Sequence record: NC_023693.1 | Length of the DNA: 64,000 nt | DNA from: Escherichia phage phi92 | Reading direction: 5' to 3' (one strand) | Shown: positions 1 to 64,000 of the stretch, one piece after another | How the letters are laid out: every line of letters begins with the position of its first letter | Numbering within the stretch: position 1 is the stretch's first letter | Notes under the pieces: model-generated | What the model was told of the DNA's origin: nothing | The model's database searches: none | The model's input: the letters and a program-made list of their open reading frames with translations, nothing else | Program-made: the position numbers and the translations under genes

Positions 1-342
1 GTTGCGTCTTCTGGTACGCGAGATGATATCATTGATATGTTCGCTCGTTTTACAGGAACAGAAAAAGAAACGATCAATACATACGTTGGATTAAATAAAA
101 CATTCGACGTATTCTTTTATAATTTGTGTCTACAATCCGATCAGGCAGTAGCACAGTTACTTAACGTTTTCCCGATCCTAAGTAGTTATCGCTTAGGTGC
201 GAAAGCGGGTGCAGCCTTTGGTTTCACTTCCTATTATGCCACAACTCCACCTCATGGTATAGGTGGTTTAGGTTCTCTTTACACAGAGGCTGAAGGAGAT
301 GATACAGGGCGAATGACTATGCTGATAGCTCAAATAGAATAA
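1..342 (+). CDS. C-terminal part of a protein whose start lies upstream of the window (probable virion/tail-module protein)
   Basis: Frame is open from position 1 to the stop at 340-342; lies directly upstream of tail-fibre genes; no motif recognised. Confidence 0.35.
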   Translation, partial: VASSGTRDDIIDMFARFTGTEKETINTYVGLNKTFDVFFYNLCLQSDQAVAQLLNVFPILSSYRLGAKAGAAFGFTSYYATTPPHGIGGLGSLYTEAEGDDTGRMTMLIAQIE

Positions 343-355
343 GGAGTTACTCTTA

Positions 356-1336
356 ATGGCAAAGCCACAATACTACCCTGACTGGGCGACACAAACAGTA
401 ACCCTCCCAGGAACGGGAAACACAAACAAGATTAGACCAAAAGAAACCATCCGTAATGTTGGTATGGACTTTGGTCAGATTATGACTTGTGAAGAAATGA
501 ACTGGATCTTAAACAATATTGGGTCTTGGATTCGCTATATGCAAGATGAATTCTTCCCAACATTGCCTACTACATATCTTCCTATAGTCGGTACTAAAAT
601 TACAATGGCAGGTGATGCTACAGGTGAAGTTACATGGAATGGTAATGCTGCTGTAACATTATCTATTCAAGTAGTAGATAACAGCCATAATCACTTATCA
701 GCTAACATTACAGACGCAACATCAAACCAAGTTGTAGGGAATGTCCTTGTTAAGCGTGATAATGGTGGTGCTATCTATGCAGGTGATATTTACACTTGTG
801 GTACAGGTGCTACAGATCCTGCAACATTATTCTTTAGAAACTACAACGGACAAACAGTAGGTAATATGTCCTCTGAACCAGGTGCAGGTGGTCAACTCTA
901 TATTTATAGAATAAACCCATCAACTGGAGGAACATCTTGTGCAGTCCGTTTATATGATGCAGGTTATGTTTTAATAGACAATCCTCGTTCTAATTCTGGT
1001 CAAGATACTGGTAATGGTAATGCTCTTGTAAGATTAGATTATCTTAACTCAAGACTAAACTCATTGCAAAGTACACTGCAAAATAATATTAACAACGTTA
1101 ATAGCAACTTGCAAGGCCAAATTAATAACATTAACAATAGAGTTTCTTCTGTTGTGTCTTCTATCCGTCTAGGTACACGTATTAAAGCTGGTGTGTCTGA
1201 GTCTCGTTTCTATGCTGGTCACGTGATCACAGGTTGGGGTTTTGGTGACAAGAAAGAACTTCGTGGTGCTTGGTATTGGTCTGCTCCGCTACAATATTAC
1301 ATTAATGGTAGGTGGATAACAGTAACCAACGTTTAG
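356..1336 (+). CDS. tail fibre protein
   Basis: RBS aaggag upstream; N/Q/S-rich heptad segment NSRLNSLQSTLQNNINNVNSNLQGQINNINNR typical of fibre coiled coils; followed by a Tfa-like chaperone gene. Confidence 0.55.
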   Translation: MAKPQYYPDWATQTVTLPGTGNTNKIRPKETIRNVGMDFGQIMTCEEMNWILNNIGSWIRYMQDEFFPTLPTTYLPIVGTKITMAGDATGEVTWNGNAAVTLSIQVVDNSHNHLSANITDATSNQVVGNVLVKRDNGGAIYAGDIYTCGTGATDPATLFFRNYNGQTVGNMSSEPGAGGQLYIYRINPSTGGTSCAVRLYDAGYVLIDNPRSNSGQDTGNGNALVRLDYLNSRLNSLQSTLQNNINNVNSNLQGQINNINNRVSSVVSSIRLGTRIKAGVSESRFYAGHVITGWGFGDKKELRGAWYWSAPLQYYINGRWITVTNV

Positions 1337-1348
1337 TAAGGAGAACAC

Positions 1349-1900
1349 ATGAAAAAAGATGTTATTTACACTGGCTTTGAACTATATCAACCAGAATTGA
1401 CAGAAGAAAATGTCATCTATCTTTCAATAGGTGCTGGTTTTCTTAAAGATAAAGATGGTAATGATTGGTACGAAATTCAGAAATATTTATCCAAAAATTA
1501 CCCTGATGCCTATTTCTTAACTCTAGATCACAACAATGTAGTTGTTGCAGCTACGAAAGATGTTTCTACATATTTTCCCGCTGGTCTTACTGTTCTTGTA
1601 ACATACAATGTTCCAGATAAAATAGAAGAAGAAAGCAACCTAGGGTCGTGGAGATATGACAATGGTAAGTTTATTTCTCATAATGGGTTTGCAATAGAAG
1701 ATGCCAACCTTAAGATGGAAAAAGAATTAACTTGGGCCACAAATCAAATATCTGCAATTCAAGATTTAGAGGAATTACAAGGTTTATCTGAAGAACAAAA
1801 AGATTGGTTAGGAAAAGTTAAACTATATCGTGCAACACTGATTCAAATTAACGTTGAAGATGCACCTAATATAACTTGGCCTACAAGACCTAAGAAATAG
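1349..1900 (+). CDS. tail fibre assembly chaperone (Tfa-like)
   Basis: C-terminus WLGKVKLYRATLIQINVEDAPNITWPTRP resembles the conserved tail-fibre-assembly C-terminal signature; RBS aaggag. Confidence 0.5.
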   Translation: MKKDVIYTGFELYQPELTEENVIYLSIGAGFLKDKDGNDWYEIQKYLSKNYPDAYFLTLDHNNVVVAATKDVSTYFPAGLTVLVTYNVPDKIEEESNLGSWRYDNGKFISHNGFAIEDANLKMEKELTWATNQISAIQDLEELQGLSEEQKDWLGKVKLYRATLIQINVEDAPNITWPTRPKK

Positions 1901-1909
1901 GGGTAATGT

Positions 1910-2251
1910 ATGGAGCTAACAGAAGTATGGGATATCGCTAAAGAGGCGATTATCCCTCTTATTGGTGTAATCTGGGTGGTCTTCAAACAGAAGATAGATG
2001 ATATAGCAAGTGATTTGGATAAAATGGAAGACAAATACCGCGAACTAGAAAAGAAGTTGGTGTTTGTTGAATCCACTTATGCTACCAAAGCAGAACTTGC
2101 TCAAATGCTTAACCAGATCAACTCTACATTAATGGCAAATAATACTGCCTTAGAACAGAAGATTGAAAAAATAATGGATTTAAAAAATGCTCCTGTTCAA
2201 TTAATGCTAGAGGAGATTACGAAGCGCACACAAAGTAAGGACAAAAATTAA
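1910..2251 (+). CDS. small membrane-anchored coiled-coil protein, function unknown
   Basis: 113 aa ORF; hydrophobic segment IIPLIGVIWVVF then charged helical region. Confidence 0.35.
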   Translation: MELTEVWDIAKEAIIPLIGVIWVVFKQKIDDIASDLDKMEDKYRELEKKLVFVESTYATKAELAQMLNQINSTLMANNTALEQKIEKIMDLKNAPVQLMLEEITKRTQSKDKN

Positions 2252-4665
2252 TGGCGAATTTTCCAACATATCCTGCTACGACACTAGAACAAGGTGTTGA
2301 TCTGGTTATATTCTCGTCTAACCAGATGCATGATGTTATTAATGGGGATGCTACAGCAACTGTAGAAACCGAAACAGGTTTAATACCTACACTGCGTAAA
2401 GCACTTGTTGATAACTTCTTCTTTAAGAGTCCTGTTGCTTGGTCAGCAGGATCAACTGAAACTGTATTTAACCAGTTACGTTATTTTGAAAACGGTATCT
2501 TGAGTGGGTACTATTATGCCCCATCTGCCACTACTGCGAACCCTGTACCTATGCAGGGCACACCTGTAGGGGACAGTAACTGGACTCTGTACGCTCTTAA
2601 AACTGAACAGTTAGCTTCAGATGTGTATCCTTGGTATTTTAAAGGTGCTACAGGATATGAAACAGAAATCAGTCCTCCTTATATCTTTGATAATGCTATT
2701 GTCACCATTAACGGTGTAATTCAGATTCAAGGTGAAGCATTTACTATCAAAGATAGTAAAATTATTCTGGCAGAACCATTAGGTTTAGATCCGTCTACTG
2801 GTCTACCTAACAAATTGTTTGCTTTTATTGGTAAAACAACAGCCTCTACTTCTTACGTAGAGAAAAACCTTTTGTCATCTACCACTGGTGCAGCAATGGT
2901 TGGTCTTCCATCTGGAGGCAACCTGTTACAAGCTCAATACTTTGTAACGCCTGAGCAGTTTGGTGCAATTGGTGATGGAGTTACCGATGATACTCAAGCA
3001 ATTTTAAAAACTATTACTTTCGCTAACACGAATAACATTCAAGTACGTGCAGATAAGAATTATAGATTCACAAGCTCAATTGCTATGTCTGGTGTTCGTT
3101 GGTATGGTGGTACATTCACTGGTAACGGTGGAACAATGATTTCTACTGTGTCCTGTTGGATGGAAAACGTTCGCTTTGAAAAATGTTATGTTAAGATGTT
3201 AGGTGGTGATTGCCGATTCTATCGTAATATCTTCTCCAACGCAACATCTACAGCAGCATTCTTAATGCAAGCAATGACAAGTGAAGGTACGTTGGACTTC
3301 AGTTACAACGAAATGTATGGTTGTAAATATGCGATCCTGCAACAAGGTACTGGAGAAGTAATGACCTATGGGCGTTACTCTAACAACTATATTCACGATA
3401 TCAAAGGTGATGCTATTGAACTTAACGTAGTTCAAAAACACTACACTGAAGGTTTGATTATCGAGAATAACCACATTGCTAACGTAGATGCTTCTGGACA
3501 AGGTGCAAACTGGGGTATTGGTATTGGTGTAGCAGGTAGTGGCCCATATGGTGTTGATGTTCCTGATTCACAATATGTACGTAACTTCAGTATCGTTGGG
3601 AATAGGGTTTACAATTGCCGTCAATGTCTACACGTTGAAATGGGTAAAAACTTCACGATACGTGATAATGAAGTTTATCCTAACACAGCAGTTTCAACAG
3701 GTACAGGTTTAACTACTTGTGGTGTTGCATTATACGGATGCCAAGATTTTGAAGTTGATGGTTTAACTGGTTATCTGCTTAATGATCCATCTGTTTCAAC
3801 ACGCATGGTCTTTATTGACTGGGGTGTTAACAATGGTAGATATGCGGGGCCACCAATTAACTTTACAATTAAGAATTTGGATATTCCAGAATCTTCAATT
3901 GAGATTGCAACATCTGGATCAGATGCCTGGGAAAACTCTACAATTGTTAGTAATATCAATTGTAATGTTTTTAAATGGCGTGGGCTACCATCTAGCTCTA
4001 CCTTTAATAATATTCGTTGCCGTAGTATTGACTTTATTGGTCAACACGGAAGCGGAGAAGGAAGTGGTGGCGGTTTCTATACTCGCAGCCAATTCACGTA
4101 TATGAAGTGGGTAGGATGTACAGCACTTAGCGGAGATGAAACAACAGTTTCTTTTGCTAAAATCTACACTGATCGTTGCGATCAGGTTGGAAATAACTTT
4201 GGTGTTCCAACTGCTGTTGATGGTACAGGTCATCGTGGGCCAGTTTTAACTACTATTTCTGAACAATATTTTACAGCTTATGATGAATTCCCAGGTGGGC
4301 GTGAATTCCCTACTGGAACAGTTATTCATTGTGCAAGCGGTAAAAAACATGTTGTTACAGTAGGTGGTGCTTTCTTTAGTGACAACGAGAAAATAAAAGC
4401 AACTGTTACAGGTCAAACCTATCTACAGTCTAATGCTTTAAACTGGGCTAGTAATGGCTACGCTAAAGCAGCAGGTACTAAGATTGTTATTCCAGGTGCA
4501 GGTGCAAATGGCGGCGATCTTGTGACAACTATAGCACGTGCTACATACGTGACAAATAGTTTGTACACAATAGATATTGCAGATCCAATTGTAACACCTA
4601 CAGCAGAGAATACACAAATTAAAGCTCTGAATCCTGTTACTTTTGTTACTGTCAATAATGCTTAA
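2251..4665 (+). CDS. tailspike / depolymerase with pectate-lyase-like beta-helix
   Basis: 804 aa; motif FGAIGDGVTDDTQAI typical of pectate-lyase-fold tailspikes; repetitive G/N/T/V-rich beta-strand segments. Confidence 0.65.
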   Translation: MANFPTYPATTLEQGVDLVIFSSNQMHDVINGDATATVETETGLIPTLRKALVDNFFFKSPVAWSAGSTETVFNQLRYFENGILSGYYYAPSATTANPVPMQGTPVGDSNWTLYALKTEQLASDVYPWYFKGATGYETEISPPYIFDNAIVTINGVIQIQGEAFTIKDSKIILAEPLGLDPSTGLPNKLFAFIGKTTASTSYVEKNLLSSTTGAAMVGLPSGGNLLQAQYFVTPEQFGAIGDGVTDDTQAILKTITFANTNNIQVRADKNYRFTSSIAMSGVRWYGGTFTGNGGTMISTVSCWMENVRFEKCYVKMLGGDCRFYRNIFSNATSTAAFLMQAMTSEGTLDFSYNEMYGCKYAILQQGTGEVMTYGRYSNNYIHDIKGDAIELNVVQKHYTEGLIIENNHIANVDASGQGANWGIGIGVAGSGPYGVDVPDSQYVRNFSIVGNRVYNCRQCLHVEMGKNFTIRDNEVYPNTAVSTGTGLTTCGVALYGCQDFEVDGLTGYLLNDPSVSTRMVFIDWGVNNGRYAGPPINFTIKNLDIPESSIEIATSGSDAWENSTIVSNINCNVFKWRGLPSSSTFNNIRCRSIDFIGQHGSGEGSGGGFYTRSQFTYMKWVGCTALSGDETTVSFAKIYTDRCDQVGNNFGVPTAVDGTGHRGPVLTTISEQYFTAYDEFPGGREFPTGTVIHCASGKKHVVTVGGAFFSDNEKIKATVTGQTYLQSNALNWASNGYAKAAGTKIVIPGAGANGGDLVTTIARATYVTNSLYTIDIADPIVTPTAENTQIKALNPVTFVTVNNA

Positions 4666-4672
4666 TTAAAAA

Positions 4673-4690
4673 GGGGCGAAAGCCCCTTTA
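4673..4690 (+). terminator. rho-independent terminator hairpin
   Basis: GGGGC-GAAA-GCCCC followed by TTTA, immediately after tailspike stop. Confidence 0.5.
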
Positions 4691-4706
4691 TAAAAGGAGT
4701 AGTAAA

Positions 4707-6668
4707 GTGATTTTAACACGTCCAAATAGTGCCATTGCAGACATGGTAGAGTCTCGCTATAGAAAGCGTAGAAGTTTTGCAAGTGGTTTTACCTTAAGAG
4801 ATGCTCGTGAAGCATTGCTCTTTGAAACTGACGGTAACTACTATCAGTGGAAAGGTTCTCTACCTAAAGTTGTACCTGCTAACTCTACTCCTACATCTAC
4901 TGGAGGGATTTCAGATACAGCTTGGAAAAATGTGGGTAATGCAGATGACATTGCTCAAATAGAATCAGAATTAGATGCTATTGAAGCTGAAATTGAAGAT
5001 CTTAGAGAATCCATCCCAGAAGCTGGTAAATCAGCTTACCAAATTGCCGTAGACAATGGTTTCCAAGGTACTGAGACACAGTGGTTGGCTTCTTTAAAAG
5101 GTGATCCAGGTGCTCCATTAAAGCTACTAGGGACGCTATCTAATACCAACCAATTACCTACAACTGGAAACAATGCAGGGGATGCATGGATTGTAGGCGA
5201 GAATATGTATGCTTGGGATGGTACTGCTTGGAGAAAAGTAAACTCACAGGGGCCAGAAGGTAAATCTGCTTATGAAGTATGGCTTGCAGCAGGAAACGAA
5301 GGTACAGAACTAGATTATCTTGCCGCAATTAAAGGTGATAAAGGGGAGCCTGGCCCAGAGGGGCCACAAGGTGTGCCAGGTAATAATGCTAATGGTTTTG
5401 ATTACCAAGGCGCAGCTAATTCCGTTTCAGATCTTCCTTCTGCATCTCCTGGAAACACATCTCAAGCATGGAGTATTGGTACATATCTATACGTGTCAAA
5501 CGGTGTAGAATGGATCAATATGGGCGCTATAGTGGGGCCAAAAGGAGATAAAGGCGACAAAGGAGATAAGGGTAACACTGGTGATTCAGCTTATCAAGTC
5601 TGGTTAAATGCTGGTAACGTTGGTACTATTGACGAATATATTGCCTCTCTGAAAGGAGAAAAAGGTGATAAGGGAGACAAGGGTGATCAAGGTGCACAGG
5701 GTATACAAGGCTTGACGGGGCCAACTGGTGCAGGGTTGACCATTATTGACATTCTGACTAGCACTTCTGAACTACCACAAACTGGAGAAGATGGTGATGG
5801 TTATCTGATCAATAATGAACTTTGGGTCTGGTTGCAAGGAGCCACAGAGTGGACAAATGTTGGTCGTTTAGCTGGTACTCCAATCACTGCAAAAGGATAC
5901 GTTGCGTCTGCAAGTGCACTTCCTCCTACAGCCAATTACGGTGATGCTTATCTGACGGAAGATACAGGTCATCTTTACATTTACACCTATGATGAACAAA
6001 CTCAAACTGCTGAATATGTAGATATGGGTAGTTTGAAAGGTGATAAGGGTGAAAAAGGTGACGCTGGTACTAACGGTACAGACGGTGCAACTTGGATTGT
6101 TAAAACAACAGATCCAATCTCTAGTGATGGTAAACAAGGTGATTATGCCTTTAATATCTCCACTGGCGAGGTGTTCTTAAAAACATCTGCAACTATCTGG
6201 ACTTCTCAAGGTACACTACCTAGTATCACAGATGCACCTAGTGATGGTAAGACTTATGCTCGTAAAGATGGAGCATGGGAAGAACTCACTAATTCTGTAG
6301 ATGGTCAAGATATAGTTCCAACAAAAGTAACAACTAATTTTATAGAGGTTACAGCATATACTAACAATTCTGTTACAGGGGACTGGACACCTCCAGGAAC
6401 ACATAACATGAATGTGTTGAATCTTACTGGTAACTCTACTATAAAAGCATGGCCTGGTGTCGAAGATAGCACAAAACCTAAACCATTCTCTGCAATAGTT
6501 TATCTTATCCAAGATGCCACTGGAGGTCGTACTGTTACTTTAGATCCATCTTACAAAGTAATTGGTTCCAGTGATATTAATACAGATCCTAACGGAGTAA
6601 CAATACTACAACTAACATATTGTGGTGTTGGCGATTACGTGGATGCTATTGTTGCTAAACGCACATAA
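4707..6668 (+). CDS. tail fibre with collagen-like G-X-Y repeats
   Basis: 653 aa; runs GDKGEPGPEGPQGVPG and GPKGDKGDKGDKGNTGD and GEKGDKGDKGDQGAQGIQGLTGPTG; RBS aaggag. Confidence 0.6.
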   Translation: MILTRPNSAIADMVESRYRKRRSFASGFTLRDAREALLFETDGNYYQWKGSLPKVVPANSTPTSTGGISDTAWKNVGNADDIAQIESELDAIEAEIEDLRESIPEAGKSAYQIAVDNGFQGTETQWLASLKGDPGAPLKLLGTLSNTNQLPTTGNNAGDAWIVGENMYAWDGTAWRKVNSQGPEGKSAYEVWLAAGNEGTELDYLAAIKGDKGEPGPEGPQGVPGNNANGFDYQGAANSVSDLPSASPGNTSQAWSIGTYLYVSNGVEWINMGAIVGPKGDKGDKGDKGNTGDSAYQVWLNAGNVGTIDEYIASLKGEKGDKGDKGDQGAQGIQGLTGPTGAGLTIIDILTSTSELPQTGEDGDGYLINNELWVWLQGATEWTNVGRLAGTPITAKGYVASASALPPTANYGDAYLTEDTGHLYIYTYDEQTQTAEYVDMGSLKGDKGEKGDAGTNGTDGATWIVKTTDPISSDGKQGDYAFNISTGEVFLKTSATIWTSQGTLPSITDAPSDGKTYARKDGAWEELTNSVDGQDIVPTKVTTNFIEVTAYTNNSVTGDWTPPGTHNMNVLNLTGNSTIKAWPGVEDSTKPKPFSAIVYLIQDATGGRTVTLDPSYKVIGSSDINTDPNGVTILQLTYCGVGDYVDAIVAKRT

Positions 6669-6672
6669 TCAA

Positions 6673-6697
6673 AGCCCCTTCGGGGGCTTATTATTTA
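6673..6697 (+). terminator. rho-independent terminator hairpin
   Basis: AAGCCCC-TTCG-GGGGCTT followed by a T-rich run after the fibre gene. Confidence 0.5.
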
Positions 6698-6707
6698 AGG
6701 AGATTAA

Positions 6708-7316
6708 ATGTATCCTATTCCTTTATTTATGTCAACAACATCAGCTTCAGTAGTAACAGCTACATCTATAACTACTTCCTCTATTGGTATTGCAATAGTT
6801 GGTGGTAAAAAACAACTGACATACACAGTTACACCGGAAGATGGTGCATTATTTGATATAGCTTTTTCATCTTCAGATAATACCAAAATGGTTATAGATA
6901 ATAGTGGTATGATGGAGTTTGTTGCCGAAGGTGGTTTTGATGCAATAATGACAGCTAAAAATAATTTAGGTGCTGTCTTAACTGATCAATCTGGTGGCTA
7001 TGCTTCAGAATTAAGTGTGTACACTGAAAGTCTATCGGCTATGGATGTAGGCACTACTCAACAGTTGGTTGCTACAATCAGTCCAGAAGGTGCTAAAGAC
7101 CTTCCAGATATGGTAATTACATACACCACAACAGATCCAGAAGTAGCTACTGTAAGCCCTACAGGGTTAATAACTGCTCTTAAAGATGGCGGTTGCCGTA
7201 TAGGTTGTACTGCAACGTATCAAGGAACAGTTGTGGCCTCTGATAGGTCTTATTTAGGTGTTAATGCTATTCCTGTTATTTCTAATGTAACAGCCGTATC
7301 TTTAATAACTCAATAG
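6708..7316 (+). CDS. Ig-like (Big_2-type) domain protein
   Basis: 202 aa; T/S/V-rich beta-sandwich-like sequence with ...VATVSPTGLITALKDGGCRIGCTATYQG resembling bacterial Ig-like group 2 domains. Confidence 0.45.
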   Translation: MYPIPLFMSTTSASVVTATSITTSSIGIAIVGGKKQLTYTVTPEDGALFDIAFSSSDNTKMVIDNSGMMEFVAEGGFDAIMTAKNNLGAVLTDQSGGYASELSVYTESLSAMDVGTTQQLVATISPEGAKDLPDMVITYTTTDPEVATVSPTGLITALKDGGCRIGCTATYQGTVVASDRSYLGVNAIPVISNVTAVSLITQ

Positions 7317-8370
7317 CTACAGATGATTCGTTCATTAAAGAAGTTATTGTCTTTGCTGGACAAGATAACGTAAATGCACACTTTACAGAACTATCTGGTG
7401 CAAATAAAGCAGCAATGAGTAGCACAACAGCCCGTAATGCATATGCTACGCAACGTGGTTTAGCAAATGCTGAAGTTCTTCCGTGTTAAATACAGCTTCT
7501 GGATCATCAGCAGCAGATAAATATGCTGACGATAAAGCTGGAACAGGTACACCAGATAACTACTGGTATGATCTGGATAACACAGCAGATGGGCCATGCT
7601 TAACTAACTTTATCACTAAAGTCACACCTTATGCAAGTAAGGTTAAAGCAATTATTTGGGGACAAGGTGAAAATGATGCTGTATCAGCATCTTCGACTGT
7701 TGCAGGTAGGTACAGTAACACTACACGTTACCATGATGCTACGATAGCTATCTTTGATAAGATGCGTACAATAGTTCCTGCTTCTCAAGCAAAAATTGTT
7801 TGGCAGATCCTAGGACGTTCTTATTTATATGGTGTAGAAGTTAATGGTGTGGATTGGCAGAAGTACAGAAATGTACAAAGAACCATCTCTACAGCACGTG
7901 ATGATGTTATCATTGGTTCTTGGGTAGATGGTGCTGAACGTTACAGTGGTTATGTTTATGAAGAAGGTATTGATGGTCGTATCCATTATATTTCTTCTGT
8001 ATACCAAACAGCAGCTACAAAACTTGCTAAATCAGCAGCAGACGGTACAGATTTAACATCAACGTCACCTGTTTGGGTTGATATGTCTGTTCCAACAGGA
8101 GGAGCCGCTGTAAGACAAGCTAACCAAGATGTAATTATCTCTTGGGAACCAGCAGGATATACTAAACATTACTTCCGAAATGTAAACGTCCTCACAGCAG
8201 CAATTCTTACAGAACAAACCCTGGATACTAACACTTACACATTTACTTATGCAGATCAGGTTGAACAATATGGATTTGCAGCAGGTACAACAGTGTTTGA
8301 TGTTGCACACTATGATGCTGATAATGACGTGTTATCACCTCTTGTCAGATTTACAGTCAATGTTACATAA
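7286..8370 (+). pseudogene. SGNH/SASA-type carbohydrate esterase, reading frame interrupted
   Basis: N-terminal block FIKEVIVFAGQDNVNAHF is in one frame (about 7286-7489, no ATG start); remainder with IIWGQGENDA continues in another frame from GTG 7483 to 8370. Confidence 0.45.
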
Positions 8371-8377
8371 ACAAAAA

Positions 8378-8402
8378 GGAGCCATTAGGCTCCTTTTCTT
8401 TT
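8378..8402. terminator. bidirectional terminator hairpin at convergent strand switch
   Basis: GGAGCC-ATTA-GGCTCC flanked by A-run and T-run; + strand genes end at 8370, - strand genes end at 8406. Confidence 0.5.
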
Positions 8403-8405
8403 ATC

Positions 8406-8837
8406 TTAATCAGTGAAAATTACGCTTACATCTTCTTTAGAGAAGAGTTTATGATCTTCACCTTTTGTCTCAAGAGTTTCATACAGATTAAGAAGTTCTG
8501 AAACGTCTTTCTCTACCAGTTTCTTCAATGTTGCAATTTTCTGTTTGCGACTCTTAATACGTTCAGCTACAACCTTACGCTGGTATCCGGCAGTACGATA
8601 ACCTGAGAAAGTTACACCAGTGAGACTTGCAGTTACAGGATCGTAGTGACGTTCAATCTGAAATTTATTAAAAGGTACAGCGTCATCACGAATAATCTTA
8701 CCGCCATTACTTACTTGACGAAGACCAGTAACTTGCTCCAGTCGTGCCATAGAAATCTTTGGAGACAGACCAGAGTCTAGGTTCATACCATTGTTAATCA
8801 GTGCTTTCAGGGTGATTTTGCTGTTCAGTGTACTCAT
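8406..8837 (-). CDS. hypothetical protein
   Basis: 143 aa ORF; strong RBS ggagga upstream of the start; start overlaps the methyltransferase 3' end by 44 nt. Confidence 0.4.
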   Translation of the reverse strand: MSTLNSKITLKALINNGMNLDSGLSPKISMARLEQVTGLRQVSNGGKIIRDDAVPFNKFQIERHYDPVTASLTGVTFSGYRTAGYQRKVVAERIKSRKQKIATLKKLVEKDVSELLNLYETLETKGEDHKLFSKEDVSVIFTD

Positions 8838-9525
8838 TTAGTCGTTCCTCCGCTTGCTTAAAAATATTTACATCGGCTTCACAGCCAAAGTATTCTCTAC
8901 CTGTTAAAAGTGCCGCAACTTGTGTTGTTGCACTTCCAGAGAAGAAGTCTAAGACTACATCTCCTTCGTTGGTGTGTATATTAATAAGGTCACAAAACAA
9001 AGTCAAGTGTTTTTGTGTTGGATGAAAACGATCTGCTCCTTGATAGATAGGATACTCAAACACACCCTTATGGTAGGAAGCATTGAAGGTTGGCTTCGAA
9101 CCTTTAACACAAACAATAGCCATCTCTTTAGCGTTACTAAGATAGTTAACACCACTGTTGATGGGTACAGGGTTTGTTTTAATCCATTCAATAGTACGGA
9201 ACATACGAAAACCAAGCGGTTCAAGGATTTCACGTAGCTCCTGGATCTTCCAGATATCATACCAAACTATGCAAGTACCACCTTTTCTAAGCACCCTGTA
9301 GGCTTCTTTGAATACTTCTTTAAAGTAAGGAATATCTACAACATCCCAATCACCAAAGTTGTAAGATACACGGAATCTATCCGTATCTTTTCCAGTCGGC
9401 TCTCCAGATTGAAAATTTGTGTCACGAGAAATAGCATATGGTGGGTCAGTAAGAATCAAATCTACACTATTGCTTTCGAGGGTTTGCAGGTAGTTTAATG
9501 CGGTGTTGTTTACAAATTCGCTCAT
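8794..9525 (-). CDS. DNA methyltransferase (N6-adenine or N4-cytosine, DPPY type)
   Basis: Motif IV LILTDPPYA precedes motif I VVLDFFSGSATT; RBS aaggag; no restriction endonuclease gene recognised nearby. Confidence 0.7.
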   Translation of the reverse strand: MSEFVNNTALNYLQTLESNSVDLILTDPPYAISRDTNFQSGEPTGKDTDRFRVSYNFGDWDVVDIPYFKEVFKEAYRVLRKGGTCIVWYDIWKIQELREILEPLGFRMFRTIEWIKTNPVPINSGVNYLSNAKEMAIVCVKGSKPTFNASYHKGVFEYPIYQGADRFHPTQKHLTLFCDLINIHTNEGDVVLDFFSGSATTQVAALLTGREYFGCEADVNIFKQAEERLNEYTEQQNHPESTD

Positions 9526-9545
9526 TATATCTCCTTCAAAGAAAA

Positions 9546-9565
9546 GGAGCCGTTAGGCTCCTTAT
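9546..9565 (-). terminator. terminator hairpin
   Basis: GGAGCC-GTTA-GGCTCC with T-rich tail on the - strand, just downstream of the SSB-like gene. Confidence 0.45.
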
Positions 9566-9585
9566 ATTCACACAATACTTAACTA

Positions 9586-10533
9586 TTAGAAACAGTGCAG
9601 GAAGTTTCGACCATACTGCAAACCAATAGGAGCAAATGGGATATCATCATCGAAATCTTGAACAACAGGTTCTGATTCTTTCGGTGCTGGCTCTTTCTTC
9701 TCTACTTTTTTAGTTTCTTTCTTAACTTCTTGTACTGAGGTAGACATTCCACGGATAGCAGCAGCTACTTTATCAGACAAAGCAAGAACTTCACGAGCAG
9801 CTTCAATAATCTCTTCTGCCGTTACAGTTTTACCTGTATGATCACGACAAGCGTTAAGAATTGCGTGTCCAACTGAAGCACCAAGATCATAGTCAGTCGC
9901 AGCAGCGCCACGATCTTTAGCAATTTCTGCTTTCAGAGTAACAGTTGCAGATTGTACCACACCAGCCAAGTCGAAAGCATCACCTTTCACACCAGCACGT
10001 AGAAGCTCCAGAGCGCCGTTTACAGCGTGTCCTGTTTCAATCCCTACGGTATCACGTTTTTTGTAGTTAGGCTTGCTACCTTCGTTATTAGATGGCTTAT
10101 TTCCACCTTTTGAAGAAGATTGTGCTTGCTGAACACCTTCTGTTGAAAGAACAGTGATTTTACCTTTAGAGGAGTTGTAGTATGTTTTGCCATTCCATTC
10201 GGAAGGTTTAACATCTATAGTTACTTCTACACCTTTTTCGATAGTAATCCACTTATCACCATCTTTAACTTGCAGGTTTTCATGTTCTGGGTGCAGTTTA
10301 ACTTCACCTAGGCTAACCCAAACACCTTTATCATCAGCACCAGCACCTTTCTCTTTAATAAGCAGAGATGCTTTGTGAGTTGATTCAATTTTCTTATCTG
10401 GCTGACCTGCAACCTTAATATAAGAGACTTTCATTTCATCAAACTTATCCAGTTTGACATATTCAACGATACCTTCAGCCCAGAATGCTTCTTTTTTAGT
10501 ACGACGGTCGATTTCAGAATTAATTACTGGCAT
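9586..10533 (-). CDS. ssDNA-binding-like protein with SSB C-terminal-tip motif
   Basis: 315 aa; RBS gaggag; contains DFDDDIPF, identical to the acidic tip of bacterial SSB, near the C-terminus; Gly/Ser-rich linker before it. Confidence 0.45.
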   Translation of the reverse strand: MPVINSEIDRRTKKEAFWAEGIVEYVKLDKFDEMKVSYIKVAGQPDKKIESTHKASLLIKEKGAGADDKGVWVSLGEVKLHPEHENLQVKDGDKWITIEKGVEVTIDVKPSEWNGKTYYNSSKGKITVLSTEGVQQAQSSSKGGNKPSNNEGSKPNYKKRDTVGIETGHAVNGALELLRAGVKGDAFDLAGVVQSATVTLKAEIAKDRGAAATDYDLGASVGHAILNACRDHTGKTVTAEEIIEAAREVLALSDKVAAAIRGMSTSVQEVKKETKKVEKKEPAPKESEPVVQDFDDDIPFAPIGLQYGRNFLHCF

Positions 10534-10549
10534 AAATTCTCCTCTATAA

Positions 10550-10948
10550 TTACATTACTTTAACACAAAACTCTCGTAAAAGAGTAGCGTCAGTTTCTTC
10601 CAACAGGTATTTACCAAGACCAATACCAAATCCTATTTCACCACTTTCGAAATGGAGGATTTGTATCTTTTCTCCACCAAGGTTAATTACTTTTGCTTTT
10701 CCAGGATTATCCAAAACATCTCGTATTGTATCCTGTAGTAGCATTAGTTCACGTTTTGTGATAGTGGTTTCAGATATCTCTTTGTTTTCTACTCTCACTG
10801 TTAAACGGTTGTATCCACCAAAGAGACATAGTATTTGAATAAAAAAGGTATTATCTTGAGGTTCAACATCTTTTTTAGTTAGCTCAAGACGATTAGTTTC
10901 TCTACTGTAGAACGTCTCGACTAAGATTTTAGAACGATTATCTGTCAT
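10550..10948 (-). CDS. hypothetical protein
   Basis: 132 aa ORF with RBS gagga. Confidence 0.4.
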   Translation of the reverse strand: MTDNRSKILVETFYSRETNRLELTKKDVEPQDNTFFIQILCLFGGYNRLTVRVENKEISETTITKRELMLLQDTIRDVLDNPGKAKVINLGGEKIQILHFESGEIGFGIGLGKYLLEETDATLLREFCVKVM

Positions 10949-10991
10949 TCAAGTCCTCATAATAACACATAATTACAATGTTTGTCAACAC

Positions 10992-11585
10992 TTAAATTTT
11001 AAATTCTTCATTGTTAAATGAATCCAGTGTACGTACTTCTGGTTCTTTGGGAATGAAAACGTCTTTTACAAAGCGGAACATAGGGAAACGTTCTGCCATT
11101 TTACGGACGTGTGCTTCTTTACCTGTGTATCGGTGATTAATAGTGCAAATATTAGTTTTCAATGCAAATTCAAAATCTGGATGATATACATAATTTTGAC
11201 CATCCCAGTAACACAAGCAAATAGCTACATCAAAGTTCCATACGATTTCACTGCGTACACCTTCTTCCATGATCATAAAGTTAAACTTAAGATCTTTATA
11301 GTATGCTTCAAATACCCATTTCAAATGTGGTAGTTCGGCATAAGTGTGTTCTGTTTGCTTAGTAAGTTGTTTAACATTACGTGCACCAACACCCAACATC
11401 AAAAATTTCTCTACTAATACGAGTGTATTGTGGTTAGGCATACGCAAGTAAATATCAATATCTTGCGCAGGTTTCTCTAATCGCCAATCACGTACAGCGC
11501 CGCCAGCTACAATTGCAAACGGATCTACCAGTTGGCACATACGTAATACTTCTAAAGCTCGTACTTTTTGATCTTCAATATTCAT
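10992..11585 (-). CDS. nucleotidyltransferase (Pol-beta superfamily, CCA-adding-enzyme-like head)
   Basis: Motif IVAGGAVRDWRL...DIDIY matches the GGxVRD...DxD nucleotidyltransferase signature; RBS aggag. Confidence 0.45.
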   Translation of the reverse strand: MNIEDQKVRALEVLRMCQLVDPFAIVAGGAVRDWRLEKPAQDIDIYLRMPNHNTLVLVEKFLMLGVGARNVKQLTKQTEHTYAELPHLKWVFEAYYKDLKFNFMIMEEGVRSEIVWNFDVAICLCYWDGQNYVYHPDFEFALKTNICTINHRYTGKEAHVRKMAERFPMFRFVKDVFIPKEPEVRTLDSFNNEEFKI

Positions 11586-11722
11586 ATTTTCTCCTATCTC
11601 TTATGGTCTTTGCGTTATTCTAGATGTTCAAACATCTAATTATGAAATGGTTTAAAAGTGCGGAACAACCTTGGCAATAACAGATTGTTCCACATAAAAA
11701 CTCCTTTAAAATCAAAGAGTTG

Positions 11723-14700
11723 TCAGTGACAAGTTGACCATGAACTACCAACATCGTAACCAGCAGTGAGAGGTACATTAAGATTGTAATACTCACCAGC
11801 TTTATTAACAGCGATAGATGCTAATTCTCCAGCACGACTGTAGGCTGTAAACCAACCACCTTTCGGAGATTCATGTACGTTAGCCCAAATCTTGCCAGTA
11901 CGTTTCTCTTCCTCTTCTTTCCAGGCATTAACTTTATCCAAACATTCTTTATCAATTTTCTTTTGTTCCTCTGGATCATCAACTTGAGTCCAACCTAAAG
12001 ATTCTTTAGAGAACCATTTAAAATGCACCAGATCACGAGTTACTTCAAGCTGTGCTTCATCGTGATATGCAATCATTTGTTGAACGAATGACTTATTTTT
12101 CCAGTCATCAACAAAAAAGTCAACAGCTAATCCTTCTTCTTCGATAAGATCGTCGTAGATAACCATTGCTCTTTTTGCACAAATAACACCACCACTCTGG
12201 AACAGAGAGTTAAGTATTGCGTGTGCAGATCGTGTAGGTACTTTCCTACCATCAATACCAAGAATGTATTTCTTACCTGTTTTAACCCAAAAATCATGCA
12301 GACGTTCTTTAAGAAGCGCAAGAGGTTTTGCAGCTTCCCAGAAAGCATCGTATACAAGCTGTCCTGTATACATATCACTACCTATAGTTTTTGCTACTTT
12401 TGCAGCTTGAGCACCATAAGTAATACCATACTTAACAGATTTAGCAGGGCTTCGTTCAAACTTACGACCAATAGTGTCAGAAATACGTCGAGCCATCATT
12501 GTATGAACATCATTAGGTTTTTCCAATAATAGAGCATTACAATATTCGTGTGGTTCCTGCTCGTACCGCCAACAATTCCCTGTAATCGTGATGCAGTCTT
12601 TCTGACGCATAACCCATGTACCGAGTTCTGTTTGTGGACACCAAACATCTTCTACACCCCATTCTTCAATAGTCAGACTTTGAACAGGGATGTGAGAGCG
12701 GTTAGCCAACGTTGCCACTTTTACTTTCTGGTCTTTCGTATTGAAGGCTACAGAAATATTACCCCCATGAACCAGGTATGAGGCAGTTAAGGCTGCTTCA
12801 AAAAGTTCTCCTGGGTTCTGCGCCCAGCGCCAAACAGGTTTTTGTTTATGTTTGTGCCAGTAACCATCCGCAATCAAAAAACCTTCCAAGAAAGCCACAC
12901 GCTCGGCATGAGACATATTAACTACACGTTCTACCCACGGAACATCCCATTTACCTTGTTGAACAGAAGTTAAACTATTTACTTGATCTTGTTCCATGTT
13001 AAATGGAGCATTACAAATAATGTTATCTCCTGTGCAAAGCTCGGCAGTTGTTCTGACTTTAGGCACATAAGTATTCCCTGTACTACGAGTATTAACATAC
13101 CAACGGTGATCTGCTGTTGCACGATAAGTATGGGATTTTCCTTTAATCTCAAACGTCTTACTATTTTTATAGAAGACCTTACCTTTTACTTTAGTCCATT
13201 CTTTAAGTCCTGTTTCTGGGTTATATCCTAAGATTTCATCCCCTTCTTGTAGATCGTGATAACCAACCCAACCTTTACGGGTTAGTGCTTGTGCATCCAT
13301 AGGTACACAGTAGTGTGATTCTATTTTTGCCTCAAGAGAATCAAAGTCATAACCAATTTGGAAGTATTTTGGAACTTCTACACCAAATAAGTTACGCATT
13401 TCATATCCGTACAGAGATGTTACACGTGGGATATTTGCTACTAACCTATGTTTCATACGAGACGTAGCTGCATCACACGTTGCAGCAGGAGTTGGTATAC
13501 GACCATCAGCCCTTACTGCTGCCAGATAACCTTTATCGTAATCCTCTTCATCTTCTTCCCAATCAGCACCACCTCCTAGAATAGAGTTCCTACGGTGTTT
13601 ATACGTAAGATACTGCACAATCTGCGTAGCATAAGGAAACTTTTCACCTAGTGCTTCCAAGTTAGGACAAATATCTTTCTCTTGCCCTTTTGTAAAGGAA
13701 GGGTTAGTAAGCACTTTAACACCACGACCTTTAGCTTTAGCAATACGATCTCTTAGTTTCCATTCCAAAGTTTCTGGTGTGCACTCCAGATGATCACATC
13801 TGTCCTGGCAGAAGTTAGATGCCAATGTTTGATCAACATAGTCACGAATAGCTTTCTCCATTTGTGCTTCATCTTTCTTAATCTTAGTGCCAGATTTAAG
13901 AGTGATATCTTTATCTTTATATTCAGATGGACTCCAACCTAAACCAACTAACCAGTTTTTAATATGTGTCGTGTCGTCTAAAGTAGCAGGTACTGTAGGA
14001 TCACAAATAGGTTCTTCTGCTGGAATAGGTAGTTTAAACTCTTTACCTAAAGCAAATAACCACCAACCATCTTCTTTTTGTACAAGTTCACCAGAATGTT
14101 TCTCTGCAAACTTTATCATGTTACTTGAAGGTTCACCATTCTTTTTAAACTGTAGTTTAGGTGGAATGAATGATTTCAAATAACCTTTAGTAGCAGGTTT
14201 AGGAGGTAGCACAGGTTCTGCCTCTAAACGACATGCTTCCATTCGAGCATCCAGATCACGAATATTATCTTCTGCTTGTTTCATATTGAAAGCAAAGCCA
14301 CGGTGCTCTTGACGTGTAATAATATCCGCTACACGTTGTTCTAAGTTAAATGGTTCAGACCACTTATTATAATCACCCCACTCTTCCATCAAATAACGGA
14401 ACACTGCGGTGTTAGCTTTGTTATCGTAAATACAGTAATACAGCATATCTGCTGCAAATGTTTTAAATCTTTCAGTTTCAGGGATATTTTTTCTAAAATC
14501 AATTTTAACATCCCCTCCAGCTTTCTTAGATAACTCTGCCAGACTATGACCACCGAAGCGATCAGGGTTTAGTGTCTTACTTAAGATCATAGTATCACAA
14601 ATTTCAATGTTACTATTACCCCAAGTATTGTACTTAATACTGTAGTTGAGTTTAAAAAATAATTTAATTGCCAGTAAGTCAAAGTTAATGATGTTATGTC

Positions 14701-15037
14701 CAACTACTTTGGTAATTTTATAGTTTGAATTACCTTTAAATTTACCTGTTCCATTTACAAAATCAGGAAAATCTTTAAGAGGGAAATGGGTATATTCTAA
14801 ATGCTCATATTCCTCCAGTCGGTATTCATACTTTCCGTCAGTCTCAACATACGGACGACCATCGAAAAGATATTTATCACCATCATGGAAAGCAATAATC
14901 TCTCCAGTATCATGACTTTCGCACACAATACAGTGCATTGCAAAACTATCTTTTAAACGATATGGACTTGCCAAGTAATCTACACTTTCGTCATTAAGCA
15001 AGTTGTTACTTTCAATGTCGAAAGTAAAAGCTCCCAT
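11723..15037 (-). CDS. family A DNA polymerase with 3'-5' exonuclease domain, interrupted by an intein
   Basis: Exo I FDIES; motif A DFDSLEAKI; motif B RSPAKSVKYGITYG; motif C YHDEAQLEV; in-frame insertion between motifs A and B. Confidence 0.8.
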   Translation of the reverse strand: MGAFTFDIESNNLLNDESVDYLASPYRLKDSFAMHCIVCESHDTGEIIAFHDGDKYLFDGRPYVETDGKYEYRLEEYEHLEYTHFPLKDFPDFVNGTGKFKGNSNYKITKVVGHNIINFDLLAIKLFFKLNYSIKYNTWGNSNIEICDTMILSKTLNPDRFGGHSLAELSKKAGGDVKIDFRKNIPETERFKTFAADMLYYCIYDNKANTAVFRYLMEEWGDYNKWSEPFNLEQRVADIITRQEHRGFAFNMKQAEDNIRDLDARMEACRLEAEPVLPPKPATKGYLKSFIPPKLQFKKNGEPSSNMIKFAEKHSGELVQKEDGWWLFALGKEFKLPIPAEEPICDPTVPATLDDTTHIKNWLVGLGWSPSEYKDKDITLKSGTKIKKDEAQMEKAIRDYVDQTLASNFCQDRCDHLECTPETLEWKLRDRIAKAKGRGVKVLTNPSFTKGQEKDICPNLEALGEKFPYATQIVQYLTYKHRRNSILGGGADWEEDEEDYDKGYLAAVRADGRIPTPAATCDAATSRMKHRLVANIPRVTSLYGYEMRNLFGVEVPKYFQIGYDFDSLEAKIESHYCVPMDAQALTRKGWVGYHDLQEGDEILGYNPETGLKEWTKVKGKVFYKNSKTFEIKGKSHTYRATADHRWYVNTRSTGNTYVPKVRTTAELCTGDNIICNAPFNMEQDQVNSLTSVQQGKWDVPWVERVVNMSHAERVAFLEGFLIADGYWHKHKQKPVWRWAQNPGELFEAALTASYLVHGGNISVAFNTKDQKVKVATLANRSHIPVQSLTIEEWGVEDVWCPQTELGTWVMRQKDCITITGNCWRYEQEPHEYCNALLLEKPNDVHTMMARRISDTIGRKFERSPAKSVKYGITYGAQAAKVAKTIGSDMYTGQLVYDAFWEAAKPLALLKERLHDFWVKTGKKYILGIDGRKVPTRSAHAILNSLFQSGGVICAKRAMVIYDDLIEEEGLAVDFFVDDWKNKSFVQQMIAYHDEAQLEVTRDLVHFKWFSKESLGWTQVDDPEEQKKIDKECLDKVNAWKEEEEKRTGKIWANVHESPKGGWFTAYSRAGELASIAVNKAGEYYNLNVPLTAGYDVGSSWSTCH
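12575..13309 (-). other. intein inside the DNA polymerase gene (boundaries approximate)
   Basis: Starts CVPMDAQALTRKGW after motif A, contains TADH block and LAGLIDADG-like FLEGFLIADGYW, ends ...ITITGN before CWRY; extein then resumes with NDVHT as in T7 polymerase GDIHT. Confidence 0.5.
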
Positions 15038-15107
15038 TCTCCCTCCTTAAAATATTTCTAAAGTCTTAATTTGTTAATACTGTACCACAAATTAATTGTT
15101 TTGTAAA

Positions 15108-15125
15108 GGGGCTTTCGCCCCTTCT
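15108..15125 (-). terminator. terminator-like hairpin
   Basis: GGGGC-TTTC-GCCCC between the polymerase start and the upstream gene end. Confidence 0.35.
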
Positions 15126-15127
15126 TG

Positions 15128-15522
15128 TTATTTATTGTCAGCACTTAGTTGTACTTTAATAAGGCAATTAGGGACACCATTGGTATTTCTCAAGCCTACA
15201 CGTTCAATTTTAACAGTGCCTGTCAAACCATTAAAAGTGGAAACAATGTTATTAATGTTTTCATCCTTACTAGTGATATCAAGAATAACTTTATCACTGA
15301 CATTTTTCAACATACGATCTACAAGCTCTCCCACAAAACCACTGGTAGTTTGAATGAGAAGGTATAGACAACCATCCTCAAACCACAAATGTTCACCATA
15401 AGCATAACCGTATGGTTCTAATTCTGATCCGTCTTGAAATTTAAACTTAGCAATAGTTTTCGTATAATCATACGCTAAAGCAGAAGGGCATACCCCATAG
15501 AGGATGTTTTCGTTGTCTTTCA
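15128..15522 (-). CDS. hypothetical protein
   Basis: Start moved to the internal ATG (MKDNENILYG) with RBS aaggag, avoiding overlap with the primase-helicase gene. Confidence 0.45.
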
Positions 15523-15533
15523 TATTTTTCTCC

Positions 15534-17306
15534 TTAATAAGAACCAGCAGAAATATTTTCTGGGTTACTTGTGTATTGATCGTAATCGTGAAGTGTAGCT
15601 GTTTTAATCTCATAGAAGAAACTACCTGCTGCACCAGTCTCTGAGAACTCACGGTTCTTTAGAATGTAGCAATATGTGCGGTTACGTTCCATAGGATCTT
15701 CAGCTTGTTTATCACGCTCCAGCGCAATTGTGATACCAGCACCTTTAGCAAGGAAGCTACTACCCATTGCATCATCTTCTACAATATGTTCATTACTATT
15801 GTTAGAAGACTTTTTAACGTGTGAAATTACAACAATGGTTATTGCATACTCTTTCATAATGCGTTTGAGCCACGTCGCAAGTTCCTCTTGTTGTGACACG
15901 TCCATACCAGAAAGCAAATCAGAATAAGGGTCGATAACAAGAATGGTTACTCCGAAATAAATAATCATTTCCAGAACCTTCTCTTTAATCACATCTACGT
16001 TAGCTCCACGATCATCACAAACATAGAAACGTGGTGTTCCATCTTCTCGTTCGTAAAAATCACGAATCTTTTCCTCATTATCTTTTAAAATCTTTTCCTT
16101 CTCTTCTTTCGTTTTACGGTGAAGAGGGATATGCAAGAATGAAGACAGTAAGTTACGAGAATACTTCTTATACGTTGCCTCCAAAGATAAAATACCAAGA
16201 GTATGTTCTGGATGTGCAAGAATAATGTGCTTCGTAATCTCGTTAACCAACAGTGTCTTACCGATACTTGTTTTTGCAAGTATAACAGTAATTTCTTCTT
16301 CTACCAAGCCTCCACCTAACATATTTGAAGCAACACGCATGAATGGAGGAAGGGTGATCATTTTAGCTTCCAGGCATTCCAAGGCTGCTTCATACAGTAC
16401 GTTAGAAGCGTAAACACCAGCAGGTGTGTACAGTTTAGCTTTGAAAAAGCGATCAATAAAATGATCAATTTTTCCTTCTACTAGCGCCTGGTTAGGATCT
16501 TTAACATCCGTTAGTTCCATCACGTAAACTTTATTACGTGGTAAGATTTTAACACATTTCTCAACTGCTGCACGTCCAGCTTCATCATTATCCATACATA
16601 GAACAATCTTTTTAAATTGATCTAAGAATTTATAACGATGTTGAAGCTGCTTATGCAGAGATGTTTCGCCACAAGTACCAGATACTACAGCAGGAACAGG
16701 ATATTTACCACCCTTGTTATAATCTTTTAGCATCTGTGTTGCAGCCAGCATATCGTGTTCACCACCAACGATTAGAATAGTACCGCTGTGGTTACGATAT
16801 TTAAACTCCCCAAAAAGATCACAATCCTTTCCTGTTTCACCGATAGGATGTGAGAAATCTTTTGGATCGATACGTTGTTTATACCCAGCAATATTGTAAT
16901 CTTTAGTTGTAGGGTACAGTGTTGAAATTACTTCGCCAGTAGCTTCATCGTACATATAACGTACACCGAAAGGCTTAGAGATATCTTCACGAATACCTCG
17001 ATAACCTTTTGGATTAGTTCCAGTGCTGGCTTTTAGTTTATCATGTACTTCTGGATTAAACTCACTACCCAAGATATCCTCCTCTTCAATTTCTTCGCCG
17101 TGTGCATTTAACCATTTTTGATCAGGGATAGTAAAGCCACAAGAAAAACAATGTGCGCCTCGATGGTCTTCATCGGCATCTAAGCCATATACCATCAAAT
17201 TGTTTTGTGATCGATCACGCCCTCCTTTCATACAACGAGGACACCCAGTATGTCCTTCTTGACTTAGATCAATGTTATACCCATATTTATTTACAACATA
17301 AGACAC
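15534..17306 (-). CDS. DNA primase-helicase (T7 gp4-like)
   Basis: N-terminal zinc ribbon CPRC...CFSCGF; C-terminal DnaB-type helicase with Walker A AKTSIGKT and Walker B VIDPYSDL. Confidence 0.8.
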   Translation of the reverse strand: MSYVVNKYGYNIDLSQEGHTGCPRCMKGGRDRSQNNLMVYGLDADEDHRGAHCFSCGFTIPDQKWLNAHGEEIEEEDILGSEFNPEVHDKLKASTGTNPKGYRGIREDISKPFGVRYMYDEATGEVISTLYPTTKDYNIAGYKQRIDPKDFSHPIGETGKDCDLFGEFKYRNHSGTILIVGGEHDMLAATQMLKDYNKGGKYPVPAVVSGTCGETSLHKQLQHRYKFLDQFKKIVLCMDNDEAGRAAVEKCVKILPRNKVYVMELTDVKDPNQALVEGKIDHFIDRFFKAKLYTPAGVYASNVLYEAALECLEAKMITLPPFMRVASNMLGGGLVEEEITVILAKTSIGKTLLVNEITKHIILAHPEHTLGILSLEATYKKYSRNLLSSFLHIPLHRKTKEEKEKILKDNEEKIRDFYEREDGTPRFYVCDDRGANVDVIKEKVLEMIIYFGVTILVIDPYSDLLSGMDVSQQEELATWLKRIMKEYAITIVVISHVKKSSNNSNEHIVEDDAMGSSFLAKGAGITIALERDKQAEDPMERNRTYCYILKNREFSETGAAGSFFYEIKTATLHDYDQYTSNPENISAGSY

Positions 17307-17318
17307 ATGATTCTCCTA

Positions 17319-17588
17319 CTAAAATGATTCGTTTGTCTCCATAATATATTGCATTTCCAAATCTTCCATATGTTTCTTAAATTGGTAAACAATTTCCGAT
17401 GGGGAAATATCTATATCAAAAAGTTCTTTTGTACCAGAATAAAATCTAATACCATCAACAATAAGACCACCATAATAATCCCAATCACTTTCTCGTGAGA
17501 AAGGATTAGGTTCTTCATAATAGTAATCTACTTCAACAATAATAGGTTCTTTATTATCTTGTTTATACTCAAAATCAAAAGTGTTCAT
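17319..17588 (-). CDS. hypothetical protein
   Basis: 89 aa ORF in operon context. Confidence 0.35.
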   Translation of the reverse strand: MNTFDFEYKQDNKEPIIVEVDYYYEEPNPFSRESDWDYYGGLIVDGIRFYSGTKELFDIDISPSEIVYQFKKHMEDLEMQYIMETNESF

Positions 17589-18532
17589 TATAAATCCTCG
17601 ATAAGCAGTCTGCGGGTTTCATTTAAATCATCAATATTGTAGTTATCTCTTACATACTTAGCAAGAGCCAATCCTTTCTCAATACAAACATCAGGAGATT
17701 CGATTAAGTATTCTACAATATCTTTCCACTCTTTAACTGAATCAGCAAAGAAGATTAGATCTTTAAATTCTTCAGTATAGTAGTTCTCTCGTGGTGAACA
17801 AACGAGTGGCAAACCTTTAGCACCAGCTTCAAGAATTTTTAAATTACTTTTGGCATTATTAAAATGATTATTTACTAATGGAGCTATGGAGATTTGATGA
17901 CCATCGTATGCTTCCATATAACACTCATAAGGACGAATACCTTCATAAACACAACCTGGTTGAATATCTTCTTTAATTTGCAACCATTGAGCACTACTTA
18001 ACTCTTCGTGATCTCTACGAAATCCACATAAAGTTAAATCTTTACCAAAATCAGGAAGAATTGCTAAATCATGTTTATGTGTTTCACTTCCCGCCCAAAC
18101 TAGTGGACTTTTAGAATAACGGTCTTTAGTAAGAACAAACTGTCCTTCATCAAAAGGTAATCCGTTAGGCACAATATGTACATTATCATTGTATTGGCTT
18201 AATTCAACCTTTAATGCCGGAGTTGTTGTGGTTACAAGATCGCTTCTTTCAAGGAACCATTTTAGGTCATCTCGGATTTGATTTTCAAATAGTCCTTCAA
18301 GCATATGCCCTTCAGGAATAATTAAAGAATCATCCAGATCCATTACCAATTTAAACCCAATTTGTTTAAGAGCCAGGAAACCTGGCTTTCCACGTGTTGG
18401 TACTCCATTGAACACAAAAATATTATGCTTAGGATTAATGGTCAGTTTGCGTTTATATGGCAAAATGATTCTATGAAAATCACATACACTATACTTTTCA
18501 TTTCCGCGTGTGTCAAGAATAATATTAGGCAT
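17588..18532 (-). CDS. glycosyltransferase-like protein (paralog 1)
   Basis: 314 aa; clear paralog of the next gene (shared HRIILPY/HRIVMPF, VWAGSETH/IWAGGASH, ILEAGAKGLP); E-x7-E-like C-terminal motif of GT-B enzymes. Confidence 0.5.
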   Translation of the reverse strand: MPNIILDTRGNEKYSVCDFHRIILPYKRKLTINPKHNIFVFNGVPTRGKPGFLALKQIGFKLVMDLDDSLIIPEGHMLEGLFENQIRDDLKWFLERSDLVTTTTPALKVELSQYNDNVHIVPNGLPFDEGQFVLTKDRYSKSPLVWAGSETHKHDLAILPDFGKDLTLCGFRRDHEELSSAQWLQIKEDIQPGCVYEGIRPYECYMEAYDGHQISIAPLVNNHFNNAKSNLKILEAGAKGLPLVCSPRENYYTEEFKDLIFFADSVKEWKDIVEYLIESPDVCIEKGLALAKYVRDNYNIDDLNETRRLLIEDL

Positions 18533-18543
18533 ATAACTCCTTG

Positions 18544-19557
18544 TTAAAGACTTTCAATAACTTGACGACGCAGTTCATTGGCATCTGCAAGATTATAATT
18601 AAGACGAACGTGTTCTGCAAGCATCATACCACGATCTTCTGTGTATCTAGGATTCCTAATTAGCTTGACAACTTCATAGTGCCAAGATGCTTTAGAGTCT
18701 GCATAGATAACAGCCTTTGCATCTACCGGATTGAAGTACGGCAGCACAGGAGAACAGATAATAGGAAGACCCTTTGCACCTGCTTCCAAAATCTTCAAAT
18801 TGCTTTTACAGTTGTTGAAGTCATTATCTACCAGAGGAGCAATTGCAATACTATGACCGTCATACACAGACATATACTCACCTAAATTTTTAATAGCTGG
18901 TTTATACTGTGCATTTGGAATTTTACGTTTTATTTTAACCCACTCCGCAGTAGTTAGATACTGACTATTATTTCCAACAGGTGCAGAAGGATACACTTCA
19001 TACCCTGCAATTGTCAATAGTGTATCATCAAATGTATTAGCTACAAGAGATAAATCAGGCTCATGGCTTGCTCCTCCAGCCCAGATAATAGGTGTGTCAG
19101 AACTACGGTCTTTTGTCAAAGTAAATTGACCTTCGTCGTAAGGTAGTGCGTTTCTAATTACGACAACATTACGATTTAAATGACGAATTTTGTAAGCTAG
19201 GTATTCTGTTGTTACAGTAACAACATCTGCTAACTTAACCATCTCTACAATAGTCTTTGAATGATTAGTAAATACGCCAGCCATATAATGTTCAGGATTA
19301 AGTGAATAAAAGTCATCTAAATCAACAATAATCTTAACACCTTGTGCCTTCAGGCGTTTAACCTCGTCTGCTCCACGAGAATACACTCTATTAAAAACTA
19401 AAACGTCTTTCTTAGGTTTAAATGTATTTCCAGCAAATGGCATTACAATACGATGGTAATCACAACCACTGCCTAACTTATTATCACACTTAAGTACAGG
19501 AGTATTAGGATTTACCATATTTTTGAGCCTCCTCATAAGAGATAAAAGTTTTACCAT
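18544..19557 (-). CDS. glycosyltransferase-like protein (paralog 2)
   Basis: 337 aa; paralog of 17588-18532. Confidence 0.5.
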   Translation of the reverse strand: MVKLLSLMRRLKNMVNPNTPVLKCDNKLGSGCDYHRIVMPFAGNTFKPKKDVLVFNRVYSRGADEVKRLKAQGVKIIVDLDDFYSLNPEHYMAGVFTNHSKTIVEMVKLADVVTVTTEYLAYKIRHLNRNVVVIRNALPYDEGQFTLTKDRSSDTPIIWAGGASHEPDLSLVANTFDDTLLTIAGYEVYPSAPVGNNSQYLTTAEWVKIKRKIPNAQYKPAIKNLGEYMSVYDGHSIAIAPLVDNDFNNCKSNLKILEAGAKGLPIICSPVLPYFNPVDAKAVIYADSKASWHYEVVKLIRNPRYTEDRGMMLAEHVRLNYNLADANELRRQVIESL

Positions 19558-20191
19558 TGCGAAGATCCTCCAGAGATTGTTTATATTGTTCCCAGTTTAC
19601 ACCAATCCCCTGTTCTTTCTCTTCTTTTGACAGATTCGCAAAAGGTAAAGGATTGTCTCCAAACACATCATCAGGATGGATAAACGCCATAATTCGAATA
19701 GGACATGGCACGCCTTGAATACCTCGGTTCAAACCTGCCAGTGGAACGCGATGAATCCACTCTGCATCTTCATATCCATAACCGTGGGTGTATGAGCGGA
19801 AATAGCCAGCTTTCTCAATAACTGCACGGGAATACATACCAAACTGGCACATACCTAGTTCCCAAATAACCACTTCCCCTTCAATACCTTTTACTTTATC
19901 TTTAAAGTATTCAGGCATACCAAAGAAATCCCAACCATTTTCCTTCGCCTGTTTTACAAAATATGTTTCCCAACCTGGAACAACAGGATAACAATCATCA
20001 TCAAAAATAAACCAGTAGTCATACCCTTCATCATAAAACTTTTTCATCAGTTCATTACGGGCATATGCAACACCTTTTCGTTCACGATCATACTGTACAA
20101 CAAAAGTAGCATTAGGATCAGTTACAAGATAATCTTTAAGAGGACGCTTACCTACAGTAATAACACCAACACCAATTTTTGTATTTTCCAA
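19505..20191 (-). CDS. GT-A-like glycosyltransferase
   Basis: 228 aa; DxD-type acidic motif YWFIFDDDCYP after a Rossmann-like N-terminus. Confidence 0.45.
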   Translation of the reverse strand: MENTKIGVGVITVGKRPLKDYLVTDPNATFVVQYDRERKGVAYARNELMKKFYDEGYDYWFIFDDDCYPVVPGWETYFVKQAKENGWDFFGMPEYFKDKVKGIEGEVVIWELGMCQFGMYSRAVIEKAGYFRSYTHGYGYEDAEWIHRVPLAGLNRGIQGVPCPIRIMAFIHPDDVFGDNPLPFANLSKEEKEQGIGVNWEQYKQSLEDLRNGKTFISYEEAQKYGKS

Positions 20192-20200
20192 AATAACTCC

Positions 20201-20764
20201 TTAAATAATTTTATTCATGTCTTGACAATGTAAAAGGTGTGAAACAGCTTTTCTAGGATCATCATTACCTAAACGGTATGTGTGAAATAAATATAACCCA
20301 CGTAGTAAACCTAGCCTTTTATTGTTAGCGTGCAATGCTTTAGAGAAAATTATATCAAACTGTATTGATCTTTCCTCAAAAGGAATTTCATTCCACAGAC
20401 TCTTACGAAAGAGAAGAAAGAATCCTGCTAAGATAGCATCTGTAGGTACTTCCTCTATTGAGTTTCCCCATTCTAGATGTGCTCTTTTTGCAATCTCAAT
20501 GTGGTGTAATATATTCGGATCTTCACTTCTTTCATTATTAAATAATTGATATGTTGATCCCAATCTGTTACAAGATGCACCAAGAACATCAAAATCAGGA
20601 TTTGAACGGACAATTGATTCCAGCCAAGCAGGTTGTTCTGGAAGAAGAAACATTGTATCAATGTCTCTTAGGCAAATCCAACTATCTTCTGGTAAGACAC
20701 TTATTGTGTCATTGATACCTTTTCCAATATCTCCAGAAAGATAGGGAGTTATGTGAAATATCAT
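20201..20764 (-). CDS. hypothetical protein (possible fourth glycosyltransferase-like gene)
   Basis: 187 aa ORF contiguous with the glycosyltransferase operon; acidic motif ICLRDIDTMF. Confidence 0.35.
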   Translation of the reverse strand: MIFHITPYLSGDIGKGINDTISVLPEDSWICLRDIDTMFLLPEQPAWLESIVRSNPDFDVLGASCNRLGSTYQLFNNERSEDPNILHHIEIAKRAHLEWGNSIEEVPTDAILAGFFLLFRKSLWNEIPFEERSIQFDIIFSKALHANNKRLGLLRGLYLFHTYRLGNDDPRKAVSHLLHCQDMNKII

Positions 20765-20821
20765 ACTCCCTCCGTATTATTACTTTAGCATTTTTAGACT
20801 AAAAAGTCCAAATGGTTTTAC

Positions 20822-21016
20822 CTATTGATTACGTTTTGCGAGTTCCATTTGGATAGCTAAACTGTGATCTCGTGCTTCCATATATTCTTTATATGTTTCA
20901 TTAAGATGATCACGACAAACATCACGCAGTTTAATCAGTTTATCTGTAGGGATACCACTAAGATCATCCCAAGATTTTACAACTTCACCAGTATCATTGA
21001 TCCCAATGGTTTTCAT
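20822..21016 (-). CDS. hypothetical protein
   Basis: 64 aa ORF. Confidence 0.3.
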   Translation of the reverse strand: MKTIGINDTGEVVKSWDDLSGIPTDKLIKLRDVCRDHLNETYKEYMEARDHSLAIQMELAKRNQ

Positions 21017-21272
21017 CTACAACCTCCTTAATTGCTACAGCACAGTTTTTGCAGATACACTGCCCTTTACCTTTAGAAATCTGGATGTAAGGTTCATTTT
21101 CATTTTCGCCCTTACGTGAGTCATATATTACAGAATTGAAGCACACAACGCAAATATTTTTTAAGATTGTATACTTATCAACTTTCTTTTTTGTTTTAAA
21201 GTTAACTTCAATAACATCAGCCATCAGTGTAACACTCCCAGTATGTTGCTTTGTGACATAACCATAGAACAT
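20994..21272 (-). CDS. zinc-ribbon protein
   Basis: 92 aa; paired CVVC...CICKNC cysteine motifs. Confidence 0.4.
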   Translation of the reverse strand: MFYGYVTKQHTGSVTLMADVIEVNFKTKKKVDKYTILKNICVVCFNSVIYDSRKGENENEPYIQISKGKGQCICKNCAVAIKEVVDENHWDQ

Positions 21273-21502
21273 TCAACATTATCGTGACTACGTGAAAAAC
21301 GTTCCCAAACATCTTCATCGACTCGTAAAGCTATACAAGGATAGACGTTATCATTGATCATTTCAATTGAATAAACATCCACATTGTCTTCGTCTTCGAT
21401 GAACATCATTGCAAACTGTTCTAAATGTTTCCTAATGTAATGTACATCCTCTTCTGTAAGACCAATAACAAGATAACTTGCAACGATAACGCCATCTTTC
21501 AT
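21224..21502 (-). CDS. hypothetical protein
   Basis: 92 aa ORF. Confidence 0.35.
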   Translation of the reverse strand: MKDGVIVASYLVIGLTEEDVHYIRKHLEQFAMMFIEDEDNVDVYSIEMINDNVYPCIALRVDEDVWERFSRSHDNVECSMVMSQSNILGVLH

Positions 21503-21512
21503 CTATATCTCC

Positions 21513-22022
21513 TTAGCGATAGAATTGATGTTCTTTGTAGCGGTACACTAGAACCATATCTTTTTCCCAGTGTGCTCTTATTGTAGATTTTTTAAAGTAT
21601 AATGCTCCTTTTGTAATATCTAATGCAATTCGTAATTCTGGAAAATGCGTATCGAGATAAAGTAGACGTTCTGCTATAGCCTTAGCTTCCTTCCACTTAT
21701 CACGTTCCATAACGTTGAATGTCTTTGTGTAAGAGAATTGTCCTTTTTGAAACAAAACTTCTTTTATAGTATCAGGGAAATATGAATCTCTAGCCCTATT
21801 CAATACTACATTACCAACAGCAGACATACCGCGCTTTCCTTGATTACGACTTTCTGCATAGATTGCACAAGCTAATAGATTTTCTTTACTATCACGCTTT
21901 GTACACTTGTGAACTACTTTAGCAGTTTTTACGTTTGCAGCTTCGGCTTGCGCCACAACAGGTGTAAATGTAAAAGCAGTTAAGGATAGTAACGCAATTG
22001 CGACAAAGGTTTTTATTGACAA
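21513..22022 (-). CDS. secreted cell-wall hydrolase (SleB/CwlJ-like)
   Basis: N-terminal signal peptide MSIKTFVAIALLSLTAFTFTPVVAQA; core AIYAESRNQG...VGNVVLNRA resembles the SleB-type hydrolase domain. Confidence 0.5.
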   Translation of the reverse strand: MSIKTFVAIALLSLTAFTFTPVVAQAEAANVKTAKVVHKCTKRDSKENLLACAIYAESRNQGKRGMSAVGNVVLNRARDSYFPDTIKEVLFQKGQFSYTKTFNVMERDKWKEAKAIAERLLYLDTHFPELRIALDITKGALYFKKSTIRAHWEKDMVLVYRYKEHQFYR

Positions 22023-22114
22023 ACTTGCCTCCTATTTTGTTAAACGAACTTTTATTGTAACACAGAAGAGGCTGTTTTGCAAGTGGAGGGGGATTATCCC
22101 CCTCTTACACTCTG

Positions 22115-22717
22115 TTAGATATTGTAAACCTTTGTATGAGTTACTACACCATCTTCTACAAAATCAATACGTTCTTGATCCGTAACTAGTGCAGACAACA
22201 CTTTAAATTTAATTTTTACACGTTCAAAAGCTGGTTGACCATCTTTAAGATAATTATGTTCAGTTGTCACTGTCTTGTTTACAAAATCAATTTTTGCTTT
22301 ACCGTTTTCGCGTAGGTGGAATGTTTTTCCTGCTTTGTACACAATTTCAACATTACCTTCGAGAATAATTCCTTCAAAAAGTTCACCATCTTCTTCATTT
22401 TCTTCACTTTTGAACAGACGACGAAACTCTTCCATATCAAGATAAACAACATCTTCAGGATGACTATCAGTAAGGTATGTCCTACCATCCATTAACCCGA
22501 AATATTGCCAGACTGCAGAATAAACATCACAATTTGATCCTGCGGTTTCCTTTAGTTTAGTTCCACGGATTACTTCATAAACTTCAAAATTAAAACCAGA
22601 CTGCAAAGCATTAAACAGTACATCACTAACTTCTAAAGCATAATCTTCATTGTTGTCAATATCCACAAGAAAATTACCGCTACGAATAAGTTTTTGACCT
22701 ACTAAAGTAATACCCAT
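22115..22717 (-). CDS. hypothetical protein
   Basis: 200 aa ORF. Confidence 0.4.
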   Translation of the reverse strand: MGITLVGQKLIRSGNFLVDIDNNEDYALEVSDVLFNALQSGFNFEVYEVIRGTKLKETAGSNCDVYSAVWQYFGLMDGRTYLTDSHPEDVVYLDMEEFRRLFKSEENEEDGELFEGIILEGNVEIVYKAGKTFHLRENGKAKIDFVNKTVTTEHNYLKDGQPAFERVKIKFKVLSALVTDQERIDFVEDGVVTHTKVYNI

Positions 22718-22742
22718 TGTTTTCTCCTCTTCTATTTAAAAT

Positions 22743-22758
22743 ATGCGCCCCGAAGGGC
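22743..22758 (-). terminator. terminator-like hairpin
   Basis: GCGCCC-CGAA-GGGCGC immediately downstream of the TerD-like gene. Confidence 0.35.
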
Positions 22759-22769
22759 GCTATGATTTA

Positions 22770-23366
22770 TTACTCGAACCAATCGTCGCCAGCGCCAAAC
22801 GCTTTAACTACATCGTAAATATCAAGCCCAGCTTTACCCACACCATACGCTTTCAGTTTCCATTCGCTATCTTCTCGCACCAGGGAGGCAACGTGGCAAA
22901 TGGTGTTACCTGCAAGTTCTGGAGCCAAGAAGTCAAAGTCCAGCAGTTCAACATTACGTTCATCATCGAAGATTTTAAGGAAACCTTCGGTAGCGTGACC
23001 AAGGCGTTTCTTACCCGTTTCGTCATCAATAGTAATTACGAATGCAATTTCCTGTGCTTCAGCAGAGATATTATCCAGTGTAACATCAATCTGCTCCATT
23101 TGTCCTACACCGTCACGAACATCTTCACCTGCAAAAGTAGAACGTTCAGGATCAAATTTCTGTGCGTAGCATACCAGGTGGCGAGGAGACAACAGTTCCG
23201 GCAGACCAGATGCATTGTGTCGGCAAATCAGAGCACTAACATCCAGATCCAGTTTTTCGTTAGATTTCCAAGAGAATTCCAGACGAATGCGTTTCAGTGC
23301 TGGTGCGATCTTTTTCAGGGAAACTTTTTCGCTAGAACCTTTTTTCAGGGAAATTTTCTGAGTCAT
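22770..23366 (-). CDS. TerD-domain stress-response protein
   Basis: 198 aa; N-terminus ISLKKGSSEKVSLKK and overall pattern typical of the TerD family. Confidence 0.65.
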   Translation of the reverse strand: MTQKISLKKGSSEKVSLKKIAPALKRIRLEFSWKSNEKLDLDVSALICRHNASGLPELLSPRHLVCYAQKFDPERSTFAGEDVRDGVGQMEQIDVTLDNISAEAQEIAFVITIDDETGKKRLGHATEGFLKIFDDERNVELLDFDFLAPELAGNTICHVASLVREDSEWKLKAYGVGKAGLDIYDVVKAFGAGDDWFE

Positions 23367-23438
23367 AATTTATTATCTCCTTTGTTGTTAATTTACGTTG
23401 TCTATTTTACTAATCTTTTCTACAAAGTCAAGCGTTTT

Positions 23439-24233
23439 TTACGCTTTTGCTCCGAATTTTTTAACCCACTCACCAAACTCTTCGGATAACAGTTTATCGT
23501 AAAGTTCTTCGTCAGACAAGGACAAATCTGCAATACCGATAAAATCAACATTATCGTATTCTTTTGCCAAGTCTTTCAGGAATTTAAAGTTTGCATTACC
23601 TACACCAACCATAAACCAGTAAACAGGAGTGTTGCGGTGTTTGTTCAGCAAACTACGTACTGCTGAAGTATCCATGTTCTCCCCGTCAGTTTGGAAGAAA
23701 ATCATTGCAGGAGTACGATCAACTTGTGCATCAGTATCTACAACCTGTTCTACAACAGTACGTGTAACTTCTACACGTTCTTTTTTACCAGTTAGTTTAG
23801 CAAGGAAACCCTTAGCCGGAACTTCTTCATACTCAACGACTTCGCGTGTAATATTTTTCATAGGTACACTACCGAAGTATGTATCATAGATCTCTTGCAT
23901 TACTGGGGCATAAGCTGTACCACCATTGATGCAAACATTAGACATACAAGAGCCGACATAATCATCATATACATCAGCCGTTGCGGGAGGCAGTTCAAAA
24001 GAAGAACTATTGAAAGCCCACATGTCAATCTGTGCATTATCATCAAATTTCATACCAAACGGCAGCAGCTTACCTACAAAATCACTAACAGTGCCATCAC
24101 GATACAGCTCACACATACTACCCGAAATATCTAAGGCGCTACCGACACGAAGAACAACATCGTTAATCTTTTTCTTACGCAGAGATACGGTAAGAGTTTC
24201 TTGACGTTTTTTAAGACTGATTTTATTGGACAT
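23439..24233 (-). CDS. vWA-domain protein with TerD-like N-terminus
   Basis: ISLKKRQETLTVSLRKK N-terminus; MIDAS-like DISGSM, GGTAY and FFQTDGENMD blocks of a von Willebrand A domain. Confidence 0.55.
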   Translation of the reverse strand: MSNKISLKKRQETLTVSLRKKKINDVVLRVGSALDISGSMCELYRDGTVSDFVGKLLPFGMKFDDNAQIDMWAFNSSSFELPPATADVYDDYVGSCMSNVCINGGTAYAPVMQEIYDTYFGSVPMKNITREVVEYEEVPAKGFLAKLTGKKERVEVTRTVVEQVVDTDAQVDRTPAMIFFQTDGENMDTSAVRSLLNKHRNTPVYWFMVGVGNANFKFLKDLAKEYDNVDFIGIADLSLSDEELYDKLLSEEFGEWVKKFGAKA

Positions 24234-24234
24234 A

Positions 24235-24504
24235 TTATTTCTCCTTTCTGAGTGTAATGTTAGTAACTTCTAAATCCACTTCTACCATTTCTGTATCATA
24301 TGAAATACAGCTAAGTTGACCTCTTTGTGAACCGTTCAGACACATTGCTTGGTTTGTATTAACCTTAATAAACACTAAGTTTCTGAACGTATCTAAACCA
24401 GCATCTTGATAGGCAACATAATATACAAATGTATCACCTGCGTCAAGTTCTCCAAAACATTTAGGTTCATCTGATTCGTCGTCTTTGATATTAAATTTAA
24501 GCAC
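24235..24504 (-). CDS. hypothetical protein
   Basis: 89 aa ORF. Confidence 0.35.
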   Translation of the reverse strand: MLKFNIKDDESDEPKCFGELDAGDTFVYYVAYQDAGLDTFRNLVFIKVNTNQAMCLNGSQRGQLSCISYDTEMVEVDLEVTNITLRKEK

Positions 24505-25060
24505 TATCTTCTCCTTTACCTACTTTCAAGCCTAAATAGAAAGCCTCTCTAGTGATTTTTTGCAACTCGTTTAAAGAGATAGTTACAACTAAATCATCTT
24601 CAATTTCTAGTTTTGAGTCTTCTTCTGTCTCAATGCAAGTATTATGCACTTTGTGGTAAGGATTGTCAACACGTTTAAATTTATTATTTTCAGTGCTGAA
24701 GAAGCAATCTGGATCTTCTTCCCCATCACCCCAACCCTGGTTAGGATCTTCTTCAGATCTTTCTGTTGGGATCTCACCTGTAAAGTGTTCTTCTAATACC
24801 AGAGCAATCCCATCTCCAAGATCGGAAGAGAACATCAAATTACAAACTTCTTCCCAAGGCATAGACCACTTAAATCTTTTACGATTGCCATGTTTATCTT
24901 CTTCGTTAGAGAAAACACTACCATAGCTATCATAATTCCCATACATCTCTTCGACAACCTTACCACCTTTCAAAAGAAATAGGTAGCAAGGAGAGCCATC
25001 GAAAGAGGTAGAGAGAGCAGCATTACCAGACTCTTTGCACAAGAAACTAAAACACCCCAT
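24497..25060 (-). CDS. hypothetical protein
   Basis: 187 aa ORF. Confidence 0.4.
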   Translation of the reverse strand: MGCFSFLCKESGNAALSTSFDGSPCYLFLLKGGKVVEEMYGNYDSYGSVFSNEEDKHGNRKRFKWSMPWEEVCNLMFSSDLGDGIALVLEEHFTGEIPTERSEEDPNQGWGDGEEDPDCFFSTENNKFKRVDNPYHKVHNTCIETEEDSKLEIEDDLVVTISLNELQKITREAFYLGLKVGKGEDSA

Positions 25061-25260
25061 TATACACCAGCCTTAAGATCAATTAAAGCCAAAGTTGTTT
25101 CAGAGTGTGTTTGCTCGTCTACAGGCGCAGTCATATGATAATACAAAAAATCTTCGGCATCATACCAATCTGATTCTTGACCTTGTTTCCAACCATCAAT
25201 GAAAGCATCTTCCATAATGGTTTGCAATTCTTCACGAGTTAAGTGAATATCTTTACTCAT
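25060..25260 (-). CDS. hypothetical protein
   Basis: 66 aa acidic ORF. Confidence 0.35.
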   Translation of the reverse strand: MSKDIHLTREELQTIMEDAFIDGWKQGQESDWYDAEDFLYYHMTAPVDEQTHSETTLALIDLKAGV

Positions 25261-25493
25261 TACACATTCTCCTCTTTTACCAATTCCATCGTTGAATTGT
25301 CAAAACCATCTTTAGAAGAATAGGTATAGACAGAACGTAGTTCTCGCAGGACAGTGAATACATTAGGATCATCTAACCAAGCATCCTGGAGGAGAACATA
25401 ACGATCTTCATTGTCATACTGAACAGCAATCATAGAACCAGACAGTTTGTAAATTTTAATATTCATAATATATTTCTCCTTAAAGTAGACCAC
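25260..25493 (-). CDS. hypothetical protein
   Basis: 77 aa ORF. Confidence 0.35.
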   Translation of the reverse strand: MVYFKEKYIMNIKIYKLSGSMIAVQYDNEDRYVLLQDAWLDDPNVFTVLRELRSVYTYSSKDGFDNSTMELVKEENV

Positions 25494-26583
25494 GTTTAAC
25501 AGTTTGAATCATACCATCTTCAAGAGATTGCACTTCTTGAATGTAATCAATACGGGCAGCACGGGCTTCAGTGTTGATTCGGTTAGTTTCTTCCAACATT
25601 TTAACTAAGTTTTCTTGATCACGACGTAATGTTTCAATATCCAATACTTGACGATTAGCAAGTTGTGTAGCTTCAATTTGGTTTTGTGCAGCCAGATCAC
25701 TACCCATTGCAATAGCAGCATTAAATTCATTCAGTACATTGTTCTGTGTATCGGCTGCTTTCTTCTGGCGTAGACTTTCAATATACATAGAAAAGTTTGC
25801 AGAGTAAGCAGGGATAACATTATTCACAATATTACGGGCTGATCGCATCAAACTTGCAGATACTTTCTGCATACTTTGTACACGTGGCCCCATCTGAACA
25901 CACAGTAAGCGTAAGGCTTTCAGGTCTGCAATACGAATTTCAAGCAGATCCATAGTATCACGAGTACGCTGACGCTCTTCTACGTCATTTTCAGGCAGTG
26001 TATTAAGGCGAATTTCTTCTTTTTCATAAGTAGCTGTTAGAAGCTCTATATCTCTGTTTAAGCTAAGAGCATATTTTGCAATAGCCTCTTCTAAACGTTG
26101 CAGATATCGTAAAGAATCTTCTTCTTTTTTCAAGTCTGTTTGGAGTGTCTTTACCAAACCTTCAATACGGTTATTAATGGTGTCAAATTCTCCAAACAAA
26201 TCTTCTTTCATACCTAAAACTTTTTTAACTAGTTTACCTAAACCTTTAGATTGTTTAATAGAGTTAGGATCAAGTTGCTTTGCTTGCTTAATAAGTGCAG
26301 TTAAACGTTCACTCATTTCATCTCCCTGAGATGAACGCTGGTGTTTAAGCACTTCAGCATTAAGGTTACGAAGAGTAAGTCCTGCATCAGCACCAACCTG
26401 TTCAATCTCTTCACGCGACATTGGAGGCAGCATTTGTACAGGTCGTGCAACAGCAGGGGCATATACAGGGCTTGCATCCATAGCACTTGGAGCAAACAAA
26501 GACTTACTTTTTTCTGTTGTTGCCGTGAATACACTCATTTCAGACGGTTTGCTTTTTACGGCACTGATAAAAGGACTGGACAT
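25480..26583 (-). CDS. TelA-like (toxic anion resistance family) protein
   Basis: 367 aa, long helical coiled-coil-like sequence resembling the TelA/KlaA family. Confidence 0.55.
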   Translation of the reverse strand: MSSPFISAVKSKPSEMSVFTATTEKSKSLFAPSAMDASPVYAPAVARPVQMLPPMSREEIEQVGADAGLTLRNLNAEVLKHQRSSQGDEMSERLTALIKQAKQLDPNSIKQSKGLGKLVKKVLGMKEDLFGEFDTINNRIEGLVKTLQTDLKKEEDSLRYLQRLEEAIAKYALSLNRDIELLTATYEKEEIRLNTLPENDVEERQRTRDTMDLLEIRIADLKALRLLCVQMGPRVQSMQKVSASLMRSARNIVNNVIPAYSANFSMYIESLRQKKAADTQNNVLNEFNAAIAMGSDLAAQNQIEATQLANRQVLDIETLRRDQENLVKMLEETNRINTEARAARIDYIQEVQSLEDGMIQTVKRGLL

Positions 26584-26651
26584 TCAATTTCCTCCATATT
26601 CTTTAGTAAATGGTGATACCTCTGTACCACCATCATAACACAAATTAAGTA

Positions 26652-27521
26652 TTAAACAAACATATCTAAATAATTTGTAGTAATAAATGCTCCATCTGCT
26701 TCCAGATTAACATAACCAGTAGCATTAGTGGTTAAGAAATCCAGATCGAAGGACTCTTTAACACCCCGTACCTCAACACGAGAGATATCGAATACAGGTA
26801 GTGTAACAGCCTCTTCGTGCAATACCGTACCTTTGTAGGTTGCCTTAATGATAAACTTGATATTACCTGTTCCAGCATCATATAAAACACTTTCAAACCC
26901 TTTGAGAGTATATTTATCACCAGAGGTGAAGTGCAAAGTTGCTTTGTTTACAGTACGGTTCTTACGAGGAGTTCCTTTCACACGTTTATGATCACTACGT
27001 CTTTTGCATTTAGGAATGAATACAAACGATACACTCTCAAGAAAGGTATCAACATCAAGGATTTTAATATCCTCTGTTGCAGCAAATTTTGAAGTAGTTG
27101 CATCAAAATGCTTTTCCCTGCGATCATACATAAAGATATCAAACCGATCTTCTAAATCAAACCGATCTTCTAAATCAAACAAATTATGCAGTTTAATTTC
27201 AGAATGCTTGCACATTGCAGCAACCTTAAACTCTTCAAAACGTGGGTGTTCTACAAGTTCTTCAAGTTTTACACCAAAGACAGTATATTGTTTCGAAGTT
27301 TTTTCTGGTGTTGGCATTACAGAAGCATAATCACCGATTGCGCTCTTAAAGCAAAATTGTTCTTGACCTGTATTTTTACCAACGAATTTACAGTATTCGT
27401 CATCGTGCATACTTTCCTGGGTAGTACCAACAAACTCAAAACCATCTTTATTCTTCTCAAGGATTTCTTGATTAAAGATCCAACCTTCCAGGCGATATAC
27501 TTTACCAACTTCTAGTTTCAT
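26652..27521 (-). CDS. hypothetical protein
   Basis: 289 aa ORF; contains an exact 18-bp in-frame tandem duplication (EDRFDL twice). Confidence 0.4.
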   Translation of the reverse strand: MKLEVGKVYRLEGWIFNQEILEKNKDGFEFVGTTQESMHDDEYCKFVGKNTGQEQFCFKSAIGDYASVMPTPEKTSKQYTVFGVKLEELVEHPRFEEFKVAAMCKHSEIKLHNLFDLEDRFDLEDRFDIFMYDRREKHFDATTSKFAATEDIKILDVDTFLESVSFVFIPKCKRRSDHKRVKGTPRKNRTVNKATLHFTSGDKYTLKGFESVLYDAGTGNIKFIIKATYKGTVLHEEAVTLPVFDISRVEVRGVKESFDLDFLTTNATGYVNLEADGAFITTNYLDMFV

Positions 27522-27556
27522 CTGTTTCTCCTTCTTATTTAATCTGTATTAAATTA

Positions 27557-28162
27557 TTAACGACGACGTGAGCTACTAAAACTACGTTTCGACGAAGAAT
27601 AACTTTTCGAAGACTTACTATAAGAGCTAATAGGGCTTGAGTAAGACTTACGAGCAGAGTAATCACTATTCACTTTCGTTGTTGATGGGCGTGAATACGT
27701 TTGTACACTTTGCTGCTTAATTGTGTTTTGTTTAGTGGTTGTATATGTATTTCCTTGTTTATCATAAAAACTATGCTTTTGTGTTGTATATGCTTTACTG
27801 TTAGTTGTAGGAGCAGCGTTGTTATTAATAATTGTTGTGTTGCTACCACCATCTCTATAACCGCCACCGCCACTATTACCACTCAACATATGACCAAGAA
27901 GCATACCTGTAGCAAACTCACCTACACCAGAAGAACCACTGCCGCCTCCTTGCACAACAACTGTTGAAGGTTGTGCAGGTGCTGCTTGAACAACTTGAGG
28001 TGCAGGCTGATTTACATATTGTTCATCTACCATCTGATTTGGTGTTTGTTGGTAACGTTGATTTTGTACATTTTCAGAATCATCACAACCTACCAGCAAT
28101 GCACTACCTAAAACAACTGCAACAATAAAAGATTTAATGTTTTTCATTTGTAACCCTCTCAT
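27557..28162 (-). CDS. lipoprotein with low-complexity Q/S/T/Y-rich region
   Basis: Signal peptide with lipobox LLVGC; G-rich and S/Y/K-rich low-complexity C-terminus. Confidence 0.45.
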   Translation of the reverse strand: MRGLQMKNIKSFIVAVVLGSALLVGCDDSENVQNQRYQQTPNQMVDEQYVNQPAPQVVQAAPAQPSTVVVQGGGSGSSGVGEFATGMLLGHMLSGNSGGGGYRDGGSNTTIINNNAAPTTNSKAYTTQKHSFYDKQGNTYTTTKQNTIKQQSVQTYSRPSTTKVNSDYSARKSYSSPISSYSKSSKSYSSSKRSFSSSRRR

Positions 28163-28340
28163 TTAAAGTCTCAACACAATTTTTAAAATCCCTAGAGAAA
28201 CAATACATCTGTTCTCCGTTCCTGTTGATAGTAATTGTATGGTTATCAATATATGTTGTCAAGATAAAAATCAAACAAAACAACCCTAGAGCAAAACAAA
28301 TATTTTCAAACAGAATCCAAAGAACACGTAAAACCACCAT
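28134..28340 (-). CDS. small membrane protein
   Basis: 68 aa, hydrophobic segment; overlaps start of downstream gene. Confidence 0.3.
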   Translation of the reverse strand: MVVLRVLWILFENICFALGLFCLIFILTTYIDNHTITINRNGEQMYCFSRDFKNCVETLNERVTNEKH

Positions 28341-28379
28341 CAGATCACCTCAACAAAGCCCCCGAAGGGGCTTAATGAA

Positions 28380-29357
28380 TTAAGCAACAGTCTGGTCTTC
28401 TTTTTCAGGGAAGATTAAACTTGCAACAACACCCAACCCAAGAGTACCTAACACAATATACATACTGATCGTCGGATCAATGTGTGCTGGCAGGAAACTG
28501 GCTTTTGCGTGCAGAGTTTCTGCAAACGGGTGATACATCAGTTTTACACCCACAAACACCAGGACTACGATAACTGCTTTCTCCAGATGAACCAAATATT
28601 TCAGTGCAACACTAAGGACAAAGAACAGAGCACGTAGACCTAAGATTGCACAGAGCATCGAAGAGAACACTAGCAGAGGTTCTTGTGTCACTGCAATCAC
28701 TGCTGGAACAGAGTCTACTGCAAAGATTACGTCAACCATTTCCATTACAAACACACAAACCAGAGCCGGAGTTGCTACACGAACACCATTTTTGATTGTG
28801 AAGAACTTCTCACCATCCATCTGATCAGATACAGGGAACAGCTTACGAACAATGCGAGTAGCCCAGTGTTTAGAGTAATCAACTTCTGCATCATTATCTC
28901 CAGCGAATACCATTTTAGCCGCACAGAAAAGGATGACAGCACCGAAGAAGATATTAACATACCAGCCCAAACTCAACAAGTAAGTACCTACTGCTACAAA
29001 CACACCTCGGAAGACAATCGCACCTGCAATACCCCAAAGTAGAATCTTGTGCTGCAAGTGTGTGCTTTTAATACCAAAACTTGCGAATACTGCTACAAAT
29101 ACTACTAAGTTATCTACAGAAAGAGATTTCTCCAACACATACCCACTCAAGAACAAGCTCGCAAAATCAGCACCGTGTTGGAAGTATACAAAACCATAGT
29201 AGGCTAATGATACCCCAATCCAGAAAATTGACCAGCCAATTGCAGATTTAAATGAAATTTCTTTGTTTTCTCTGTGTCCAAAGAAATCAATACAAATCGA
29301 CAAGACTAAAATACCCACTAAAACAACCACATCAATAATTGGGAAACCCAGTTGCAT
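28380..29357 (-). CDS. TerC-family integral membrane protein
   Basis: 325 aa with multiple hydrophobic helices and conserved acidic residues in helices, as in TerC. Confidence 0.6.
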   Translation of the reverse strand: MQLGFPIIDVVVLVGILVLSICIDFFGHRENKEISFKSAIGWSIFWIGVSLAYYGFVYFQHGADFASLFLSGYVLEKSLSVDNLVVFVAVFASFGIKSTHLQHKILLWGIAGAIVFRGVFVAVGTYLLSLGWYVNIFFGAVILFCAAKMVFAGDNDAEVDYSKHWATRIVRKLFPVSDQMDGEKFFTIKNGVRVATPALVCVFVMEMVDVIFAVDSVPAVIAVTQEPLLVFSSMLCAILGLRALFFVLSVALKYLVHLEKAVIVVLVFVGVKLMYHPFAETLHAKASFLPAHIDPTISMYIVLGTLGLGVVASLIFPEKEDQTVA

Positions 29358-29375
29358 TCTTTTCTCCTCTTTAAT

Positions 29376-29396
29376 GCGGAGGACAATCCTCCGCTC
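29376..29396 (-). promoter_or_regulatory. hairpin in leader of TerC-like gene
   Basis: GCGGAGG-ACAAT-CCTCCGC located between the - strand RBS and the upstream gene. Confidence 0.3.
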
Positions 29397-29434
29397 TATG
29401 TCGTATACTATAAACTGTTTTTAAAGAAAGTCAA

Positions 29435-29683
29435 CTAGTTCAGTTCTGTAATTTTAAGTTTATCTTCTTTGTTAATGATAGGGAAAGCTACAGCATCACC
29501 TACATCATCAATAAAGCAAATAGCAAGACCACCTTCCACTTTGCTAACCTGACCATTAAAGGCGTGATACGGGGCAGGAACAATATCTCCATCTTCAAGG
29601 AGAATAGCCTCATAAACCTTACCAATAGTACAATCACGAGTGTTTTTAAATTTTTCAAGCACTTCAACATTTACTTTACGCAT
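29435..29683 (-). CDS. hypothetical protein
   Basis: 82 aa ORF. Confidence 0.35.
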   Translation of the reverse strand: MRKVNVEVLEKFKNTRDCTIGKVYEAILLEDGDIVPAPYHAFNGQVSKVEGGLAICFIDDVGDAVAFPIINKEDKLKITELN

Positions 29684-29697
29684 ATAAAGATCCTCTC

Positions 29698-29904
29698 TTA
29701 TTTGTTAGATTGAAAGATACCACGAAGTACCGCAAGAATGAACGTCACACAGACTACACTCCAAAACGTTACAGGAACATGATGCCAGTCTAAACCGATA
29801 ATGTCAATCATATAGTTGTATGCTAAAAGCAGTAGCCAACTAGGGATTAACACAATCAAGAACACAACAATAAAACAACCTAATACTGCTAAAACACCTG
29901 CCAT
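29698..29904 (-). CDS. small membrane protein
   Basis: 68 aa with two hydrophobic helices. Confidence 0.35.
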   Translation of the reverse strand: MAGVLAVLGCFIVVFLIVLIPSWLLLLAYNYMIDIIGLDWHHVPVTFWSVVCVTFILAVLRGIFQSNK

Positions 29905-29913
29905 ACTTTCTCC

Positions 29914-30630
29914 TTATTTCAGTTTGTAAACAATTACATTTAAACCTTTGTTCACTAGAGTTTCTTCGATCATAAGTTTTACAATATTCCAAGAACCTCC
30001 AGCCAAACCACAACCAAGCATTGGTAAACCTACAATTTTACCGCCTGAAGATACAACATCGTCTCCCATACTATCTAACGCATTGTAGATAGCTTCATAA
30101 TTCAGGTCACGCTTACCTTCCTCACGACGACTATAACCATATTGTCCATATAAATTATAAATTGTCAAATTGTTTTCTGTATACTTAGTAAACGTACCTA
30201 ATTTTTTATAATCACCACGTTTAGTGGCACAATCTGCTTTAAACGCACCAGGCCACTTGCTTTTAATTTTTGGTGCAATACCACTACCCATAGTGCAAAA
30301 ACAGTTACAGCAGTGTGCTATAGCGTCTATATCGCCTCTCTCGGCTGCTGCTAAAAGATCACCGTATACCTCAATGATACCTGCTGGATAACTTGTTACA
30401 ATTTCATCTTCCCAGTACATTTGCTCTACACCACCGATCAGTGCAAAGTTTTGTGTAATGCGATCATCAATATAATTAAGACCTGAAACATACACAGCAT
30501 ATTCATCCTGTGCTGTAATACCTTGTACACGAATTCTTAAGACACCATCTTTATCTGTTGCTACACGCCCAAAATCTTTTTCTGTAATATTGGTGATAGG
30601 ATCTCCGAAAGTCGTCACTTTATTAGACAT
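29914..30630 (-). CDS. macro-domain (ADP-ribose binding/hydrolase) protein
   Basis: GDIDAIAHCCNCFCTMGSGIAPKI and GLPMLGCGLAGGSW match macro-domain signature blocks; start set to ATG (MSNKV) with RBS aaagggga, 2 nt after the upstream stop. Confidence 0.5.
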   Translation of the reverse strand: MSNKVTTFGDPITNITEKDFGRVATDKDGVLRIRVQGITAQDEYAVYVSGLNYIDDRITQNFALIGGVEQMYWEDEIVTSYPAGIIEVYGDLLAAAERGDIDAIAHCCNCFCTMGSGIAPKIKSKWPGAFKADCATKRGDYKKLGTFTKYTENNLTIYNLYGQYGYSRREEGKRDLNYEAIYNALDSMGDDVVSSGGKIVGLPMLGCGLAGGSWNIVKLMIEETLVNKGLNVIVYKLK

Positions 30631-31480
30631 AATAATCCCCTTTAACATTAGATTTGTTGATAATGTTGCTTTCAAAAAATTGACGCAGGAAATCAAAGTT
30701 CTCTTTGTATTTTTCAATATTATTGTAACCTTCTGCAAGGCAACCAAAGAACAGTTGTTCTACATAATACAAAGGAAGTTGTGAAAGTGCAATTTTAAAA
30801 TCAACTTCGCTTTGACTCATTAGATACTTAATAGGACGAACCAAACATTTAGCATCAGTTTCTTGCTTAATCATTTTAATAAAAGCTGCCAGGTTATTGA
30901 TATAGTTGAAGTTAAGTGCAGCTTCGGTGTTGGCTTCTGTACCTTCATACTTTGCAAAGTACAGGAAAAACGTATCGTTTTCAACACCTTCTTTGTCTAA
31001 AATTTCAATAAGTTTTTCTTCGTGTGTACCTGTAATATTAACATCATCAATGAAAATCAGATTTTTATCGCCCCAAAAATCACGATTGATAGAGAAAGTA
31101 TCACCATCGATCAAAGCCTTACGATCTTCTTTGCTAAGAAATCCATAATCATTGATATAGCTCACTTTACGATGAACGATATCCCACTCTACTGCTTTAC
31201 CTCCTTTGATAGAGATTAGGTAGTTGAGGTGATCTACAAAATGTTCAGATAACACTGTAGCTGCATTTTTAACATAGTTATATGGAGATGGAATAACAAC
31301 AAAACTTTCATTTACCAGTCGTTCTTCATATTTAGAAAAGAAACTTTCAGCCAGAATGCGTCCCATTCTTTTTGCTGCCTGGTTGCTGCCAAACTTTAGT
31401 TTGGAATAATCTGCAATGTTAAATTTTGCTTCCTTCAGGTTAGTAAAAGTATTAGCAAAATGTTGAATTTGATTACGCAT
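30623..31480 (-). CDS. phosphoribosyltransferase-fold protein
   Basis: PRPP-binding-type motif NLIFIDDVNITGTHEE. Confidence 0.5.
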   Translation of the reverse strand: MRNQIQHFANTFTNLKEAKFNIADYSKLKFGSNQAAKRMGRILAESFFSKYEERLVNESFVVIPSPYNYVKNAATVLSEHFVDHLNYLISIKGGKAVEWDIVHRKVSYINDYGFLSKEDRKALIDGDTFSINRDFWGDKNLIFIDDVNITGTHEEKLIEILDKEGVENDTFFLYFAKYEGTEANTEAALNFNYINNLAAFIKMIKQETDAKCLVRPIKYLMSQSEVDFKIALSQLPLYYVEQLFFGCLAEGYNNIEKYKENFDFLRQFFESNIINKSNVKGDYYV

Positions 31481-32129
31481 TAATAAGTTCCTCTTTTTTA
31501 AGTTTAGCCAACAAGTCTTCTGGATTAATAATATGACAGAACTTCATCCCTATGTCAACAGCTTTTCCATCATAAATCAAACTATCTCCAACGTGTAAAA
31601 TCTCCTCTGGTGCGAGATCAAACGTTACCATTTCATCAAAAGAGAGTTTAAAAAACCTAGGATCTGGTTTACACAAGCAAAACTCATCAGAAAAATGCAT
31701 AAAGTCAAATGGTAATTTTGTCAAGCCAGAATATACAGCTAAGAAACTACCAGGTACAAAATTAGTATTGCTCTTAATACTCAAAGAGTAGGTTGAACTT
31801 AGCTCTTCCAACTTCTTGCAAAGTTCAGGATTCAAGGTTGGAGGATGTTTTATAAACATTGCTAAACAGTCTCTTTTTAACCCATCCACTTTATCAAGAT
31901 CAATGTTCAAACGAGTAGAAAGTGTTACCCAAGCATCCTTAGACGTTCCACAAATGCCTTTTTCTGCTTTTAAATCCAAGAGAGTTTTTACCTCTTTATA
32001 TACGGTAGCTGCTTCTACCTCAGAACAAGAGGCATACTCGGCAATAACCTTGTTGCGCTCTTCTGCATACAAAGGGTTAGCAGTAATAAGAGTATTCCAT
32101 ACATCAAAAGAAATATGCTTAACAGTCAT
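31473..32129 (-). CDS. HAD-superfamily hydrolase-like protein
   Basis: Motif I-like FDVWNTL (second Asp replaced), motif II SIKSNT, motif IV GDSLIYDGK; start set to ATG (MTVKHISF) after RBS ggagga. Confidence 0.5.
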   Translation of the reverse strand: MTVKHISFDVWNTLITANPLYAEERNKVIAEYASCSEVEAATVYKEVKTLLDLKAEKGICGTSKDAWVTLSTRLNIDLDKVDGLKRDCLAMFIKHPPTLNPELCKKLEELSSTYSLSIKSNTNFVPGSFLAVYSGLTKLPFDFMHFSDEFCLCKPDPRFFKLSFDEMVTFDLAPEEILHVGDSLIYDGKAVDIGMKFCHIINPEDLLAKLKKEELINA

Positions 32130-32131
32130 TT

Positions 32132-32287
32132 TTAATCCTCCGTCCAAAAGAATATCATCTGCTTAATTTTATTGATTTCTTGATGTAGTAACTTTCCAGC
32201 ATGTGATTGATCTTTAATATTGACAGCAAGAATTTCAAGTTCCGTTAGTTTTTCTTGGATAGCTTTATATTCATCATCTGTAAGCAT
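32132..32287 (-). CDS. small hypothetical protein (51 aa)
   Basis: ATG with RBS aagggga; in-frame stop overlaps RBS of the HAD gene; below track size cut-off. Confidence 0.35.
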   Translation of the reverse strand: MLTDDEYKAIQEKLTELEILAVNIKDQSHAGKLLHQEINKIKQMIFFWTED

Positions 32288-32298
32288 TTTCTTCCCCT

Positions 32299-32502
32299 TT
32301 AGAATGGTAATCTTTGTATGTCACTTATCCCCACACCAAGAAGTCTAGCAATATCCTTATCTAAAAGCAACTCTTTTTGTTCTAAAATGTTAATCAGATC
32401 TCCTAATACTTCTTTAATGTCACGATCATTTTTAGCAACGTGACCACCTGCCGTATCAACTTTATCTTTAAAAACAAAGTAATGATCCATAATACCCTCC
32501 AT
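32299..32502 (-). CDS. hypothetical protein
   Basis: 67 aa ORF. Confidence 0.35.
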   Translation of the reverse strand: MEGIMDHYFVFKDKVDTAGGHVAKNDRDIKEVLGDLINILEQKELLLDKDIARLLGVGISDIQRLPF

Positions 32503-32509
32503 ATAAATA

Positions 32510-32528
32510 AAGGAGGCTTTCGCCTCCT
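32510..32528 (-). terminator. terminator hairpin
   Basis: GGAGGC-TTTC-GCCTCC with flanking A/T runs, downstream of the ATPase gene. Confidence 0.45.
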
Positions 32529-32536
32529 TTTATCAC

Positions 32537-33697
32537 TTAGTAAGAACGAGCACCAAACACATACTCTGTGTAGTTTTTACGTTCTTTGTTTTTAATAACA
32601 ACTTCAATGTTGTTGCCTTTATCATCGGTGAACACAAAGTGATAACCGTCACCACCCATTGTACGGATGTGTTTTTCATCATACGTCAGCAAGATACGGT
32701 CTACACCCCAGTAGTAGTCACCTTCTTCATCTTTGTCTTCTACTGTAACGACCCCTTCCATTTCAGGAAGATGTTCTTCTCCTAGCTTATGGTCTACAGC
32801 TACAACATAACGATTACCGCTAAACAAACCCTGTGCTGTCATACCGTCAATATCGGTATCTGCCGAAACATCTCCTGTACGATCTACACCGTTGACTTTC
32901 AGAAGTTTAACTTCTTTTGCAGCATAGCGGTGTTCAGTAATACTGATACCCATTAATGCAAGTGCATCAGAGAATTTGTCATTAGGGTAACGGTTAAGTT
33001 CTTCTACTAATGACTGAACAATATCAAAGTTCAAGTCCACGGAAAGATTATAAAGCGTTTCAAAATCTGGTAAAAAGGCTTTGTTCTCCAGATTTTTAGC
33101 CAGATAGTCATCCATAGTAGCTTTAGGTAGTTTCTTATAGCTAAAGCTGTAGAAAATACGGCTAGGACGATTACGCAAAAATTCTGATACATAACCATCG
33201 TTTTTAGTCAATACAAACAGCTTGTCGTAGCCACCTACACCATCCAGCAGGGTAAGCAAGCCATCCTGTGCATCTTTTTCAGCATACAGTTTATCAAATT
33301 CATCGATCATAATCATCACAGGTTGTGTGATTTTAGACATAAAATTGATAAAGCCTTCGCCATTAAAAGCACTACCGATAGGAATAGTAGGAATACCCAT
33401 TTCACGAAGAGCAGAAGACAGCATTTTAGCTTGCAAAGTTTTACCGCTACCCTTCGTACCCTCAAGGAGAACACCTGTGTTTTTACCTTTGCGGCTAAGG
33501 AACGTCTTGATAATACGTTCTGATTTATCATCAGTATCACCGTATGTTACTGAAGGGACTTCCATATCGTTTTTAGGATACAGGAAGAACTCACCACTTT
33601 GAGTAACACCTACACCAAAAGTTCCTGCTGGAATTTCTTCAATATCTGTACCAGACTTCTGACGCAGGAAGATTTGATTGCCGAATACTGTAAACAT
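32537..33697 (-). CDS. P-loop ATPase (paralog of 48994-50121)
   Basis: Walker A GTKGSGKT, Walker B IMIDEFDKL; long collinear similarity to the + strand ATPase. Confidence 0.5.
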   Translation of the reverse strand: MFTVFGNQIFLRQKSGTDIEEIPAGTFGVGVTQSGEFFLYPKNDMEVPSVTYGDTDDKSERIIKTFLSRKGKNTGVLLEGTKGSGKTLQAKMLSSALREMGIPTIPIGSAFNGEGFINFMSKITQPVMIMIDEFDKLYAEKDAQDGLLTLLDGVGGYDKLFVLTKNDGYVSEFLRNRPSRIFYSFSYKKLPKATMDDYLAKNLENKAFLPDFETLYNLSVDLNFDIVQSLVEELNRYPNDKFSDALALMGISITEHRYAAKEVKLLKVNGVDRTGDVSADTDIDGMTAQGLFSGNRYVVAVDHKLGEEHLPEMEGVVTVEDKDEEGDYYWGVDRILLTYDEKHIRTMGGDGYHFVFTDDKGNNIEVVIKNKERKNYTEYVFGARSY

Positions 33698-33717
33698 AGT
33701 TTTCTCCTCTATTTAAT

Positions 33718-34188
33718 TTAGTCAGATTCCCAAATGTTGTCTTTCTTAATCCACATTCGTTGATTATCTGAACCTCTATAACGTTTCGTTGTTGGTTGAT
33801 TCATATCATACTTACCATCTATCACTATGTCAACCAGTTTTTTAATTTTTTCTGGAATTTCCTCAAAAAGATATCCTGTATATAAGACAATATCTTTTTT
33901 GTTTCCAAAACAATCTCTTACCTTCTCAAGAACATACTCTACAGTGTCAATGTTCTCTTTGTCAAGAGGTTCACCACCTAAAACTGTTAATCCTTTAATG
34001 AAAGGTCGAGATAAATCTTTCAAGATAAGATCTAATGTTTCAGTAGTGAACTCTTGTCCGTAGTTATACGACCAGGCTTTCTGGTTAAAGCAGCCACGGC
34101 AACCGTGGCTACAACCGCTCACCCACAAAGAGCATCTTACACCGTCACCGTTGAGCATGTCAACAGGTTCATATCCGGCGTAATTCAA
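33718..34188 (-). CDS. nrdG: anaerobic ribonucleotide reductase activating protein (radical SAM)
   Basis: CSHGCRGC radical-SAM cysteine cluster near N-terminus; 156 aa; adjacent to nrdD. Confidence 0.75.
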   Translation of the reverse strand: MNYAGYEPVDMLNGDGVRCSLWVSGCSHGCRGCFNQKAWSYNYGQEFTTETLDLILKDLSRPFIKGLTVLGGEPLDKENIDTVEYVLEKVRDCFGNKKDIVLYTGYLFEEIPEKIKKLVDIVIDGKYDMNQPTTKRYRGSDNQRMWIKKDNIWESD

Positions 34189-35164
34189 AAATGTTTCTCC
34201 CTTTCTAGTACCTCTTGCATTTTACCTTTATTATAAGGGCGAGAGTTAGGGGCAGAAAGGTATCCTGACACTCTTCTGATCACAGATATGGATTCTTCTT
34301 CATGATTACCGCAACTTGGACACTCGAAGCCTTTAGCCGTTGCTTTAAATTCACCATGAAAACCACATTTGAAACACTGATCTACAGGTTGGTTCACGCC
34401 AAAATAAGGAATTTTATTGTAGGCATAATCTACAAGAGTTTCCAGTGCTTGCAAGTTATTTTTAAGGTTTGGTGTTTCTACATAACCTATGTTCCCACCA
34501 TTACTAATTTGTGCAAAACCTTCCTCATAATCCCACTTTTGGAACGGGGTAGTGTGCATCCATACAGGTTGATGGAAAGAGTTTGTCAAGTAGTCACGAT
34601 CAATAGAACCAGGATAGCGATCATTTAACGCTTTGGCAAATTTATAGCACAAGGATTCTGCTGGTGTTCCATACAAACTAAAAGCTAAACCAGAACGTTC
34701 TTTAAATGTGCCACAGATATCCTTCATATATTGAAGGATGTTTTTACCCATTGCTTTTGGATTGGTGTTACCTGGGTATAAAATCTCCATAGCTTCTGCT
34801 AAACCTACATAACCGATACTAATAGAGGCATAACCACCTTCGAATAGTTTACCAATCTCTTCATTAGCTTCTAATCGAGCTAAAGCCCCTTCCATAAACA
34901 ATGTAGGGTTTTGAGATGCTTTGGTATGTCTAATACGGTTAACACGTAGCATATGTGCCTTATACGCCATCTCCATATGTTGTTCCAACAGTTCAGTAAA
35001 TAAGATGCCCTTTTCACGGGACTCTGCTGCAATGATAGGTAAGTTTAAAGAAACTACGCCTAAGTTGAAACGACCATCATATTTTTCACCTTGCTCTGTT
35101 GCATAGTATGACAAGAAACTTCTACACATTATGTTCAAAGTGGCTCGCAAGGCCACTCCCGCAC
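34185..35164 (-). CDS. nrdD: anaerobic ribonucleoside-triphosphate reductase, exon 2
   Basis: Glycyl-radical region RRVSGYL and C-terminal CFKCG...CPSCG zinc site; frame open upstream of the track start into the intron. Confidence 0.7.
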
Positions 35165-35398
35165 CATTACGTGCTGCTGCATGTCACCATGCAGATCAGA
35201 CTATATCTTCATGCTTAAAGCATGTCTACCATTTGGGGTGTCATAGGCTTACACCCTACGCTGCTACATTCATCACAGCTAGTCGTTAGGCATTTCGTAA
35301 CAGTACCCCCTTCTTCTGTGTTGGGAGTTCTGTTACGTTTAGCACGGGATTGTCTCGTTGAGAGTTCCCCCGTTTAGGCAGATTTTACATGAGCAGTT
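35165..35398 (-). ncRNA. group I intron (T4 td/nrdD-like), ORF-less; splice sites approximate
   Basis: About 235 nt interrupt nrdD; - strand reads ...TCTGCCTAAACGGGGGAACTCTCAACGAGACAATCCCGTGCTAAAC... closely resembling the conserved core of the T4 td intron as recalled from memory. Confidence 0.6.
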
Positions 35399-36263
35399 AT
35401 AGTTTACCCATGCTTGTGACGCGACCATCTGAAGATCCTGTAACTTCTTTGTTTAAAGGTACAGAGATAAAATCAGGATAAATGCGTTCAGCACAACACT
35501 CCATTGCCAGTTGCTTCAAATCATAGTTTGGATCGCCAGCTTTCATGTTAACACCATCTTCCAAGAAGAAGATAACTTTAGGAAACACAGGAGTTACCCT
35601 ATCTTTTCCTAATCCTTGTTTGTGCACCATTAGGTAGTTTTTAGTGATCATTCTACCAAAAGCAGAGGTATCCAAACCTAAACTAATTGTTATAAAAGGT
35701 GACTGACCATTTACACTCATTAGAGTGTTCACCTGGTAGATTAAAGTTTGCATTGCATCATAGACCTGTTTATCTACCATACGCATAGCAATATCATAAT
35801 CGCCAACATCGGCATATATTTTATTAAAACTTGCTTTAACGTATTGACTAAGCCCAGTATCAACATGTGCACAAGTTTGTCCACCATATTGGCTAGAAGC
35901 TACTGCTTGAATAATTTGAGTTAGGACAGTAGTCGCTACACCGATAGATTTTGGTTTTTCAATATGTGCATTACCAATACGGAAACCGTTCTCAAGCATA
36001 TCTTGGTAATTTACCAGGCAACAATTAGTTAAAGGTGAGAGTAAATAATCTAAATCGTGAATGTGACCATACCCACTTTTATGCCATTCTGCCAGATCTT
36101 CCGGTAAAATATGGGTCATTGCCATGTGCTTGCTTAGGATACCTGCTAGTAAATCTCGGTGAGTATTAACAATCATTGCAGGTTTGTTTGCATTTTCACG
36201 AGTAAATTCTTCGGATGTTTGTTCGAGGAATCCGATTACATCCTCATATAGTTTTTGGGTCAT
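35399..36263 (-). CDS. nrdD: anaerobic ribonucleoside-triphosphate reductase, exon 1
   Basis: 288 aa N-terminal portion ending a few codons into the intron; contiguous in function with exon 2. Confidence 0.7.
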
Positions 36264-36284
36264 TAATCCTCCGTGGAAAATAAA

Positions 36285-36301
36285 AGCCAGCTTAATGCTG
36301 G
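36285..36301 (-). terminator. terminator hairpin
   Basis: GCCAGC-TTAAT-GCTGGC with T-run on the - strand. Confidence 0.4.
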
Positions 36302-36352
36302 CTTTAGGGTGGATCTTTATTTTAAATCTTTTTCGTAAGATTGTCCTTGATC

Positions 36353-37303
36353 TTAGTCAAGGTTTTTGGTAATACGTGTACAACCGTCAGAAGTCAAACC
36401 GTCAAATTGAGTTTCCCAAGTGCCATGAATATTTCGGAACAATGTTGTTACACCTTTTGGTTCATTAATAATGATTGCCATAACAAGTTTAGGATCGATA
36501 ACAGACATAATCTTTTCCTCAATACCCTCTGTAATAACATTATTGCGCACAATATTAATTGCATCTTCTTGTACAGTAAGAACACTTACGTTCTTAAGAG
36601 TATATACCTGCTGTGTAGTGTAAATGATACGAACATAACTTACAGAACGAGTAGGCACAGGTTTACGCGGTCGGCGAAAACGTGGTTTTGGTGAAGATTC
36701 AGTCTTACTTTCATTTTTTGAATAATACTCCTCAAACAGTTTAGTAAATGTTTTTACATCAACTACAAACCGATCTTTCCGATATGGAGAATTCTTATGT
36801 GCACCATTAATACCACTGTTTTCATCGAAGAAAGTAATGTTTTCTTCAGTTGAATACATTAGATAATGATCTGCATTTTTCCAATGTGGTTGTGGACAAC
36901 GAGGATTACAAACGGAAAGCAGATAACTAATATCTTCTTCCGTGGCATCAGTATCCAGGAAACACGTATTATGCACAGTCAGTTGTACTTTTTCAGCCAT
37001 ATCTTTTTCTTTATCCTCTTTAGCAAGATATTCAGTACGAATAATCTCCAGAAAATTTTCAGGTGTTACTTCCATAAATGTATATTCAGGATGAAGTTCC
37101 ATATATTCAAATCCACAACCATCTAATTGCTGTAGAAAGTTAGGGTAGAAGAACAAATCATTAACACTGTGAATCAGATCATTGATTTCTGCTTCAGTTG
37201 TGTAACCAAAACTCTTGTGAATTGCTTCGTTAAGAATATGCAGGATACCCATCTCTTCTGCTGCTTTTTTAACTTCCAGTTTATTAGCGTAAAATGCAAT
37301 CAT
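36353..37303 (-). CDS. hypothetical protein
   Basis: 316 aa ORF. Confidence 0.4.
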   Translation of the reverse strand: MIAFYANKLEVKKAAEEMGILHILNEAIHKSFGYTTEAEINDLIHSVNDLFFYPNFLQQLDGCGFEYMELHPEYTFMEVTPENFLEIIRTEYLAKEDKEKDMAEKVQLTVHNTCFLDTDATEEDISYLLSVCNPRCPQPHWKNADHYLMYSTEENITFFDENSGINGAHKNSPYRKDRFVVDVKTFTKLFEEYYSKNESKTESSPKPRFRRPRKPVPTRSVSYVRIIYTTQQVYTLKNVSVLTVQEDAINIVRNNVITEGIEEKIMSVIDPKLVMAIIINEPKGVTTLFRNIHGTWETQFDGLTSDGCTRITKNLD

Positions 37304-37320
37304 TATGTTCTCCTTCTAAA

Positions 37321-37755
37321 TTAGTTTAAAATTTCTTTTGCAATGGTAGAAGCAAGTTTTCCATCATATTGGTTCGGATACTCTGCTTTAAGGTGTTTCA
37401 TCATATCTGGCATTTTCTTGCCTGTCAAGGCAAATTCTTCGGCAATAGCTCGAAGATCATCTTCAGATAGCATTTCTGGTAAATATTTTTCCAGGGTGGT
37501 GATATCACGCATAGCTCGCTCACATTTGCTAATGGAGGCATTAACTTTCTTAAGCGAGTCTAGTTCCTCTTTAGCGTGTGCAATACCAATCTTAACAATG
37601 TTAATCATAATATCATCTTCTGATTTATTCAGATTTGCCTTTTGAGTACGAGCAAGGTCAAACTCACCAATAATATTAGTTAACAAAGCAAAAGCACCCT
37701 TATCGGTTGTACGTGCTAAGATACGATCTGCTTTCATTTGTGTCACAATAGACAT
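37321..37755 (-). CDS. GatB/YqeY-domain protein
   Basis: C-terminal ...LKAEYPNQYDGKLASTIAKEIL typical of the GatB/YqeY helical domain. Confidence 0.45.
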   Translation of the reverse strand: MSIVTQMKADRILARTTDKGAFALLTNIIGEFDLARTQKANLNKSEDDIMINIVKIGIAHAKEELDSLKKVNASISKCERAMRDITTLEKYLPEMLSEDDLRAIAEEFALTGKKMPDMMKHLKAEYPNQYDGKLASTIAKEILN

Positions 37756-37767
37756 TCTATTCTCCTC

Positions 37768-38340
37768 TTATTTGCTAATGATTTGAATCTTATTTACAAC
37801 ACGGTTTATTGCCAGTGAAGCCCTAGGCTCCGCAATACCTGTTGCATAGATATAAGGATGACCTTTTGGAGACTCCCTCATACCGAATGAACCTAATTCT
37901 AAACCATATTCATCCTCTACGTCAACCCCAATATTAGTGGGTACTAAATATGTTTTAACTCCATAATAAGTAGAGAAGAAACAGCGCATAGAGTTAGCAT
38001 ACTCTTCAATTGTAGCATCAGGGTAGAACTCAATCAACTCCAATTTCAAGAAAATATTAAAATGGGTATCATCTAAATTTTCTTCTGTGCGGTAACATGG
38101 TGTTAGTGCCATATACGGATTACCTGCTGCAAATTCAAAACCATCCTTCTCCATTTGCAGGAAAGATTGTTCTGCACTAGCTACATAGTATTTACCGTTA
38201 GGATGCCCTAATGGGCGATCCTCTTTATTTTCTGGTAGTGTATACGCCAGTATATCAGCATCCACGAGATATGGAACTTCTAACATTTGTGCAAATCGAC
38301 CATAGTAATCAATAGCTTGAGCTATTACTGCAACATTCAT
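37768..38340 (-). CDS. hypothetical protein
   Basis: 190 aa ORF. Confidence 0.4.
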   Translation of the reverse strand: MNVAVIAQAIDYYGRFAQMLEVPYLVDADILAYTLPENKEDRPLGHPNGKYYVASAEQSFLQMEKDGFEFAAGNPYMALTPCYRTEENLDDTHFNIFLKLELIEFYPDATIEEYANSMRCFFSTYYGVKTYLVPTNIGVDVEDEYGLELGSFGMRESPKGHPYIYATGIAEPRASLAINRVVNKIQIISK

Positions 38341-38588
38341 GATCGACCTCCATTGCGGAATGCACGTTTAGTAATGTTTGACATAGTGATCAAATCTTGA
38401 AGCGTCATACCAGGAAAATGCTGTTCAAGAACACCTTCAACAGCGCCTACAATATCTGATAACTCAATAAGTTGCATCAGCTTGCAATCTTGATCAATAG
38501 CATCTTGAAGTTCATAAAGCTCTTCTTGAATCTTAGCAATAGAACCGTATTTCTCTTTGCTAATCTCCTTCAAATGATACCCTGCCAC
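38337..38588 (-). CDS. MazG-like nucleotide pyrophosphohydrolase (all-alpha NTP-PPase) candidate
   Basis: 83 aa; acidic helical motifs IQEELYELQDA and ELSDIVGAVEGVLE. Confidence 0.35.
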   Translation of the reverse strand: MAGYHLKEISKEKYGSIAKIQEELYELQDAIDQDCKLMQLIELSDIVGAVEGVLEQHFPGMTLQDLITMSNITKRAFRNGGRS

Positions 38589-38598
38589 TTTAACCCCC

Positions 38599-41373
38599 TT
38601 AGTTTACCAGTTTATTTATATCGGGTAAAAGATTTATTTCACCTAAAAAATCACCTTCACCTTCCTCTAACCAACTCTCATATGCTTGTGCATGATTATA
38701 GTTACCATCAAAAGAATCTGCAACAAATTTTTCTACAGTTTTTCGAGATGTGCCAGCGCCAAATACACCAAGTTTAATACCATTGATCGGTAAAGTGGTG
38801 CTTGTTGGTACTTTCTCTGTTGCAACACGGTTGATATCTATAATCTCCTGTACGGTTGTGTTCCATTGTAAGCATTTAACACAACGGGTATGCGCTACAT
38901 ACAGTAGGTTTCGCTCTGCCTCTTCCAGTCCTACCCATTCACCAGTCTTTTTATCATAGTTGGAAGGAAAATCATTAGCAACAATAACCTGATCCCACTC
39001 CAAACCTTTAGACTTGTGTGCTGTAGTCAGTGTGACTTTTGCTGTAGGAGAATTTCTATGCGTTCTAAGTGTATGTGCTATAGTGTTCGCCTTACCAGAA
39101 ACTACGATGTTTAACAAGCGTTTAGCATCTGGATCAGCCTCTGCACACTCAACAAATTCATTCCAATCTGCGTAAGGTAATACAGTTTCATGTTTTACTT
39201 TCTCAATATCTCCTCTCCGAAGAGCATTAACACTATCTACCATAGAGATAAAATCCCTGGTATCTACGTTAATAATAATTTCTTCCCCATTTGCAATACG
39301 ATCCATTGCCTCCATAAGCAAGGTTAAATTCTTGCGAAAGATGATAGTGTAAGGTTTTGTATAGTCTACAACATCTGATTTGTAGCTACCTACTACAGTA
39401 TCAAAGCCTTTACCAACCAAAGGATGACGCAAAGGTTCTTTATCGCTTAAAATCATATTGGCAATGTTTGCCACTTTGGGGCCAAAACGGAAGCAAGCAG
39501 TTAATGGAAGCTCTGCCCCATACTTAGCTGTTTCAATCATCATATTAGAGCTACCTCTAAATTGATAAATGCAGTTGTGGCTAAGAATTTCATTGCCAAA
39601 GAAGTTAGCAGTATCCTCTACTTCAATATCATAATAGATACCCTCACTATCTACAATGTCCACAATCTCTTCTGCCGTTACAGTATCACCATCTTTTACC
39701 AACACAGACATGCCTTTAAACAAACCCGCTGCCGGAATTAAGTTATATTTGGCAGTGTCTACAGAGGACATGCATTCTTTTAAAGATGCAAACGGAACTA
39801 TTTCAAGGATCTTTTGTGCAAAACTCAATGCTTCACGATAAGAATTGAAATACTTACGTACACGGTAACGACCTTCCAATTTAGCAACACTTACGCTTAC
39901 ACCTGCTTTAATGAGTGAAGCATAGATCGGCATTTCACTTTCTGTCCACTCAAAACTGACTTGTGTTCCTTTACAACCTTGTGCTCGCAAAGTCACTGTT
40001 AACATTTTTCTTTCATCTACTGCACAATTGATGCTGTGCCAATGTGGATAAGCAAAATGATAGTCTTTATCCTCTAAAAGTTTAAAACCATTCTGTCCGA
40101 ATTGTTCAAAGATGTTATTGATCCTTTCTTGATTAATGCCGCGTGAACTTGCTTCAAATACACAAGTAGGAATGCCATATTGTAAACTGTATGCCATTTC
40201 TTTTTCCATAGCAGCTTCGCGATTTTCAACAATGTCCAACACCCATAATTTCTGTGCTTTTTCAGAACGTGTACGTTGCCCCAGTTTAGAAAAACCTTCT
40301 TTATCATCGAATTTGTTAGTGATCCCTACTCGGAAACCTAAATCTTTCCTCCACATTAGGTATACCACCATCTGGTCATCTTTCAGAACATAGGATGAAG
40401 CCCAAATACGATGGTTATGTGTCATATCTAAAGTTTTACCTGTAGCAGTAATAATATTCCTACCTTTTGTACGTGTAGATAAAGTTTTATTTGTTACTTT
40501 TCTAAATGTAACTTTACCATTAGAATAAGACTCTACCTTATCACCGATTTGCAGGTCTTTCATTGTAACCTGACCATTCTCGGTGTTAAGTACCGTGTTT
40601 TCCGACACACATTGGAATTCATCGCCCACTACCACAATTTGTTTTGCAGATTTAGCATTTCGCAGAATAGACAAGAATGCAGGGTTAACATCCTGGAATT
40701 CATCACCAAAAATAATATCATAACCAAGATCAGCACCAGACAATTCAAACAATTTTACATAGGTGTCATGCGTCATCAAAGTATCTGTATTAGGATCAAT
40801 GCGCTCTCGCCACAATTGTTTTGCATACTTAACTACTTCTGTAATTAGTTTGTGTTCGTTAATACCTTTTCTTTTAATATCTGCAAGATGTACACTAGGA
40901 AAATGTTTACGGCTGATAAAAGGATCATCCGAAAATTCAAACTTACCTACGGTTTGCTTGATCATTAAACCGATCATAGCACGAGTTAAAAGTGTTTTCC
41001 CTCGTTTATCAATAAGATTATTAATCTTAAATTTCTTTGCTATCTCGCTACCTGTACCTGCAACGTTAACATACTGTCCTTCTGGTCGTGACAGTTTTGC
41101 ACGTAAACGATGATCCAGGAATTGATAGCAAATAGAATGCAATGTACGGCATTCTACATTTAGTGGCATCTTACGTCGTGCTTCTTCTGCCATGCTTTTA
41201 TTGAAAGCTAAGTAAAGAATGCGATCTTCTGTACTGTTAGCCAGCAAATAAAGTGTTGACGTTTTGCCTGATCCAGATTTAGCTTGGATAGTTAAAAAGC
41301 GATGGTCTGGAAAAGCCTCCTTAATAGCTGTTTGCTCTTCTGTTGGAGTGAAGCTCAAATCTTTCTTAGCCAT
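38599..41373 (-). CDS. UvrD/Rep-like SF1 DNA helicase interrupted by an intein
   Basis: Walker A AKSGSGKT, motif II GDEFQDVN, motif III split as VVGDEFQ / CIYQFRGSS; start set to ATG (MAKKDL) with RBS agagagg. Confidence 0.75.
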   Translation of the reverse strand: MAKKDLSFTPTEEQTAIKEAFPDHRFLTIQAKSGSGKTSTLYLLANSTEDRILYLAFNKSMAEEARRKMPLNVECRTLHSICYQFLDHRLRAKLSRPEGQYVNVAGTGSEIAKKFKINNLIDKRGKTLLTRAMIGLMIKQTVGKFEFSDDPFISRKHFPSVHLADIKRKGINEHKLITEVVKYAKQLWRERIDPNTDTLMTHDTYVKLFELSGADLGYDIIFGDEFQDVNPAFLSILRNAKSAKQIVVVGDEFQCVSENTVLNTENGQVTMKDLQIGDKVESYSNGKVTFRKVTNKTLSTRTKGRNIITATGKTLDMTHNHRIWASSYVLKDDQMVVYLMWRKDLGFRVGITNKFDDKEGFSKLGQRTRSEKAQKLWVLDIVENREAAMEKEMAYSLQYGIPTCVFEASSRGINQERINNIFEQFGQNGFKLLEDKDYHFAYPHWHSINCAVDERKMLTVTLRAQGCKGTQVSFEWTESEMPIYASLIKAGVSVSVAKLEGRYRVRKYFNSYREALSFAQKILEIVPFASLKECMSSVDTAKYNLIPAAGLFKGMSVLVKDGDTVTAEEIVDIVDSEGIYYDIEVEDTANFFGNEILSHNCIYQFRGSSNMMIETAKYGAELPLTACFRFGPKVANIANMILSDKEPLRHPLVGKGFDTVVGSYKSDVVDYTKPYTIIFRKNLTLLMEAMDRIANGEEIIINVDTRDFISMVDSVNALRRGDIEKVKHETVLPYADWNEFVECAEADPDAKRLLNIVVSGKANTIAHTLRTHRNSPTAKVTLTTAHKSKGLEWDQVIVANDFPSNYDKKTGEWVGLEEAERNLLYVAHTRCVKCLQWNTTVQEIIDINRVATEKVPTSTTLPINGIKLGVFGAGTSRKTVEKFVADSFDGNYNHAQAYESWLEEGEGDFLGEINLLPDINKLVN
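39574..40611 (-). other. intein (about 346 aa) inside helicase motif III
   Basis: Begins CVSENTVLNTENGQVT right after GDEFQ, ends ...NEILSHN directly before CIYQFRG. Confidence 0.6.
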
Positions 41374-41374
41374 T

Positions 41375-41851
41375 TCAACCTCTCTTAATTTGTTTAACAA
41401 GCATAGGAACAAAATCTCGTTTTAAAATTTGTTCAATAATATGATCAGGTAGCTGTTGGAAATTATAATTAAAAGCTACTGTCTCACCTTTAGGTGTTTC
41501 TACCCGCACATATAACATGTTACGAAGTTTATCCACTTGTGCTGTATATTCTAAACCATGTAATTGATGTATTGCAAACATCAAATCGTCAGTTTCAGTT
41601 TGGAATCTATCACTTCCTTGCATCAAGGACAAGGTAAAAGGTAGATTTTCCCTAAGAGCCACCTTCTTAGGCACTAGTGAAGGGAAATACTCCCCAATAA
41701 CTTCCTGTGTAAGCTGAATACACTCTTTTTCAAGCTGGTTTTGTTCCTTGAGTTCACAAACACTTTTTTGTAAAGTGTTAACCTCTTTTTGCAAAGCTGC
41801 TAGTTGAGCACTTAACTTTCTTTTTTGATTACGACCAAAACGTTTAGACAT
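41375..41851 (-). CDS. hypothetical protein
   Basis: 158 aa ORF, N-terminal coiled coil. Confidence 0.4.
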   Translation of the reverse strand: MSKRFGRNQKRKLSAQLAALQKEVNTLQKSVCELKEQNQLEKECIQLTQEVIGEYFPSLVPKKVALRENLPFTLSLMQGSDRFQTETDDLMFAIHQLHGLEYTAQVDKLRNMLYVRVETPKGETVAFNYNFQQLPDHIIEQILKRDFVPMLVKQIKRG

Positions 41852-41859
41852 ATTTCCCC

Positions 41860-42375
41860 CTAGTAAAACCCCTTAACAATTTGTATTAACTCGGCACAAC
41901 GGTTGACCAACTTTTCCTCATACAATACACGTTGTGGCATATGTTGTATAATATACTCCATTTGCTCATGCCATGTCCACTTTTCTTTTTTGTCTGGGAT
42001 AACATCACTAGCACGAGAATTATCTTTTAATGTTTGTATAATCCAATTGCTTGGAAAGTGCTCTCCACCTTTCTTAAATGGTTTATAGTGGCCTAGAGTA
42101 AATTGAGAATCCCCTGTTAGAGCACCCAATTTATTTAGATGGATAATCAAACTACGAAACACGTAGTATTCATAGATGTTATCCACCGTATAGCAAGCAT
42201 AATATTTCAAGATGCCCTTATCTCGCGGATACTTACCAACATCCAGATTGCACCAGTTGACATTTTCTGGATCATAGTGGTGTTCCTTAAGCCATATTTC
42301 TCTTTCATCAAAGTCTGGATATATTACCGCCCTGCTTACAGAGTCAACAAGTGGAGATTGAGCATCAAAAAACAT
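41860..42375 (-). CDS. hypothetical protein
   Basis: 171 aa ORF. Confidence 0.4.
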   Translation of the reverse strand: MFFDAQSPLVDSVSRAVIYPDFDEREIWLKEHHYDPENVNWCNLDVGKYPRDKGILKYYACYTVDNIYEYYVFRSLIIHLNKLGALTGDSQFTLGHYKPFKKGGEHFPSNWIIQTLKDNSRASDVIPDKKEKWTWHEQMEYIIQHMPQRVLYEEKLVNRCAELIQIVKGFY

Positions 42376-42397
42376 TATATTTTTCCTTATTGGTTTA

Positions 42398-42763
42398 TTA
42401 AACGTTTTCTAAATCTTTTAAGGCATTACCCAACGTTAGAACAATAACATCGTTTGCTGCCTCTTCCCCATTGATATTGGTGAAATTTGGTGTGACAAAA
42501 GTAACCATATAAAACTCGTCCACCTGGAAGACAGCAATAACACCATCCATCTTAACATCTTGACGAAAGGAAAAACCAATCATCTTCTCTTGCAAAGGCA
42601 TATCCCCTTCCTTCATTACTGCCAGGGAGTCTTCAGGAATGTTATATTTATCTGCTCCGATGTAGATGTATGTAATGTTATCTTTATCGTGATGATACAG
42701 GGTTGCTTTTTCCATATCTAAACCTGACAGATCAAATACGTTAATTTCTTGTATAGTCTTCAT
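42398..42763 (-). CDS. hypothetical protein
   Basis: Start set to internal ATG (MKTIQEINVF) preceded by RBS gggagga. Confidence 0.4.
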   Translation of the reverse strand: MKTIQEINVFDLSGLDMEKATLYHHDKDNITYIYIGADKYNIPEDSLAVMKEGDMPLQEKMIGFSFRQDVKMDGVIAVFQVDEFYMVTFVTPNFTNINGEEAANDVIVLTLGNALKDLENV

Positions 42764-43127
42764 AAATATCCTCCCAAATCCAATAATCATCTGTGTAAGT
42801 AGGATGCCTTTTATCCCACTCTGTTCTAGCCCAAGCAACCGCTGCTACCAACACATCACCATGACAAGGTTGAGGTGCGCAGAAGCAAACTAAGTCTTTC
42901 CCTTCTAATTCTAACAAATCCTCAAGAGTGATTTTACCACAACGAATTTGCTCCCACAACCACTCTTTATATCTTTGTATAGTTGATCCTCGTGGTTCAT
43001 CATCCTTTAACTTAAAAGGATTTGCAAACTTTGAGGCTTTTAACCCCATATGAGGCATAGCTCTGCCAATGTACACTGCACCTTCAGGTATTACTTTACC
43101 TAAGTGGTAAAAATTTAATACTTTCAT
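42741..43127 (-). CDS. DUF4326-like protein
   Basis: Start set to MKVLNFYHL; conserved KDLVCFCAPQPCHGDVL block. Confidence 0.4.
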   Translation of the reverse strand: MKVLNFYHLGKVIPEGAVYIGRAMPHMGLKASKFANPFKLKDDEPRGSTIQRYKEWLWEQIRCGKITLEDLLELEGKDLVCFCAPQPCHGDVLVAAVAWARTEWDKRHPTYTDDYWIWEDIYEDYTRN

Positions 43128-43128
43128 A

Positions 43129-43479
43129 TTAACCCAAACACATCTGTGCAATCAAGCCTTGTATAAATTTATTAGCTTCTTTACTGTCGTAGTCAGTCTC
43201 TTCTGGATATCCATCTTCATCGTACACAACTGTACCTTCAATATACCCTGCCTCAATTAAGGCGCGGATCATATCAAATTGCCAGCATGAATTACCAAAT
43301 GGACGTTTACCATTAAAACACTCTTCTTCTCTCCATAACGTAGAGAGTAGTTGTCGGAAATATTCCCGTACAGTGACAGTACCAAGATCTGAATCCTCAA
43401 ACATAACATCCAAGGCATCAGGATTGCTTTTCTCTACATAAGGAATATATTTAACACCATTAATAGTTACATCAAGCAT
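43129..43479 (-). CDS. hypothetical protein
   Basis: 116 aa ORF. Confidence 0.4.
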   Translation of the reverse strand: MLDVTINGVKYIPYVEKSNPDALDVMFEDSDLGTVTVREYFRQLLSTLWREEECFNGKRPFGNSCWQFDMIRALIEAGYIEGTVVYDEDGYPEETDYDSKEANKFIQGLIAQMCLG

Positions 43480-43842
43480 TTATTTCTCCTTATCATCATA
43501 TTCTAGGAACATATCTGCACGATATGCTTTACGCTCTTCAAACTTAGCAGGATCTACAACAATAAGCAATACAAGGTTAACATCTAAATACTTCTTAACA
43601 AATAGAAATAAATCTTTTCCACAGTTAAAACCTACACCAGTATAGGCATCCCCATATTGATCTACTGATTTAATCTTCTTACTAACCGTACATTCTATGC
43701 TATTCTTTTCTTCTTGGTATAAGGCTTTTCCACCCCAATATGTAAAGAATTTAGTACCGTCAGCACCAAGTTTAAAACCTTCTGTTGCATGTCCAGCAAA
43801 TGAAAGTAAACATAACCAAGTGATCATCAGGTACTTTAGCAT
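43480..43842 (-). CDS. secreted protein
   Basis: Start set to MLKYLMITWLCLLSFAGHA (signal peptide) with RBS gggtgg. Confidence 0.4.
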   Translation of the reverse strand: MLKYLMITWLCLLSFAGHATEGFKLGADGTKFFTYWGGKALYQEEKNSIECTVSKKIKSVDQYGDAYTGVGFNCGKDLFLFVKKYLDVNLVLLIVVDPAKFEERKAYRADMFLEYDDKEK

Positions 43843-43843
43843 T

Positions 43844-44326
43844 TTAACCACCCAATTGCAAATGTTTAGAAAGAACAATATCCCACTGATCACCACAACC
43901 GTTATCTATGCGGAACATAATGTACGTATCATCTTCTTCTACGACATACCGTACCTCATAGGAATTACAACAGCCTTCCCAATTTTTAACGGCTTCTGGT
44001 GTATGATGTGTAAGAATTTCATTACCATCATATGACCAAAACAAAGGGGTAAGGTTTTCGAACGTCAGTGAAGTAGGGTTTACTTCATCTTTAACTGCTT
44101 CCTCATATTCTTTGTGTGTTTGTACTGCTTTAGTTAGTGTACTCATGTTTATCTCCTTTTCTCCTTCTTGACTACGGAGGATAGCGAACTCTCTAAACTC
44201 CACCTCACGCCATGTTTTTAGGTAGTGCTTTATAATTTGATCAACATCTGCCTGTTCAACATTACTTTTCAAGCAATAGTAATCATGGTCTTCGCCCATT
44301 CTACCCCATATGCTATACATTGTCAT
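43844..44326 (-). CDS. hypothetical protein
   Basis: 160 aa ORF. Confidence 0.4.
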   Translation of the reverse strand: MTMYSIWGRMGEDHDYYCLKSNVEQADVDQIIKHYLKTWREVEFREFAILRSQEGEKEINMSTLTKAVQTHKEYEEAVKDEVNPTSLTFENLTPLFWSYDGNEILTHHTPEAVKNWEGCCNSYEVRYVVEEDDTYIMFRIDNGCGDQWDIVLSKHLQLGG

Positions 44327-44594
44327 CTGATTGATCCTTTACATTGTTCTTGGCATACACAGGAATAACATCATTGTGATCTTTATTACTTTCATCTGTT
44401 AAAGCCCAAAACAATTTACCTGCTGGATGTTTAAAGATGTAAGCAATAGGTTCCTCTTCCTGTGCTTCTTTACTACGGATGCCATCCCGCCAGGCAAGCC
44501 AAGTGTAGATCATCATCTCTTGACGTTCTTCTTCATTAGGCCACAGATGTGGTAGAAAGTTTTTATCAAACCATTGCTTAAACTCTTCAGTCAT
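44313..44594 (-). CDS. hypothetical protein
   Basis: 93 aa ORF. Confidence 0.35.
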   Translation of the reverse strand: MTEEFKQWFDKNFLPHLWPNEEERQEMMIYTWLAWRDGIRSKEAQEEEPIAYIFKHPAGKLFWALTDESNKDHNDVIPVYAKNNVKDQSDDNV

Positions 44595-44604
44595 AATCTA
44601 CTCC

Positions 44605-44769
44605 TTAGCGTACAAAATTAACTTCTGCTTCTTTCAGCTTTGACACTTCTACATAACCACCATGATCATCTTTAATCCATTCTTTTCCTTTACGGATGAT
44701 AACAGGGTAGGTAGAGTGAGTAAGTTTAGGTACAGATCTTTTTGTTTTAGTGATAGAAATATTTTGCAT
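44605..44769 (-). CDS. small hypothetical protein (54 aa)
   Basis: ATG preceded by RBS aaggag; basic peptide MQNISITKTKRSVPK...; below track size cut-off. Confidence 0.4.
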   Translation of the reverse strand: MQNISITKTKRSVPKLTHSTYPVIIRKGKEWIKDDHGGYVEVSKLKEAEVNFVR

Positions 44770-44888
44770 AGTAATCTCCTTAGTAAATTTTACATAGAGT
44801 CTAGATTATTTAGTAGATAGAGTCAATAACTAATTACTGTTAGATCTGTATTTTGTCTTCCATACACGATGGTAAACTTCAACAGGTT

Positions 44889-45095
44889 CTAACTTCCAAT
44901 GTTCAGGACTAGTTCAGGACAATATCTACAAAAGAGAAATAGATAGATAACTAAGACAGGTATTAAATAGTAAAATGGTATACGCTCATAACCATACTTA
45001 CGAGATAACATGTAGACATATAGATAGGGTATAACAATTAATCCTATAACTATAAGTAAGAAGAGAAGTATAAACTTTAGTGTAGTAATATCCAT
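44889..45095 (-). CDS. small membrane protein
   Basis: 68 aa with two hydrophobic helices. Confidence 0.35.
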   Translation of the reverse strand: MDITTLKFILLFLLIVIGLIVIPYLYVYMLSRKYGYERIPFYYLIPVLVIYLFLFCRYCPELVLNIGS

Positions 45096-45259
45096 AGCAT
45101 TCTCCTATACAGTAATATACTCTGTTCCTGCCCCTCCATGAGTGACAGGAACAATATCTATAGAGAATACTAACTCGCTTCGCTCGTCACCTTTCAGGTT
45201 TAGGGTAGCATGTTTTTCTGAAAAAGTCAATACTCTCCACAAAACTTTACAAAATACTT

Positions 45260-45532
45260 TTACATAGGTACAACAGAGTCTGTTTTGAAGTCGTACATAT
45301 GATTTACACCTGTGATTTTTGACATAGAGATTGCACGTTTAGCACCTGCAATTACCTGGTCTGTCTTCTTAATCTCTTCACGGAACTTACGTACAGTTAA
45401 AGAGAAGAAACGATGATCCATCCATTGACGATTCACACGATCACGCTTGAAGTGACGGAAATCTTCAATCTGTTTATTGCGCAATCGGCGCAGTACATGT
45501 AATAGTTGATAGTAAGGGTGTTTATTTTTCAT
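45260..45532 (-). CDS. hypothetical protein
   Basis: 90 aa basic ORF. Confidence 0.35.
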   Translation of the reverse strand: MKNKHPYYQLLHVLRRLRNKQIEDFRHFKRDRVNRQWMDHRFFSLTVRKFREEIKKTDQVIAGAKRAISMSKITGVNHMYDFKTDSVVPM

Positions 45533-45535
45533 AAT

Positions 45536-45964
45536 TTATTCTCCAAATCGAAAATCGTCAATATCATCAAACCATACACAATGGCGAGTCCTTTCTTTTT
45601 CTGTTGCAGACATTGTTTCAACAGCTTTAGGACTAAGCACAACAGGAATGTAACGAACAGGTCGTTCATAATAGTAGCCATACTTTTCTGTATTAGCTGC
45701 CTCAAAGACTTTACGGCGTTCTTCAAGATCTTCTATGGTGAATCCTACCATATAACCATCATATTTGCTACCCCATCCTTCCTCACTTTCAACAATTGGA
45801 GTATAAAAGCCGTTACGCGTCTCTGGCGCTGGTTTTTCTTGAGTCTGAAGGCAAGCCTCCCATCCTGCTTTAAAGACGTTATAGAGCGATTTACGCACGT
45901 TATGAGTGCCGCTTTCACTTGCTGGATAGAGTTCATTAAATTTGTCTTGAATTTGTTGTGTCAT
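45536..45964 (-). CDS. hypothetical protein
   Basis: 142 aa ORF. Confidence 0.4.
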   Translation of the reverse strand: MTQQIQDKFNELYPASESGTHNVRKSLYNVFKAGWEACLQTQEKPAPETRNGFYTPIVESEEGWGSKYDGYMVGFTIEDLEERRKVFEAANTEKYGYYYERPVRYIPVVLSPKAVETMSATEKERTRHCVWFDDIDDFRFGE

Positions 45965-46107
45965 ACTCGCCCCTTAGTGATTATTTGACCAGCTAAACAA
46001 ATAGCTTGTAGTACAGTAAAGAAGTAGCCTAATTTTACACTACCTAGTACCCAGAATGCAATGTTTGCAAACAAACAAAAAGTAATATTAAGTTTAAAGA
46101 ATAACAT

Positions 46108-46308
46108 TTAATCCCCTTCATATTTAGGTAAAGGCATATATGCCACAATAGGAGGGTAATCAAAGTGAAAATGATGGTTCACCACAATAATCTTACCAGA
46201 CATACTTTTATGCACTTCACAATACCCTTTTTCACCATCTTCCATTACCACCACATACTCACCTAGTGGAATATCGTATGGATCTTCTACTTTTACCCAT
46301 CCTGTCAT
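46108..46308 (-). CDS. hypothetical protein
   Basis: 66 aa ORF. Confidence 0.35.
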   Translation of the reverse strand: MTGWVKVEDPYDIPLGEYVVVMEDGEKGYCEVHKSMSGKIIVVNHHFHFDYPPIVAYMPLPKYEGD

Positions 46309-46472
46309 TTTGTAAACTCCTCATAGTAAGGTAAAGCCTTGATCAGTTGTTCTGAAGTGCCATTTTGCACCCACGTAACACCATTGTCAACAGAAACATA
46401 CCCTTTTTTGTCAATAAATTTACGCAGACAGCCAGTGAACTTATTTTTGTAGATAACCATGTTTACTCCTTG

Positions 46473-46829
46473 TTACATCCACAGATTATGGAAATACTTA
46501 GCAAACAAAATGCGACCTTCTAAACGATCTTGCCGCTGTTTTTCATTAACTTCTTCTGGTGGAGTTGAATCCTTAAAAGAGGACTCCATTTTTTCAAGAA
46601 TTTCTAGCCAGTGTTCTGCTGCTCGTTCTTCCATATAAGGTAGATAGTCACCTTTAGCGTGTGGGTACATCCGACGAAGTAACCCACTAGGAATTTTAAC
46701 ATTGTTTGTGGCTATCACTTTTGCACGATATGCAGAAAGTGCATTGTAAATCAGTTTACTTAGTGTCACATCTAGATCAAGAAGATCACTCTCTTCAAAT
46801 TGAATTTCATCGTGTACAATTTTCATCAT
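46473..46829 (-). CDS. hypothetical protein
   Basis: 118 aa ORF. Confidence 0.4.
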   Translation of the reverse strand: MMKIVHDEIQFEESDLLDLDVTLSKLIYNALSAYRAKVIATNNVKIPSGLLRRMYPHAKGDYLPYMEERAAEHWLEILEKMESSFKDSTPPEEVNEKQRQDRLEGRILFAKYFHNLWM

Positions 46830-47110
46830 GCCTTCTCCCGATCTGCGTCTAATTTCAACAAGAAAGCTGTATACTCTTCCGAGCCTTGGTGTAAAAACAT
46901 GCGATAAGAGCTTACCAGTTTCTTCGTTGTTGTATAACGTTCCATTTCCCCAACAACACCCCCACCCAGTGTGTAGAGCACAACACCCTCAAACCCAACA
47001 TGAGTTACTACTTCAACCAAATCTGTGTTATCTCAATGGTAGTTAGGTGACACAATAAGATCGCCAACTGCCAGTTTAATGTTTGCTGCTTCGTCTTGTG
47101 AATAGTACAT
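46826..47110 (-). CDS. hypothetical protein interrupted by an in-frame TGA (readthrough, recoding or pseudogene)
   Basis: ATG at 47110 with strong RBS gaggag; 25 codons, TGA at 47033-47035, then 94 further in-frame codons with no RBS of their own. Confidence 0.4.
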
Positions 47111-47122
47111 TTTGTTCTCCTC

Positions 47123-47413
47123 TCACATTAAGACACGTTTTGTATCAATGGGGGCATTGTCGAACATGTTTATCACTTTGTCAAGTTTGTGTATTAACTC
47201 GTTCGTAATGTTCCACTCTTTGTATGATCTCCATTGTTTCTTATTCTCACCTACCTGGTGTAAAACTTTGATTGGTGCATTCAAACGTACATTGCGTTCT
47301 TTGTCCTCTTCAAAAGAGGCTAACCATTTTTCGTTATGCCCATGAACAGCAATAATAATGCCAAAACCATCAAAAGTTTCTGTAATATTCTTAGTTGCTA
47401 GTGTGATGTTCAT
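47123..47413 (-). CDS. hypothetical protein
   Basis: 96 aa ORF with RBS agagg; first gene of the - strand block. Confidence 0.4.
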   Translation of the reverse strand: MNITLATKNITETFDGFGIIIAVHGHNEKWLASFEEDKERNVRLNAPIKVLHQVGENKKQWRSYKEWNITNELIHKLDKVINMFDNAPIDTKRVLM

Positions 47414-47473
47414 ATCTAACCTCTTTTGTTACGATGCACACAGAGTACCAGAAATTAATTTCAGATCAAGTAT

Positions 47474-47502
47474 TGACATACTGTTTTATTGTGCTAATCT
47501 TA
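47474..47502 (+). promoter_or_regulatory. sigma70-like promoter in divergent intergenic region
   Basis: TTGACA at 47474-47479 followed by AT-rich -10 candidates; region 47414-47522 separates divergent gene blocks. Confidence 0.35.
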
Positions 47503-47522
47503 ATGCATACACAAATGAGAGG

Positions 47523-48084
47523 AGATAAACGAATGCAAAACATCGATCTTACTTGGATAGAAGCCAAAGAAGCAATGTTAAAAGGCAAACGCGTTAAACA
47601 TAAATACTTTTGCGAAGGAGAATGGTTTGAAATGCGTAACCGATCCCTTGTAGATGAAAAAGGGAATGACATGGGACAATGGTTCAAAAATGAAATTTGG
47701 CAGGGGACAGGTTGGTCTATAGTTGAAGAGCAGCCTAGCCCAAGCGCACTGTTTAGCCCTATTATGTATCGCGTTATCGGTGCTTTAGTTGTTGATCACG
47801 GGATTGCAGTGGAAAAAGAATGCTGGGAAGAGGTATCTTTTTTCAACCTGGCTTCTTATGCAAAAAGCCATATGCACTTGTTTGAAGAAGGGGATGAATT
47901 TGTTCTTCGTATGCGATATGGCAAAGAATTCAGATTACCACTTGATAACGATGTAGACACTGTTGTAAAATGGTTAGCAGAGCATTACGCTTACGATGCA
48001 ATTTGTGGTCGCAGCTTCGGCAACGAACGCTGGGACATGATTTGTGAAAAATATGATTTTGAGCCGGAGTACGGAGTTTTATAA
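47523..48084 (+). CDS. hypothetical protein (DUF2829-like N-terminus)
   Basis: Start set to ATG (MQNIDLTWIEAKEAMLKGKRV) with RBS gaggag. Confidence 0.4.
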
Positions 48085-48335
48085 TGTTAAGTATCAAACC
48101 TAAAATGATAACAGAAGACGAAGCAGACTTTATTTTCAAATGTGGACGTGTATGGAGAGAATTCACAAAAGGAAATGAAGTGGTTGTTGTTGTCGAACAC
48201 AAGATATCTATCCAGGATCTGTTTGGACAATATGTTGATGTTATTAAATTAGGTATTGACAAGGGTTTAGTTGAGGTGTTAACATTAGATCAAGTTGAAG
48301 CAGAGCACCTCGATAAAGTAGTGGTTGAATTTTAA
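48084..48335 (+). CDS. hypothetical protein
   Basis: 83 aa ORF; start overlaps previous stop (taATG). Confidence 0.4.
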   Translation: MLSIKPKMITEDEADFIFKCGRVWREFTKGNEVVVVVEHKISIQDLFGQYVDVIKLGIDKGLVEVLTLDQVEAEHLDKVVVEF

Positions 48336-48355
48336 AATACAGACGGGAGAAAGGT

Positions 48356-48529
48356 ATGAGTTTCTTTGTTACAGTATTTATGGCTATCTGGATTGTAGTC
48401 TCACTCGTTCTTTTCCTGGTGGGTTGTCTGGAAGAGATTAAGAAAGCGGTTATTTGCGGTTTCTTTGGCTTTATTATCTCTCCTGCCTGGATGTGGTTCT
48501 TCATTATGATTGGTTTCCTTAAAAGGTAA
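48356..48529 (+). CDS. small membrane protein (57 aa)
   Basis: RBS gggaga; two hydrophobic helices MSFFVTVFMAIWIVVSLVLFLVG...; below track size cut-off. Confidence 0.4.
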   Translation: MSFFVTVFMAIWIVVSLVLFLVGCLEEIKKAVICGFFGFIISPAWMWFFIMIGFLKR

Positions 48530-48543
48530 GTGAGGAATAAAGA

Positions 48544-48981
48544 ATGAGTAAAACAAACGCAATCGCAGATAAAGCAACTGATGTACTTCTGAACATGGTT
48601 AACGTCACTATTCAAACAATGAGTGATGTTGTAGAGTTTGGAAAACAACAAATTCCAGAAGTAATCCATCAATTATTAGTGTGGAAAGCAGTATCCGCAG
48701 GTTTATGGCAACTTTTTAGTATTTGCTTTATGTTTATTACTTTTATTGCTGTGCGGAACATCGTAAAAGCAATTAAAGATAAAGAATGCCTGTGGTCACG
48801 AGATCGCTATGGTGAAGTATCTGCTTTACCTATTGTTGGTCTTGTTGTCTGTGCTTTCTTTTTCTTTTTAGGATTTGTTATTTTCTTTTCGAATTTTGAT
48901 TGGCTAAAAATCATTATTGCACCAAAAGTGTATCTGATTGAATTTGCTGCTGATTTAATTCGTTCATCTCAACAAAGATAA
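48544..48981 (+). CDS. membrane protein
   Basis: 145 aa with three hydrophobic segments; RBS gaggaa. Confidence 0.4.
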   Translation: MSKTNAIADKATDVLLNMVNVTIQTMSDVVEFGKQQIPEVIHQLLVWKAVSAGLWQLFSICFMFITFIAVRNIVKAIKDKECLWSRDRYGEVSALPIVGLVVCAFFFFLGFVIFFSNFDWLKIIIAPKVYLIEFAADLIRSSQQR

Positions 48982-48993
48982 AAAGGGGTTAAA

Positions 48994-50121
48994 ATGAAAT
49001 ACACGATTTATGGTGATATTGTAAGTGTAAATAAAGATATGGGCGTGGAATCTAACTATCTTCCACCTGGATTCTATACTGTTAGTCGTGATCCCCTTGG
49101 CAATTATTTTTTAAGCCGTGGTAATCTAACAGGTGTACCGGATGTTCTGTATGGTGAAACAGAAAAACGAGCAAATCACGTTATTCGTACATTCCATCGC
49201 CGGAGTGCACAAGGTAAAAATACAGGCTTGCTTCTGACAGGAACTAAGGGCAGTGGTAAAACTATGTTAGCCAAGCTCATTAGTCGTGACCTTGTAGAAG
49301 AAGGTATTCCAACTATTATGGTTACTCAAGCCTACAGTGATGCTAATTTCATTGAACTTATTAGCAAGATCACCGACAAAGCAGTAATTATTTTTGACGA
49401 ATTTGATAAAGTATACGAGAAGAAACAAGATCAAGAAGCACTTCTCACTTTGTTAGACGGTACTGGTAGTGGTAATAAACTGTTTATTTTGACTAAAAAC
49501 AGTGGTTTTATCTCGGAATTCTTTTTAAATCGTCCTAGTCGTGTGTTTTATAATTTTAATTATGATAAAATCTCACTAGAAACCATGATTGACTATTTAG
49601 ATAAAAACCTGGATAACAAAGCACACTTTGATAATTTCCAAAGACTTTGGGATGTAAGTTTAGAGTTGTCCTTTGATGTGATCCAAGGTATAGTAGAAGA
49701 ACTTAATTTCTACCCTGATTTATCCTTTAAAGAATGCATCTCTATGATGGGTGTTTCTTTAGGTGGTGGTAATAAATGGGATATCAGCAGCGTTGTTATT
49801 AATGGAAAACTTCAGAAAGTTAGCTGGGTATCTAGTTGGCATAACTTTACACCTGCAATCTTTTTAGGTGGCTCGTGCACACTAGACGTGTACTTGTCAT
49901 CTCCAAGTGATGCAGATTCTAAAGAAGCCCTTGCTAATAGCTCTTACGTGGTTTTTGATGATGAAGGCGATGCTCGAATTCCATTGAACGCAACAAAAAT
50001 GAAAGCAGATCTTATTACAGGCGGTAAAATCGTTGTGTTTAGTGATGATCCAGAAGATTCTTTCCGTATTGTTCTGGAACCAACTATCACCAATGGTGCA
50101 ACTTTGGCAAGCGTGTTTTAA
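48994..50121 (+). CDS. P-loop ATPase (paralog of 32537-33697)
   Basis: Walker A GTKGSGKT, Walker B IIFDEFDKV; collinear similarity to the - strand ATPase over most of its length. Confidence 0.5.
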   Translation: MKYTIYGDIVSVNKDMGVESNYLPPGFYTVSRDPLGNYFLSRGNLTGVPDVLYGETEKRANHVIRTFHRRSAQGKNTGLLLTGTKGSGKTMLAKLISRDLVEEGIPTIMVTQAYSDANFIELISKITDKAVIIFDEFDKVYEKKQDQEALLTLLDGTGSGNKLFILTKNSGFISEFFLNRPSRVFYNFNYDKISLETMIDYLDKNLDNKAHFDNFQRLWDVSLELSFDVIQGIVEELNFYPDLSFKECISMMGVSLGGGNKWDISSVVINGKLQKVSWVSSWHNFTPAIFLGGSCTLDVYLSSPSDADSKEALANSSYVVFDDEGDARIPLNATKMKADLITGGKIVVFSDDPEDSFRIVLEPTITNGATLASVF

Positions 50122-50135
50122 GTAAGCCAGCAAAT

Positions 50136-50160
50136 AAAAACCCGCTTCGGCGGGTTTTCT
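50136..50160 (+). terminator. rho-independent terminator
   Basis: AAAAACCCGC-TTCG-GCGGGTTTTCT. Confidence 0.55.
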
Positions 50161-50195
50161 TGCATTAATGCCAGATTTAATAAGAGGAGTAGTAG

Positions 50196-51386
50196 ATGGC
50201 AGCACCAAAATCATGGGAACAATATAAAGAAGAGTGTCAACCAATAGCAGAGAGTAAGCAAATCCAAATCTTAGGATGGACGGGAGAATGGAAAGGGAAC
50301 AAGACTAAACTTAAGCTATCTTGCTCTGATCATGGAGAGTGGAACACCACGAACATTAATGATTTTAAGAATGGACGTGGTTGTCCGGCATGTACAAGTA
50401 ATAAGTCGTTAACATGGGAAACAGAATTGCCGATCTTAGAAGAGATAGCACAGAAGAAGGGGTATCAAGTGTTAGGGTACGTTGGAGAATGGAAAGGGGT
50501 TAATACAAAACTTGATTTGTTGTGTCATTGTGGGAATAGATGGCAAAGTACAATTATTAAGACATTTAAACGTGTAAATGGTTGTCCACAGTGTAGAATA
50601 GAGAAGGTAAAGCAAGCCAGTACGAAGTCAGATGATGAAAGGATCGCCTCTTTCCTTGCTAAGCGGGATTATCCAGAAGGAACTATCTTTAAACGATCTG
50701 ATCGGACTACCTTGCAAGGTCGTGCAGTTTATTGGTTTGTGTATTGCCCTATCTGTGCACAAGATGAAATAACGAAAGCTGGGTTATGTAGTGGATGGTT
50801 TGAAAGTACAGCAGGGGATTTGCAAAAAGGGACTGCCGCTTGTCGTTGTAGTAAGTCCCCTAAATACACAGACGATCAGAATACATTCCGTGCAATGAAG
50901 GTATGCGAGGATAACGGTTATCAGTTTGTTGGTTGGGTTGATAAGGTAGGAACACAGTCTAAGTTTAAATATCTGTGTCCAGAACACGGGGTACAAATTA
51001 TAACATTGGGTAGTATGGTTAGGGGTCATGGATGCCCTGAATGTGCTGGTAATAGTCAACAGCAATTATATATTAACATTGTTAAAGATAATGATATTAC
51101 CGTTGCTCTTAAGTTTGGCATAGCTAAAGATAGCGACAGGCGATTAAACAGTCAAAATAGCCGTAATCTGTTTTTTATGGAGCGTATTTGTTTATATGAT
51201 TTTAGTACAGTGAAACAATGTAAGGCTACTGAAAGAGCTATAAAGAAAAAATTAAAAACTGGTATTTTAACGGCAAGAGAGTTGAAAGACGGTTATACAG
51301 AAACAGTAAGTGTTTCTGATTTGGAAAATCTTCAAAAAATTATTACACAATATGGTGGCAAATTGGTATATAGTAAGGAGGTGTAA
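50196..51386 (+). CDS. zinc-ribbon repeat protein with C-terminal T5orf172 (GIY-YIG-like) domain
   Basis: Repeated units GW.GEWKG..TKL.L.C..HG.W...GCP.C; C-terminal LYINIVK...ALKFGIAKDSDRRLNSQN. Confidence 0.5.
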   Translation: MAAPKSWEQYKEECQPIAESKQIQILGWTGEWKGNKTKLKLSCSDHGEWNTTNINDFKNGRGCPACTSNKSLTWETELPILEEIAQKKGYQVLGYVGEWKGVNTKLDLLCHCGNRWQSTIIKTFKRVNGCPQCRIEKVKQASTKSDDERIASFLAKRDYPEGTIFKRSDRTTLQGRAVYWFVYCPICAQDEITKAGLCSGWFESTAGDLQKGTAACRCSKSPKYTDDQNTFRAMKVCEDNGYQFVGWVDKVGTQSKFKYLCPEHGVQIITLGSMVRGHGCPECAGNSQQQLYINIVKDNDITVALKFGIAKDSDRRLNSQNSRNLFFMERICLYDFSTVKQCKATERAIKKKLKTGILTARELKDGYTETVSVSDLENLQKIITQYGGKLVYSKEV

Positions 51387-51938
51387 ATGCGGATTACTGA
51401 TAAGTATGTGTTCTTCTTCTCGGCAAAAGATGAATTTAGCAACTGGTATCTATCATCTTTTATTGAACCTTTAGCACCCAAGTATAATAACTCTATTACA
51501 AGTTCTGTTGAATTTACTTGTGTGGAACAATATATGATGTGGAGAAAAGCATGTTTGTTTTATGATTACAATATTGCATCTTCTATTTTAATCGGAGATC
51601 TCAGATATACAGGAGAAAAAGAACAAGCATATTATAAGCGACTAGGTAGATTAGTTAAAGATTATGATGAAGACACCTGGACTTCTTTACGGGAGAAGAT
51701 TGTCAAACGTGGTTTGTATCTTAAATACACACAAAATGAAGATCTCAAAAATAAACTTATCGCTTACGCAGATAAGGAGTTCGTAGAGGCAAGCCCCTAT
51801 GATTCTATTTATGGTATCAAAATGGGGATGTGGGATCGGGACGTGGAAAATAAGGATTGTTGGAAAGGACAAAATCTTTTAGGAAAATGGCATACAGACC
51901 TTGCTGTTTATCTAAAAACACAATCTGATATTTCCTGA
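51387..51938 (+). CDS. NADAR (YbiA-like) domain protein
   Basis: FFFSAKDEFSNWYLSSF, EQYMMWRKA and EASPYDSIYGIKMG blocks match NADAR signature positions; RBS aaggagg. Confidence 0.5.
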   Translation: MRITDKYVFFFSAKDEFSNWYLSSFIEPLAPKYNNSITSSVEFTCVEQYMMWRKACLFYDYNIASSILIGDLRYTGEKEQAYYKRLGRLVKDYDEDTWTSLREKIVKRGLYLKYTQNEDLKNKLIAYADKEFVEASPYDSIYGIKMGMWDRDVENKDCWKGQNLLGKWHTDLAVYLKTQSDIS

Positions 51939-52154
51939 TATTTTGAAAATTTTTATTTTTATAAAAAGGGGTGTGGGTTTCATGTACGGAAATTCACCCT
52001 CTGCACAGTATACCCAGAGTAAGTATTATTCTATACTCTGTTAATAAAGTATTTAATTTGTTTGTTGGACTATGGTATCTGGTTTTTAAAAGACACATTA
52101 TCTCTTAACTACTATTTATAACAGAACAGTAAAATCATTTTTATAAAAAGGACA

Positions 52155-52355
52155 AAATTATTTAAAGTTTTTACTAGATTTTTGGCTACAAATTTTGAAA
52201 ATGAAAAGTTCAAGTTTGGTCAAAATTATTTAAAGTTTTTGTACGTATTTCTATCCAGATTTTGAAAATGAAAACTTCAATTTTTTAAAAATTCCCCAGT
52301 TTATTTAAAGTTTTTTTGCCTTTTTCCGTAGAAAAATCAAAAATGAAAAGTTCAA
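52155..52355. repeat. three tandem imperfect direct repeats (iterons, about 70-75 bp)
   Basis: Each unit contains TTATTTAAAGTTTTT ... TTTGAAAATGAAAA(G/C)TTCAA. Confidence 0.6.
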
Positions 52356-52378
52356 TTTCGTGTTTTTATGGGTGTGCG

Positions 52379-52500
52379 GATGATAATCATTCTCATTTGT
52401 AAATGAGAATCATTATCATTTAATTATGTAAGTGATAATCATTCTCACTAAGAGAATGAGAATCATTAGCAAATGAGAATTTTTCTCATTTAGAGAATAA
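52379..52500. promoter_or_regulatory. cluster of palindromic operator-like sites (Fur-box-like)
   Basis: GATAATCATTCTCATTTGTAAATGAGAATCATTATC near-perfect 36-bp palindrome, plus GATAATCATTCTCA...GAATGAGAATCATTAGC and AAATGAGAATTTTTCTCATTT. Confidence 0.45.
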
Positions 52501-52753
52501 CGCGCAGGGGTGGTGTTTGTCTCGCGCTCCCGTGTCCCCTCGCCATACAATAAGAATAGCATAACCAACAACAAAAGCAAGCGATTATTTTTATCTTTAC
52601 ATTTCTTTACAAATTTATTTTAGACGAGCTACCGGCGATCAACCTTCCAACCAGTAGTGCCCTGGTATGTTAGCCCCGCCTTTACGCCGTGGGGGTGGCG
52701 CTTCCTCTTCTGTATGTAAAACAGTATAAGCCCGATCCCTGGGCTTGTCAAGA

Positions 52754-53020
52754 TTATTTTTTGTTTTCTTGCCAGGATAGGACACCTAACCAAAAATACA
52801 TGTCGCCCCGCGCCCCTGGTGGGATCTTGCTTTCCCCGCCGCCACTGCAAGCCCATAGATAACCATTTGCGAACGTATCAAAATGATCTATCTCTTCCAC
52901 CTTATGATCGCCCAGGTTGAGAACGGTTTCAACCTTTAAGCCCGTTGCGCTTGCTACCTGGTGCACCGTGCCGCCTTGCCAGCCCAATGAGTGCATGAGG
53001 TGTGAAGTAGTATTTGTCAT
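52754..53020 (-). CDS. hypothetical ORF in GC-rich island (uncertain)
   Basis: 88 aa ORF with weak RBS; local GC content visibly higher than the surrounding phage DNA. Confidence 0.25.
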   Translation of the reverse strand: MTNTTSHLMHSLGWQGGTVHQVASATGLKVETVLNLGDHKVEEIDHFDTFANGYLWACSGGGESKIPPGARGDMYFWLGVLSWQENKK

Positions 53021-53131
53021 GGTATCGCCCTTTCTTTGATGTGCGCCCTGGTTGGCGCGGTAGAAAGATAATAGCCCTTTCCTTTATAGATAGCAAGCAA
53101 AAAAGAAATGAAAAAAGATTAAAAAAAGGGG

Positions 53132-53160
53132 TTGACGTTCCTCACCTGGTAGCGTATTAT
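53132..53160 (+). promoter_or_regulatory. sigma70-like promoter
   Basis: TTGACG, 17-bp spacer, TATTAT. Confidence 0.4.
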
Positions 53161-53287
53161 TCATCTTGTCGAGGGGGGCGAGGCACAACGACAATAAACA
53201 AAAGGAGGGCGCAATGCAGGACGGGCAAAGGTGAGGATCTCCACAATCCACCGTCACAATAACATTACTTATAAAAGGTTGATAACG

Positions 53288-53392
53288 ATGATCAAGAAAG
53301 AAAACAGCTTGACGGTTGGAACGATTAACGCTATTTTGTTAGCCGTTCCAGTGTGGATCACTGTAGCAATTGTTGTTTCAATCATTCTATAA
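53288..53392 (+). CDS. small membrane peptide (34 aa)
   Basis: MIKKENSLTVGTINAILLAVPVWITVAIVVSIIL; below track size cut-off. Confidence 0.35.
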   Translation: MIKKENSLTVGTINAILLAVPVWITVAIVVSIIL

Positions 53393-53402
53393 GGCGTACA
53401 CT

Positions 53403-53684
53403 ATGAGCAAGGTAATTAATCATAAAGAGTTAAGCCCTACCCTTTCAATGAGTGAATGTACCGATGGTTTTTGGCTGTATGATGATACGCGCGGCATGAA
53501 TTTAGCCATGCGTGAAAAAACAGAAGAGGCGGCGTATATTAAAGCCCTGGAATACTACCAACGACGACTACAGGAAGTAGAAAGTAATTATAAAAGCCTG
53601 AAATCAAAGGTTGATCATTTTGTCGGTCAAGTAGTGGAAGAGGAAGAAGATCACTATTGCGAACGGTGCGGATCATATAGCTGA
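53403..53684 (+). CDS. hypothetical early protein
   Basis: Start set to ATG (MSKVINHK); track ORF starts upstream in the same frame. Confidence 0.4.
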   Translation: MSKVINHKELSPTLSMSECTDGFWLYDDTRGMNLAMREKTEEAAYIKALEYYQRRLQEVESNYKSLKSKVDHFVGQVVEEEEDHYCERCGSYS

Positions 53685-53693
53685 AAAAGATTG

Positions 53694-53750
53694 TTGACAA
53701 CGTTTGAAAAAGTAGTAATATGTATCACATAGGGCGGCAATAGTGCCGCT
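53694..53750 (+). promoter_or_regulatory. early promoter + conserved leader hairpin (cassette 1)
   Basis: TTGACA, 16 bp, TAATAT, then GGCGGCA-ATAG-TGCCGCT hairpin. Confidence 0.55.
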
Positions 53751-53773
53751 CATAACAGAAGAGAGAAATAATC

Positions 53774-54046
53774 ATGGCATCATATAGCGCATCAATGATC
53801 GTAATGGGTATCACTGGTAAACCTATGTGCGGTGGCGGATCTTTCGCTAATATTAATATTGATGGGCGTTTATCCCTGGATGCAGCGATCACCGTGGCAC
53901 GGGAAACATTTAAAAAAGAATGTAATTTCAATAAGCAAGATTATTTAGGTTTCGCTATTGAAAAAACCGCGCGCTTTGTGGATTATAAAAGCCCGAAAAT
54001 GATCGACACTACACTAAAAGCGCAAGATGTAGCGTTTTTGCTTTAA
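53774..54046 (+). CDS. hypothetical early protein
   Basis: 90 aa ORF downstream of cassette 1. Confidence 0.45.
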   Translation: MASYSASMIVMGITGKPMCGGGSFANINIDGRLSLDAAITVARETFKKECNFNKQDYLGFAIEKTARFVDYKSPKMIDTTLKAQDVAFLL

Positions 54047-54049
54047 GGT

Positions 54050-54109
54050 TTGACACTGAAAAATAATTGGGTAATATATACCACATAAGGCGGGAAATGG
54101 TTTCCCGCC
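54050..54109 (+). promoter_or_regulatory. early promoter + leader hairpin (cassette 2)
   Basis: TTGACA, 16 bp, TAATAT, then GGCGGGAAA-TGG-TTTCCCGCC. Confidence 0.55.
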
Positions 54110-54134
54110 AGGCCATCAAAGAAAGGGTAACACA

Positions 54135-54497
54135 ATGAGCAAGCAAATCAATACTATCATGTTAAACCTGGTATCTTTCCGCGACGACGTGAAAAATCTT
54201 TCGCGTGAAGCAGTGGATGCACGGATCGAAAGCTATCGCACGCAGATCGCAACATTGCCGCTAAAATGTGATCAACATGCCGCTAATATGATGCTTAATG
54301 CTATGCTTAAAAAGATGATTCAGTGTGATCTTACCCTGGCTTATGAATATGCTGGCGATCTCTTTGTAACGTATAATAAGCCCGTTCCAGGTATGAGCAC
54401 CACGGAAGAATTGCATGCCTTAAATCTGCGACAAGATGCATGGGATAACATGCGCCGTGTTATGGTATGGGTAGAAAGCGGTAAAATTTACGAATAA
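54135..54497 (+). CDS. hypothetical early protein
   Basis: 120 aa ORF, RBS aagaaaggg. Confidence 0.45.
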   Translation: MSKQINTIMLNLVSFRDDVKNLSREAVDARIESYRTQIATLPLKCDQHAANMMLNAMLKKMIQCDLTLAYEYAGDLFVTYNKPVPGMSTTEELHALNLRQDAWDNMRRVMVWVESGKIYE

Positions 54498-54503
54498 AAA
54501 CGG

Positions 54504-54557
54504 TTGACATTGCACTAAAACCTGATAAGCTATCTTAAAGCGGGAATTGTTCCCGCT
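54504..54557 (+). promoter_or_regulatory. early promoter + leader hairpin (cassette 3)
   Basis: TTGACA, 16 bp, TAAGCT, then AGCGGGAA-TTG-TTCCCGCT. Confidence 0.5.
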
Positions 54558-54575
54558 TACATAGGATAAAACTTT

Positions 54576-54722
54576 ATGAAACAATATGTAATGAGTATTC
54601 ACACCAAAAACGGCGCTACTGTTACGACTCCGGCACGGTTTGCACTTGTAAACCGTTGCAAGAGACTAAAACGAGAGTTAAAAAATAACCGTGCAACGGG
54701 CTTTAAACGCTGGGGAGGATAA
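54576..54722 (+). CDS. small basic protein (48 aa)
   Basis: MKQYVMSIHTKNGATVTTPARFALVNRCKRLKRELKNNRATGFKRWGG; its end provides RBS ggagga for the next gene. Confidence 0.4.
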   Translation: MKQYVMSIHTKNGATVTTPARFALVNRCKRLKRELKNNRATGFKRWGG

Positions 54723-54724
54723 TC

Positions 54725-54985
54725 TTGTTTTTTCTAAAAGTTTTTGATAATGTGATCGCTTTTGAACATGCTACAACGTTCAACCTGGCGAGATACGCTA
54801 TCAGGTTTAAAGATAATGTTTATCCCCGTGCTGGCGGCGGTTACACTATTTTTAATCATCGTAATGCGCAACTAACAGATATAACGAATCCAGATCCTGG
54901 AGTGTATCGCATAGGCTGGCTACCGTCAAAAGACGCTGCAAGCATGTTTAAGGTGTGTAAACTACTAACAGAAGAGGCGAACTAG
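54725..54985 (+). CDS. hypothetical early protein (TTG start)
   Basis: 86 aa; TTG start 5 nt after RBS GGAGGA; translationally coupled to the preceding small ORF. Confidence 0.4.
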   Translation: MFFLKVFDNVIAFEHATTFNLARYAIRFKDNVYPRAGGGYTIFNHRNAQLTDITNPDPGVYRIGWLPSKDAASMFKVCKLLTEEAN

Positions 54986-54986
54986 C

Positions 54987-55541
54987 ATGGGGCGTGAATA
55001 TGTGATCCAGTCCTGGGTAAAGCATGATGCTAATGATCCGCGCATAATACCAGACGACATGATCGATCACATGGTAGGGTATAGCGGGGAGCAGATAGGA
55101 AATCGAGCGGCAAAGAGCAACGGCAACACCAGGACGCGATCCGTTCGCCCTGGATGGCTGGCGAATGGTAACGCTGACATTGCAAGCGCCGCAGATCCAA
55201 GCGATGATGCTAAAAATAATCCCTTATACAGCATTGATCCGGCTTTTAAGGTGTTAGAAGAGTATCCCGCTAAATTAGCCGCACTAGATAAGGCATACGA
55301 AGAAAAGCGCATGGCATGGACTGTATACAACACCGCTAAAATGGTGCTAGATGCAAAATTGATTAAAGCCCAGGAGAAGATCAATAAACTTGTTACCATA
55401 GCGCAAGAGGAAGACCAGGACGACCAGGAGGAAGAGGAAGAAATCATGCCTAACCTGGAAGAGGAAGAGATCCAGCCATACATGCCGACGGAAGAGGAAA
55501 AAAGACAAGCCTTAAAAAATTACGAAAATTGTATTGTGTAA
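54987..55541 (+). CDS. hypothetical protein with strongly acidic C-terminus
   Basis: 184 aa ending QEEDQDDQEEEEEIMPNLEEEEIQPYMPTEEE. Confidence 0.45.
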   Translation: MGREYVIQSWVKHDANDPRIIPDDMIDHMVGYSGEQIGNRAAKSNGNTRTRSVRPGWLANGNADIASAADPSDDAKNNPLYSIDPAFKVLEEYPAKLAALDKAYEEKRMAWTVYNTAKMVLDAKLIKAQEKINKLVTIAQEEDQDDQEEEEEIMPNLEEEEIQPYMPTEEEKRQALKNYENCIV

Positions 55542-55544
55542 GGC

Positions 55545-55600
55545 TTGACATATGCAAACAAGCCCCGTAATATATACCACATAGAGCGGGGCAACGCCTC
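55545..55600 (+). promoter_or_regulatory. early promoter + weaker leader hairpin (cassette 4)
   Basis: TTGACA, 17 bp, TAATAT, then GGGGC-AAC-GCCTC. Confidence 0.45.
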
Positions 55601-55621
55601 AAAGGTGAAATAAAAAATCAC

Positions 55622-55649
55622 TTGACACCTGAAATCAGTAAGCTATAAT
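55622..55649 (+). promoter_or_regulatory. consensus sigma70 promoter (no hairpin)
   Basis: TTGACA, 16-bp spacer, TATAAT (perfect consensus), tandem to cassette 4. Confidence 0.55.
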
Positions 55650-55686
55650 GCTTATATAAATTAAAGCGTTACTAAGGAATAAAATC

Positions 55687-56052
55687 ATGGCTAAAAATAT
55701 CAATGTTTCTGCTTATGCTACCCTGGCTAACACTGCTAAAATTGAACTATCCAGCATTGAAGCGGTACATATTAGCGCCCGTCGCTGGTTTCAAAAGTCT
55801 TATGGTAATACTTATTTCTCTTTGATGGTTGACGTTGAGATCGGCGGTAAACTGATTGAAGTCGTTAACGTTCCGTTTCAATATGGTTATGGTGATCATT
55901 TTGATACCGTCGCCCTGGAAGAGTTTAGCAAGGTTATCAACCTGGAAGGTAAAGACTTTTCAAATTATGCTTACCTTTCCCGTTTTTGCCGTGACAATGG
56001 GATCGCTGTATACAGTCATGCAAGCGATGTTAAACGTAAAAAAGATTTATAA
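55687..56052 (+). CDS. hypothetical early protein
   Basis: 121 aa ORF, RBS aaggaa. Confidence 0.45.
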   Translation: MAKNINVSAYATLANTAKIELSSIEAVHISARRWFQKSYGNTYFSLMVDVEIGGKLIEVVNVPFQYGYGDHFDTVALEEFSKVINLEGKDFSNYAYLSRFCRDNGIAVYSHASDVKRKKDL

Positions 56053-56058
56053 AAAGCA

Positions 56059-56116
56059 TTGACAGCACGAATAAAAAGCATATAATACTTATATCGAGAG
56101 CGGGAATAGTTCCCGC
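56059..56116 (+). promoter_or_regulatory. early promoter + leader hairpin (cassette 5)
   Basis: TTGACA, 16 bp, TATAAT, then GCGGGAA-TAG-TTCCCGC. Confidence 0.55.
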
Positions 56117-56140
56117 CTCACTGAAAAAGAGATTAACATC

Positions 56141-56380
56141 ATGGCTAAATCTAAAATGTACAACGGTCACAAAAATAAAACTCATTGGAATGTAAGCCTT
56201 TGGATCAACAACGATGAAGGTTTTTATAATCTTGCGCGTGAATTTATCGCAGCTAACACCAATAAGAATGACGCAGCGCGGGATATGATGTTATTTCTTG
56301 AAAGTATGGATCAAGATAAAACGCCAGACGGTTACAAGTTCAGTAAAACTGCAATCCGTGCCGCTATGGTAGGAATGTAA
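56141..56380 (+). CDS. hypothetical early protein
   Basis: 79 aa ORF. Confidence 0.45.
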   Translation: MAKSKMYNGHKNKTHWNVSLWINNDEGFYNLAREFIAANTNKNDAARDMMLFLESMDQDKTPDGYKFSKTAIRAAMVGM

Positions 56381-56389
56381 TAAAATAGC

Positions 56390-56449
56390 TTGACACTGTT
56401 TTTTATTCTGGTATAGTTTATCACATAGGGCGGGAAATGGTTTCCCGCC
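56390..56449 (+). promoter_or_regulatory. early promoter + leader hairpin (cassette 6)
   Basis: TTGACA, 16 bp, TATAGT, then GGCGGGAAA-TGG-TTTCCCGCC. Confidence 0.55.
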
Positions 56450-56471
56450 AAATCAAAGAAAGGTTATAATT

Positions 56472-56699
56472 ATGGCTATCGTTATTGTTCGCGTATCCGG
56501 TACGGTTGGAAGCTCCCAGGTAGTAGCAGTTATCACAGAGAAGAAAGGGGATGATCTTCACTCTTCCTTGAATAGCTGGGCGGTCGCTAATTTTGGTCAG
56601 TGGTCGAGCGTCGAGTATATCGAATCCTACCAGGTGCCGACGATTAGCCTAACCGATCTAAATGTTGATCGCTTGTTGTGCCTGGATGCATTAAACTAA
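56472..56699 (+). CDS. hypothetical early protein
   Basis: 75 aa ORF. Confidence 0.45.
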   Translation: MAIVIVRVSGTVGSSQVVAVITEKKGDDLHSSLNSWAVANFGQWSSVEYIESYQVPTISLTDLNVDRLLCLDALN

Positions 56700-56707
56700 A
56701 AATAATC

Positions 56708-56764
56708 TTGACAAGATAACTAAAATTAGTAAAATGTAATTCATAGGGCGGCAATAGTGCCGCT
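56708..56764 (+). promoter_or_regulatory. early promoter + leader hairpin (cassette 7)
   Basis: TTGACA, 16 bp, TAAAAT, then GGCGGCA-ATAG-TGCCGCT. Confidence 0.55.
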
Positions 56765-56785
56765 CATAGTGAGAGAGATTATCAA

Positions 56786-57001
56786 ATGGCTAATATCCGC
56801 ACACTGTTAAAAAATGCAAAGCAGGTTTTATTTTCTGATCACGATCATTTCAATAAAGACATTACAGGCGTGAAAAATCTTAAAGATGTAAAGGATGTAA
56901 TAGGTATTCGCGGATCTTTACGTAAAGGTGACATATACGGTAACAAGGTGCAATATAAACTGTCAAAAGATTATGATTTTACTTTGACATTTATTTCATA
57001 A
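56786..57001 (+). CDS. hypothetical early protein
   Basis: 71 aa ORF. Confidence 0.45.
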   Translation: MANIRTLLKNAKQVLFSDHDHFNKDITGVKNLKDVKDVIGIRGSLRKGDIYGNKVQYKLSKDYDFTLTFIS

Positions 57002-57007
57002 AACCGC

Positions 57008-57068
57008 TTGCAATACTGCAAAAATAAAGTAAACTGTATTCATCAAGGCGGTGGAATAGCCCACCGCC
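57008..57068 (+). promoter_or_regulatory. early promoter + leader hairpin (cassette 8)
   Basis: TTGCAA, 16 bp, TAAACT, then GGCGGTGG-AATAGC-CCACCGCC. Confidence 0.5.
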
Positions 57069-57092
57069 TAACAAAGAGAAGAGGAAAACATC

Positions 57093-57263
57093 ATGATCAC
57101 TTTCGCTACCCGTGAAGCCGCTCGCAACGTTGCACGTAAAGTTAATGCCGCCAACCTGGGCGCTACGCTTAAAGCCCCGGTAAAAGATGAATCAGGTAAA
57201 TGGATCTTTCCTGGTCTGCGTCACGCTGATAAGCTGGGAACATTAACGTTAAAAAACAAATAA
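57093..57263 (+). CDS. small hypothetical protein (56 aa)
   Basis: MITFATREAARNVARKVNAANLGATLKAPVKDESGKWIFPGLRHADKLGTLTLKNK; RBS gaggaa; below track size cut-off. Confidence 0.4.
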   Translation: MITFATREAARNVARKVNAANLGATLKAPVKDESGKWIFPGLRHADKLGTLTLKNK

Positions 57264-57270
57264 TATCCGT

Positions 57271-57329
57271 TTGACAGTAGCATCATTTAGAAGTAAAGTA
57301 ACAACAACGGCGGGGAATGGTTTCCCGCC
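57271..57329 (+). promoter_or_regulatory. early promoter + leader hairpin (cassette 9)
   Basis: TTGACA, 17 bp, TAAAGT, then GGCGGGGAA-TGG-TTTCCCGCC (one G-T position). Confidence 0.55.
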
Positions 57330-57349
57330 AACAATAAAGAGATAAGATT

Positions 57350-57709
57350 ATGAAATCAGTAAAAGCAATTAAAACTTACATTGTGTCGGCTATTTCTTTT
57401 GAAGGTACTACAACAGAAAAAGAAAAGATCACCGAACTGATGCGCCGTTTTAAGTCTGAATACTGGTATCAATCTAATCGTGATCGTTATAATAACAACA
57501 TGGTACAAGCTGTTAAAAGCTGGTTACAAGGTTTACCGTCAGAAATAAATATTGCTTTTAATTATAACGAGATCGATCACTTATTAATCGAATGGAAGTG
57601 TATAAAAGAAACAAGCAAAGAAACAACCGTTACCCGTGAGCGGGAAAATTATTGGTTATATATTGCAAGCATGATCGTAACTTTGGCAAAATATCATAAA
57701 GTAGCGTAA
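57350..57709 (+). CDS. hypothetical early protein
   Basis: 119 aa ORF. Confidence 0.45.
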   Translation: MKSVKAIKTYIVSAISFEGTTTEKEKITELMRRFKSEYWYQSNRDRYNNNMVQAVKSWLQGLPSEINIAFNYNEIDHLLIEWKCIKETSKETTVTRERENYWLYIASMIVTLAKYHKVA

Positions 57710-57723
57710 TCGAGAGGAAAAAC

Positions 57724-57861
57724 ATGAACGCATCACAGCAGATCGAAAAATTCAACCGCAGCAAGGCGCGTAAAGATTGGAACGAAGAGATCACCAAAAA
57801 AGGCGACAAGCGGAACAAAACAAAAAGAGATCGCAGCACAAAAAGATACTGGAACGAATAA
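57724..57861 (+). CDS. small basic protein (45 aa)
   Basis: RBS gagagga; MNASQQIEKFNRSKARKDWNEEITKKGDKRNKTKRDRSTKRYWNE. Confidence 0.35.
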   Translation: MNASQQIEKFNRSKARKDWNEEITKKGDKRNKTKRDRSTKRYWNE

Positions 57862-57867
57862 CAAAAA

Positions 57868-57890
57868 GGGCGCAATAAGCGCCCTTTTAG
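57868..57890 (+). terminator. rho-independent terminator
   Basis: GGGCGC-AATAA-GCGCCC followed by TTTT. Confidence 0.55.
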
Positions 57891-57978
57891 CTTATATAGG
57901 GGCTTGTTACCCATAGGCAATGGTAACGCCAGGGCAAGCCTATAAATCAACGTTAGACGGCTTTACAGGAGCTTTAAA

Positions 57979-58161
57979 ATGAGATTAGAAGAAATAAGCA
58001 AGGCACTAGCCCAGGGGCAAAGGTTATGCGCCAGATATCGTGATCAATATGGCTTCATAACTAGCGGCGTGATCCTGGGGATTGAAGGCAATAAGATTTT
58101 TATTGACACGTTGAAAAACGTTGTATATAGTGACAATATAATCTCAATAAAACATATATGA
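57979..58161 (+). CDS. hypothetical protein
   Basis: 60 aa ORF, RBS aggag. Confidence 0.4.
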   Translation: MRLEEISKALAQGQRLCARYRDQYGFITSGVILGIEGNKIFIDTLKNVVYSDNIISIKHI

Positions 58162-58169
58162 GGCAAGAA

Positions 58170-58571
58170 ATGAAAAAATTATTGATCGCTGGTTTAATCT
58201 CTTTTGGTATGGTTGGAACATCTAGCGCGGCGATATCCTCCACAGTAGCAGAATTAAGCGCCGTTGATGCAATGGAAAACGTCATGCTTATTAATAATGC
58301 GATCCCCGATGAAATCATGGAGGATTCACACATGATCGCTTATGGTGCTGTTACACAACTAACGGCAAAAATAGATAAATCTATTGTTAATGGCTTAAAT
58401 GAAGATGTACCATGTGAAATTATTACCAGTGTGCTGACTACTCAAAATTTTACACCGTGGTTAAAAAGTATTCAAAAAGTACACAGTACAGCCGCAGATC
58501 GTAGCAATGAAAAACTAGTGTCAGCACTTGCAACGTATACCCTAGCAAAATGCACTGAAATAAAAGATTGA
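58170..58571 (+). CDS. secreted/periplasmic protein
   Basis: Start set to MKKLLIAGLISFGMVGTSSAA (signal peptide) with RBS gagg. Confidence 0.45.
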   Translation: MKKLLIAGLISFGMVGTSSAAISSTVAELSAVDAMENVMLINNAIPDEIMEDSHMIAYGAVTQLTAKIDKSIVNGLNEDVPCEIITSVLTTQNFTPWLKSIQKVHSTAADRSNEKLVSALATYTLAKCTEIKD

Positions 58572-58596
58572 CAGCATAGAAAGCACGTTATAAGAT
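58568..58596 (+). promoter_or_regulatory. sigma70-like promoter (no hairpin)
   Basis: TTGACA, 17 bp, TAAGAT. Confidence 0.4.
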
Positions 58597-58618
58597 ACAC
58601 ACAACAAAGGAGAACTAC

Positions 58619-58921
58619 ATGAACGGCATAGCTAAAACGTTTTTTCTTTTTTCTGGTGTAAATGATCCATCAATAAAAGTCGATAGTGTAAAAGAAAACA
58701 ATACTATCACCGCTAAATTGTTTCAAGATGAAACAAATAACGTGCTAATCATTAATCTTAAAGAAATAACGAAAGGTTATTATACTATTGCTTACCATGC
58801 AATCTATCATGCTGGTACTAGTGAGGAAGTGCAAACAAGCAACAACGAAAGCGCGGCGCTACCTGGTGATCTGGTGCTGGGCGTTATCAGTTTAATTGTC
58901 AATGATTTTTTTAAGGAGTAA
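58619..58921 (+). CDS. hypothetical protein
   Basis: 100 aa ORF, RBS aaggag. Confidence 0.45.
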   Translation: MNGIAKTFFLFSGVNDPSIKVDSVKENNTITAKLFQDETNNVLIINLKEITKGYYTIAYHAIYHAGTSEEVQTSNNESAALPGDLVLGVISLIVNDFFKE

Positions 58922-58925
58922 AACC

Positions 58926-59021
58926 ATGCCCTATTTACATTTATTTTTCGGGATCTTATTGTCAGGATCTTTTTTCTTCTGTATACTTGTTTCTATTGTA
59001 AACCACGTTTTAAGACATTAA
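58926..59021 (+). CDS. small membrane peptide (31 aa)
   Basis: MPYLHLFFGILLSGSFFFCILVSIVNHVLRH; RBS aaggag. Confidence 0.35.
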   Translation: MPYLHLFFGILLSGSFFFCILVSIVNHVLRH

Positions 59022-59030
59022 GGAAACAGC

Positions 59031-59150
59031 ATGAAAATTATTCCCGTACAATATAGCGTAATAAATCCAGCATACGAGGAAGGAAGGAAAACAAGCATGG
59101 TTTTATGTTATATTGCTACTATAACCATGTTGTTATATATTGTGTTTTAA
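59031..59150 (+). CDS. small membrane peptide (39 aa)
   Basis: MKIIPVQYSVINPAYEEGRKTSMVLCYIATITMLLYIVF; RBS taaggaa. Confidence 0.35.
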   Translation: MKIIPVQYSVINPAYEEGRKTSMVLCYIATITMLLYIVF

Positions 59151-59179
59151 TAGGTTTTATAGTTGTACGCTTTAAAGGC

Positions 59180-59207
59180 TTGACAATTTTTTGTTATGCT
59201 TTAAAAT
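59180..59207 (+). promoter_or_regulatory. sigma70-like promoter (no hairpin)
   Basis: TTGACA, 16 bp, TAAAAT. Confidence 0.45.
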
Positions 59208-59250
59208 ATATCTTGAAAACGGCAAAGGCCGCAAACAAAAGGGTAAAATT

Positions 59251-59574
59251 ATGAAATCTGTGATCGGTGTTTATTTGGATAACTCTGATTTTTTCTATCA
59301 TCGCGCGCGTTTACTTGATGCTATTGAAATGATAGAATCAGGCTTTAAAGAGTATCGCCTTGCACATGATGACCTGGAAGCATTACAGGGCAATAGTGTT
59401 TTTACATTGCAAGCGAAAGCACTATGCAAAAGCCGGATCGACATTGCGAGCAAAAAGATAGAACGCGGCATGTCCTGGTTGCGCACCGCAGAAATCAACA
59501 TGGGGCAATGGTACGGCGAAAACTTAGAAAATAAACATGCTTTTGTCAATGTAGAAAATATTGAAGATTATTGA
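59251..59574 (+). CDS. hypothetical early protein
   Basis: Start set to ATG (MKSVIGVY) with RBS aaaaggg. Confidence 0.45.
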   Translation: MKSVIGVYLDNSDFFYHRARLLDAIEMIESGFKEYRLAHDDLEALQGNSVFTLQAKALCKSRIDIASKKIERGMSWLRTAEINMGQWYGENLENKHAFVNVENIEDY

Positions 59575-59636
59575 TTGACAGCACACTGAACTGGTAGTAT
59601 ATTGTATCTCATAGAGCGGGGAAATGGTTTCCCCGC
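59575..59636 (+). promoter_or_regulatory. early promoter + leader hairpin (cassette 10)
   Basis: TTGACA, 17 bp, TATATT, then GCGGGGAAA-TGG-TTTCCCCGC. Confidence 0.55.
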
Positions 59637-59656
59637 CTTAAAAGAAGAGATAAGCT

Positions 59657-59941
59657 ATGAAGATCACAAAAGCACTTTCCAACTATGCAGCACGTCGCGG
59701 CTTATGTTTAACCGTTGAAAACCTGGGGAAAGAAGATTTTTTGTGCTTTTGGGAGCTTGAGAATGATAATGAGTGGATCTTCTCTTATTCTATCTGCGAA
59801 GATCAAAACGGTTGTTTATTAACCTGGCGCGGTAATATCTATCTACCGGAAGAAATCAAAGAAGAATTGCCAGGCACGATCATGACTGAGAAACAGCTTA
59901 AGGAAGTGATTAATTTTGTAGGGCAAAACATTAAAAAATAA
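59657..59941 (+). CDS. hypothetical early protein
   Basis: 94 aa ORF. Confidence 0.45.
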   Translation: MKITKALSNYAARRGLCLTVENLGKEDFLCFWELENDNEWIFSYSICEDQNGCLLTWRGNIYLPEEIKEELPGTIMTEKQLKEVINFVGQNIKK

Positions 59942-59942
59942 T

Positions 59943-60000
59943 TTGACACTAGGCAAACAACGTAGTAAAGTTTATCACATAGGGCGGCAATAGTGCCGCT
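59943..60000 (+). promoter_or_regulatory. early promoter + leader hairpin (cassette 11)
   Basis: TTGACA, 17 bp, TAAAGT, then GGCGGCA-ATAG-TGCCGCT. Confidence 0.55.
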
Positions 60001-60022
60001 CACAACTAAAAGAGAAATCAGC

Positions 60023-60217
60023 ATGGCGCTTAAAAAACTAACAAGCAATACTCGTTGGGATGAAATCGACGGGGAAGTATACATTTTCGCCCGTAAACCA
60101 GGTGATCAAAAATGGTCAAAGGCTTTTACTTGCCACCCTGCAACAATAGACCTGATAAAAAGGGAAGGTCTACGTGAAGCAGTAGCGAGAAGTTTACTGA
60201 TCCCTTATAAAAAATAG
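60023..60217 (+). CDS. hypothetical early protein
   Basis: Start set to ATG (MALKKLTSN). Confidence 0.45.
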   Translation: MALKKLTSNTRWDEIDGEVYIFARKPGDQKWSKAFTCHPATIDLIKREGLREAVARSLLIPYKK

Positions 60218-60218
60218 T

Positions 60219-60279
60219 TTGACAATATGCTGTTATCTGGTAAAGTGTACGACATAGGGCGGGGCAATAAGGCAACGCC
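60219..60279 (+). promoter_or_regulatory. early promoter + degenerate leader hairpin (cassette 12)
   Basis: TTGACA, 16 bp, TAAAGT, then GGCGGGGCAATAAGGCAACGCC with only a short GGCG/CGCC stem. Confidence 0.4.
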
Positions 60280-60301
60280 ACACATCAGAAAGGGAAAGAT
60301 T

Positions 60302-60538
60302 ATGACTATAGCAACAGTATTAACCGCCGTTAAAACCGCAGAATCATCCGGCTTGCATGTTGAGATTATAGATCAACCAGGTGGCGATCTCCTTGTCCAG
60401 GTTTACCCGCCGAAAGTAGGGGATGATTATTATTGGTGCTATTCTGATACGTTCGAACAAGTAGACACGAAAGCGATCACGGCTTTTATTTTAAAAGCTA
60501 TTGAAGAAAATAACTTTCATTATAACATCAATCAATAA
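60302..60538 (+). CDS. hypothetical early protein
   Basis: Start set to ATG (MTIATVLTAV) with RBS aagggaaag. Confidence 0.45.
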   Translation: MTIATVLTAVKTAESSGLHVEIIDQPGGDLLVQVYPPKVGDDYYWCYSDTFEQVDTKAITAFILKAIEENNFHYNINQ

Positions 60539-60558
60539 ACCATAAGCGGGGTAGCATC

Positions 60559-60663
60559 ATGTTAGAGAAAATTTTCACGGTTGTAATAGTGGGCCTGGCG
60601 TTATCGGTTGGATTGGTTGCAACTATGGCTAACATGATCCTATCTTCCCACGGTATCGGCTAA
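60559..60663 (+). CDS. small membrane peptide (34 aa)
   Basis: MLEKIFTVVIVGLALSVGLVATMANMILSSHGIG. Confidence 0.3.
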   Translation: MLEKIFTVVIVGLALSVGLVATMANMILSSHGIG

Positions 60664-60677
60664 AAGAGAAACACAAC

Positions 60678-61064
60678 ATGAAAACAGAAATCATTATTGA
60701 AATCATCAACGGTTATAAAGAAGCCTTTATTTTTGCCGAACCAGCGACGGATCACAATGGGGAATATATTGAGAATCTAGACGATTATGATTTTTCTCCT
60801 AGCGCCCTGAAACGTATTACCAGCGATGTGACCGCCTTTTGTAGTGCCAATGTTGCCGCTATCTCTGAGGCAATGAGCGACGGCGCTACAGCAAACCAGA
60901 TCGGGAATGATTTACATTTCACCCGTAACGGTCACGGCGTAGGCTTTTGGGATCGCCCTGAAATATACACTACTAACACCGCCAACCGCCTAACAAATGC
61001 AGCTAAATTAATGCCATCGGTGCATGCTTACATTGGTGAAGATAATTTGATTTATATTGAATAA
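60678..61064 (+). CDS. hypothetical early protein
   Basis: 128 aa ORF. Confidence 0.45.
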   Translation: MKTEIIIEIINGYKEAFIFAEPATDHNGEYIENLDDYDFSPSALKRITSDVTAFCSANVAAISEAMSDGATANQIGNDLHFTRNGHGVGFWDRPEIYTTNTANRLTNAAKLMPSVHAYIGEDNLIYIE

Positions 61065-61070
61065 AAAGTA

Positions 61071-61129
61071 TTGACACCGATCCCCAATATGGTACTATTT
61101 ACCACGTAGGCGGGAAGTGGTTTCCCGCT
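61071..61129 (+). promoter_or_regulatory. early promoter + leader hairpin (cassette 13)
   Basis: TTGACA, 16 bp, TACTAT, then GGCGGGAAG-TGG-TTTCCCGCT (two G-T positions). Confidence 0.55.
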
Positions 61130-61186
61130 AAATGAGAGATTATCATTATGTTCGATATCAGCCTGGACAAATAAGAGATTCCCATA

Positions 61187-61732
61187 ATGAACGCCTTGAT
61201 CGACAAAAAAACCTTTCTTAATAACGCCTACGTTAATGAACTACTTTCATCCGGTCGCTGGGTTAGCCACGGATCTGACCTTCAAACATGGCTAGATGAG
61301 TGCGACGAGGTTCCCGCCGCCTTTTCAGGTAAAAATTTGCAGCAGGTTATAAATGATACTGAATTTTTAAACTTCTTCCGTGAGTGGTTAAGCTGCCGCT
61401 TTGATTTTGCTATGAAATATCTGATCCAAGACATTAACCAACACACGGTTATTCGGCGGGCGGTATACCTAACCCCGGCACAAAAGGCCGAAATATTGCC
61501 CGGTTCTTTTGTTAATGTTGGTAAATATTGGACAGTATCCAGGACTGTGGAGCCATACGGGGCCACCTACACAAAGGATCGGGAGATAGTAACAATCACC
61601 ACAGAGTTAGACCTTAATTCAATCGACCTTATTCAGACGATGATCTCTCGCATGGACTATATTAATGGAGATTATGAAATGGAGATACAAACAAAGGAAA
61701 ACTTACCTGTAAAAATTCTCGCTATAGAATAG
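61187..61732 (+). CDS. hypothetical early protein
   Basis: 181 aa ORF. Confidence 0.45.
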   Translation: MNALIDKKTFLNNAYVNELLSSGRWVSHGSDLQTWLDECDEVPAAFSGKNLQQVINDTEFLNFFREWLSCRFDFAMKYLIQDINQHTVIRRAVYLTPAQKAEILPGSFVNVGKYWTVSRTVEPYGATYTKDREIVTITTELDLNSIDLIQTMISRMDYINGDYEMEIQTKENLPVKILAIE

Positions 61733-61755
61733 CCCGCTGCCCGGCGGGTTTTCTT
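61732..61755 (+). terminator. rho-independent terminator
   Basis: GCCCGC...GCGGG stem followed by TTTTCTT. Confidence 0.5.
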
Positions 61756-61788
61756 ACAGTTTTTTACAATTCTACCTATTGACACCGG

Positions 61789-61839
61789 ATCGCCCTTATA
61801 CTAAGATGTATCACGTAAGGCGGGAAGTGGTTTCCCGCC
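61789..61839 (+). promoter_or_regulatory. early promoter + leader hairpin (cassette 14)
   Basis: TTGACA, 17 bp, TAAGAT, then GGCGGGAAG-TGG-TTTCCCGCC. Confidence 0.55.
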
Positions 61840-61857
61840 AGATATAGGAGTCATATC

Positions 61858-62088
61858 ATGATCGAACAAATTAAACGCGCTGAGGCTATTAACGGTAATG
61901 TGATCTATTTTGTCAACAATAACGAAAAAGGCGTACCATATGCGGCGGTAATAGTACAGCCTGACGGCGATTATTGGTTTACTGTATACGGATCTTATTC
62001 TTTTGGGCGTCCAGTACATGATAAAATTTTGGAAGTAGCTAATCCCACTGGGAAGAATATCACAGTAGAAAAATTCTATGAAAAATAA
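61858..62088 (+). CDS. hypothetical early protein
   Basis: 76 aa ORF, RBS aggag. Confidence 0.45.
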   Translation: MIEQIKRAEAINGNVIYFVNNNEKGVPYAAVIVQPDGDYWFTVYGSYSFGRPVHDKILEVANPTGKNITVEKFYEK

Positions 62089-62163
62089 CTTGCTTTATAG
62101 CCTCTGTTAATTTATAGTTATCGTGTAGGGCAAACAATTTTAAACGGTAAACGAGGAATCTCC

Positions 62164-62547
62164 ATGAGCAATATCATCAACCTGGCGGCGACTGTAAACG
62201 GTAAAGATTTTAACGGCGCTGTAGATCGTGATCCTATGTGGTGCTTATCAGTGTTTAAAGGCGATCTGGTTGAAGTTAGAACAACCGAAGGGTATAGCGA
62301 TGATTATAAATGTGAGATTCATTTGCACAACTGGTACACGGGTAAAACTTATGCGCTGAATCATGCGTTTATCGGGAAAATTGAATATCGCGAGATGATC
62401 GACGAGGAAACCGGGCAAGATTTTAGCGACTATGTTTATATTCGTTCAGAAACATTAGCCGAACGTTTGATCGAGAAAATGAAAGCAAAAAATAAAATTA
62501 ATTTAACTCATTGGATTGATATAACAAACGATCCAGCTTATCAGTAA
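62164..62547 (+). CDS. hypothetical early protein
   Basis: 127 aa ORF, RBS gagga. Confidence 0.45.
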   Translation: MSNIINLAATVNGKDFNGAVDRDPMWCLSVFKGDLVEVRTTEGYSDDYKCEIHLHNWYTGKTYALNHAFIGKIEYREMIDEETGQDFSDYVYIRSETLAERLIEKMKAKNKINLTHWIDITNDPAYQ

Positions 62548-62563
62548 ATAACATTTCATACCA

Positions 62564-62589
62564 GGGCGCTTATTGCGCCCTTTCTTTTT
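62564..62589 (+). terminator. rho-independent terminator closing the early array
   Basis: GGGCGC-TTATT-GCGCCC followed by TTTCTTTTT. Confidence 0.6.
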
Positions 62590-62803
62590 ACCTAAATAAA
62601 GATGATAGCTTTTACCTATCAAAAACGTTCACCGAAAAAAGTGAATAGATCGCGGTATCGAGCTAATCAAGGAGCAGATGAACAACCATACCATGAAGAT
62701 CATAAGGCGCTTACAACGTGTTTTAGACCGCTTATTTTTAATTTCTCAATGTAACTATCGGGCAAAAACAGCCTTTTTCTTGTCTTTCCTCTTAAATGAT
62801 AAT

Positions 62804-63948
62804 CATTCTTATTTATAGCTGATTATTTATGCAATAAACTGCATAATGCAATAATGATAATCATTCTTAACTTAAGACCATCTAACCTATAAAATAATAA
62901 GCTATCTAACTAAATTAAACCTAATTATCTCACTTTTATTTATAACTTACTGTTATTATCTCATTGATAACATTGTATTAAACAACAATAACTAATATAA
63001 ATCATTACTAAGCTAACTATAATCTATCTAACCCTTAAAACTACAATTATAATCTATCAAATTGTTGCACAAAGTAACTATTAAATTGTTAGTAACATTA
63101 CTAAATAATTTACATCCTACTTATTTATGATCTAATCTTTACCTCCCTATCTATTACCTAAATAACCATTTCATGTAGTAATCATTTCATACAATAACTA
63201 TAACAAGAAATATAATTCGCAAGCGTATCATTAGCAGCCTATGCCGGACACATAGGCGGCTAATAATAACGCAACTACACACCCCACATAATAACCATCA
63301 CCGATAGTTATTATTTGTGCTTATGTAGCTTGCAACAATTGCAAGCGCAACAATATACGAGAGTATATTGTATTCCCTTACATTGTTGCGGTGCGTTATT
63401 ATTAGCTAATGTTTAGAACATTGGCTATAATATAAGCTAAATAATAAGCTATGCAATAATAAACATGGTGAATAATGACATTGATGATCATAATGCGCCA
63501 CCCTCCAGGGGGCGCTATGTGTACACAAAGAAATCTTTCTTGTCAAGAAAAATATCATCACTATTGCGCAAAATTATTTACATCTGAATAGATGATTTTT
63601 CATACTATTGCCCCCATAATTATCTTTATTTGTTACCCCTAAATATCCTATTTGTTGAGCCTACTTTCTTAAAAGCGCAATAAATCAGAATTATCTTGAT
63701 TTTTAGTCGGTTTTATAGTATAGAAAATATGTAAATGATAATCATTATCAGCTATCTTCCACGGGTGGCACTATTTCACGCCAGATCATTTCATTTGACA
63801 AGGTGTATATAGATGTTTAGACTTGCCAAGCCATTGATTTACTTAGAATTTATCTGTTTTGTTGTGAGTAGTACCTTTCTTGCTCAGAAAATAATCAAAA
63901 GTCTTATAAGTCATTGAATGATAATGCAAATGATAATTATTCTCATTG
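62804..63948. promoter_or_regulatory. non-coding AT-rich region with four Fur-box-like sites and short repeats
   Basis: AAATGATAATCATTCTTA at 62804 and 62852, AAATGATAATCATTATC at 63733, AATGATAATGCAAATGATAATTATTCTCATTG at 63916; recurring (A)TCTATCTAAC motifs; no ORF of 60 aa or more. Confidence 0.4.
63259..63406. repeat. nested inverted-repeat structure
   Basis: Exact 14-bp inverted repeat GCTAATAATAACGC / GCGTTATTATTAGC enclosing palindrome GCTTGCAA-CAA-TTGCAAGC and inverted repeat CGCAACAAT...ATTGTTGCG. Confidence 0.5.
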
Positions 63949-64000
63949 ATATTTGAGGGGGACGGTCGGCAGAAATCGGGGGGCGCTGAAAATCGCGTTA

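What the first reader, a model, noticed from the sequence alone, without database searches (positions are those of the whole stretch)
9586..10533. Phage protein carrying the exact bacterial SSB tip motif DFDDDIPF
The octapeptide DFDDDIPF, identical to the C-terminal tip through which bacterial SSB recruits its partner proteins, appears near the end of a 315-residue protein, preceded by a Gly/Ser-rich flexible linker and followed by 15 more residues. Either this is the phage SSB (with an unusual C-terminal extension) or a mimic that hijacks host SSB-interacting proteins.
Basis: partly seen in the sequence, partly recalled or inferred. Interest (0 to 1): 0.5.

Follow-up and report, generated by a model that had tools for sequence, protein, structure and literature searches.

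The report
Phage SSB with capped host-type tip
This gene most likely encodes the phage's own single-stranded-DNA-binding protein, of an uncharacterised type, whose tail copies the host SSB docking peptide and then adds 15 residues; those residues are a conserved add-on of unknown role seen on many unrelated phage SSBs.

Summary
A 315-residue ORF on the minus strand (9586-10533) carries DFDDDIPF at residues 293-300, followed by APIGLQYGRNFLHCF. The chance expectation for the octapeptide in this window is 5e-7.

The motif is family-wide: 95 of 96 homologues have D[IVL]PF and the other ends EIPF; 75 end exactly at the tip.

The protein is most likely the phage SSB, but not a canonical one:
- No Pfam hit; TIGR00621 scores 16 bits against a 54-bit cut-off, on the tail only.
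- After it come a four-helix domain and a disordered tail.
- The gene closes the primase/helicase and DNA polymerase I operon.
- A 98%-identical phage has no other annotated SSB.

The 15-residue extension is the interesting part. It is a portable peptide found on canonical SSBs and at least seven other PHROG scaffolds. It shows a protein-level selection pattern, is patchy among close relatives, and occurs in prophage ssb genes of about 3-7% of complete E. coli genomes. I found no literature on it.

Homing-endonuclease genes often start inside the extension, and this window keeps a relic of one. The function of the extension is unresolved.

The parts
9586..10533 (-). Whole gene, 315 aa plus stop: candidate non-canonical phage SSB (PHROG 4477)
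   Evidence: ORF list and translation. phrog_4477, E 1.8e-100. 98% identical to 'hypothetical protein' of Escherichia phages Nernie, cardinal and ECGD1.
10138..10533 (-). N-terminal OB-fold domain, aa 1-132
10054..10137 (-). Gly/Ser/Asn/Lys-rich interdomain linker, aa 133-160
   Evidence: pLDDT 43-65. Net charge +5. rV5-type homologues carry an extra domain of about 90 aa here.
9748..10053 (-). Four-helix domain, aa 161-262 (ETGHAxNGAL ... DYDLGASVGHAILNACR), role unknown
   Evidence: Helices 163-179, 186-208, 215-230 and 239-261 with pLDDT >90. Invariant G168, G218, G222. The only structural matches are designed helical repeats.
9658..9747 (-). Lys/Glu/Pro-rich disordered tail linker, aa 263-292
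   Evidence: pLDDT about 48-58. Variable in length and sequence across homologues.
9634..9657 (-). SSB-Ct tip DFDDDIPF, aa 293-300
   Evidence: Identical to the E. coli SSB C-terminus. P299 and F300 invariant, D293/D295/D297 at least 92% conserved in 71 homologues. Exact octapeptide in 60 of 96 family members.
9589..9633 (-). Post-tip extension APIGLQYGRNFLHCF, aa 301-315
   Evidence: Present in 20 of 96 family members and patchy on the tree. The same motif occurs on PF00436 SSBs, phrog_44, 7364/18154, 9002, 2544, 32668 and 3284. Codon-position diversity 0.23/0.15/0.66.
9579..9614 (-). Relic of a homing-endonuclease gene start in the +1 frame (MVETSCTVSNS*)
   Evidence: Its first 6 codons match the 164-aa endonuclease ORF that overlaps the extension in locus L008. 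The DNA after the stop resembles that gene's 5' end.
9544..9563 (-). Intrinsic-terminator-like hairpin closing the operon
   Evidence: AAGGAGCCTAACGGCTCCTT followed by TTCTTTG. 96% identical over 25 nt to the DNA that follows the endonuclease gene in L008.
10539..10544 (-). Ribosome-binding site GAGGAG, 5 nt before the ATG
   Evidence: Sequence read.
10550..10948 (-). Co-transcribed upstream ORF of 132 aa (phrog_16560, unknown function)
   Evidence: An ORF of 130-135 aa lies directly upstream in 7 related loci read here (L001, L002, L008, L009, L013-L015).
10959..10988 (-). Sigma-70-like promoter match, TTGACA-18-TATTAT with TG (11 of 12)
   Evidence: Consensus scan only. The number of such sites in the region is not above the shuffle expectation.

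Best explanation
**What it is.** The gene most likely encodes the phage's own single-stranded-DNA-binding protein, from an uncharacterised family (PHROG 4477) shared by Stephanstirmvirinae, rV5-like and related large myoviruses.

**Architecture.**
- an N-terminal OB fold, inferred to bind ssDNA through conserved Trp/Tyr/Lys residues;
- a flexible linker;
- a conserved four-helix domain, possibly for oligomerisation or partner binding (inferred);
- a disordered Lys/Glu/Pro tail;
- the host-identical docking peptide DFDDDIPF.

**How it likely works.** As in bacterial SSB, the tail would tether genome-maintenance proteins to phage ssDNA. Those proteins could be host or phage encoded.

**The extension.** In this phage the tip is followed by a 15-residue peptide, consensus A-P-[IV]-G-L-[QM]-[YH]-x4-[IL]-[HY]-x-hydrophobic-COOH.
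- It is a portable, selected module found on many unrelated phage and prophage SSBs.
- Known SSB-Ct pockets grip the free carboxylate of the last Phe (established knowledge, not tested here). The extension should therefore change which partners bind.
- My preferred guess is that it adds or retargets a contact with a conserved host protein.
- Masking the tip, or removal by processing, are the alternatives.

**History.** In this lineage the extension has hosted the start of a homing-endonuclease gene. That gene has since been deleted from this phage.
For: **Shown**
- ORF and motif.
- Family-wide conservation: 95 of 96 members have D[IVL]PF and the other ends EIPF; 75 end at the tip; 20 carry a 14-17 aa extension and one a single extra residue.
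- AlphaFold model from 71 sequences, mean pLDDT 82.8, both domains above 90.
- OB-fold matches to ssDNA-binding domains.
- Conserved aromatic and basic residues in the OB domain.
- Operon of primase/helicase, DNA polymerase I, nucleotidyltransferase, ORF132 and this gene, ending in a terminator.
- No CDS annotated as SSB among the 294 features of phage Nernie.
- No tblastn hit below E 0.7 with five SSB cores against the window and the Nernie genome.
- Some depositors already label orthologues 'SSB'.

**Extension**
- 193 phage records carry tip plus extension.
- It sits on a lambdoid canonical SSB and on Vibrio phage SSBs, and on PHROGs 44, 7364, 9002, 2544, 32668 and 3284.
- The exhaustive HMM search gave 141 cluster representatives at E up to 0.001 for the tail profile. 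44 of the 103 not seen in earlier searches carry an extension.
- Variation concentrates at third codon positions.
- All 6 DNA differences between the window and L008 are synonymous in the SSB frame.
- The tip stays conserved in extension-bearing proteins.
- The mEp235-type tail DNA is in 169-408 of 5426 complete E. coli genomes. Both sampled bacterial copies lie in prophages.

**Inferred**
- ssDNA binding, partner recruitment, and any role of the extension.
Against: - There is no sequence similarity to any described SSB outside the tail: Pfam gives nothing at E up to 1, and TIGR00621 scores 16 bits against a 53.95 cut-off.
- Absence of another SSB rests on annotation and sequence searches, which would miss another novel family.
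- An extension after the terminal Phe should block the canonical carboxylate-dependent docking. The tip may therefore not work as in bacterial SSB in this particular phage.
- AlphaFold gives no structure for the tail (pLDDT about 50).
- No experimental data exist for any family member, as far as my searches reached.
Confidence: 0.7

Rival explanations
1. SSB-tip decoy. The protein does not coat ssDNA. It uses the host-identical tail to titrate or relocate host SSB-interacting proteins such as ExoI, RecQ, PriA or Ung, away from host SSB.
For: - The tail is identical to the host tip, and many relatives share the host's longer PPMDFDDDIPF.
- rV5-type relatives duplicate the acidic motif (MDFDEPPMDFDDDIPF).
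- SSB profile models do not recognise the body of the protein.
Against: - A decoy needs no OB fold, yet the OB domain is the best conserved and most confidently modelled part and has conserved aromatic and basic residues.
- The gene sits in the replication operon.
- The phage would otherwise lack an SSB while encoding its own polymerase, primase/helicase and ligase.
- The extension would weaken canonical tip docking, which a decoy should maximise.
Confidence: 0.08
2. A different OB-fold replication or recombination accessory factor, for example a helicase loader, a PriB-like primosome component or an annealing mediator. It would carry an SSB-like tail to ride on, or compete with, host SSB. The phage would rely on host SSB to coat its ssDNA.
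For: - The closest structures include RPA32, STN1, MCM10 and PriB, which are accessory OB proteins rather than primary coaters.
- The extra four-helix domain has no counterpart in bacterial SSB.
- A conserved ORF of about 132 aa always lies directly upstream, suggesting a two-protein module.
Against: - The layout of OB domain, disordered linker and acidic tip is that of SSBs.
- The same tail module sits on bona fide SSB families elsewhere.
- Large lytic phages with their own replisome usually encode an SSB (general knowledge, not tested here).
Confidence: 0.15
3. The 15-residue extension has no function in the protein. It would be a by-product of a homing-endonuclease cassette that inserts at the conserved 3' end of ssb genes, moves the stop codon downstream and uses the overlap for translational coupling. 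In this window only the scar remains.
For: - In 5 of 9 extension-bearing loci of this family, an endonuclease ORF (phrog_2340 or phrog_1035) starts inside the extension with an 8-29 nt overlap: L008, rV5 L010, L013, L014, L015.
- The window keeps the first six codons of that ORF and a 5' relic.
- Presence and absence flip between close relatives, and identical extensions sit on distant branches.
Against: - The first seven extension codons, which lie outside the overlap, vary mainly at third positions (0.23/0.15/0.66). That indicates selection on the peptide.
- The extension exists without any endonuclease gene in L020-L022 and in mEp235, K437b, K290 and 191E37-1.
- It occurs on at least eight scaffolds.
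- In phage nepoznato the endonuclease gene sits directly after the tip with no extension.
- The phAPEC8 downstream DNA is unrelated to extension-coding DNA.
Confidence: 0.15

Closest known systems
Bacterial SSB (E. coli Ssb; Pfam PF00436, NCBIfam TIGR00621)
   Same: An OB-fold core, an intrinsically disordered linker and an acidic C-terminal docking peptide. The last eight tip residues are identical (DFDDDIPF). Many family members share the host's PPMDFDDDIPF, or even PSNEPPMDFDDDIPF.
   Different: - No detectable sequence homology in the OB domain.
- An extra conserved four-helix domain.
- The linker is Lys/Glu/Pro-rich rather than Gly/Gln/Pro-rich.
- In this phage the tip is internal, followed by 15 residues.
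- Oligomeric state unknown.
RPA32 / STN1 type OB proteins (PDB 2pi2, 8soj/8sok, 4joi)
   Different: Sequence identity is 8-14%, the scores are modest, and those proteins work in eukaryotic heterotrimers. This is a resemblance of fold only, with no evidence of common descent.
Prophage canonical SSB with the same tail (Enterobacteria phage mEp235 gp31, and the ssb genes of E. coli prophages)
   Same: It carries the same composite tail...NEPPMDFDDDIPF followed by APVTLPFPRHAIHAI. It is phage-borne and sits next to recombination genes (Erf, Exo, Abc2).
   Different: Its body is an ordinary PF00436/TIGR00621 SSB (167 bits) with no helical domain. The extension sequence is a different variant.
Phage HK620 SSB and its partner Sak4 (PMC5928155)
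   Same: A phage SSB whose last six residues (NDYPPF, likened by the authors to DDDIPF) are needed to recruit a phage recombination protein onto SSB-coated ssDNA. This is a precedent for phage SSB tails with their own partner specificity.
   Different: The motif is different and truly C-terminal, the partner is known, and the protein is a distant PF00436 relative. Nothing comparable has been tested for the present family.
Free-standing homing endonuclease genes next to conserved phage genes (general knowledge of T4 seg/mob-type elements)
   Same: Endonuclease ORFs (phrog_2340, phrog_1035) are nested at the conserved 3' end of the ssb-like gene in relatives. Their distribution is patchy.
   Different: No cleavage site or homing has been shown. 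The gene is absent from this window apart from a relic. Pfam does not recognise these ORFs.

Membership tests
Canonical bacterial/phage SSB (PF00436, TIGR00621) | Profile-HMM match of the OB core above the curated threshold | tested here: not met
   Pfam gives no family at E up to 1. TIGR00621 scores 16.2 bits against a cut-off of 53.95, aligned only to aa 231-300. A profile of 71 homologues hits PDB SSB chains only through the last 27 residues.
Canonical bacterial/phage SSB (PF00436, TIGR00621) | OB-fold DNA-binding domain | tested here: met
Canonical bacterial/phage SSB (PF00436, TIGR00621) | Disordered linker followed by an acidic tip that ends the protein in a free Phe carboxylate | tested here: not met
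   The linker and DFDDDIPF are present, but 15 residues follow the Phe in this protein. The feature is met in 75 of 96 family members, which end at the tip.
Canonical bacterial/phage SSB (PF00436, TIGR00621) | Cooperative ssDNA binding as a homo-oligomer | not testable with these tools
   Needs purified protein (EMSA, SEC-MALS).
PHROG 4477 (phage protein family, function unknown) | Full-length profile match | tested here: met
   E 1.8e-100, 337.7 bits. There are 96 homologues down to 26% identity with the same domain order.
SSB-Ct mimic / decoy with no nucleic-acid-binding body | No DNA-binding domain; the tail is the only conserved element | tested here: not met
   The OB domain and the helical domain are both conserved and confidently folded.
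Tip-plus-extension tail module (defined here; not a described family) | D-D-[IV]-P-F followed by 14-17 residues matching A-P-[IV]-G-L-x-[YHF]...hydrophobic-COOH | tested here: met
   The window tail fits the consensus built from more than 100 tails.
Beta-clamp-binding motif (QL[SD]LF / QLxLxL) | Gln at position 1 and hydrophobic residues at the consensus positions, at or near a terminus | tested here: inconclusive
   By eye only. Some variants end ...PQLLWCM or ...PALLNCM, which resembles the motif. The window's RNFLHCF and the common RHAIHAI do not fit.

The most novel reading that the evidence does not exclude
The 14-17-residue peptide that follows DDDIPF would be a phage-specific 'cap' on the SSB interaction hub. 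It would be a horizontally exchanged module that unrelated phages bolt onto at least eight different SSB scaffolds. Its effect would be to change what the tip recruits: docking a conserved gamma-proteobacterial host protein, hiding the tip from host nucleases, or evading SSB-sensing defence systems. If so, the rule that SSB-Ct must be the free C-terminus would have a widespread natural exception, present in about 3-7% of complete E. coli genomes but annotated as plain 'ssb'.
Probability: 0.35. Interest if true: 0.75.

Novelty: new variant of a known kind. Interest (0 to 1): 0.55.

Why it matters
**An SSB candidate for a large phage group.** rV5-like and phAPEC8-like phages are common in E. coli, Salmonella and Klebsiella phage collections. 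The rV5 genome paper lists their replication proteins without any SSB. Assigning PHROG 4477 fills that gap. It also points to three more unknown families with the same tail (phrog_2544, 32668, 3284) as likely non-canonical SSBs.

**A natural exception to the free-C-terminus rule.** The SSB C-terminal tip is the central docking site for more than a dozen genome-maintenance proteins and is an antibacterial target (PMC5872125). A conserved natural extension of that tip, spread across unrelated phages, is a ready-made probe of how the hub can be retargeted or blocked.

**A link to phage defence.** Phage SSBs are reported triggers of several defence systems: Retron-Eco8, Hachiman, Nhi, AbpAB and Hna (PMC13381803). 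Tail variation that flips on and off between close relatives is the pattern an arms race would give. No such link was tested here.

Tried and rejected
**Ideas tested and rejected**
- *Extension created by simple loss of the stop codon.* Rejected: in phAPEC8 and L009 the DNA after IPF-stop is unrelated to extension-coding DNA.
- *Extension strictly tied to a homing endonuclease.* Suggested by the first five loci, then rejected. L020-L022 and five loci outside the family have the extension without one, and nepoznato has the endonuclease without the extension.
- *Clamp-binding motif, ssrA/MuA-like degron, SulA-like Lon tag, FtsZ C-terminal peptide.* These are resemblances seen by eye only. None fits the whole set of variants, and none is claimed.
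- *A hidden canonical SSB elsewhere in the phage.* Not found.

**Searches that led nowhere**
- Sequence search of PDB with the single protein gave only noise.
- Literature searches for the extension strings returned no paper.
- Searches on phage SSB C-terminal extensions found nothing relevant.
- The search on homing endonucleases at ssb genes also found nothing on that point.
- The four-helix domain gave no informative structural match.
- Pfam did not recognise the endonuclease ORFs. PHROGs did.

- The tail-profile search of the 5.8-billion-protein set returned only short fragments.
- The AlphaFold-database fold library was not available.

Full report
**1. Observation**

Window 9586..10533 is a single ORF of 315 codons, read on the minus strand. 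DFDDDIPF occupies residues 293-300. It is followed by APIGLQYGRNFLHCF and a stop codon.

The octapeptide is the C-terminus of E. coli SSB as deposited in PDB (1eqq_A ends ...SNEPPMDFDDDIPF). With the amino-acid composition of the window's six frames, 5e-7 occurrences are expected. It occurs once in the window and once in the genome of a 98%-identical phage.

One detail of the finding is wrong. The residues just before the motif are Lys/Glu/Pro-rich, not Gly/Ser-rich. The Gly/Ser/Asn-rich stretch is at residues 133-160, between the two folded domains.

**2. Source and context**

The window comes from an E. coli myovirus of about 146 kb. It is close to phages Nernie, cardinal and ECGD1 (98% protein identity) and related to phAPEC8 (59%) and rV5-like phages (about 36%).

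On the minus strand the order is:
- primase/helicase (DnaB_C plus Toprim);
- family A DNA polymerase;
- a nucleotidyltransferase;
- a 132-aa ORF;
- this gene.

A GAGGAG ribosome-binding site lies 5 nt before the ATG. A promoter-like site precedes the 132-aa ORF. A hairpin with a T-tract lies 22 nt after the stop.

**3. The protein**

Sequence profiles do not place it:
- Pfam finds nothing, even at E = 1.
- PHROGs places it in phrog_4477, 'unknown function' (E 1.8e-100). SSB PHROGs match only residues 252-300.
- NCBIfam TIGR00621 scores 16 bits against a cut-off of 54, again on the tail.
- A profile of 71 homologues hits PDB SSB chains only through the last 27 positions.

An AlphaFold model built on those 71 sequences has mean pLDDT 82.8. 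It shows:
- a beta-rich domain, residues 1-130, pLDDT >90;
- a disordered linker;
- a four-helix domain, residues 163-261, pLDDT >90;
- a disordered tail.

Structural searches agree on an OB fold for the N-terminal domain:
- Foldseek gives the same kinds of proteins at weak E-values. STN1 is first, and plasmid PrgE and lactococcal phage p2 SSB are also listed.
- The viral structure library returns only uncharacterised phage proteins.

Within the OB domain, W72, W95, Y118, Y119, K90 and K116 are conserved. That is what an ssDNA-binding surface would need. This last step is inference.

**4. Is it the phage SSB?**

Points for:
- The domain logic of OB fold, disordered linker and acidic tip.
- The replication operon.
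- The tip is a family trait. Of 96 homologues, 95 carry D[IVL]PF and the other ends in EIPF. 75 end exactly at the tip, and 60 have the exact octapeptide.
- The complete genome of Nernie has no CDS annotated as SSB among 294 features. It does encode a polymerase, primase/helicase, a second helicase, a ligase, exonucleases and a DprA-like protein.
- tblastn with five SSB cores finds nothing better than E 0.7 in the window or in Nernie.
- The rV5 genome paper does not mention an SSB at all.

Points against:
- The fold scores are modest.
- OB folds are versatile.
- There is no biochemistry.

I put the SSB reading at about 0.7.

**5. The 15 extra residues**

They are not a private oddity.

*Within the family*
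- 20 of 96 members carry a 14-17-residue extension after the tip.
- On a tree built from the folded domains, presence and absence switch at least ten times. One switch separates the window protein from an 86%-identical relative.
- Identical extensions sit on distant branches: the window and P0032 are 64% identical, and P0055 shares its extension with P0064.

*Outside the family*
- tblastn with the tail finds 193 phage records that contain tip plus extension.
- They include the canonical SSB of lambdoid phage mEp235 (...DDDIPFAPVTLPFPRHAIHAI) and Vibrio phage SSBs of another family (...DDDIPFAPVGLQFGKKFMHVI).
- An exhaustive profile search of 1.84 billion cluster representatives gave 141 hits at E up to 0.001. 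Of the 103 not seen in earlier searches, 44 carry an extension.
- By PHROG, the bodies belong to phrog_44, 7364/18154 and 9002 (all annotated SSB), and to 2544, 32668 and 3284 (unknown function). PF00436 and 4477 add two more scaffolds.
- The mEp235-type tail DNA is present in 408 of 5426 complete E. coli genomes, 169 of them at 80% coverage or more. It is annotated simply 'ssb'.
- Two bacterial copies that I inspected lie in prophages.

*Selection*
- Over nine loci, the first seven extension codons differ mainly at third positions. Mean pairwise difference is 0.23, 0.15 and 0.66 per site for positions 1, 2 and 3. The tip gives 0.08, 0.06 and 0.53.
- The six DNA differences between the window and L008 in the extension are all synonymous.
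- The tip remains conserved in extension-bearing proteins.

So the peptide is under selection as a peptide, together with the tip.

*Literature*

Full-text searches for the strings PIGLQY, DDDIPFAP, DIPFAP, PRHAIHAI, GLQYGRN, PRHAIYVI and IPFAPV returned no paper.

**6. A mobile-element twist**

- In five extension-bearing loci of this family (L008, rV5 L010, L013, L014, L015), an endonuclease ORF starts inside the extension and overlaps it by 8-29 nt. These ORFs match phrog_2340 or phrog_1035 and share a CxxC...KCKEC N-terminal module.
- The window has no such gene. Even so, the +1 frame of its extension still reads MVETSC, the first six codons of the L008 endonuclease.
- The bases after the stop resemble that gene's 5' end, and the terminator matches the DNA that follows the endonuclease in L008. 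This allele therefore looks like a deletion derivative.
- The link is not strict. Three further extension-bearing loci lack the endonuclease, as do mEp235, K437b, K290 and 191E37-1.
- Phage nepoznato has the endonuclease directly after a DFDDNIPF tip with no extension.

My reading is that the conserved 3' end of these ssb genes is a favoured landing site for homing endonucleases. That probably helps spread the tail by co-conversion, but the extension is not merely their scar.

**7. Mechanism**

*Shown:* the architecture, the conservation, the portability and the selection pattern.

*Established knowledge, not tested here:* SSB-Ct pockets in partner proteins hold the terminal Phe side chain and its free carboxylate.

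*Inferred:* a tip followed by 15 residues cannot dock in that canonical way. The extension must therefore mask the tip, be removed, or form a composite motif with another specificity.

The phages that carry it have unrelated replication and recombination genes but related hosts (Enterobacterales, Vibrio and relatives). A conserved host protein is therefore the most economical partner. I cannot name it.

Phage SSBs are also reported triggers of several defence systems (PMC13381803). No connection to the extension was tested.

**8. Comparison and novelty**

- It works like an SSB, but it fails the sequence test for the canonical SSB family. In this phage it also fails the 'free C-terminal Phe' feature.
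- It is a member of PHROG 4477. Some depositors already call orthologues 'SSB', presumably because of the tail.
- I class it as a new variant of a known kind.
- The extension module is the part a specialist would find surprising.

Noticed in passing
window 12575-13309 (minus strand), inside the DNA polymerase gene 11723-15037: The family A DNA polymerase has a clean 245-aa insertion (aa 577-821) that starts with Cys and ends ...GN followed by Cys. It contains an LEGFLIADGYW-type motif. The insertion is absent from the otherwise 99%-identical polymerase of phage Nernie. It looks like an intein with a homing-endonuclease core, although Pfam did not flag it.
   Followed up: partly
L008 3405-3899; L010 (rV5) 2544-3167; L013 2744-3172; L014 2768-3196; L015 2714-3061; L011 2536-2967; relic at window 9579-9614: Endonuclease genes (phrog_2340 or phrog_1035) with a shared Zn-finger-like N-terminus start inside, or directly after, the 3' end of the SSB-like gene in several relatives. 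The window keeps only the first six codons. The ssb 3' end seems to be a homing hot spot.
   Followed up: partly
window 8373-8398 and 9544-9563, flanking 8406-9525: Two nearly identical terminator hairpins (AAGGAGCCTAA[C/T]GGCTCCTT) bracket a cassette made of an N6/N4 DNA methyltransferase (8794-9525) and a 143-aa ORF (8406-8837, phrog_20244). The cassette is absent at this position in phAPEC8_ev052 and in locus L009, where the SSB gene is followed directly by tail genes. It looks like an insertion at the terminator.
   Followed up: partly
window 10550-10948 (minus strand); L001, L002, L008, L009, L013, L014, L015 directly upstream of the SSB-like gene: A 130-135-aa ORF of unknown function (phrog_16560) lies immediately upstream of the SSB-like gene in seven related loci read here, and shares its transcription unit in the window. 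It could be a partner protein.
   Followed up: no
P0064, P0065, P0067-P0070 and similar; rV5 gp209 (L010 1301-2572): rV5-type homologues (about 400 aa) carry an extra domain of roughly 90 residues between the OB and helical domains (KVYGEIT...GGRL...GFKAYGP). Some also duplicate the acidic motif before the tip (MDFDEPPMDFDDDIPF).
   Followed up: no
P0230, P0239, P0247 (phrog_2544); P0270 (phrog_32668); P0225 (phrog_3284): Three further phage protein families of unknown function, 268-480 aa long, end in the same tip-plus-extension tail. They are candidates for additional unrecognised SSB families.
   Followed up: no
L018 5695-6231; L019 5669-6192: In two bacterial prophages the extension-bearing ssb gene is called as two ORFs: a PF00436 head and a separate tail fragment. 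The cause could be a frameshift or a pseudogene. Many 'partial SSB' database entries are such tails.
   Followed up: no
L016 (mEp013) 1117-1581 and 1550-1843: In lambdoid phage mEp013 a non-endonuclease ORF of 97 aa starts at the same ATG that the Gln-Tyr-Gly codons of the extension create (caaTATGG). The same site is used by the rV5 and L008 endonucleases. The extension repeatedly supplies a start codon for the next gene.
   Followed up: no
window 17588-20764 (minus strand): Four ORFs in this stretch match the coordinates of four consecutive CDS annotated 'glycosyltransferase' in the near-identical phage Nernie. That would suggest DNA or surface sugar modification. I mapped them by coordinates only and did not check protein identity.
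   Followed up: no

What the first reader, a model, noticed from the sequence alone, without database searches (positions are those of the whole stretch)
12575..13309. Intein with LAGLIDADG-like motif between motifs A and B of the DNA polymerase
The polymerase ORF is continuous, but about 245 residues between DFDSLEAKIESHY and the T7-like NDVHT segment have intein features: N-terminal CVPMD, a TADH block, FLEGFLIADGYW, and a terminal Asn before Cys. The terminal GN instead of the usual HN is atypical and may mark a variant or degenerate intein.
Basis: partly seen in the sequence, partly recalled or inferred. Interest (0 to 1): 0.5.

Follow-up and report, generated by a model that had tools for sequence, protein, structure and literature searches.

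The report
Mobile intein in phage DNA polymerase
The 245-residue stretch is a real, intact self-splicing intein inside the DNA polymerase of an E. coli phage; it is already annotated in public records of a sister phage, and its odd ending is normal for a large, little-described intein family rather than a sign of decay.

Summary
Window 13309..12575 (minus strand) encodes 245 residues, from Cys1 to Asn245, followed by Cys+1. They lie inside a continuous 1104-aa T7-like family A polymerase, 12 residues after the motif A aspartate.

The intein reading is supported:
- Sister phages that are 99.9% identical carry an exact 245-aa deletion reading ESHY|CWRY.
- An AlphaFold model matches only inteins and HINT domains.
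- A family profile hits solved inteins at about 1e-5.
- Phage PaulScherrer, whose intein is 100% identical, is already annotated in GenBank as 'intein-containing DNA polymerase precursor'.

The Gly-Asn end is not degeneration. It is invariant in 155 of 157 related intein domains. These domains also carry Cys1 together with the class 3 'WCT' triplet (W70, C224, T243).

The central domain is a single LAGLIDADG-like core, half of a normal intein endonuclease. It has a conserved Asp-Gly and Gln and is under purifying selection as strong as the splicing domain (dN/dS about 0.03).

The intein is present or absent among near-identical phages. Its tree conflicts with the polymerase tree: 92-97% nucleotide identity across genera whose exteins are 73-79% identical. 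This points to repeated recent homing.

Verdict: already known as an intein. Its splicing mechanism and its half-size endonuclease are untested.

The parts
11723..15037 (-). Intein-containing DNA polymerase precursor ORF (1104 aa + stop); T7-like family A polymerase with N-terminal 3'-5' exonuclease
   Evidence: ORF; Pfam DNA_pol_A, 41.4 bits; T7 DNA polymerase E=1.4e-18; 99.8% identical to phage PD06 / PaulScherrer polymerase
13310..15037 (-). N-extein, aa 1-576, ending ...DFDSLEAKIESHY
13331..13348 (-). Polymerase motif A core DFDSLE (aa 564-569; D564 corresponds to T7 D475)
   Evidence: alignment to T7 DNA polymerase; codons read
12575..13309 (-). Intein, 245 aa (precursor aa 577-821), Cys1 ... 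Gly244-Asn245
   Evidence: Exact deletion in VEcB, EmilieFrey, arall and phAPEC8 alleles; model pLDDT 84 with intein-only fold matches; family profile
13307..13309 (-). Cys1 codon (block A nucleophile); 157/157 in the family
13100..13117 (-). Block B: T65-A-D-H68-R-W70 (TxxH plus Trp at B:12)
   Evidence: T65 and H68 100%, W70 99% in 117 family members; H68/W70 align to H68/M70 of the solved class 3 AceL NrdHF intein
12695..13009 (-). Central inserted domain (intein aa 101-205): single LAGLIDADG-like alpha-beta-beta-alpha-beta-beta core
   Evidence: models; Foldseek top hits I-CeuI, PI-SceI endonuclease domain, I-DmoI, I-OnuI, WhiA; dN/dS 0.026-0.040
12857..12895 (-). LAGLIDADG-like motif AFLEGFLIADGYW (aa 139-151); putative catalytic D148-G149
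   Evidence: Pfam LAGLIDADG_3 E=0.027-0.084, below cut-off; D148 89% (+9% Glu), G149 98%, G143 always Gly/Ser/Ala, Q164 99%
12575..12649 (-). Blocks F and G: DVWC224PQTELGTWVMRQKDCITIT243-G244-N245
   Evidence: C224 100%, T243 100%, G244 99%, N245 100%. C224 lies 21 residues before Asn, as in the Mle DnaB (C124/N145) and Msm DnaB-1 (C118/N139) class 3 inteins (PMC5222942)
12638..12640 (-). Cys224 codon (block F position 4, the class 3 branch-point position)
   Evidence: position definitions in PMC5222942
12572..12574 (-). Cys+1 codon, first C-extein residue and ligation nucleophile
   Evidence: Cys is also present in intein-free alleles of both genera
11726..12574 (-). C-extein, aa 822-1104, beginning CWRYEQEPHEY... 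and containing motifs B and C
12413..12445 (-). Polymerase motif B AKSVKYGITYG (aa 865-875). In relatives this is the insertion site of a related 324-aa intein (KYG|C)
   Evidence: T7 AKTFIYGFLYG; nieznany allele

Best explanation
Window 13309..12575 (minus strand) is an intact, mobile intein translated in frame within the phage's essential T7-like DNA polymerase. After translation the 245-residue HINT domain removes itself and joins ...IESHY to CWRYEQ..., restoring the palm/fingers region between motifs A and B (inferred from sequence, fold and population data; not assayed). It belongs to a large phage and metagenome intein clade. That clade has a fixed signature: Cys1, block B TxxH-x-Trp, Cys at block F position 4, Thr-Gly-Asn at the C-terminus, and Ser/Thr/Cys at +1. 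Cys1 is invariant in all 157 sampled relatives, so I take the most likely chemistry to be class 1-type initiation at Cys1 (an N-S acyl shift). Cys224 would then act either as the F:4 catalytic partner or as a thioester relay to Cys+1, and Asn245 cyclisation would proceed without a penultimate His. A true class 3 route, in which Cys224 attacks first, is not excluded. The central 105 residues form one LAGLIDADG core. I infer that two intein molecules dimerise through this helix, as in I-CreI and I-CeuI, to form a homing endonuclease. This enzyme would cut intein-less polymerase alleles during mixed infection, and repair from the intein-bearing genome would copy the intein in. That would explain its patchy, tree-incongruent distribution.
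For: Insertion/deletion: VEcB polymerase (859 aa) equals the window protein minus exactly aa 577-821 and reads ESHY|CWRY. By record count, 39 Justusliebigvirus-type records are intein-free and 10 are intein-plus; about 32 Phapecoctavirus records are free and 24 are plus. Identity as an intein: the model has pLDDT 84 and pTM 0.83. The 50 best-listed Foldseek PDB hits (41 with E<=0.001) are all inteins or HINT domains: PI-SceI 4e-8, TliVMA 1.3e-7, AceL NrdHF TM 0.78. The family profile hits the NrdJ-1, AceL NrdHF and Spl DnaX inteins at 1.3e-5 to 2.7e-5. GenBank MZ501100 annotates the identical sequence as an intein. Functional constraint: C1, T65, H68, C224, T243 and N245 are 100% conserved, W70 and G244 99%. 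dN/dS is 0.013 in the HINT part and 0.026 in the insert for window versus UAB_1 (35 synonymous, 3 non-synonymous changes). Endonuclease domain: an alpha-beta-beta-alpha-beta-beta core whose best fold hits are LAGLIDADG proteins. D148 is D/E in 98%, G149 98%, Q164 99%, and the helix-packing position G143 is always Gly/Ser/Ala. Single-motif LAGLIDADG enzymes work as homodimers (PMC2655683). Mobility: intein nucleotide identity is 91.5-96.9% between genera whose exteins are 73-79% identical. Two intein alleles 5% apart sit in polymerases about 1% apart (intein dS 0.27 versus extein dS 0.05 and 0.01), and allele B is closer to the Phapecoctavirus intein than to allele A. An 11-SNP synonymous haplotype at +8..+74 nt travels with the intein in 3 of 4 Phapecoctavirus intein-plus alleles. 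Penultimate Gly is compatible with splicing in phage inteins (PMC5050341).
Against: No splicing or cleavage assay exists for this intein, and none could be run here. Curated models do not see it: no Pfam Intein_splicing or Hint hit, no NCBIfam hit, no PHROG hit. LAGLIDADG assignment is sub-threshold by sequence (LAGLIDADG_3 13.6-15.2 bits against a cut-off of 22.5; I-DmoI E about 0.1). The sub-domain fold hits have E of only about 1e-2. The empty site shows no significant palindromic symmetry (best 6/11 matching pairs, reached by about 5% of positions in the gene), which does not favour a homodimeric enzyme. Within Justusliebigvirus no flanking SNP separates intein-plus from intein-free alleles, so precise loss cannot be told apart from gain. 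A dimer could not be modelled. Which cysteine initiates splicing is undetermined.
Confidence: 0.85

Rival explanations
1. A splicing-competent intein whose central domain is no longer, or never was, a nuclease. The single LAGLIDADG-like core would be kept for folding, for regulating splicing, or for DNA binding. The patchy distribution would then come from ordinary phage recombination and precise deletions, not self-driven homing.
For: There is only one LAGLIDADG motif, whereas the characterised intein endonucleases that came up as structural matches (PI-SceI, PI-PfuI) are monomeric (PI-SceI is called monomeric in PMC2655683; the two-motif architecture is from my own knowledge). Sequence and fold matches to LAGLIDADG enzymes are weak. 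The target site is not detectably palindromic. Intein-plus and intein-free Justusliebigvirus alleles have indistinguishable flanks. LAGLIDADG folds have been recruited for non-nuclease roles (WhiA and the bI3 maturase appear among the fold hits).
Against: The acidic-Gly pair (98% D/E, 98% G) and the Gln that aligns with the Gln of the 'vvitQK' segment of I-DmoI (the active-site Q42, from my own knowledge) are almost invariant across relatives that are only about 30% identical. The same about-245-aa architecture is kept in over 100 family representatives at many insertion sites. Intein alleles are exchanged across genera whose flanks are 21-27% divergent, which homologous recombination alone would rarely achieve at exactly one codon boundary. 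A co-conversion-like tract is present in Phapecoctavirus.
Confidence: 0.3
2. The intein splices by the class 3 pathway. Cys224 (block F:4) attacks the N-terminal junction to form a block F branched thioester, the N-extein is then passed to Cys+1, and Cys1 is dispensable for chemistry.
For: The complete WCT triplet is present with canonical spacing (W70 two residues after H68; C224 21 residues before Asn; T243 at G:5) and is 99-100% conserved in the family. Ser or Thr is at +1 in 76% of the family, as in class 3 (PMC5222942). The His residues at F:13 and G:6 are missing, as in the solved class 3 AceL NrdHF intein (PMC7891396). Class 3 mini-inteins are among the best structural matches (TM 0.73-0.78). 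A few WCT inteins that start with Ser1 or Cys1 were already noted in 2009 (PMC2807308).
Against: Cys1 is invariant in 157/157 domains, which implies it is needed; class 3 inteins as defined lack it (PMC3196547; PMC7891396). The family profile shows no special sequence affinity for the DnaB-type class 3 inteins, which do not appear among profile hits at E<=1. Class 1 inteins with Cys at F:4 are known and polyphyletic (PMC3196547). Grafting WCT onto a class 1 intein did not create class 3 chemistry (PMC7664689).
Confidence: 0.3
3. A degenerate, non-splicing intein remnant tolerated inside the polymerase, or inactivating it.
For: The atypical Gly-Asn end; no hit to curated intein models; a half-size endonuclease domain.
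Against: All catalytic positions are intact and invariant. dN/dS is about 0.02 over 35 synonymous changes. The host phages are viable lytic isolates with a single family A polymerase gene. The insert sits 12 residues from the catalytic Asp, between motifs A and B, where an unspliced 245-aa domain would be expected to disrupt the active site (inference). GN is the family norm, and a penultimate Gly splices in another phage intein (PMC5050341).
Confidence: 0.03
4. A native polymerase sub-domain (an accessory insertion like the thioredoxin-binding loop of T7 polymerase), not an intein.
For: The ORF is continuous, and family A phage polymerases do carry lineage-specific insertions.
Against: Polymerases 99.5-100% identical lack exactly these 245 residues. 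T7 polymerase aligns straight across the junction. The same domain family is found in unrelated host proteins and at other polymerase sites. The fold is HINT.
Confidence: 0.01

Closest known systems
Intein of Escherichia phage PaulScherrer (Bas60) DNA polymerase, GenBank MZ501100, bas60_0044, annotated 'intein-containing DNA polymerase precursor' (also phage SD2, PQ821640)
   Same: 100% identical in amino acids and in nucleotides (735/735), at the same site in a polymerase 99.6% identical. This is the same element.
   Different: The GenBank mat_peptide is offset by one codon (VPMD...GNC instead of CVPMD...GN). A Cys flanks both ends, so comparison alone cannot place the boundary. The record gives no class, endonuclease type or activity. 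Among the other listed records with this insert, only SD2 names the intein; the rest label the gene as a polymerase or hypothetical protein.
324-aa intein in motif B of Phapecoctavirus nieznany/ukendt polymerases (also phiWec187 and four records labelled 'Campylobacter phage')
   Same: Same intein family (32% identity; shared CVPxD, TxDHxW, DVxC, ITxTGN|C), same host gene, and Cys+1.
   Different: It is inserted 50 residues downstream (KSVKYG|C-TYGAQ). It carries two LAGLIDADG motifs (GRFLGWLLSDGYY and AFLEAFWMADGH), so it looks like a conventional monomeric endonuclease. The window intein aligns only to its second core and lacks about 80 residues.
Class 3 inteins (mycobacteriophage Bethlehem DnaB, M. 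smegmatis / M. chimaera DnaB-1, AceL NrdHF)
   Same: Trp B:12, Cys F:4 and Thr G:5 with identical spacing. Of phage origin. Mostly Ser/Thr at +1 in the wider family. Lacks the F:13 and G:6 histidines, like AceL NrdHF. Good structural superposition.
   Different: It begins with an invariant Cys1, which class 3 inteins lack by definition. The window copy has Cys+1. There is no demonstrated sequence clustering with the DnaB-type class 3 clade. The mechanism is untested.
PI-SceI / TliVMA / PI-PfuI: LAGLIDADG endonuclease-containing class 1 inteins
   Same: A HINT splicing domain interrupted at the same loop by a LAGLIDADG-fold domain. These are the best whole-model fold matches (E 4e-8 to 1e-7). 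The same selfish-element logic applies.
   Different: Those inteins are 360-540 aa with two-motif endonuclease domains, end in His-Asn and (from my own knowledge) have Asp at F:4. This one is 245 aa with one core, ends in Gly-Asn and has Cys at F:4.
I-CreI / I-CeuI / I-MsoI homodimeric single-motif LAGLIDADG homing endonucleases
   Same: One LAGLIDADG helix per chain followed by beta-beta-alpha-beta-beta. I-CeuI is the top fold match for the isolated domain. There is a conserved acidic residue plus Gly at the end of the helix and a conserved Gln after the second strand.
   Different: Those enzymes are free-standing and intron-encoded, with fuller cores (the I-CeuI chain matched here is 207 aa; I-CreI is about 160 aa from my own knowledge). 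Here the core is about 105 aa and embedded in an intein. Dimerisation and cleavage are unproven, and no palindromic target is evident.
Mycobacteriophage Bethlehem gp51 (RDF) intein
   Same: A phage intein with Cys1 and a penultimate Gly that splices efficiently; changing the Gly to His causes precursor accumulation (PMC5050341).
   Different: A different host protein and family. It is described as class 1 with an endonuclease domain; no WCT triplet is reported for it.

Membership tests
Intein (HINT protein-splicing element) | In-frame insertion in a conserved host protein, absent from close homologues | tested here: met
   Exact 245-aa (735-nt) presence/absence in polymerases 99.5-100% identical
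Intein (HINT protein-splicing element) | N-terminal Cys/Ser/Thr (block A) and block B TxxH | tested here: met
   C1, T65 and H68 are present and 100% conserved in 117-157 relatives
Intein (HINT protein-splicing element) | C-terminal Asn followed by Cys/Ser/Thr | tested here: met
   N245|C+1; family N 100%; +1 is S 74, T 46, C 37
Intein (HINT protein-splicing element) | Penultimate His (block G:6) | tested here: not met
   Gly244; Gly in 155/157 relatives. This feature is common but not obligatory: phage inteins with Gly, Lys or Ser here splice (PMC5050341)
Intein (HINT protein-splicing element) | HINT fold | tested here: met
   AlphaFold model pLDDT 84; the 50 best-listed Foldseek PDB matches (41 with E<=0.001) are all inteins, BIL or Hedgehog HINT domains. 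This is a predicted structure, not a solved one
Intein (HINT protein-splicing element) | Match to curated intein models (Pfam Intein_splicing/Hint, NCBIfam intein N/C-terminal models) | tested here: not met
   No hit at E<=1. A profile built from 8 family members does hit solved inteins at 1.3e-5 to 2.7e-5
Intein (HINT protein-splicing element) | Protein splicing demonstrated | not testable with these tools
   Needs expression with a western blot or mass spectrometry. Indirect support: viable phages, dN/dS about 0.02
Class 3 inteins | WCT triplet: Trp B:12, Cys F:4, Thr G:5 | tested here: met
   W70 (H68+2), C224 (21 residues before N245) and T243; 99-100% conserved. Definitions in PMC5222942
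Class 3 inteins | No Cys/Ser/Thr nucleophile at intein position 1 | tested here: not met
   Cys1, invariant in 157/157. Definitions in PMC3196547 and PMC7891396
Class 3 inteins | Ser or Thr at +1 | tested here: not met
   Cys+1 in the window; 76% of the wider family have Ser or Thr. Bvi IcmO is a known class 3 exception with Cys+1
Class 3 inteins | Block F branched intermediate; Cys F:4 essential and position 1 dispensable | not testable with these tools
   Needs C1A, C224A and N245A mutants in a splicing reporter
Class 3 inteins | Membership of the monophyletic class 3 clade | tested here: inconclusive
   The family profile hits AceL NrdHF (class 3) and NrdJ-1 / Spl DnaX (from my knowledge, conventional class 1 inteins) equally, and not the DnaB-type class 3 inteins at E<=1. 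No phylogeny was built
Class 1 (canonical) inteins | Cys/Ser/Thr at position 1 forming the linear (thio)ester | tested here: met
   Cys1 is present and invariant. The chemistry itself is not testable here
Class 1 (canonical) inteins | Asp at block F:4 and His at F:13 and G:6 as assisting residues | tested here: not met
   F:4 is Cys224. There is no His in DVWCPQTELGTWVMRQ or at G:6. Class 1 inteins with Cys at F:4 are reported to exist (PMC3196547)
LAGLIDADG homing endonucleases | LAGLIDADG helix ending in an acidic residue plus Gly | tested here: met
   L141-E-G-F-L-I-A-D148-G149. Across the family, D/E 98%, G 98%, and position 3 always Gly/Ser/Ala
LAGLIDADG homing endonucleases | Significant match to curated LAGLIDADG models | tested here: not met
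   LAGLIDADG_3 at 13.6-15.2 bits against a cut-off of 22.5; 11 of 36 relatives hit, best E 5.4e-4
LAGLIDADG homing endonucleases | Alpha-beta-beta-alpha-beta-beta(-alpha) core fold | tested here: inconclusive
   The predicted topology fits (pLDDT 87.7). The top fold hits are LAGLIDADG proteins at probability up to 1.0, but with E of only 1.5e-2 to 0.3
LAGLIDADG homing endonucleases | Two cores per active enzyme (two motifs in one chain, or a homodimer) and a pseudo-palindromic target if homodimeric | tested here: inconclusive
   One motif per chain. A dimer could not be modelled. The symmetry scan of the empty site was not above background
LAGLIDADG homing endonucleases | Site-specific DNA cleavage of the intein-less allele | not testable with these tools
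   Needs purified protein and an empty-site substrate.

The most novel reading that the evidence does not exclude
This coliphage intein may be a tractable representative of a large, essentially uncharacterised phage intein clade (at least 636 50%-identity clusters at E<=1e-30). The clade combines an invariant Cys1 with the complete class 3 WCT triplet and a Gly-Asn terminus, and carries a single-core LAGLIDADG endonuclease that would have to work as an intein homodimer. If so, it could be (a) a living example of the two-nucleophile state from which class 3 inteins were proposed to arise in phages, or a hybrid Cys1 -> Cys F:4 -> +1 thioester relay; and (b) possibly the first homodimeric LAGLIDADG homing endonuclease found embedded in an intein. 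My searches of the held paper library found no description of one, which does not show that none exists.
Probability: 0.25. Interest if true: 0.6.

Novelty: already known. Interest (0 to 1): 0.3.

Why it matters
As an intein call it adds little, because the identical element is already annotated in GenBank for phage PaulScherrer. Three points go beyond that.

1. The family is invisible to Pfam, NCBIfam and PHROGs. Most of the listed public phage records with this insert label the gene as a plain polymerase or hypothetical protein, and the true size of the mature enzyme (859 aa) is missed.

2. The intein carries both a class 1 feature (Cys1) and the class 3 signature (WCT), fixed across hundreds of relatives. 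Simple C1A and C224A mutants would show whether the class 3 triplet can operate alongside an N-terminal nucleophile. That bears on how class 3 splicing evolved.

3. Intein-plus and intein-free phages of the same species are both in culture on E. coli K-12 (for example PaulScherrer and EmilieFrey in the BASEL collection). This offers an unusually easy system to measure intein homing, co-conversion and the activity of a half-size LAGLIDADG domain in mixed infections.

Tried and rejected
1. Single-sequence searches of the intein gave only sub-threshold or non-significant hits: Pfam, PDB sequences, NCBIfam and PHROGs. Evidence had to come from a family profile and predicted structure.

2. The word-indexed homologue search returned only 9 proteins and missed the identical phage polymerases. 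The exhaustive profile search was needed to see the family.

3. A palindromic-symmetry scan of the empty homing site, to test the homodimer idea, gave a best of 6/11, not above the gene-wide background. This is inconclusive.

4. I first read the divergent C-extein flank of nieznany (TWRYDNPDHAY versus CWRYEPEPHEY) as co-conversion with the window-type intein in ESCO5. Intein-free Phapecoctavirus alleles turned out to match ESCO5 at 99.9%. The divergent tract therefore belongs to nieznany and travels with its motif B intein, and I dropped that reading.

5. I looked for a free-standing endonuclease that might mobilise the intein in trans. The small gene upstream of the polymerase is annotated 'endonuclease' in some records, but it has no Pfam hit, is present in intein-free phages, and is replaced by a methyltransferase in Phapecoctavirus. 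It is not associated with the intein.

6. Literature searches for this intein, for coliphage polymerase inteins and for single-motif LAGLIDADG inteins found nothing specific. Tori & Perler 2011 (PMC3133030), which tested WCT inteins that begin with Cys/Ser, is not held.

7. Active-site geometry (Cys1-Cys224 distance) could not be measured, because model coordinates are not exposed to the scripting tool (listing).


Full report
**What is in the sequence**

The finding lies on the minus strand inside one uninterrupted ORF, 15037..11723, of 1104 aa. Pfam sees a family A polymerase only in the C-terminal part (DNA_pol_A, residues 839-1002, 41.4 bits).

Reading the codons directly and by script gives these positions:
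- CVPMD starts at aa 577 (codon 13309..13307).
- ITITGN ends at aa 821 (codon 12577..12575).
- The next residue is Cys (12574..12572).

**Where the window comes from**

tblastn against phage genomes places the window in the Justusliebigvirus group (phi92-like E. coli myophages, Stephanstirmvirinae). The polymerase is 99.5-99.8% identical to phages PD06, PD114, PaulScherrer, UAB_1 and others.

**Is it an insertion?**

Yes, and precisely so. The polymerase of phage VEcB (859 aa) is 99.9% identical to the window protein over 78% of its length, in two pieces. In the alignment it lacks exactly residues 577-821 and reads ...DFDSLEAKIESHY|CWRYEQEPHEY.... At DNA level the window matches VEcB up to 13307 and again from 12574.

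A phmmer alignment of the spliced sequence to T7 DNA polymerase (E=1.4e-18) runs straight across the junction:
- DFDSLE aligns with T7 motif A (D475).
- The insertion point corresponds to T7 F487|M488.
- AKSVKYGITYG aligns with T7 motif B.

It is not a native sub-domain.

**Is it an intein?**

Single-sequence searches are nearly blind to it:
- Pfam gives only LAGLIDADG_3 at E=0.084.
- PDB sequences give intein hits at E 0.3-0.7.
- NCBIfam and PHROGs give nothing.

Relatives fixed this. A word-indexed search gave 9 proteins. Eight intein domains aligned with invariant C1, T65, H68, W70, C224, T243, G244 and N245.

The profile of that alignment hits the solved NrdJ-1, AceL NrdHF and Spl DnaX inteins at 1.3e-5 to 2.7e-5. 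In an exhaustive search of 1.84 billion representative proteins it finds 636 proteins at E<=1e-30 and 3567 at E<=1e-10.

An AlphaFold model built on the alignment has pLDDT 84 and pTM 0.83. The 50 best-listed Foldseek matches in the PDB (41 of them with E<=0.001) are all inteins or HINT domains. PI-SceI scores 4e-8 and TliVMA 1.3e-7. Class 3 mini-inteins reach target TM-scores of 0.73-0.78.

The identical protein sequence in phage PaulScherrer (GenBank MZ501100) is already annotated 'intein-containing DNA polymerase precursor' with an intein mat_peptide. Phage SD2 carries the same label. The PaulScherrer authors state that they identified inteins by comparative genomics (PMC8594841). Their boundary is shifted by one codon (VPMD...GNC), because a Cys flanks both ends and comparison alone cannot place it. 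The chemically meaningful boundary is Cys1...Asn245.

**The Gly-Asn end is the family norm, not decay**

In 157 full-length family domains from the best 150 representative proteins:
- Position 1 is Cys in 157.
- The last two residues are GN in 155.
- The residue before them is Thr in 156.
- The +1 residue is Ser in 74, Thr in 46 and Cys in 37.

In 117 members of window-like length, T65, H68, C224, T243 and N245 are 100% conserved, and W70 and G244 are 99%. Phage inteins with a penultimate Gly are known to splice, and one splices worse when the Gly is changed to His (PMC5050341).

**An unnoticed feature: the class 3 triplet together with Cys1**

Class 3 inteins are recognised by Trp at block B:12, Cys at F:4 and Thr at G:5. 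They initiate splicing with the F:4 cysteine (PMC5222942; PMC2807308). Here:
- W70 is two residues after the block B His. The profile alignment to the solved class 3 AceL NrdHF intein pairs H68 with its His and W70 with its M70.
- C224 is 21 residues before the terminal Asn. This is the spacing of C124/N145 in Mle DnaB and of C118/N139 in Msm DnaB-1.
- T243 is at G:5.

Class 3 inteins are nevertheless defined as lacking an N-terminal nucleophile (PMC3196547; PMC7891396), and this family never lacks Cys1. It therefore fails class 3 membership on a defining feature while also departing from class 1 norms (no Asp at F:4, no His at G:6).

Exceptions of this kind were noted before. Three WCT inteins beginning with Ser1 or Cys1 were mentioned in 2009. 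Class 1 inteins with Cys at F:4 are called polyphyletic. The paper that tested them (Tori & Perler 2011) is not held. From memory, not verified here, it reported that at least one such intein uses the class 3 route.

Because Cys1 is invariant, I favour initiation at Cys1, but I cannot decide this computationally.

**The central domain**

Relative to the 324-aa relative in phage nieznany, which has two LAGLIDADG motifs, the window intein lacks about 80 residues including the first motif. It aligns only to the second core.

This is not a recent truncation. About two thirds of the family (104 of 157 domains) are 240-260 aa long, at many different insertion sites and at about 30% identity to the window.

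Both the whole-intein model and a separate model of residues 99-213 (pLDDT 87.7) show helix, LAGLIDADG helix, two strands, helix, two strands.

The isolated domain's best fold matches are:
- I-CeuI, a homodimeric LAGLIDADG enzyme.
- The PI-SceI endonuclease domain (rmsd 3.1 Å over 76 columns).
- I-HjeMI, I-OnuI, the bI3 maturase, WhiA and I-DmoI.

Probabilities reach 1.0, but E-values are only 1.5e-2 to 0.3. Sequence evidence is sub-threshold: LAGLIDADG_3 in 11 of 36 members with best E 5.4e-4, and I-DmoI at E about 0.1.

Conservation supports function:
- D148 is Asp or Glu in 98%, and G149 is Gly in 98%.
- Q164, which aligns with the Gln of the 'vvitQK' segment of I-DmoI (from my own knowledge this is the active-site Q42), is conserved in 99%.
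- The helix-packing position G143 is always Gly, Ser or Ala.
- A basic residue follows the fourth strand in 81%.

Single-motif LAGLIDADG enzymes act as homodimers on pseudo-palindromic sites (PMC2655683). My working inference is an intein homodimer. A symmetry scan of the empty site was not above background, so this step remains an inference.

**Selection and mobility**

I compared eleven intein-bearing polymerase genes.

Within Justusliebigvirus the exteins are 98-99.6% identical, yet there are two intein alleles:
- Allele A: window, PaulScherrer and PD114, 100% identical to each other.
- Allele B: UAB_1, cardinal and ESCO32.

A and B are only 95% identical. Allele B is closer (96.2-96.9%) to the Phapecoctavirus intein than to allele A, although the exteins of the two genera are only 73-79% identical. 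For window versus UAB_1 the synonymous divergence is 0.27 in the intein against 0.05 and 0.01 in the exteins. The intein tree is thus incongruent with the host gene, and the site has been invaded more than once.

Nearly all differences are synonymous. dN/dS is 0.020 overall, 0.013 in the HINT part and 0.026 in the central domain for window versus UAB_1, and 0.022 for window versus ESCO5. The central domain is as constrained as the splicing domain.

Presence/absence is common in both genera, counting records with duplicates included:
- Justusliebigvirus-type: 10 intein-plus and 39 intein-free records, with 5 more carrying the motif B intein instead.
- Phapecoctavirus: about 24 intein-plus and 32 intein-free records. 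Intein-free alleles such as phAPEC8 are 99.9% identical to the spliced ESCO5 protein, so Cys+1 is native.

In Phapecoctavirus, three of four intein-plus alleles share an 11-SNP synonymous haplotype at +8 to +74 nt from the junction. It is absent from intein-free alleles, as a co-conversion tract would be. In Justusliebigvirus no flank SNP tracks the intein. Window and PaulScherrer are SNP-free from 153 nt upstream to 281 nt downstream of the intein, while differing at about 1% elsewhere in the gene.

Together this is the expected footprint of an element that homes, or did so very recently. Precise loss cannot be separated from gain with these data.

**Comparison with what is known, and novelty**

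As an entity this intein is already in public annotation, so the finding itself is 'already known'. I found no paper describing it. [quoted passage not shown]

No paper in the held library describes an intein with a single LAGLIDADG core. The family escapes the curated domain libraries, which explains why most of the listed records with this insert call the gene a plain polymerase or a hypothetical protein.

The family is concentrated in phage-type family A polymerases. Of the 157 domains:
- 53 sit in motif B at two positions.
- 3 sit at the window's own site, with Thr+1 (for example GRVQGHY|...|TWRYDNG).
- 40 sit in an unidentified protein (VYP|SAYANGW).

The most novel reading that the evidence leaves open has two parts. 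[quoted passage not shown] Its endonuclease may also be a homodimer formed by two inteins. Both can be tested directly, because intein-plus and intein-free phages grow on E. coli K-12.

**Verdict**

- 'Degenerate' is rejected in favour of 'family-typical variant'.
- Interest is modest (0.3), because the element is already annotated and behaves like an ordinary selfish intein.
- There is a moderate upside if the mechanistic oddities prove real.

Noticed in passing
window 39574-40611 (minus strand), inside ORF 38599-41412: A second, unrelated intein of 346 aa lies in a UvrD/Rep-like helicase: GDEFQ|CVSENTV...NEILSHN|CIYQFRGS. It has a canonical Cys1 ... His-Asn / Cys+1. Pfam Intein_splicing gives E=9.3e-8 (32.5 bits, just under the 35.8 cut-off) and Hint gives 2e-6. 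It is annotated as an intein in the PaulScherrer and ZYD records. I could see no LAGLIDADG motif in its central domain, which I did not identify.
   Followed up: partly
window 11670-11692, between the polymerase stop (11723) and ORF 10992-11585: The window lacks about 520 bp that VEcB (L002 5611-6129) and PaulScherrer (L001 6348-6857) carry immediately downstream of the polymerase. That stretch encodes most of a roughly 198-aa hypothetical protein (vecB_155 / bas60_0043) with no Pfam hit. Phage 'cardinal' seems to share the short form.
   Followed up: partly
L003 3001-3972 (phage nieznany); also phiWec187 and records MG065639/45/56/89: A related 324-aa intein with two LAGLIDADG motifs occupies polymerase motif B (KSVKYG|C-TYGAQ) in other members of the subfamily. 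It comes with a divergent extein tract of about 480 nt (for example TWRYDNPDHAY instead of CWRYEPEPHEY), which looks like co-conversion. The same polymerase gene therefore hosts two related inteins at sites 50 codons apart, never both in the records seen.
   Followed up: partly
Records MG065639, MG065645, MG065656, MG065689, MG065650: Five records labelled 'Campylobacter phage' (host Campylobacter jejuni) encode polymerases 97.9-99.9% identical to E. coli Justusliebigvirus or Phapecoctavirus polymerases. They also share the helicase intein at 97% nucleotide identity. They look like coliphages under a wrong label or host.
   Followed up: no
L001 4732-5466 (PaulScherrer mat_peptide 'intein'): The GenBank intein feature is offset by one codon from the chemical boundaries: it starts at Val2 and ends at Cys+1. 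A Cys flanks both junctions, so comparison with empty alleles cannot place the boundary.
   Followed up: yes
Records PP919962 (Klebsiella phage KP2025) and PP895363 (FKP3): In KP2025 the homologous polymerase match spans 402 nt more than the intein-free length and is annotated as two 'DNA polymerase' CDSs. In FKP3 an 'HNH endonuclease' is annotated under or next to the polymerase match. These may be further mobile insertions in the same gene.
   Followed up: no
OZ035773.1 versus MT932211.1: A record named 'Justusliebigvirus VEcB' (OZ035773, 148,885 bp) carries the polymerase intein, whereas 'Escherichia phage VEcB' (MT932211, 147,702 bp) does not. Either the species name is applied to a different isolate, or the intein is polymorphic within this species.
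   Followed up: no
window 12575-13309 and the wider family: Pfam Intein_splicing/Hint, NCBIfam and PHROGs all fail to detect this intein, although its family has at least 636 representative clusters at E<=1e-30. Automated annotation will systematically miss these inteins.
   Followed up: yes

Follow-up and report, generated by a model that had tools for sequence, protein, structure and literature searches.

In bacteriophage T4, the beta-gt gene and the gene for dCMP hydroxymethylase (gene 42) lie between the polymerase and primase-helicase genes. For mycobacteriophage Che8, Freeman et al. are said to have described, in 2023, a glycosylated capsid together with the glycosyltransferases gp108-110. 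PMC11256854 reports that the Che8 capsid is glycosylated. The TAGT family (PF20691) includes the T6 beta-glucosyl-HMC-alpha-glucosyltransferase and 5mYOX-linked GT-A enzymes (Burke et al., bioRxiv 10.1101/2023.12.21.572611). For Justusliebigvirus, the genus of Escherichia phage phi92, DNA rhamnosylation was proposed by Olsen et al. in 2020.

We analysed 64,000 nucleotides of phi92 (NC_023693.1; this whole stretch is hereafter called the window), concentrating on a cassette of four glycosyltransferase genes, ORF1 to ORF4. The window is 98-99% identical to phages alia, EmilieFrey and PaulScherrer, all of which have the cassette genes already annotated as glycosyltransferases; across the cassette region, the DNA identity to EmilieFrey and PaulScherrer is 98.4%. 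Beyond this annotation and the 2020 proposal, which were known, we establish here to which fold and family each of the four enzymes belongs, that ORF1 and ORF2 are paralogues, that the genus has the Rml pathway but lacks a ThyA-family enzyme, and that a GT-A/GT-B/GT-A unit recurs inside the head-gene blocks of other phages. Our tentative reading, to which we give a probability of about 0.4, is that the cassette enzymes successively assemble a glycan on virion proteins. Justusliebigvirus and Phapecoctavirus have among the broadest host ranges of coliphages and are candidates for phage therapy, and their conserved sugar machinery consists of the four glycosyltransferases and a full dTDP-rhamnose pathway.

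Gene order and enzyme families of the cassette

All four ORFs called in the first-pass annotation are present, each with a Shine-Dalgarno-like sequence. The annotation had placed them downstream of the primase-helicase and polymerase genes; because they lie on the minus strand, the cassette is in fact upstream of both. The order of transcription is ORF4 (20,201-20,764; 187 aa), the first gene of the cassette, then ORF3 (19,505-20,191; 228 aa from a TTG start), ORF2 (18,544-19,557; 337 aa), ORF1 (17,588-18,532; 314 aa), an acidic ORF of 89 aa (17,319-17,588, also minus strand; pI 4.1), the primase-helicase gene and the DNA polymerase gene. The start of the 89-aa ORF overlaps the ORF1 stop codon (ATGA). 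Its product is conserved and matches phrog_4240 (E 8e-35), and the gene accompanies the cassette in Stephanstirmvirinae-like contigs only (L008-L023, L029); whether it is part of the cassette is uncertain.

Directly upstream of the cassette, on the same strand, lies a Ter-like cluster (TerD, vWA-TerF, TelA, TerC), accompanied by genes whose products are a macrodomain protein, a phosphoribosyltransferase and a member of the HAD family. A consensus scan of the minus strand up to the polymerase region found a single terminator-like site, a GC hairpin 3' of the TerD gene at 22,745-22,760 (GCGCCC-TTCG-GGGCGC, followed by a T-rich tail). It is likely the upstream boundary of a transcription unit containing the cassette and the replication genes, and the cassette probably shares a transcript with the genes for primase-helicase and DNA polymerase. 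A promoter scan returned 54 sites, a number that does not exceed chance expectation (45.7 +/- 7.1).

This neighbourhood bears on one rival to virion glycosylation, namely that the enzymes glycosylate a host protein or small molecule, for instance neutralising a defence signal or effector, or, in a variant, decorating a nucleoside-like product of the adjacent Ter, phosphoribosyltransferase and HAD genes. The position and shared strand of those genes speak for it, but the hairpin parts the Ter genes from the cassette, the three-gene unit found elsewhere (see below) occurs without Ter genes, and four glycosyltransferases are many for a single product. We regard this explanation as improbable.

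Profile and structure searches assign all four products to the glycosyltransferases, two with a GT-B and two with a GT-A fold. The first-pass annotation had called ORF1 and ORF2 paralogous GT-B-like genes, and this is borne out: they are 42% identical, and we therefore regard them as paralogues. Each comprises two Rossmann-like domains and matches group-1 glycosyltransferase models, as expected of GT4-like GT-B enzymes, and ORF2 matches phrog_7162 (E 6.7e-149). ORF1 differs from the bacterial GT4 enzymes PglA, PglH, PimA, BshA and sucrose-phosphate synthase in sequence (10-14% identity), in length (314 aa against 360-400 aa) and, as we read alignment A1, in apparently missing the first glutamate of the usual GT4 E-x7-E motif.

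The DDD motif noted earlier in ORF3 is real, because the residues F63-D64-D65-D66 are invariant among 18 homologues, as is Y138-G139-x-E141-D142 in the same set (alignment A2). ORF3 matches phrog_2456, 'glycosyltransferase' (E 2e-79), a profile search gathered 1475 relatives at E up to 0.001, and the Pfam families TAGT, GT2 and Glyco_transf_7C give sub-threshold matches. From the FDDD motif, the PHROG glycosyltransferase matches and the weak GT2, TAGT and GT7C matches, ORF3 is predicted to be a GT-A enzyme. ORF4 is a minimal GT-A glycosyltransferase: the top matches to its predicted structure (pLDDT 94.6) are all GT-A enzymes, and D34-x-D36 is invariant across homologues. It had been described as a fourth related ORF, which holds for its being a glycosyltransferase but not for sequence kinship to ORF3, none being detectable; an hhalign probability of 1.2% led us to reject relatedness of the two beyond a common fold class.

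Sequence and profile searches of the PDB with ORF2, ORF3, ORF4 and profiles A2 and A3 gave chance matches only, proteins with a fused ORF3 domain had no informative partner domains, and the fold searches did not tell acceptor classes apart. Isoelectric points are equally non-discriminating: 5.2, 8.9, 5.2 and 5.6 for ORF1 to ORF4, compared with 6.1 for T4 alpha-glucosyltransferase and 9.05 for T4 beta-glucosyltransferase. Hydrophobic segments of transmembrane strength were found in none of the four products.

Sugar supply and the case for DNA as acceptor

The genus carries its own supply of activated sugar: RmlB, A, C and D, the enzymes of dTDP-rhamnose synthesis, are encoded in PaulScherrer, outside the window. 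RmlD also occurs in EmilieFrey and, at 95% identity or more, in 53 records. RmlD and ORF2 share a phage distribution, with 105 'Escherichia' records each and matches to both in Phapecoctavirus, Klebsiella and Citrobacter phages. We infer that rhamnose is a sugar used by the cassette enzymes. GT4 enzymes are typically retaining and most known rhamnosyltransferases inverting, a counterpoint to this use of rhamnose, since any of the cassette enzymes, or none, may be the one that takes dTDP-rhamnose.

The first-pass annotation preferred DNA hypermodification, in which the four enzymes would add rhamnose-containing glycans to a hydroxylated DNA base, comparable to the glucosyl-hmC of T4. Its parallel in gene placement stands, since the cassette, like the T4 genes, lies beside polymerase and primase-helicase genes. 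Also in its favour, the rml genes sit in a nucleotide-metabolism block, adjoining the genes for ribonucleotide reductase, ThyX and thymidine kinase; RB69 and RL38JI are known to glycosylate their DNA serially with several glycosyltransferases (PMC13326640); TAGT is the nearest Pfam family of ORF3, which also matches the PHROG of the T-even beta-glucosyl-HMC-alpha-glucosyltransferase (E 5e-5); and in one lineage (L006) DnaB and a family A polymerase are encoded near a distant homologue. The TAGT match, however, reaches 23.4 bits against a cut-off of 27.5 and is confined to the nucleotide-binding and DxD region (ORF3 residues 16-75), and relatives of ORF3 match GT2 and Glyco_transf_7C as well as TAGT. 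None of the four enzymes could be assigned to a known DNA-glycosyltransferase family.

Further evidence against DNA comes from the phages themselves and from the genus genome. PMC8594841 describes Bas60-62, three phages of the same genus of which two are EmilieFrey and PaulScherrer, as 'exceptionally susceptible' to restriction-modification, and this 'despite a putative dTDP glycosylation machinery', a point made again in PMC10844046. In the Durham collection, the phages sensitive to BrxU (C5-modified cytosine) are all Straboviridae (PMC13390438), so that the Justusliebigvirus Paula is apparently not BrxU-sensitive. Literature searches for a nucleoside analysis of the phi92-like group found none.

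As to base-hydroxylating enzymes, tblastn with E. coli ThyA and T4 gp42 gave no match better than E 4 in the window, as the first-pass annotation had said of hydroxymethylases, or in the genus genome, covered by PaulScherrer 1-29 kb and 54-150 kb and by EmilieFrey and the window for the stretch between; as a positive control, each query recovers the other (E 4e-11). The check proposed earlier, a search outside the window for such enzymes, thus recovered no ThyA-family gene, and a Tet_JBP domain was absent from the part of the proteome scanned, namely 30 larger unannotated proteins. The only thymidylate synthase of the genus is a ThyX; we considered it as a hidden ThyA-family hydroxymethylase and rejected this, as the protein, a divergent and long one of 323 aa, carries the motif of ThyX enzymes and is matched by Pfam Thy1. 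In sum, the searches run recovered neither a ThyA-family hydroxymethylase or 5hodCMP synthase nor a C5-methyltransferase coupled with a TET-like oxygenase.

Because of the restriction sensitivity, the lack of a ThyA-family enzyme, the presence of ThyX only and the failure to find Tet_JBP, we disfavour DNA as the target and consider its glycosylation at a hydroxylated base quite unlikely; were it true, the product would be a new base modification. Very improbable, in our estimate, is a sparse or sequence-specific rhamnose-glycan attached to DNA through new base chemistry, such that common restriction enzymes still cut. Here the divergent ThyX homologue, acting as a hydroxymethylase, or an unrecognised oxygenase may supply the chemistry, and this would be the first case both of DNA rhamnosylation and of a DNA glycosylation pathway that dispenses with ThyA-family and TET enzymes alike.

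The homologous three-gene unit and non-DNA acceptors

A trio of ORF3-like, GT-B and ORF4-like genes is conserved in many unrelated IMG/VR contigs, with GC contents of 0.31-0.65; the single GT-B of these loci gives a better score with ORF2 than with ORF1. Of the 45 dereplicated lineages outside Stephanstirmvirinae, 25 carry a gene for terminase, portal or major capsid protein within 5 kb, and 6 have DnaB or RecA. In none of the 45 does a ThyA, ThyX or Rml gene occur within 10 kb, and the absence of the thymidylate synthases there also tells against DNA. The trio is inside the head-to-tail structural block in six lineages, directly 3' of the major capsid gene in four of them (L038, L052, L055 and L059), after terminase and portal in L032 and upstream of the tape measure gene in L039. 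The order in L052 is terminase, portal, protease, major capsid protein, ORF3-like, GT-B, ORF4-like, head-tail adaptor and head closure protein. Start and stop codons overlap by 4 bases where the ORF3-like gene meets GT-B, and tblastn coordinates imply a second such overlap between GT-B and ORF4-like.

Several neighbourhoods hold further sugar-related genes. In L046, the PHROG names '2OG-Fe(II) oxygenase' and 'DNA methyltransferase' suggested a TET and methyltransferase pathway; we rejected this locus as evidence for DNA modification because Pfam identifies the proteins as a PLOD-type glycosyltransferase (99.9 bits) and a Methyltransf_24 protein, the latter weakly similar to rhamnosyl O-methyltransferase; a GT2 gene is another neighbour. 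In L005, the stretch from terminase to portal holds a GLF mutase, a deacetylase and methyltransferases. Streptomyces phage KimJongPhill encodes its homologue just 5' of the terminase, alongside UDP-glucose dehydrogenase and methyltransferase genes. In these three cases, the neighbouring genes are ones for glycan synthesis and not for base modification. In Burkholderia, a homologue with 35% identity along its entire length is encoded behind an invasin/intimin-like adhesin gene, and this arrangement is suggestive of protein glycosylation.

As the alternative to DNA, the first-pass annotation had named virion proteins or the host envelope as targets of serial glycosylation, and this fits the comparative gene context better. 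For virion proteins, we hypothesize that the four enzymes, as soluble cytoplasmic glycosyltransferases, would add sugars one after another to form a short oligosaccharide, with dTDP-L-rhamnose from the phage's RmlABCD and host UDP-sugars as donors; the acceptor would not be DNA but most likely one or more virion proteins (capsid, decoration protein or fibre), and the outcome would resemble the virion glycosylation of mycobacteriophages and chloroviruses. Both the serial action and the identity of the acceptor are what we infer. Linkage to head and packaging genes is a feature of the distant homologues, whereas the phi92 cassette adjoins replication genes; as a counterpoint to the virion reading, it sits with early or middle replication genes and not with head genes. 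A position next to the terminase is, in small phages, common for unrelated accessory genes, and we roughly estimate the chance adjacency of the trio to the terminase there at about 30%. The literature searched held no report of a glycosylated virion protein in Stephanstirmvirinae.

Small phages carry the trio between NinG and terminase, a typical accessory-gene site, which favours the host envelope as target. Here the enzymes would remodel envelope glycans, either lipid-linked intermediates or the LPS core, at the cytoplasmic face of the membrane, thereby altering or masking the phage's own glycan receptors, so that, for instance, superinfection is blocked or progeny are kept from adhering to cell debris; in temperate relatives, the same genes would serve lysogenic conversion. 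Many of the best structural neighbours of ORF1 (PglA, PglH, PimA, PimB, WbnH, WaaG and WaaB) use lipid-linked or LPS acceptors, and dTDP-rhamnose is a classic O-antigen precursor. These phages, moreover, recognise surface glycans (PMC8594841, PMC11990801). Yet the four proteins lack membrane segments, none of the loci examined has a flippase, polymerase or ligase gene beside the cassette, the phage is strictly lytic, and the BASEL authors doubt that complete modification of surface glycans succeeds during lytic growth (PMC11990801). A place between major capsid and adaptor genes, with start/stop overlaps, would also be unusual for a conversion gene. Taken together, we consider envelope remodelling unlikely.

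If virion proteins are indeed the target, phage 'glycan shields' would extend from actinobacteriophages to phages of Gram-negative bacteria, with a bearing on antibody recognition, mucus binding and particle stability, and the three-gene unit would be a marker for such phages in metagenomes.

Comparison with known systems

The T4 alpha- and beta-glucosyltransferases and gp42 have no sequence similarity to the cassette or genome (tblastn E above 2). T4 possesses a dCMP hydroxymethylase, gp42, whereas the phi92-like genome is without one; the T4 donor is UDP-glucose, compared with a likely dTDP-rhamnose here; and, unlike the T-even phages, the phi92-like genus is restriction-sensitive (PMC8594841). 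ORF3 resembles the TAGT enzymes in being a small phage GT-A protein with a DxD motif whose best Pfam match is to that family, and 12 of 18 ORF3 family members match it weakly; it differs in that no TET/JBP oxygenase was found and that the C5-methyltransferase of PaulScherrer lies about 60 kb from the cassette. Likeness to DNA glycosyltransferases at the level of the fold is also common to many non-DNA glycosyltransferases. The enzymes of capsid glycosylation in chloroviruses, giant viruses and archaeal viruses (NY2A B736L, STIV A197) are 9-16% identical and alike in fold only.

Che8 differs in its host and in its sequences, hhalign of A1, A2 and A3 against gp108, gp109 and gp110 giving probabilities of 0.07-0.34% and hence no detectable homology, and the phi92 cassette is placed with replication genes. 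The two systems are nevertheless alike in having one large and two small adjacent glycosyltransferases (391, 232 and 211 aa in Che8; 337, 228 and 187 aa here). In the distant relatives of the trio, these genes lie in or beside head and packaging genes, often together with SAM methyltransferases.

A glycosyltransferase cassette ahead of the replication genes

The four open reading frames that the first-pass annotation had described as glycosyltransferase-like are present on the minus strand of phi92 at 17588-18532 (ORF1), 18544-19557 (ORF2), 19505-20191 (ORF3) and 20201-20764 (ORF4). Each is preceded by a Shine-Dalgarno-like sequence, and a membrane-type hydrophobic segment is absent from all four products. 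ORF1 (314 aa) and ORF2 (337 aa) both match phrog_7162 with E around 1e-145, and their proposed paralogy is borne out by an identity of 42%. ORF3 (228 aa) matches phrog_2456 (E 2e-79); its DDD motif is real, F63-D64-D65-D66 being invariant among 18 homologues, as is Y138-G139-x-E141-D142. ORF4 had been presented as a relative of the other ORFs, a description we do not retain: no sequence relation is detectable between ORF3 and ORF4. RefSeq and BASEL records annotate the cassette as 'glycosyltransferase' four times, or as two 'putative disaccharide synthase' and two 'putative glycosyltransferase' genes; our analysis adds confirmation of the predicted glycosyltransferase fold of ORF1 and ORF4.

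Given that the genes lie on the minus strand, the cassette is upstream of the replication genes and not downstream of them, as had been thought. The minus-strand order is ORF4, ORF3, ORF2, ORF1, an 89-aa acidic ORF, the primase-helicase (17306-15534) and the DNA polymerase (15037-11723). By consensus scan only, a terminator-like hairpin lies at 22745-22760 on the minus strand, with no further terminator-like site on that strand between it and the polymerase region, which makes co-transcription of the cassette and the replication genes plausible.

Some 750 bases ahead of the cassette, among early/middle genes, we observed a gene for a SleB-type cell wall hydrolase (21513-22022, minus strand; Pfam Hydrolase_2, 72 bits) whose N-terminus resembles a signal peptide, distinct from the annotated endolysin encoded elsewhere in the genome. 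Directly upstream of the putative transcription unit is a Ter-like cluster (22770-29357, minus strand, reaching about 33697), unusual for a lytic coliphage. It encodes TerD (23366-22770), a vWA-TerF-like protein (24233-23439), TelA (26583-25480) and TerC, a membrane protein (29357-28380), all on the minus strand; macrodomain, phosphoribosyltransferase, HAD-like and AAA ATPase genes come next. Similar gene neighbourhoods, of the 'Ter-dependent, nucleoside-like metabolite' type, were reportedly described in 2012 by Anantharaman, Iyer and Aravind.

Over 50 Justusliebigvirus coliphages (phi92-like, Stephanstirmvirinae), among them alia, EmilieFrey (Bas61) and PaulScherrer (Bas60), share 98-99% identity with positions 17300-21100 of the window. 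Four GenBank records named 'Campylobacter phage', with C. jejuni as host (MG065639, MG065645, MG065650, MG065689), are 96-98% identical to Justusliebigvirus/Phapecoctavirus coliphages and are probably mislabelled or derived from contaminating coliphages. An insertion of ~279 bases at 35177-35451 (minus strand), missing from EmilieFrey, splits a coding region into ORFs 36263-35397 and 35156-34185. The DNA polymerase (11723-15037, minus strand) has 1104 aa against 859 aa in EmilieFrey, and a UvrD-like helicase (38599-41412, minus strand) has 937 aa against 578 aa; these differences fit intein insertions, and the PaulScherrer annotation gives intein-containing precursors for both proteins. In a 396-aa protein (50196-51386, plus strand), 'hypothetical' in related phages, the CapR-homology repeat occurs four times (161 bits), alongside a weakly matching T5orf172 (GIY-YIG-like) domain.

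DNA as a possible acceptor

In the known cases, base glycosylation requires a hydroxyl on the base, made either by a ThyA-family enzyme, namely a dCMP/dUMP hydroxymethylase or a 5hodCMP synthase (PMC13326640), or by a TET-like oxygenase acting with a C5-methyltransferase (bioRxiv 10.1101/2023.12.21.572611). The first-pass annotation favoured DNA hypermodification and reported no hydroxymethylase in the window; the latter observation stands, tblastn with E. coli ThyA and T4 gp42 giving no match to a ThyA-family gene better than E 4 there, while the two queries detect each other at E 4e-11. Extending the search for base-modifying enzymes beyond the window likewise yielded no ThyA-family gene in EmilieFrey (24-68 kb) or PaulScherrer (1-29 and 54-150 kb), where no match was better than E 4. 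The 'thymidylate synthase' of the genus is instead ThyX, with the motif HRLFSRNAASSR and a match to Pfam Thy1 of 36.9 bits; our analysis adds that ThyX is the sole thymidylate synthase, the ThyA family being absent.

The PaulScherrer ThyX (locus L003, 24025-24996, outside the window; 323 aa) is unusually long and divergent: its Thy1 match spans residues 22-170 only, the RHR motif has Thr in place of its first Arg, and a C-terminal extension of ~150 residues follows. Genes for an NT5C-like nucleotidase and a thymidine kinase adjoin it.

Among the larger unannotated proteins, 30 were scanned and none matched Tet_JBP. Against TAGT, the Pfam family of TET-associated glycosyltransferases, ORF3 reaches 23.4 bits, under the 27.5-bit cut-off and over residues 16-75 only, the part with the DxD motif and the region that binds the nucleotide; in the ORF3 family and its multidomain relatives, matches to GT2 and Glyco_transf_7C equal those to TAGT in quality. 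The phi92-like phages Bas60-62 are exceptionally susceptible to restriction-modification systems, in an assay in which T-even phages are resistant (Maffei et al., PMC8594841), a susceptibility restated for the group in PMC10844046. In the Durham collection the BrxU-sensitive phages, which carry C5-modified cytosines, are Straboviridae throughout (PMC13390438), so that Justusliebigvirus Paula is apparently not among them.

The idea of DNA modification is already in the literature as a hypothesis: Olsen et al. (PMC7552041) noted a dTDP-rhamnose pathway whose role, they speculated, is the rhamnosylation of hydroxymethylated nucleotides. In PaulScherrer, RmlB, RmlA, RmlC and RmlD are encoded between the glutaredoxin and class I ribonucleotide reductase genes, with thymidylate synthase and thymidine kinase genes nearby. 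Homologues of RmlD and of ORF2 are each found in 105 'Escherichia' records, and Phapecoctavirus, Klebsiella and Citrobacter phages match both; this co-occurrence is not independent evidence for a joint function, because both sets belong to the core genome of a single subfamily.

Taken together, the ThyX, tblastn, Tet_JBP, TAGT, restriction and BrxU results make bulk hypermodification by the cassette unlikely. Sparse or sequence-specific modification would be compatible with them, and we consider DNA modification of any kind improbable.

A three-gene unit among head genes

Scanning IMG/VR with the GT-B alignment as query gave 78 loci. Outside Stephanstirmvirinae-like contigs a single GT-B is found, nearer to ORF2 than to ORF1. 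At many of these loci the GT-B is flanked by ORF3-like and ORF4-like genes at 30-47% identity, in contigs whose GC content ranges from 0.31 to 0.65. This makes the GT-A/GT-B/GT-A unit old and mobile, with a duplication of the GT-B in Stephanstirmvirinae.

Outside Stephanstirmvirinae the loci fall into 45 lineages when GT-B genes are collapsed at 90% DNA identity; neighbouring ORFs were clustered and cluster representatives scanned against Pfam and PHROGs. A large terminase, portal or major capsid gene lies within 5 kb in at least 25 of the 45, a lower bound given that annotation covered recurrent neighbour clusters only. DnaB or RecA occurs in the locus in six lineages, and ThyA, gp42, ThyX or Rml genes within 10 kb in none. 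The viral contig L052 has the order terminase, portal, protease, major capsid protein (7322-8617), ORF3-like (8839-9474), GT-B (9471-10388), ORF4-like (about 10385-10918, from tblastn), head-tail adaptor and head closure, with the tape measure gene farther on. Its ORF3-like and GT-B genes overlap by 4 bases and, judging by the tblastn coordinates, GT-B and ORF4-like would overlap in much the same way. In L032, L038, L039, L055 and L059/L060, too, the trio lies within a run of structural genes. Contigs in which the unit separates the capsid gene from the adaptor gene include IMGVR_UViG_3300038412_000065.

Other neighbouring genes make or tailor glycans. Contig L046 encodes a GT2, a PLOD-type glycosyltransferase and a Methyltransf_24 protein weakly similar to rhamnosyl O-methyltransferase, and generic SAM methyltransferases occur in nine loci. 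In L005 a GLF mutase, a deacetylase and methyltransferases are sited between terminase and portal, and in Streptomyces phage KimJongPhill a UDP-glucose dehydrogenase and a methyltransferase adjoin the terminase genes. The distant L006 is an exception, its glycosyltransferase and sugar-synthesis cluster adjoining DnaB and a family A polymerase. We also observed an ORF1 homologue (411 aa, 35% identity over its full length) in Burkholderia dolosa contig JAIMDN010000082.1 (3025-8440 of locus L087), directly after genes for an invasin/intimin-like adhesin and a 571-aa protein; these genes may form an adhesin-glycosylating system.

The cassette genes, their annotation as glycosyltransferases, the rhamnose pathway, the DNA hypothesis and the restriction data that contradict it were all published previously; what our analysis adds here is that three glycosyltransferase genes form a conserved unit, often inside head-gene blocks.

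Virion proteins as a proposed acceptor

In other phages, the surroundings of the unit point to a glycan being produced alongside head proteins. That fits glycosylation of virion proteins, to which we would tentatively assign a probability of roughly 40%. Remodelling of host envelope glycans by the cassette is a rather unlikely alternative, and action on a small molecule or a host protein is improbable. Virion-protein glycosylation is known for chloroviruses. It is also known for mycobacteriophage Che8 (PMC11256854); this comparison is an analogy and implies no membership, the Che8 proteins gp108-110 being without detectable similarity to those of the cassette. Unlike the head-linked units elsewhere, the cassette in this phage lies with the replication genes.
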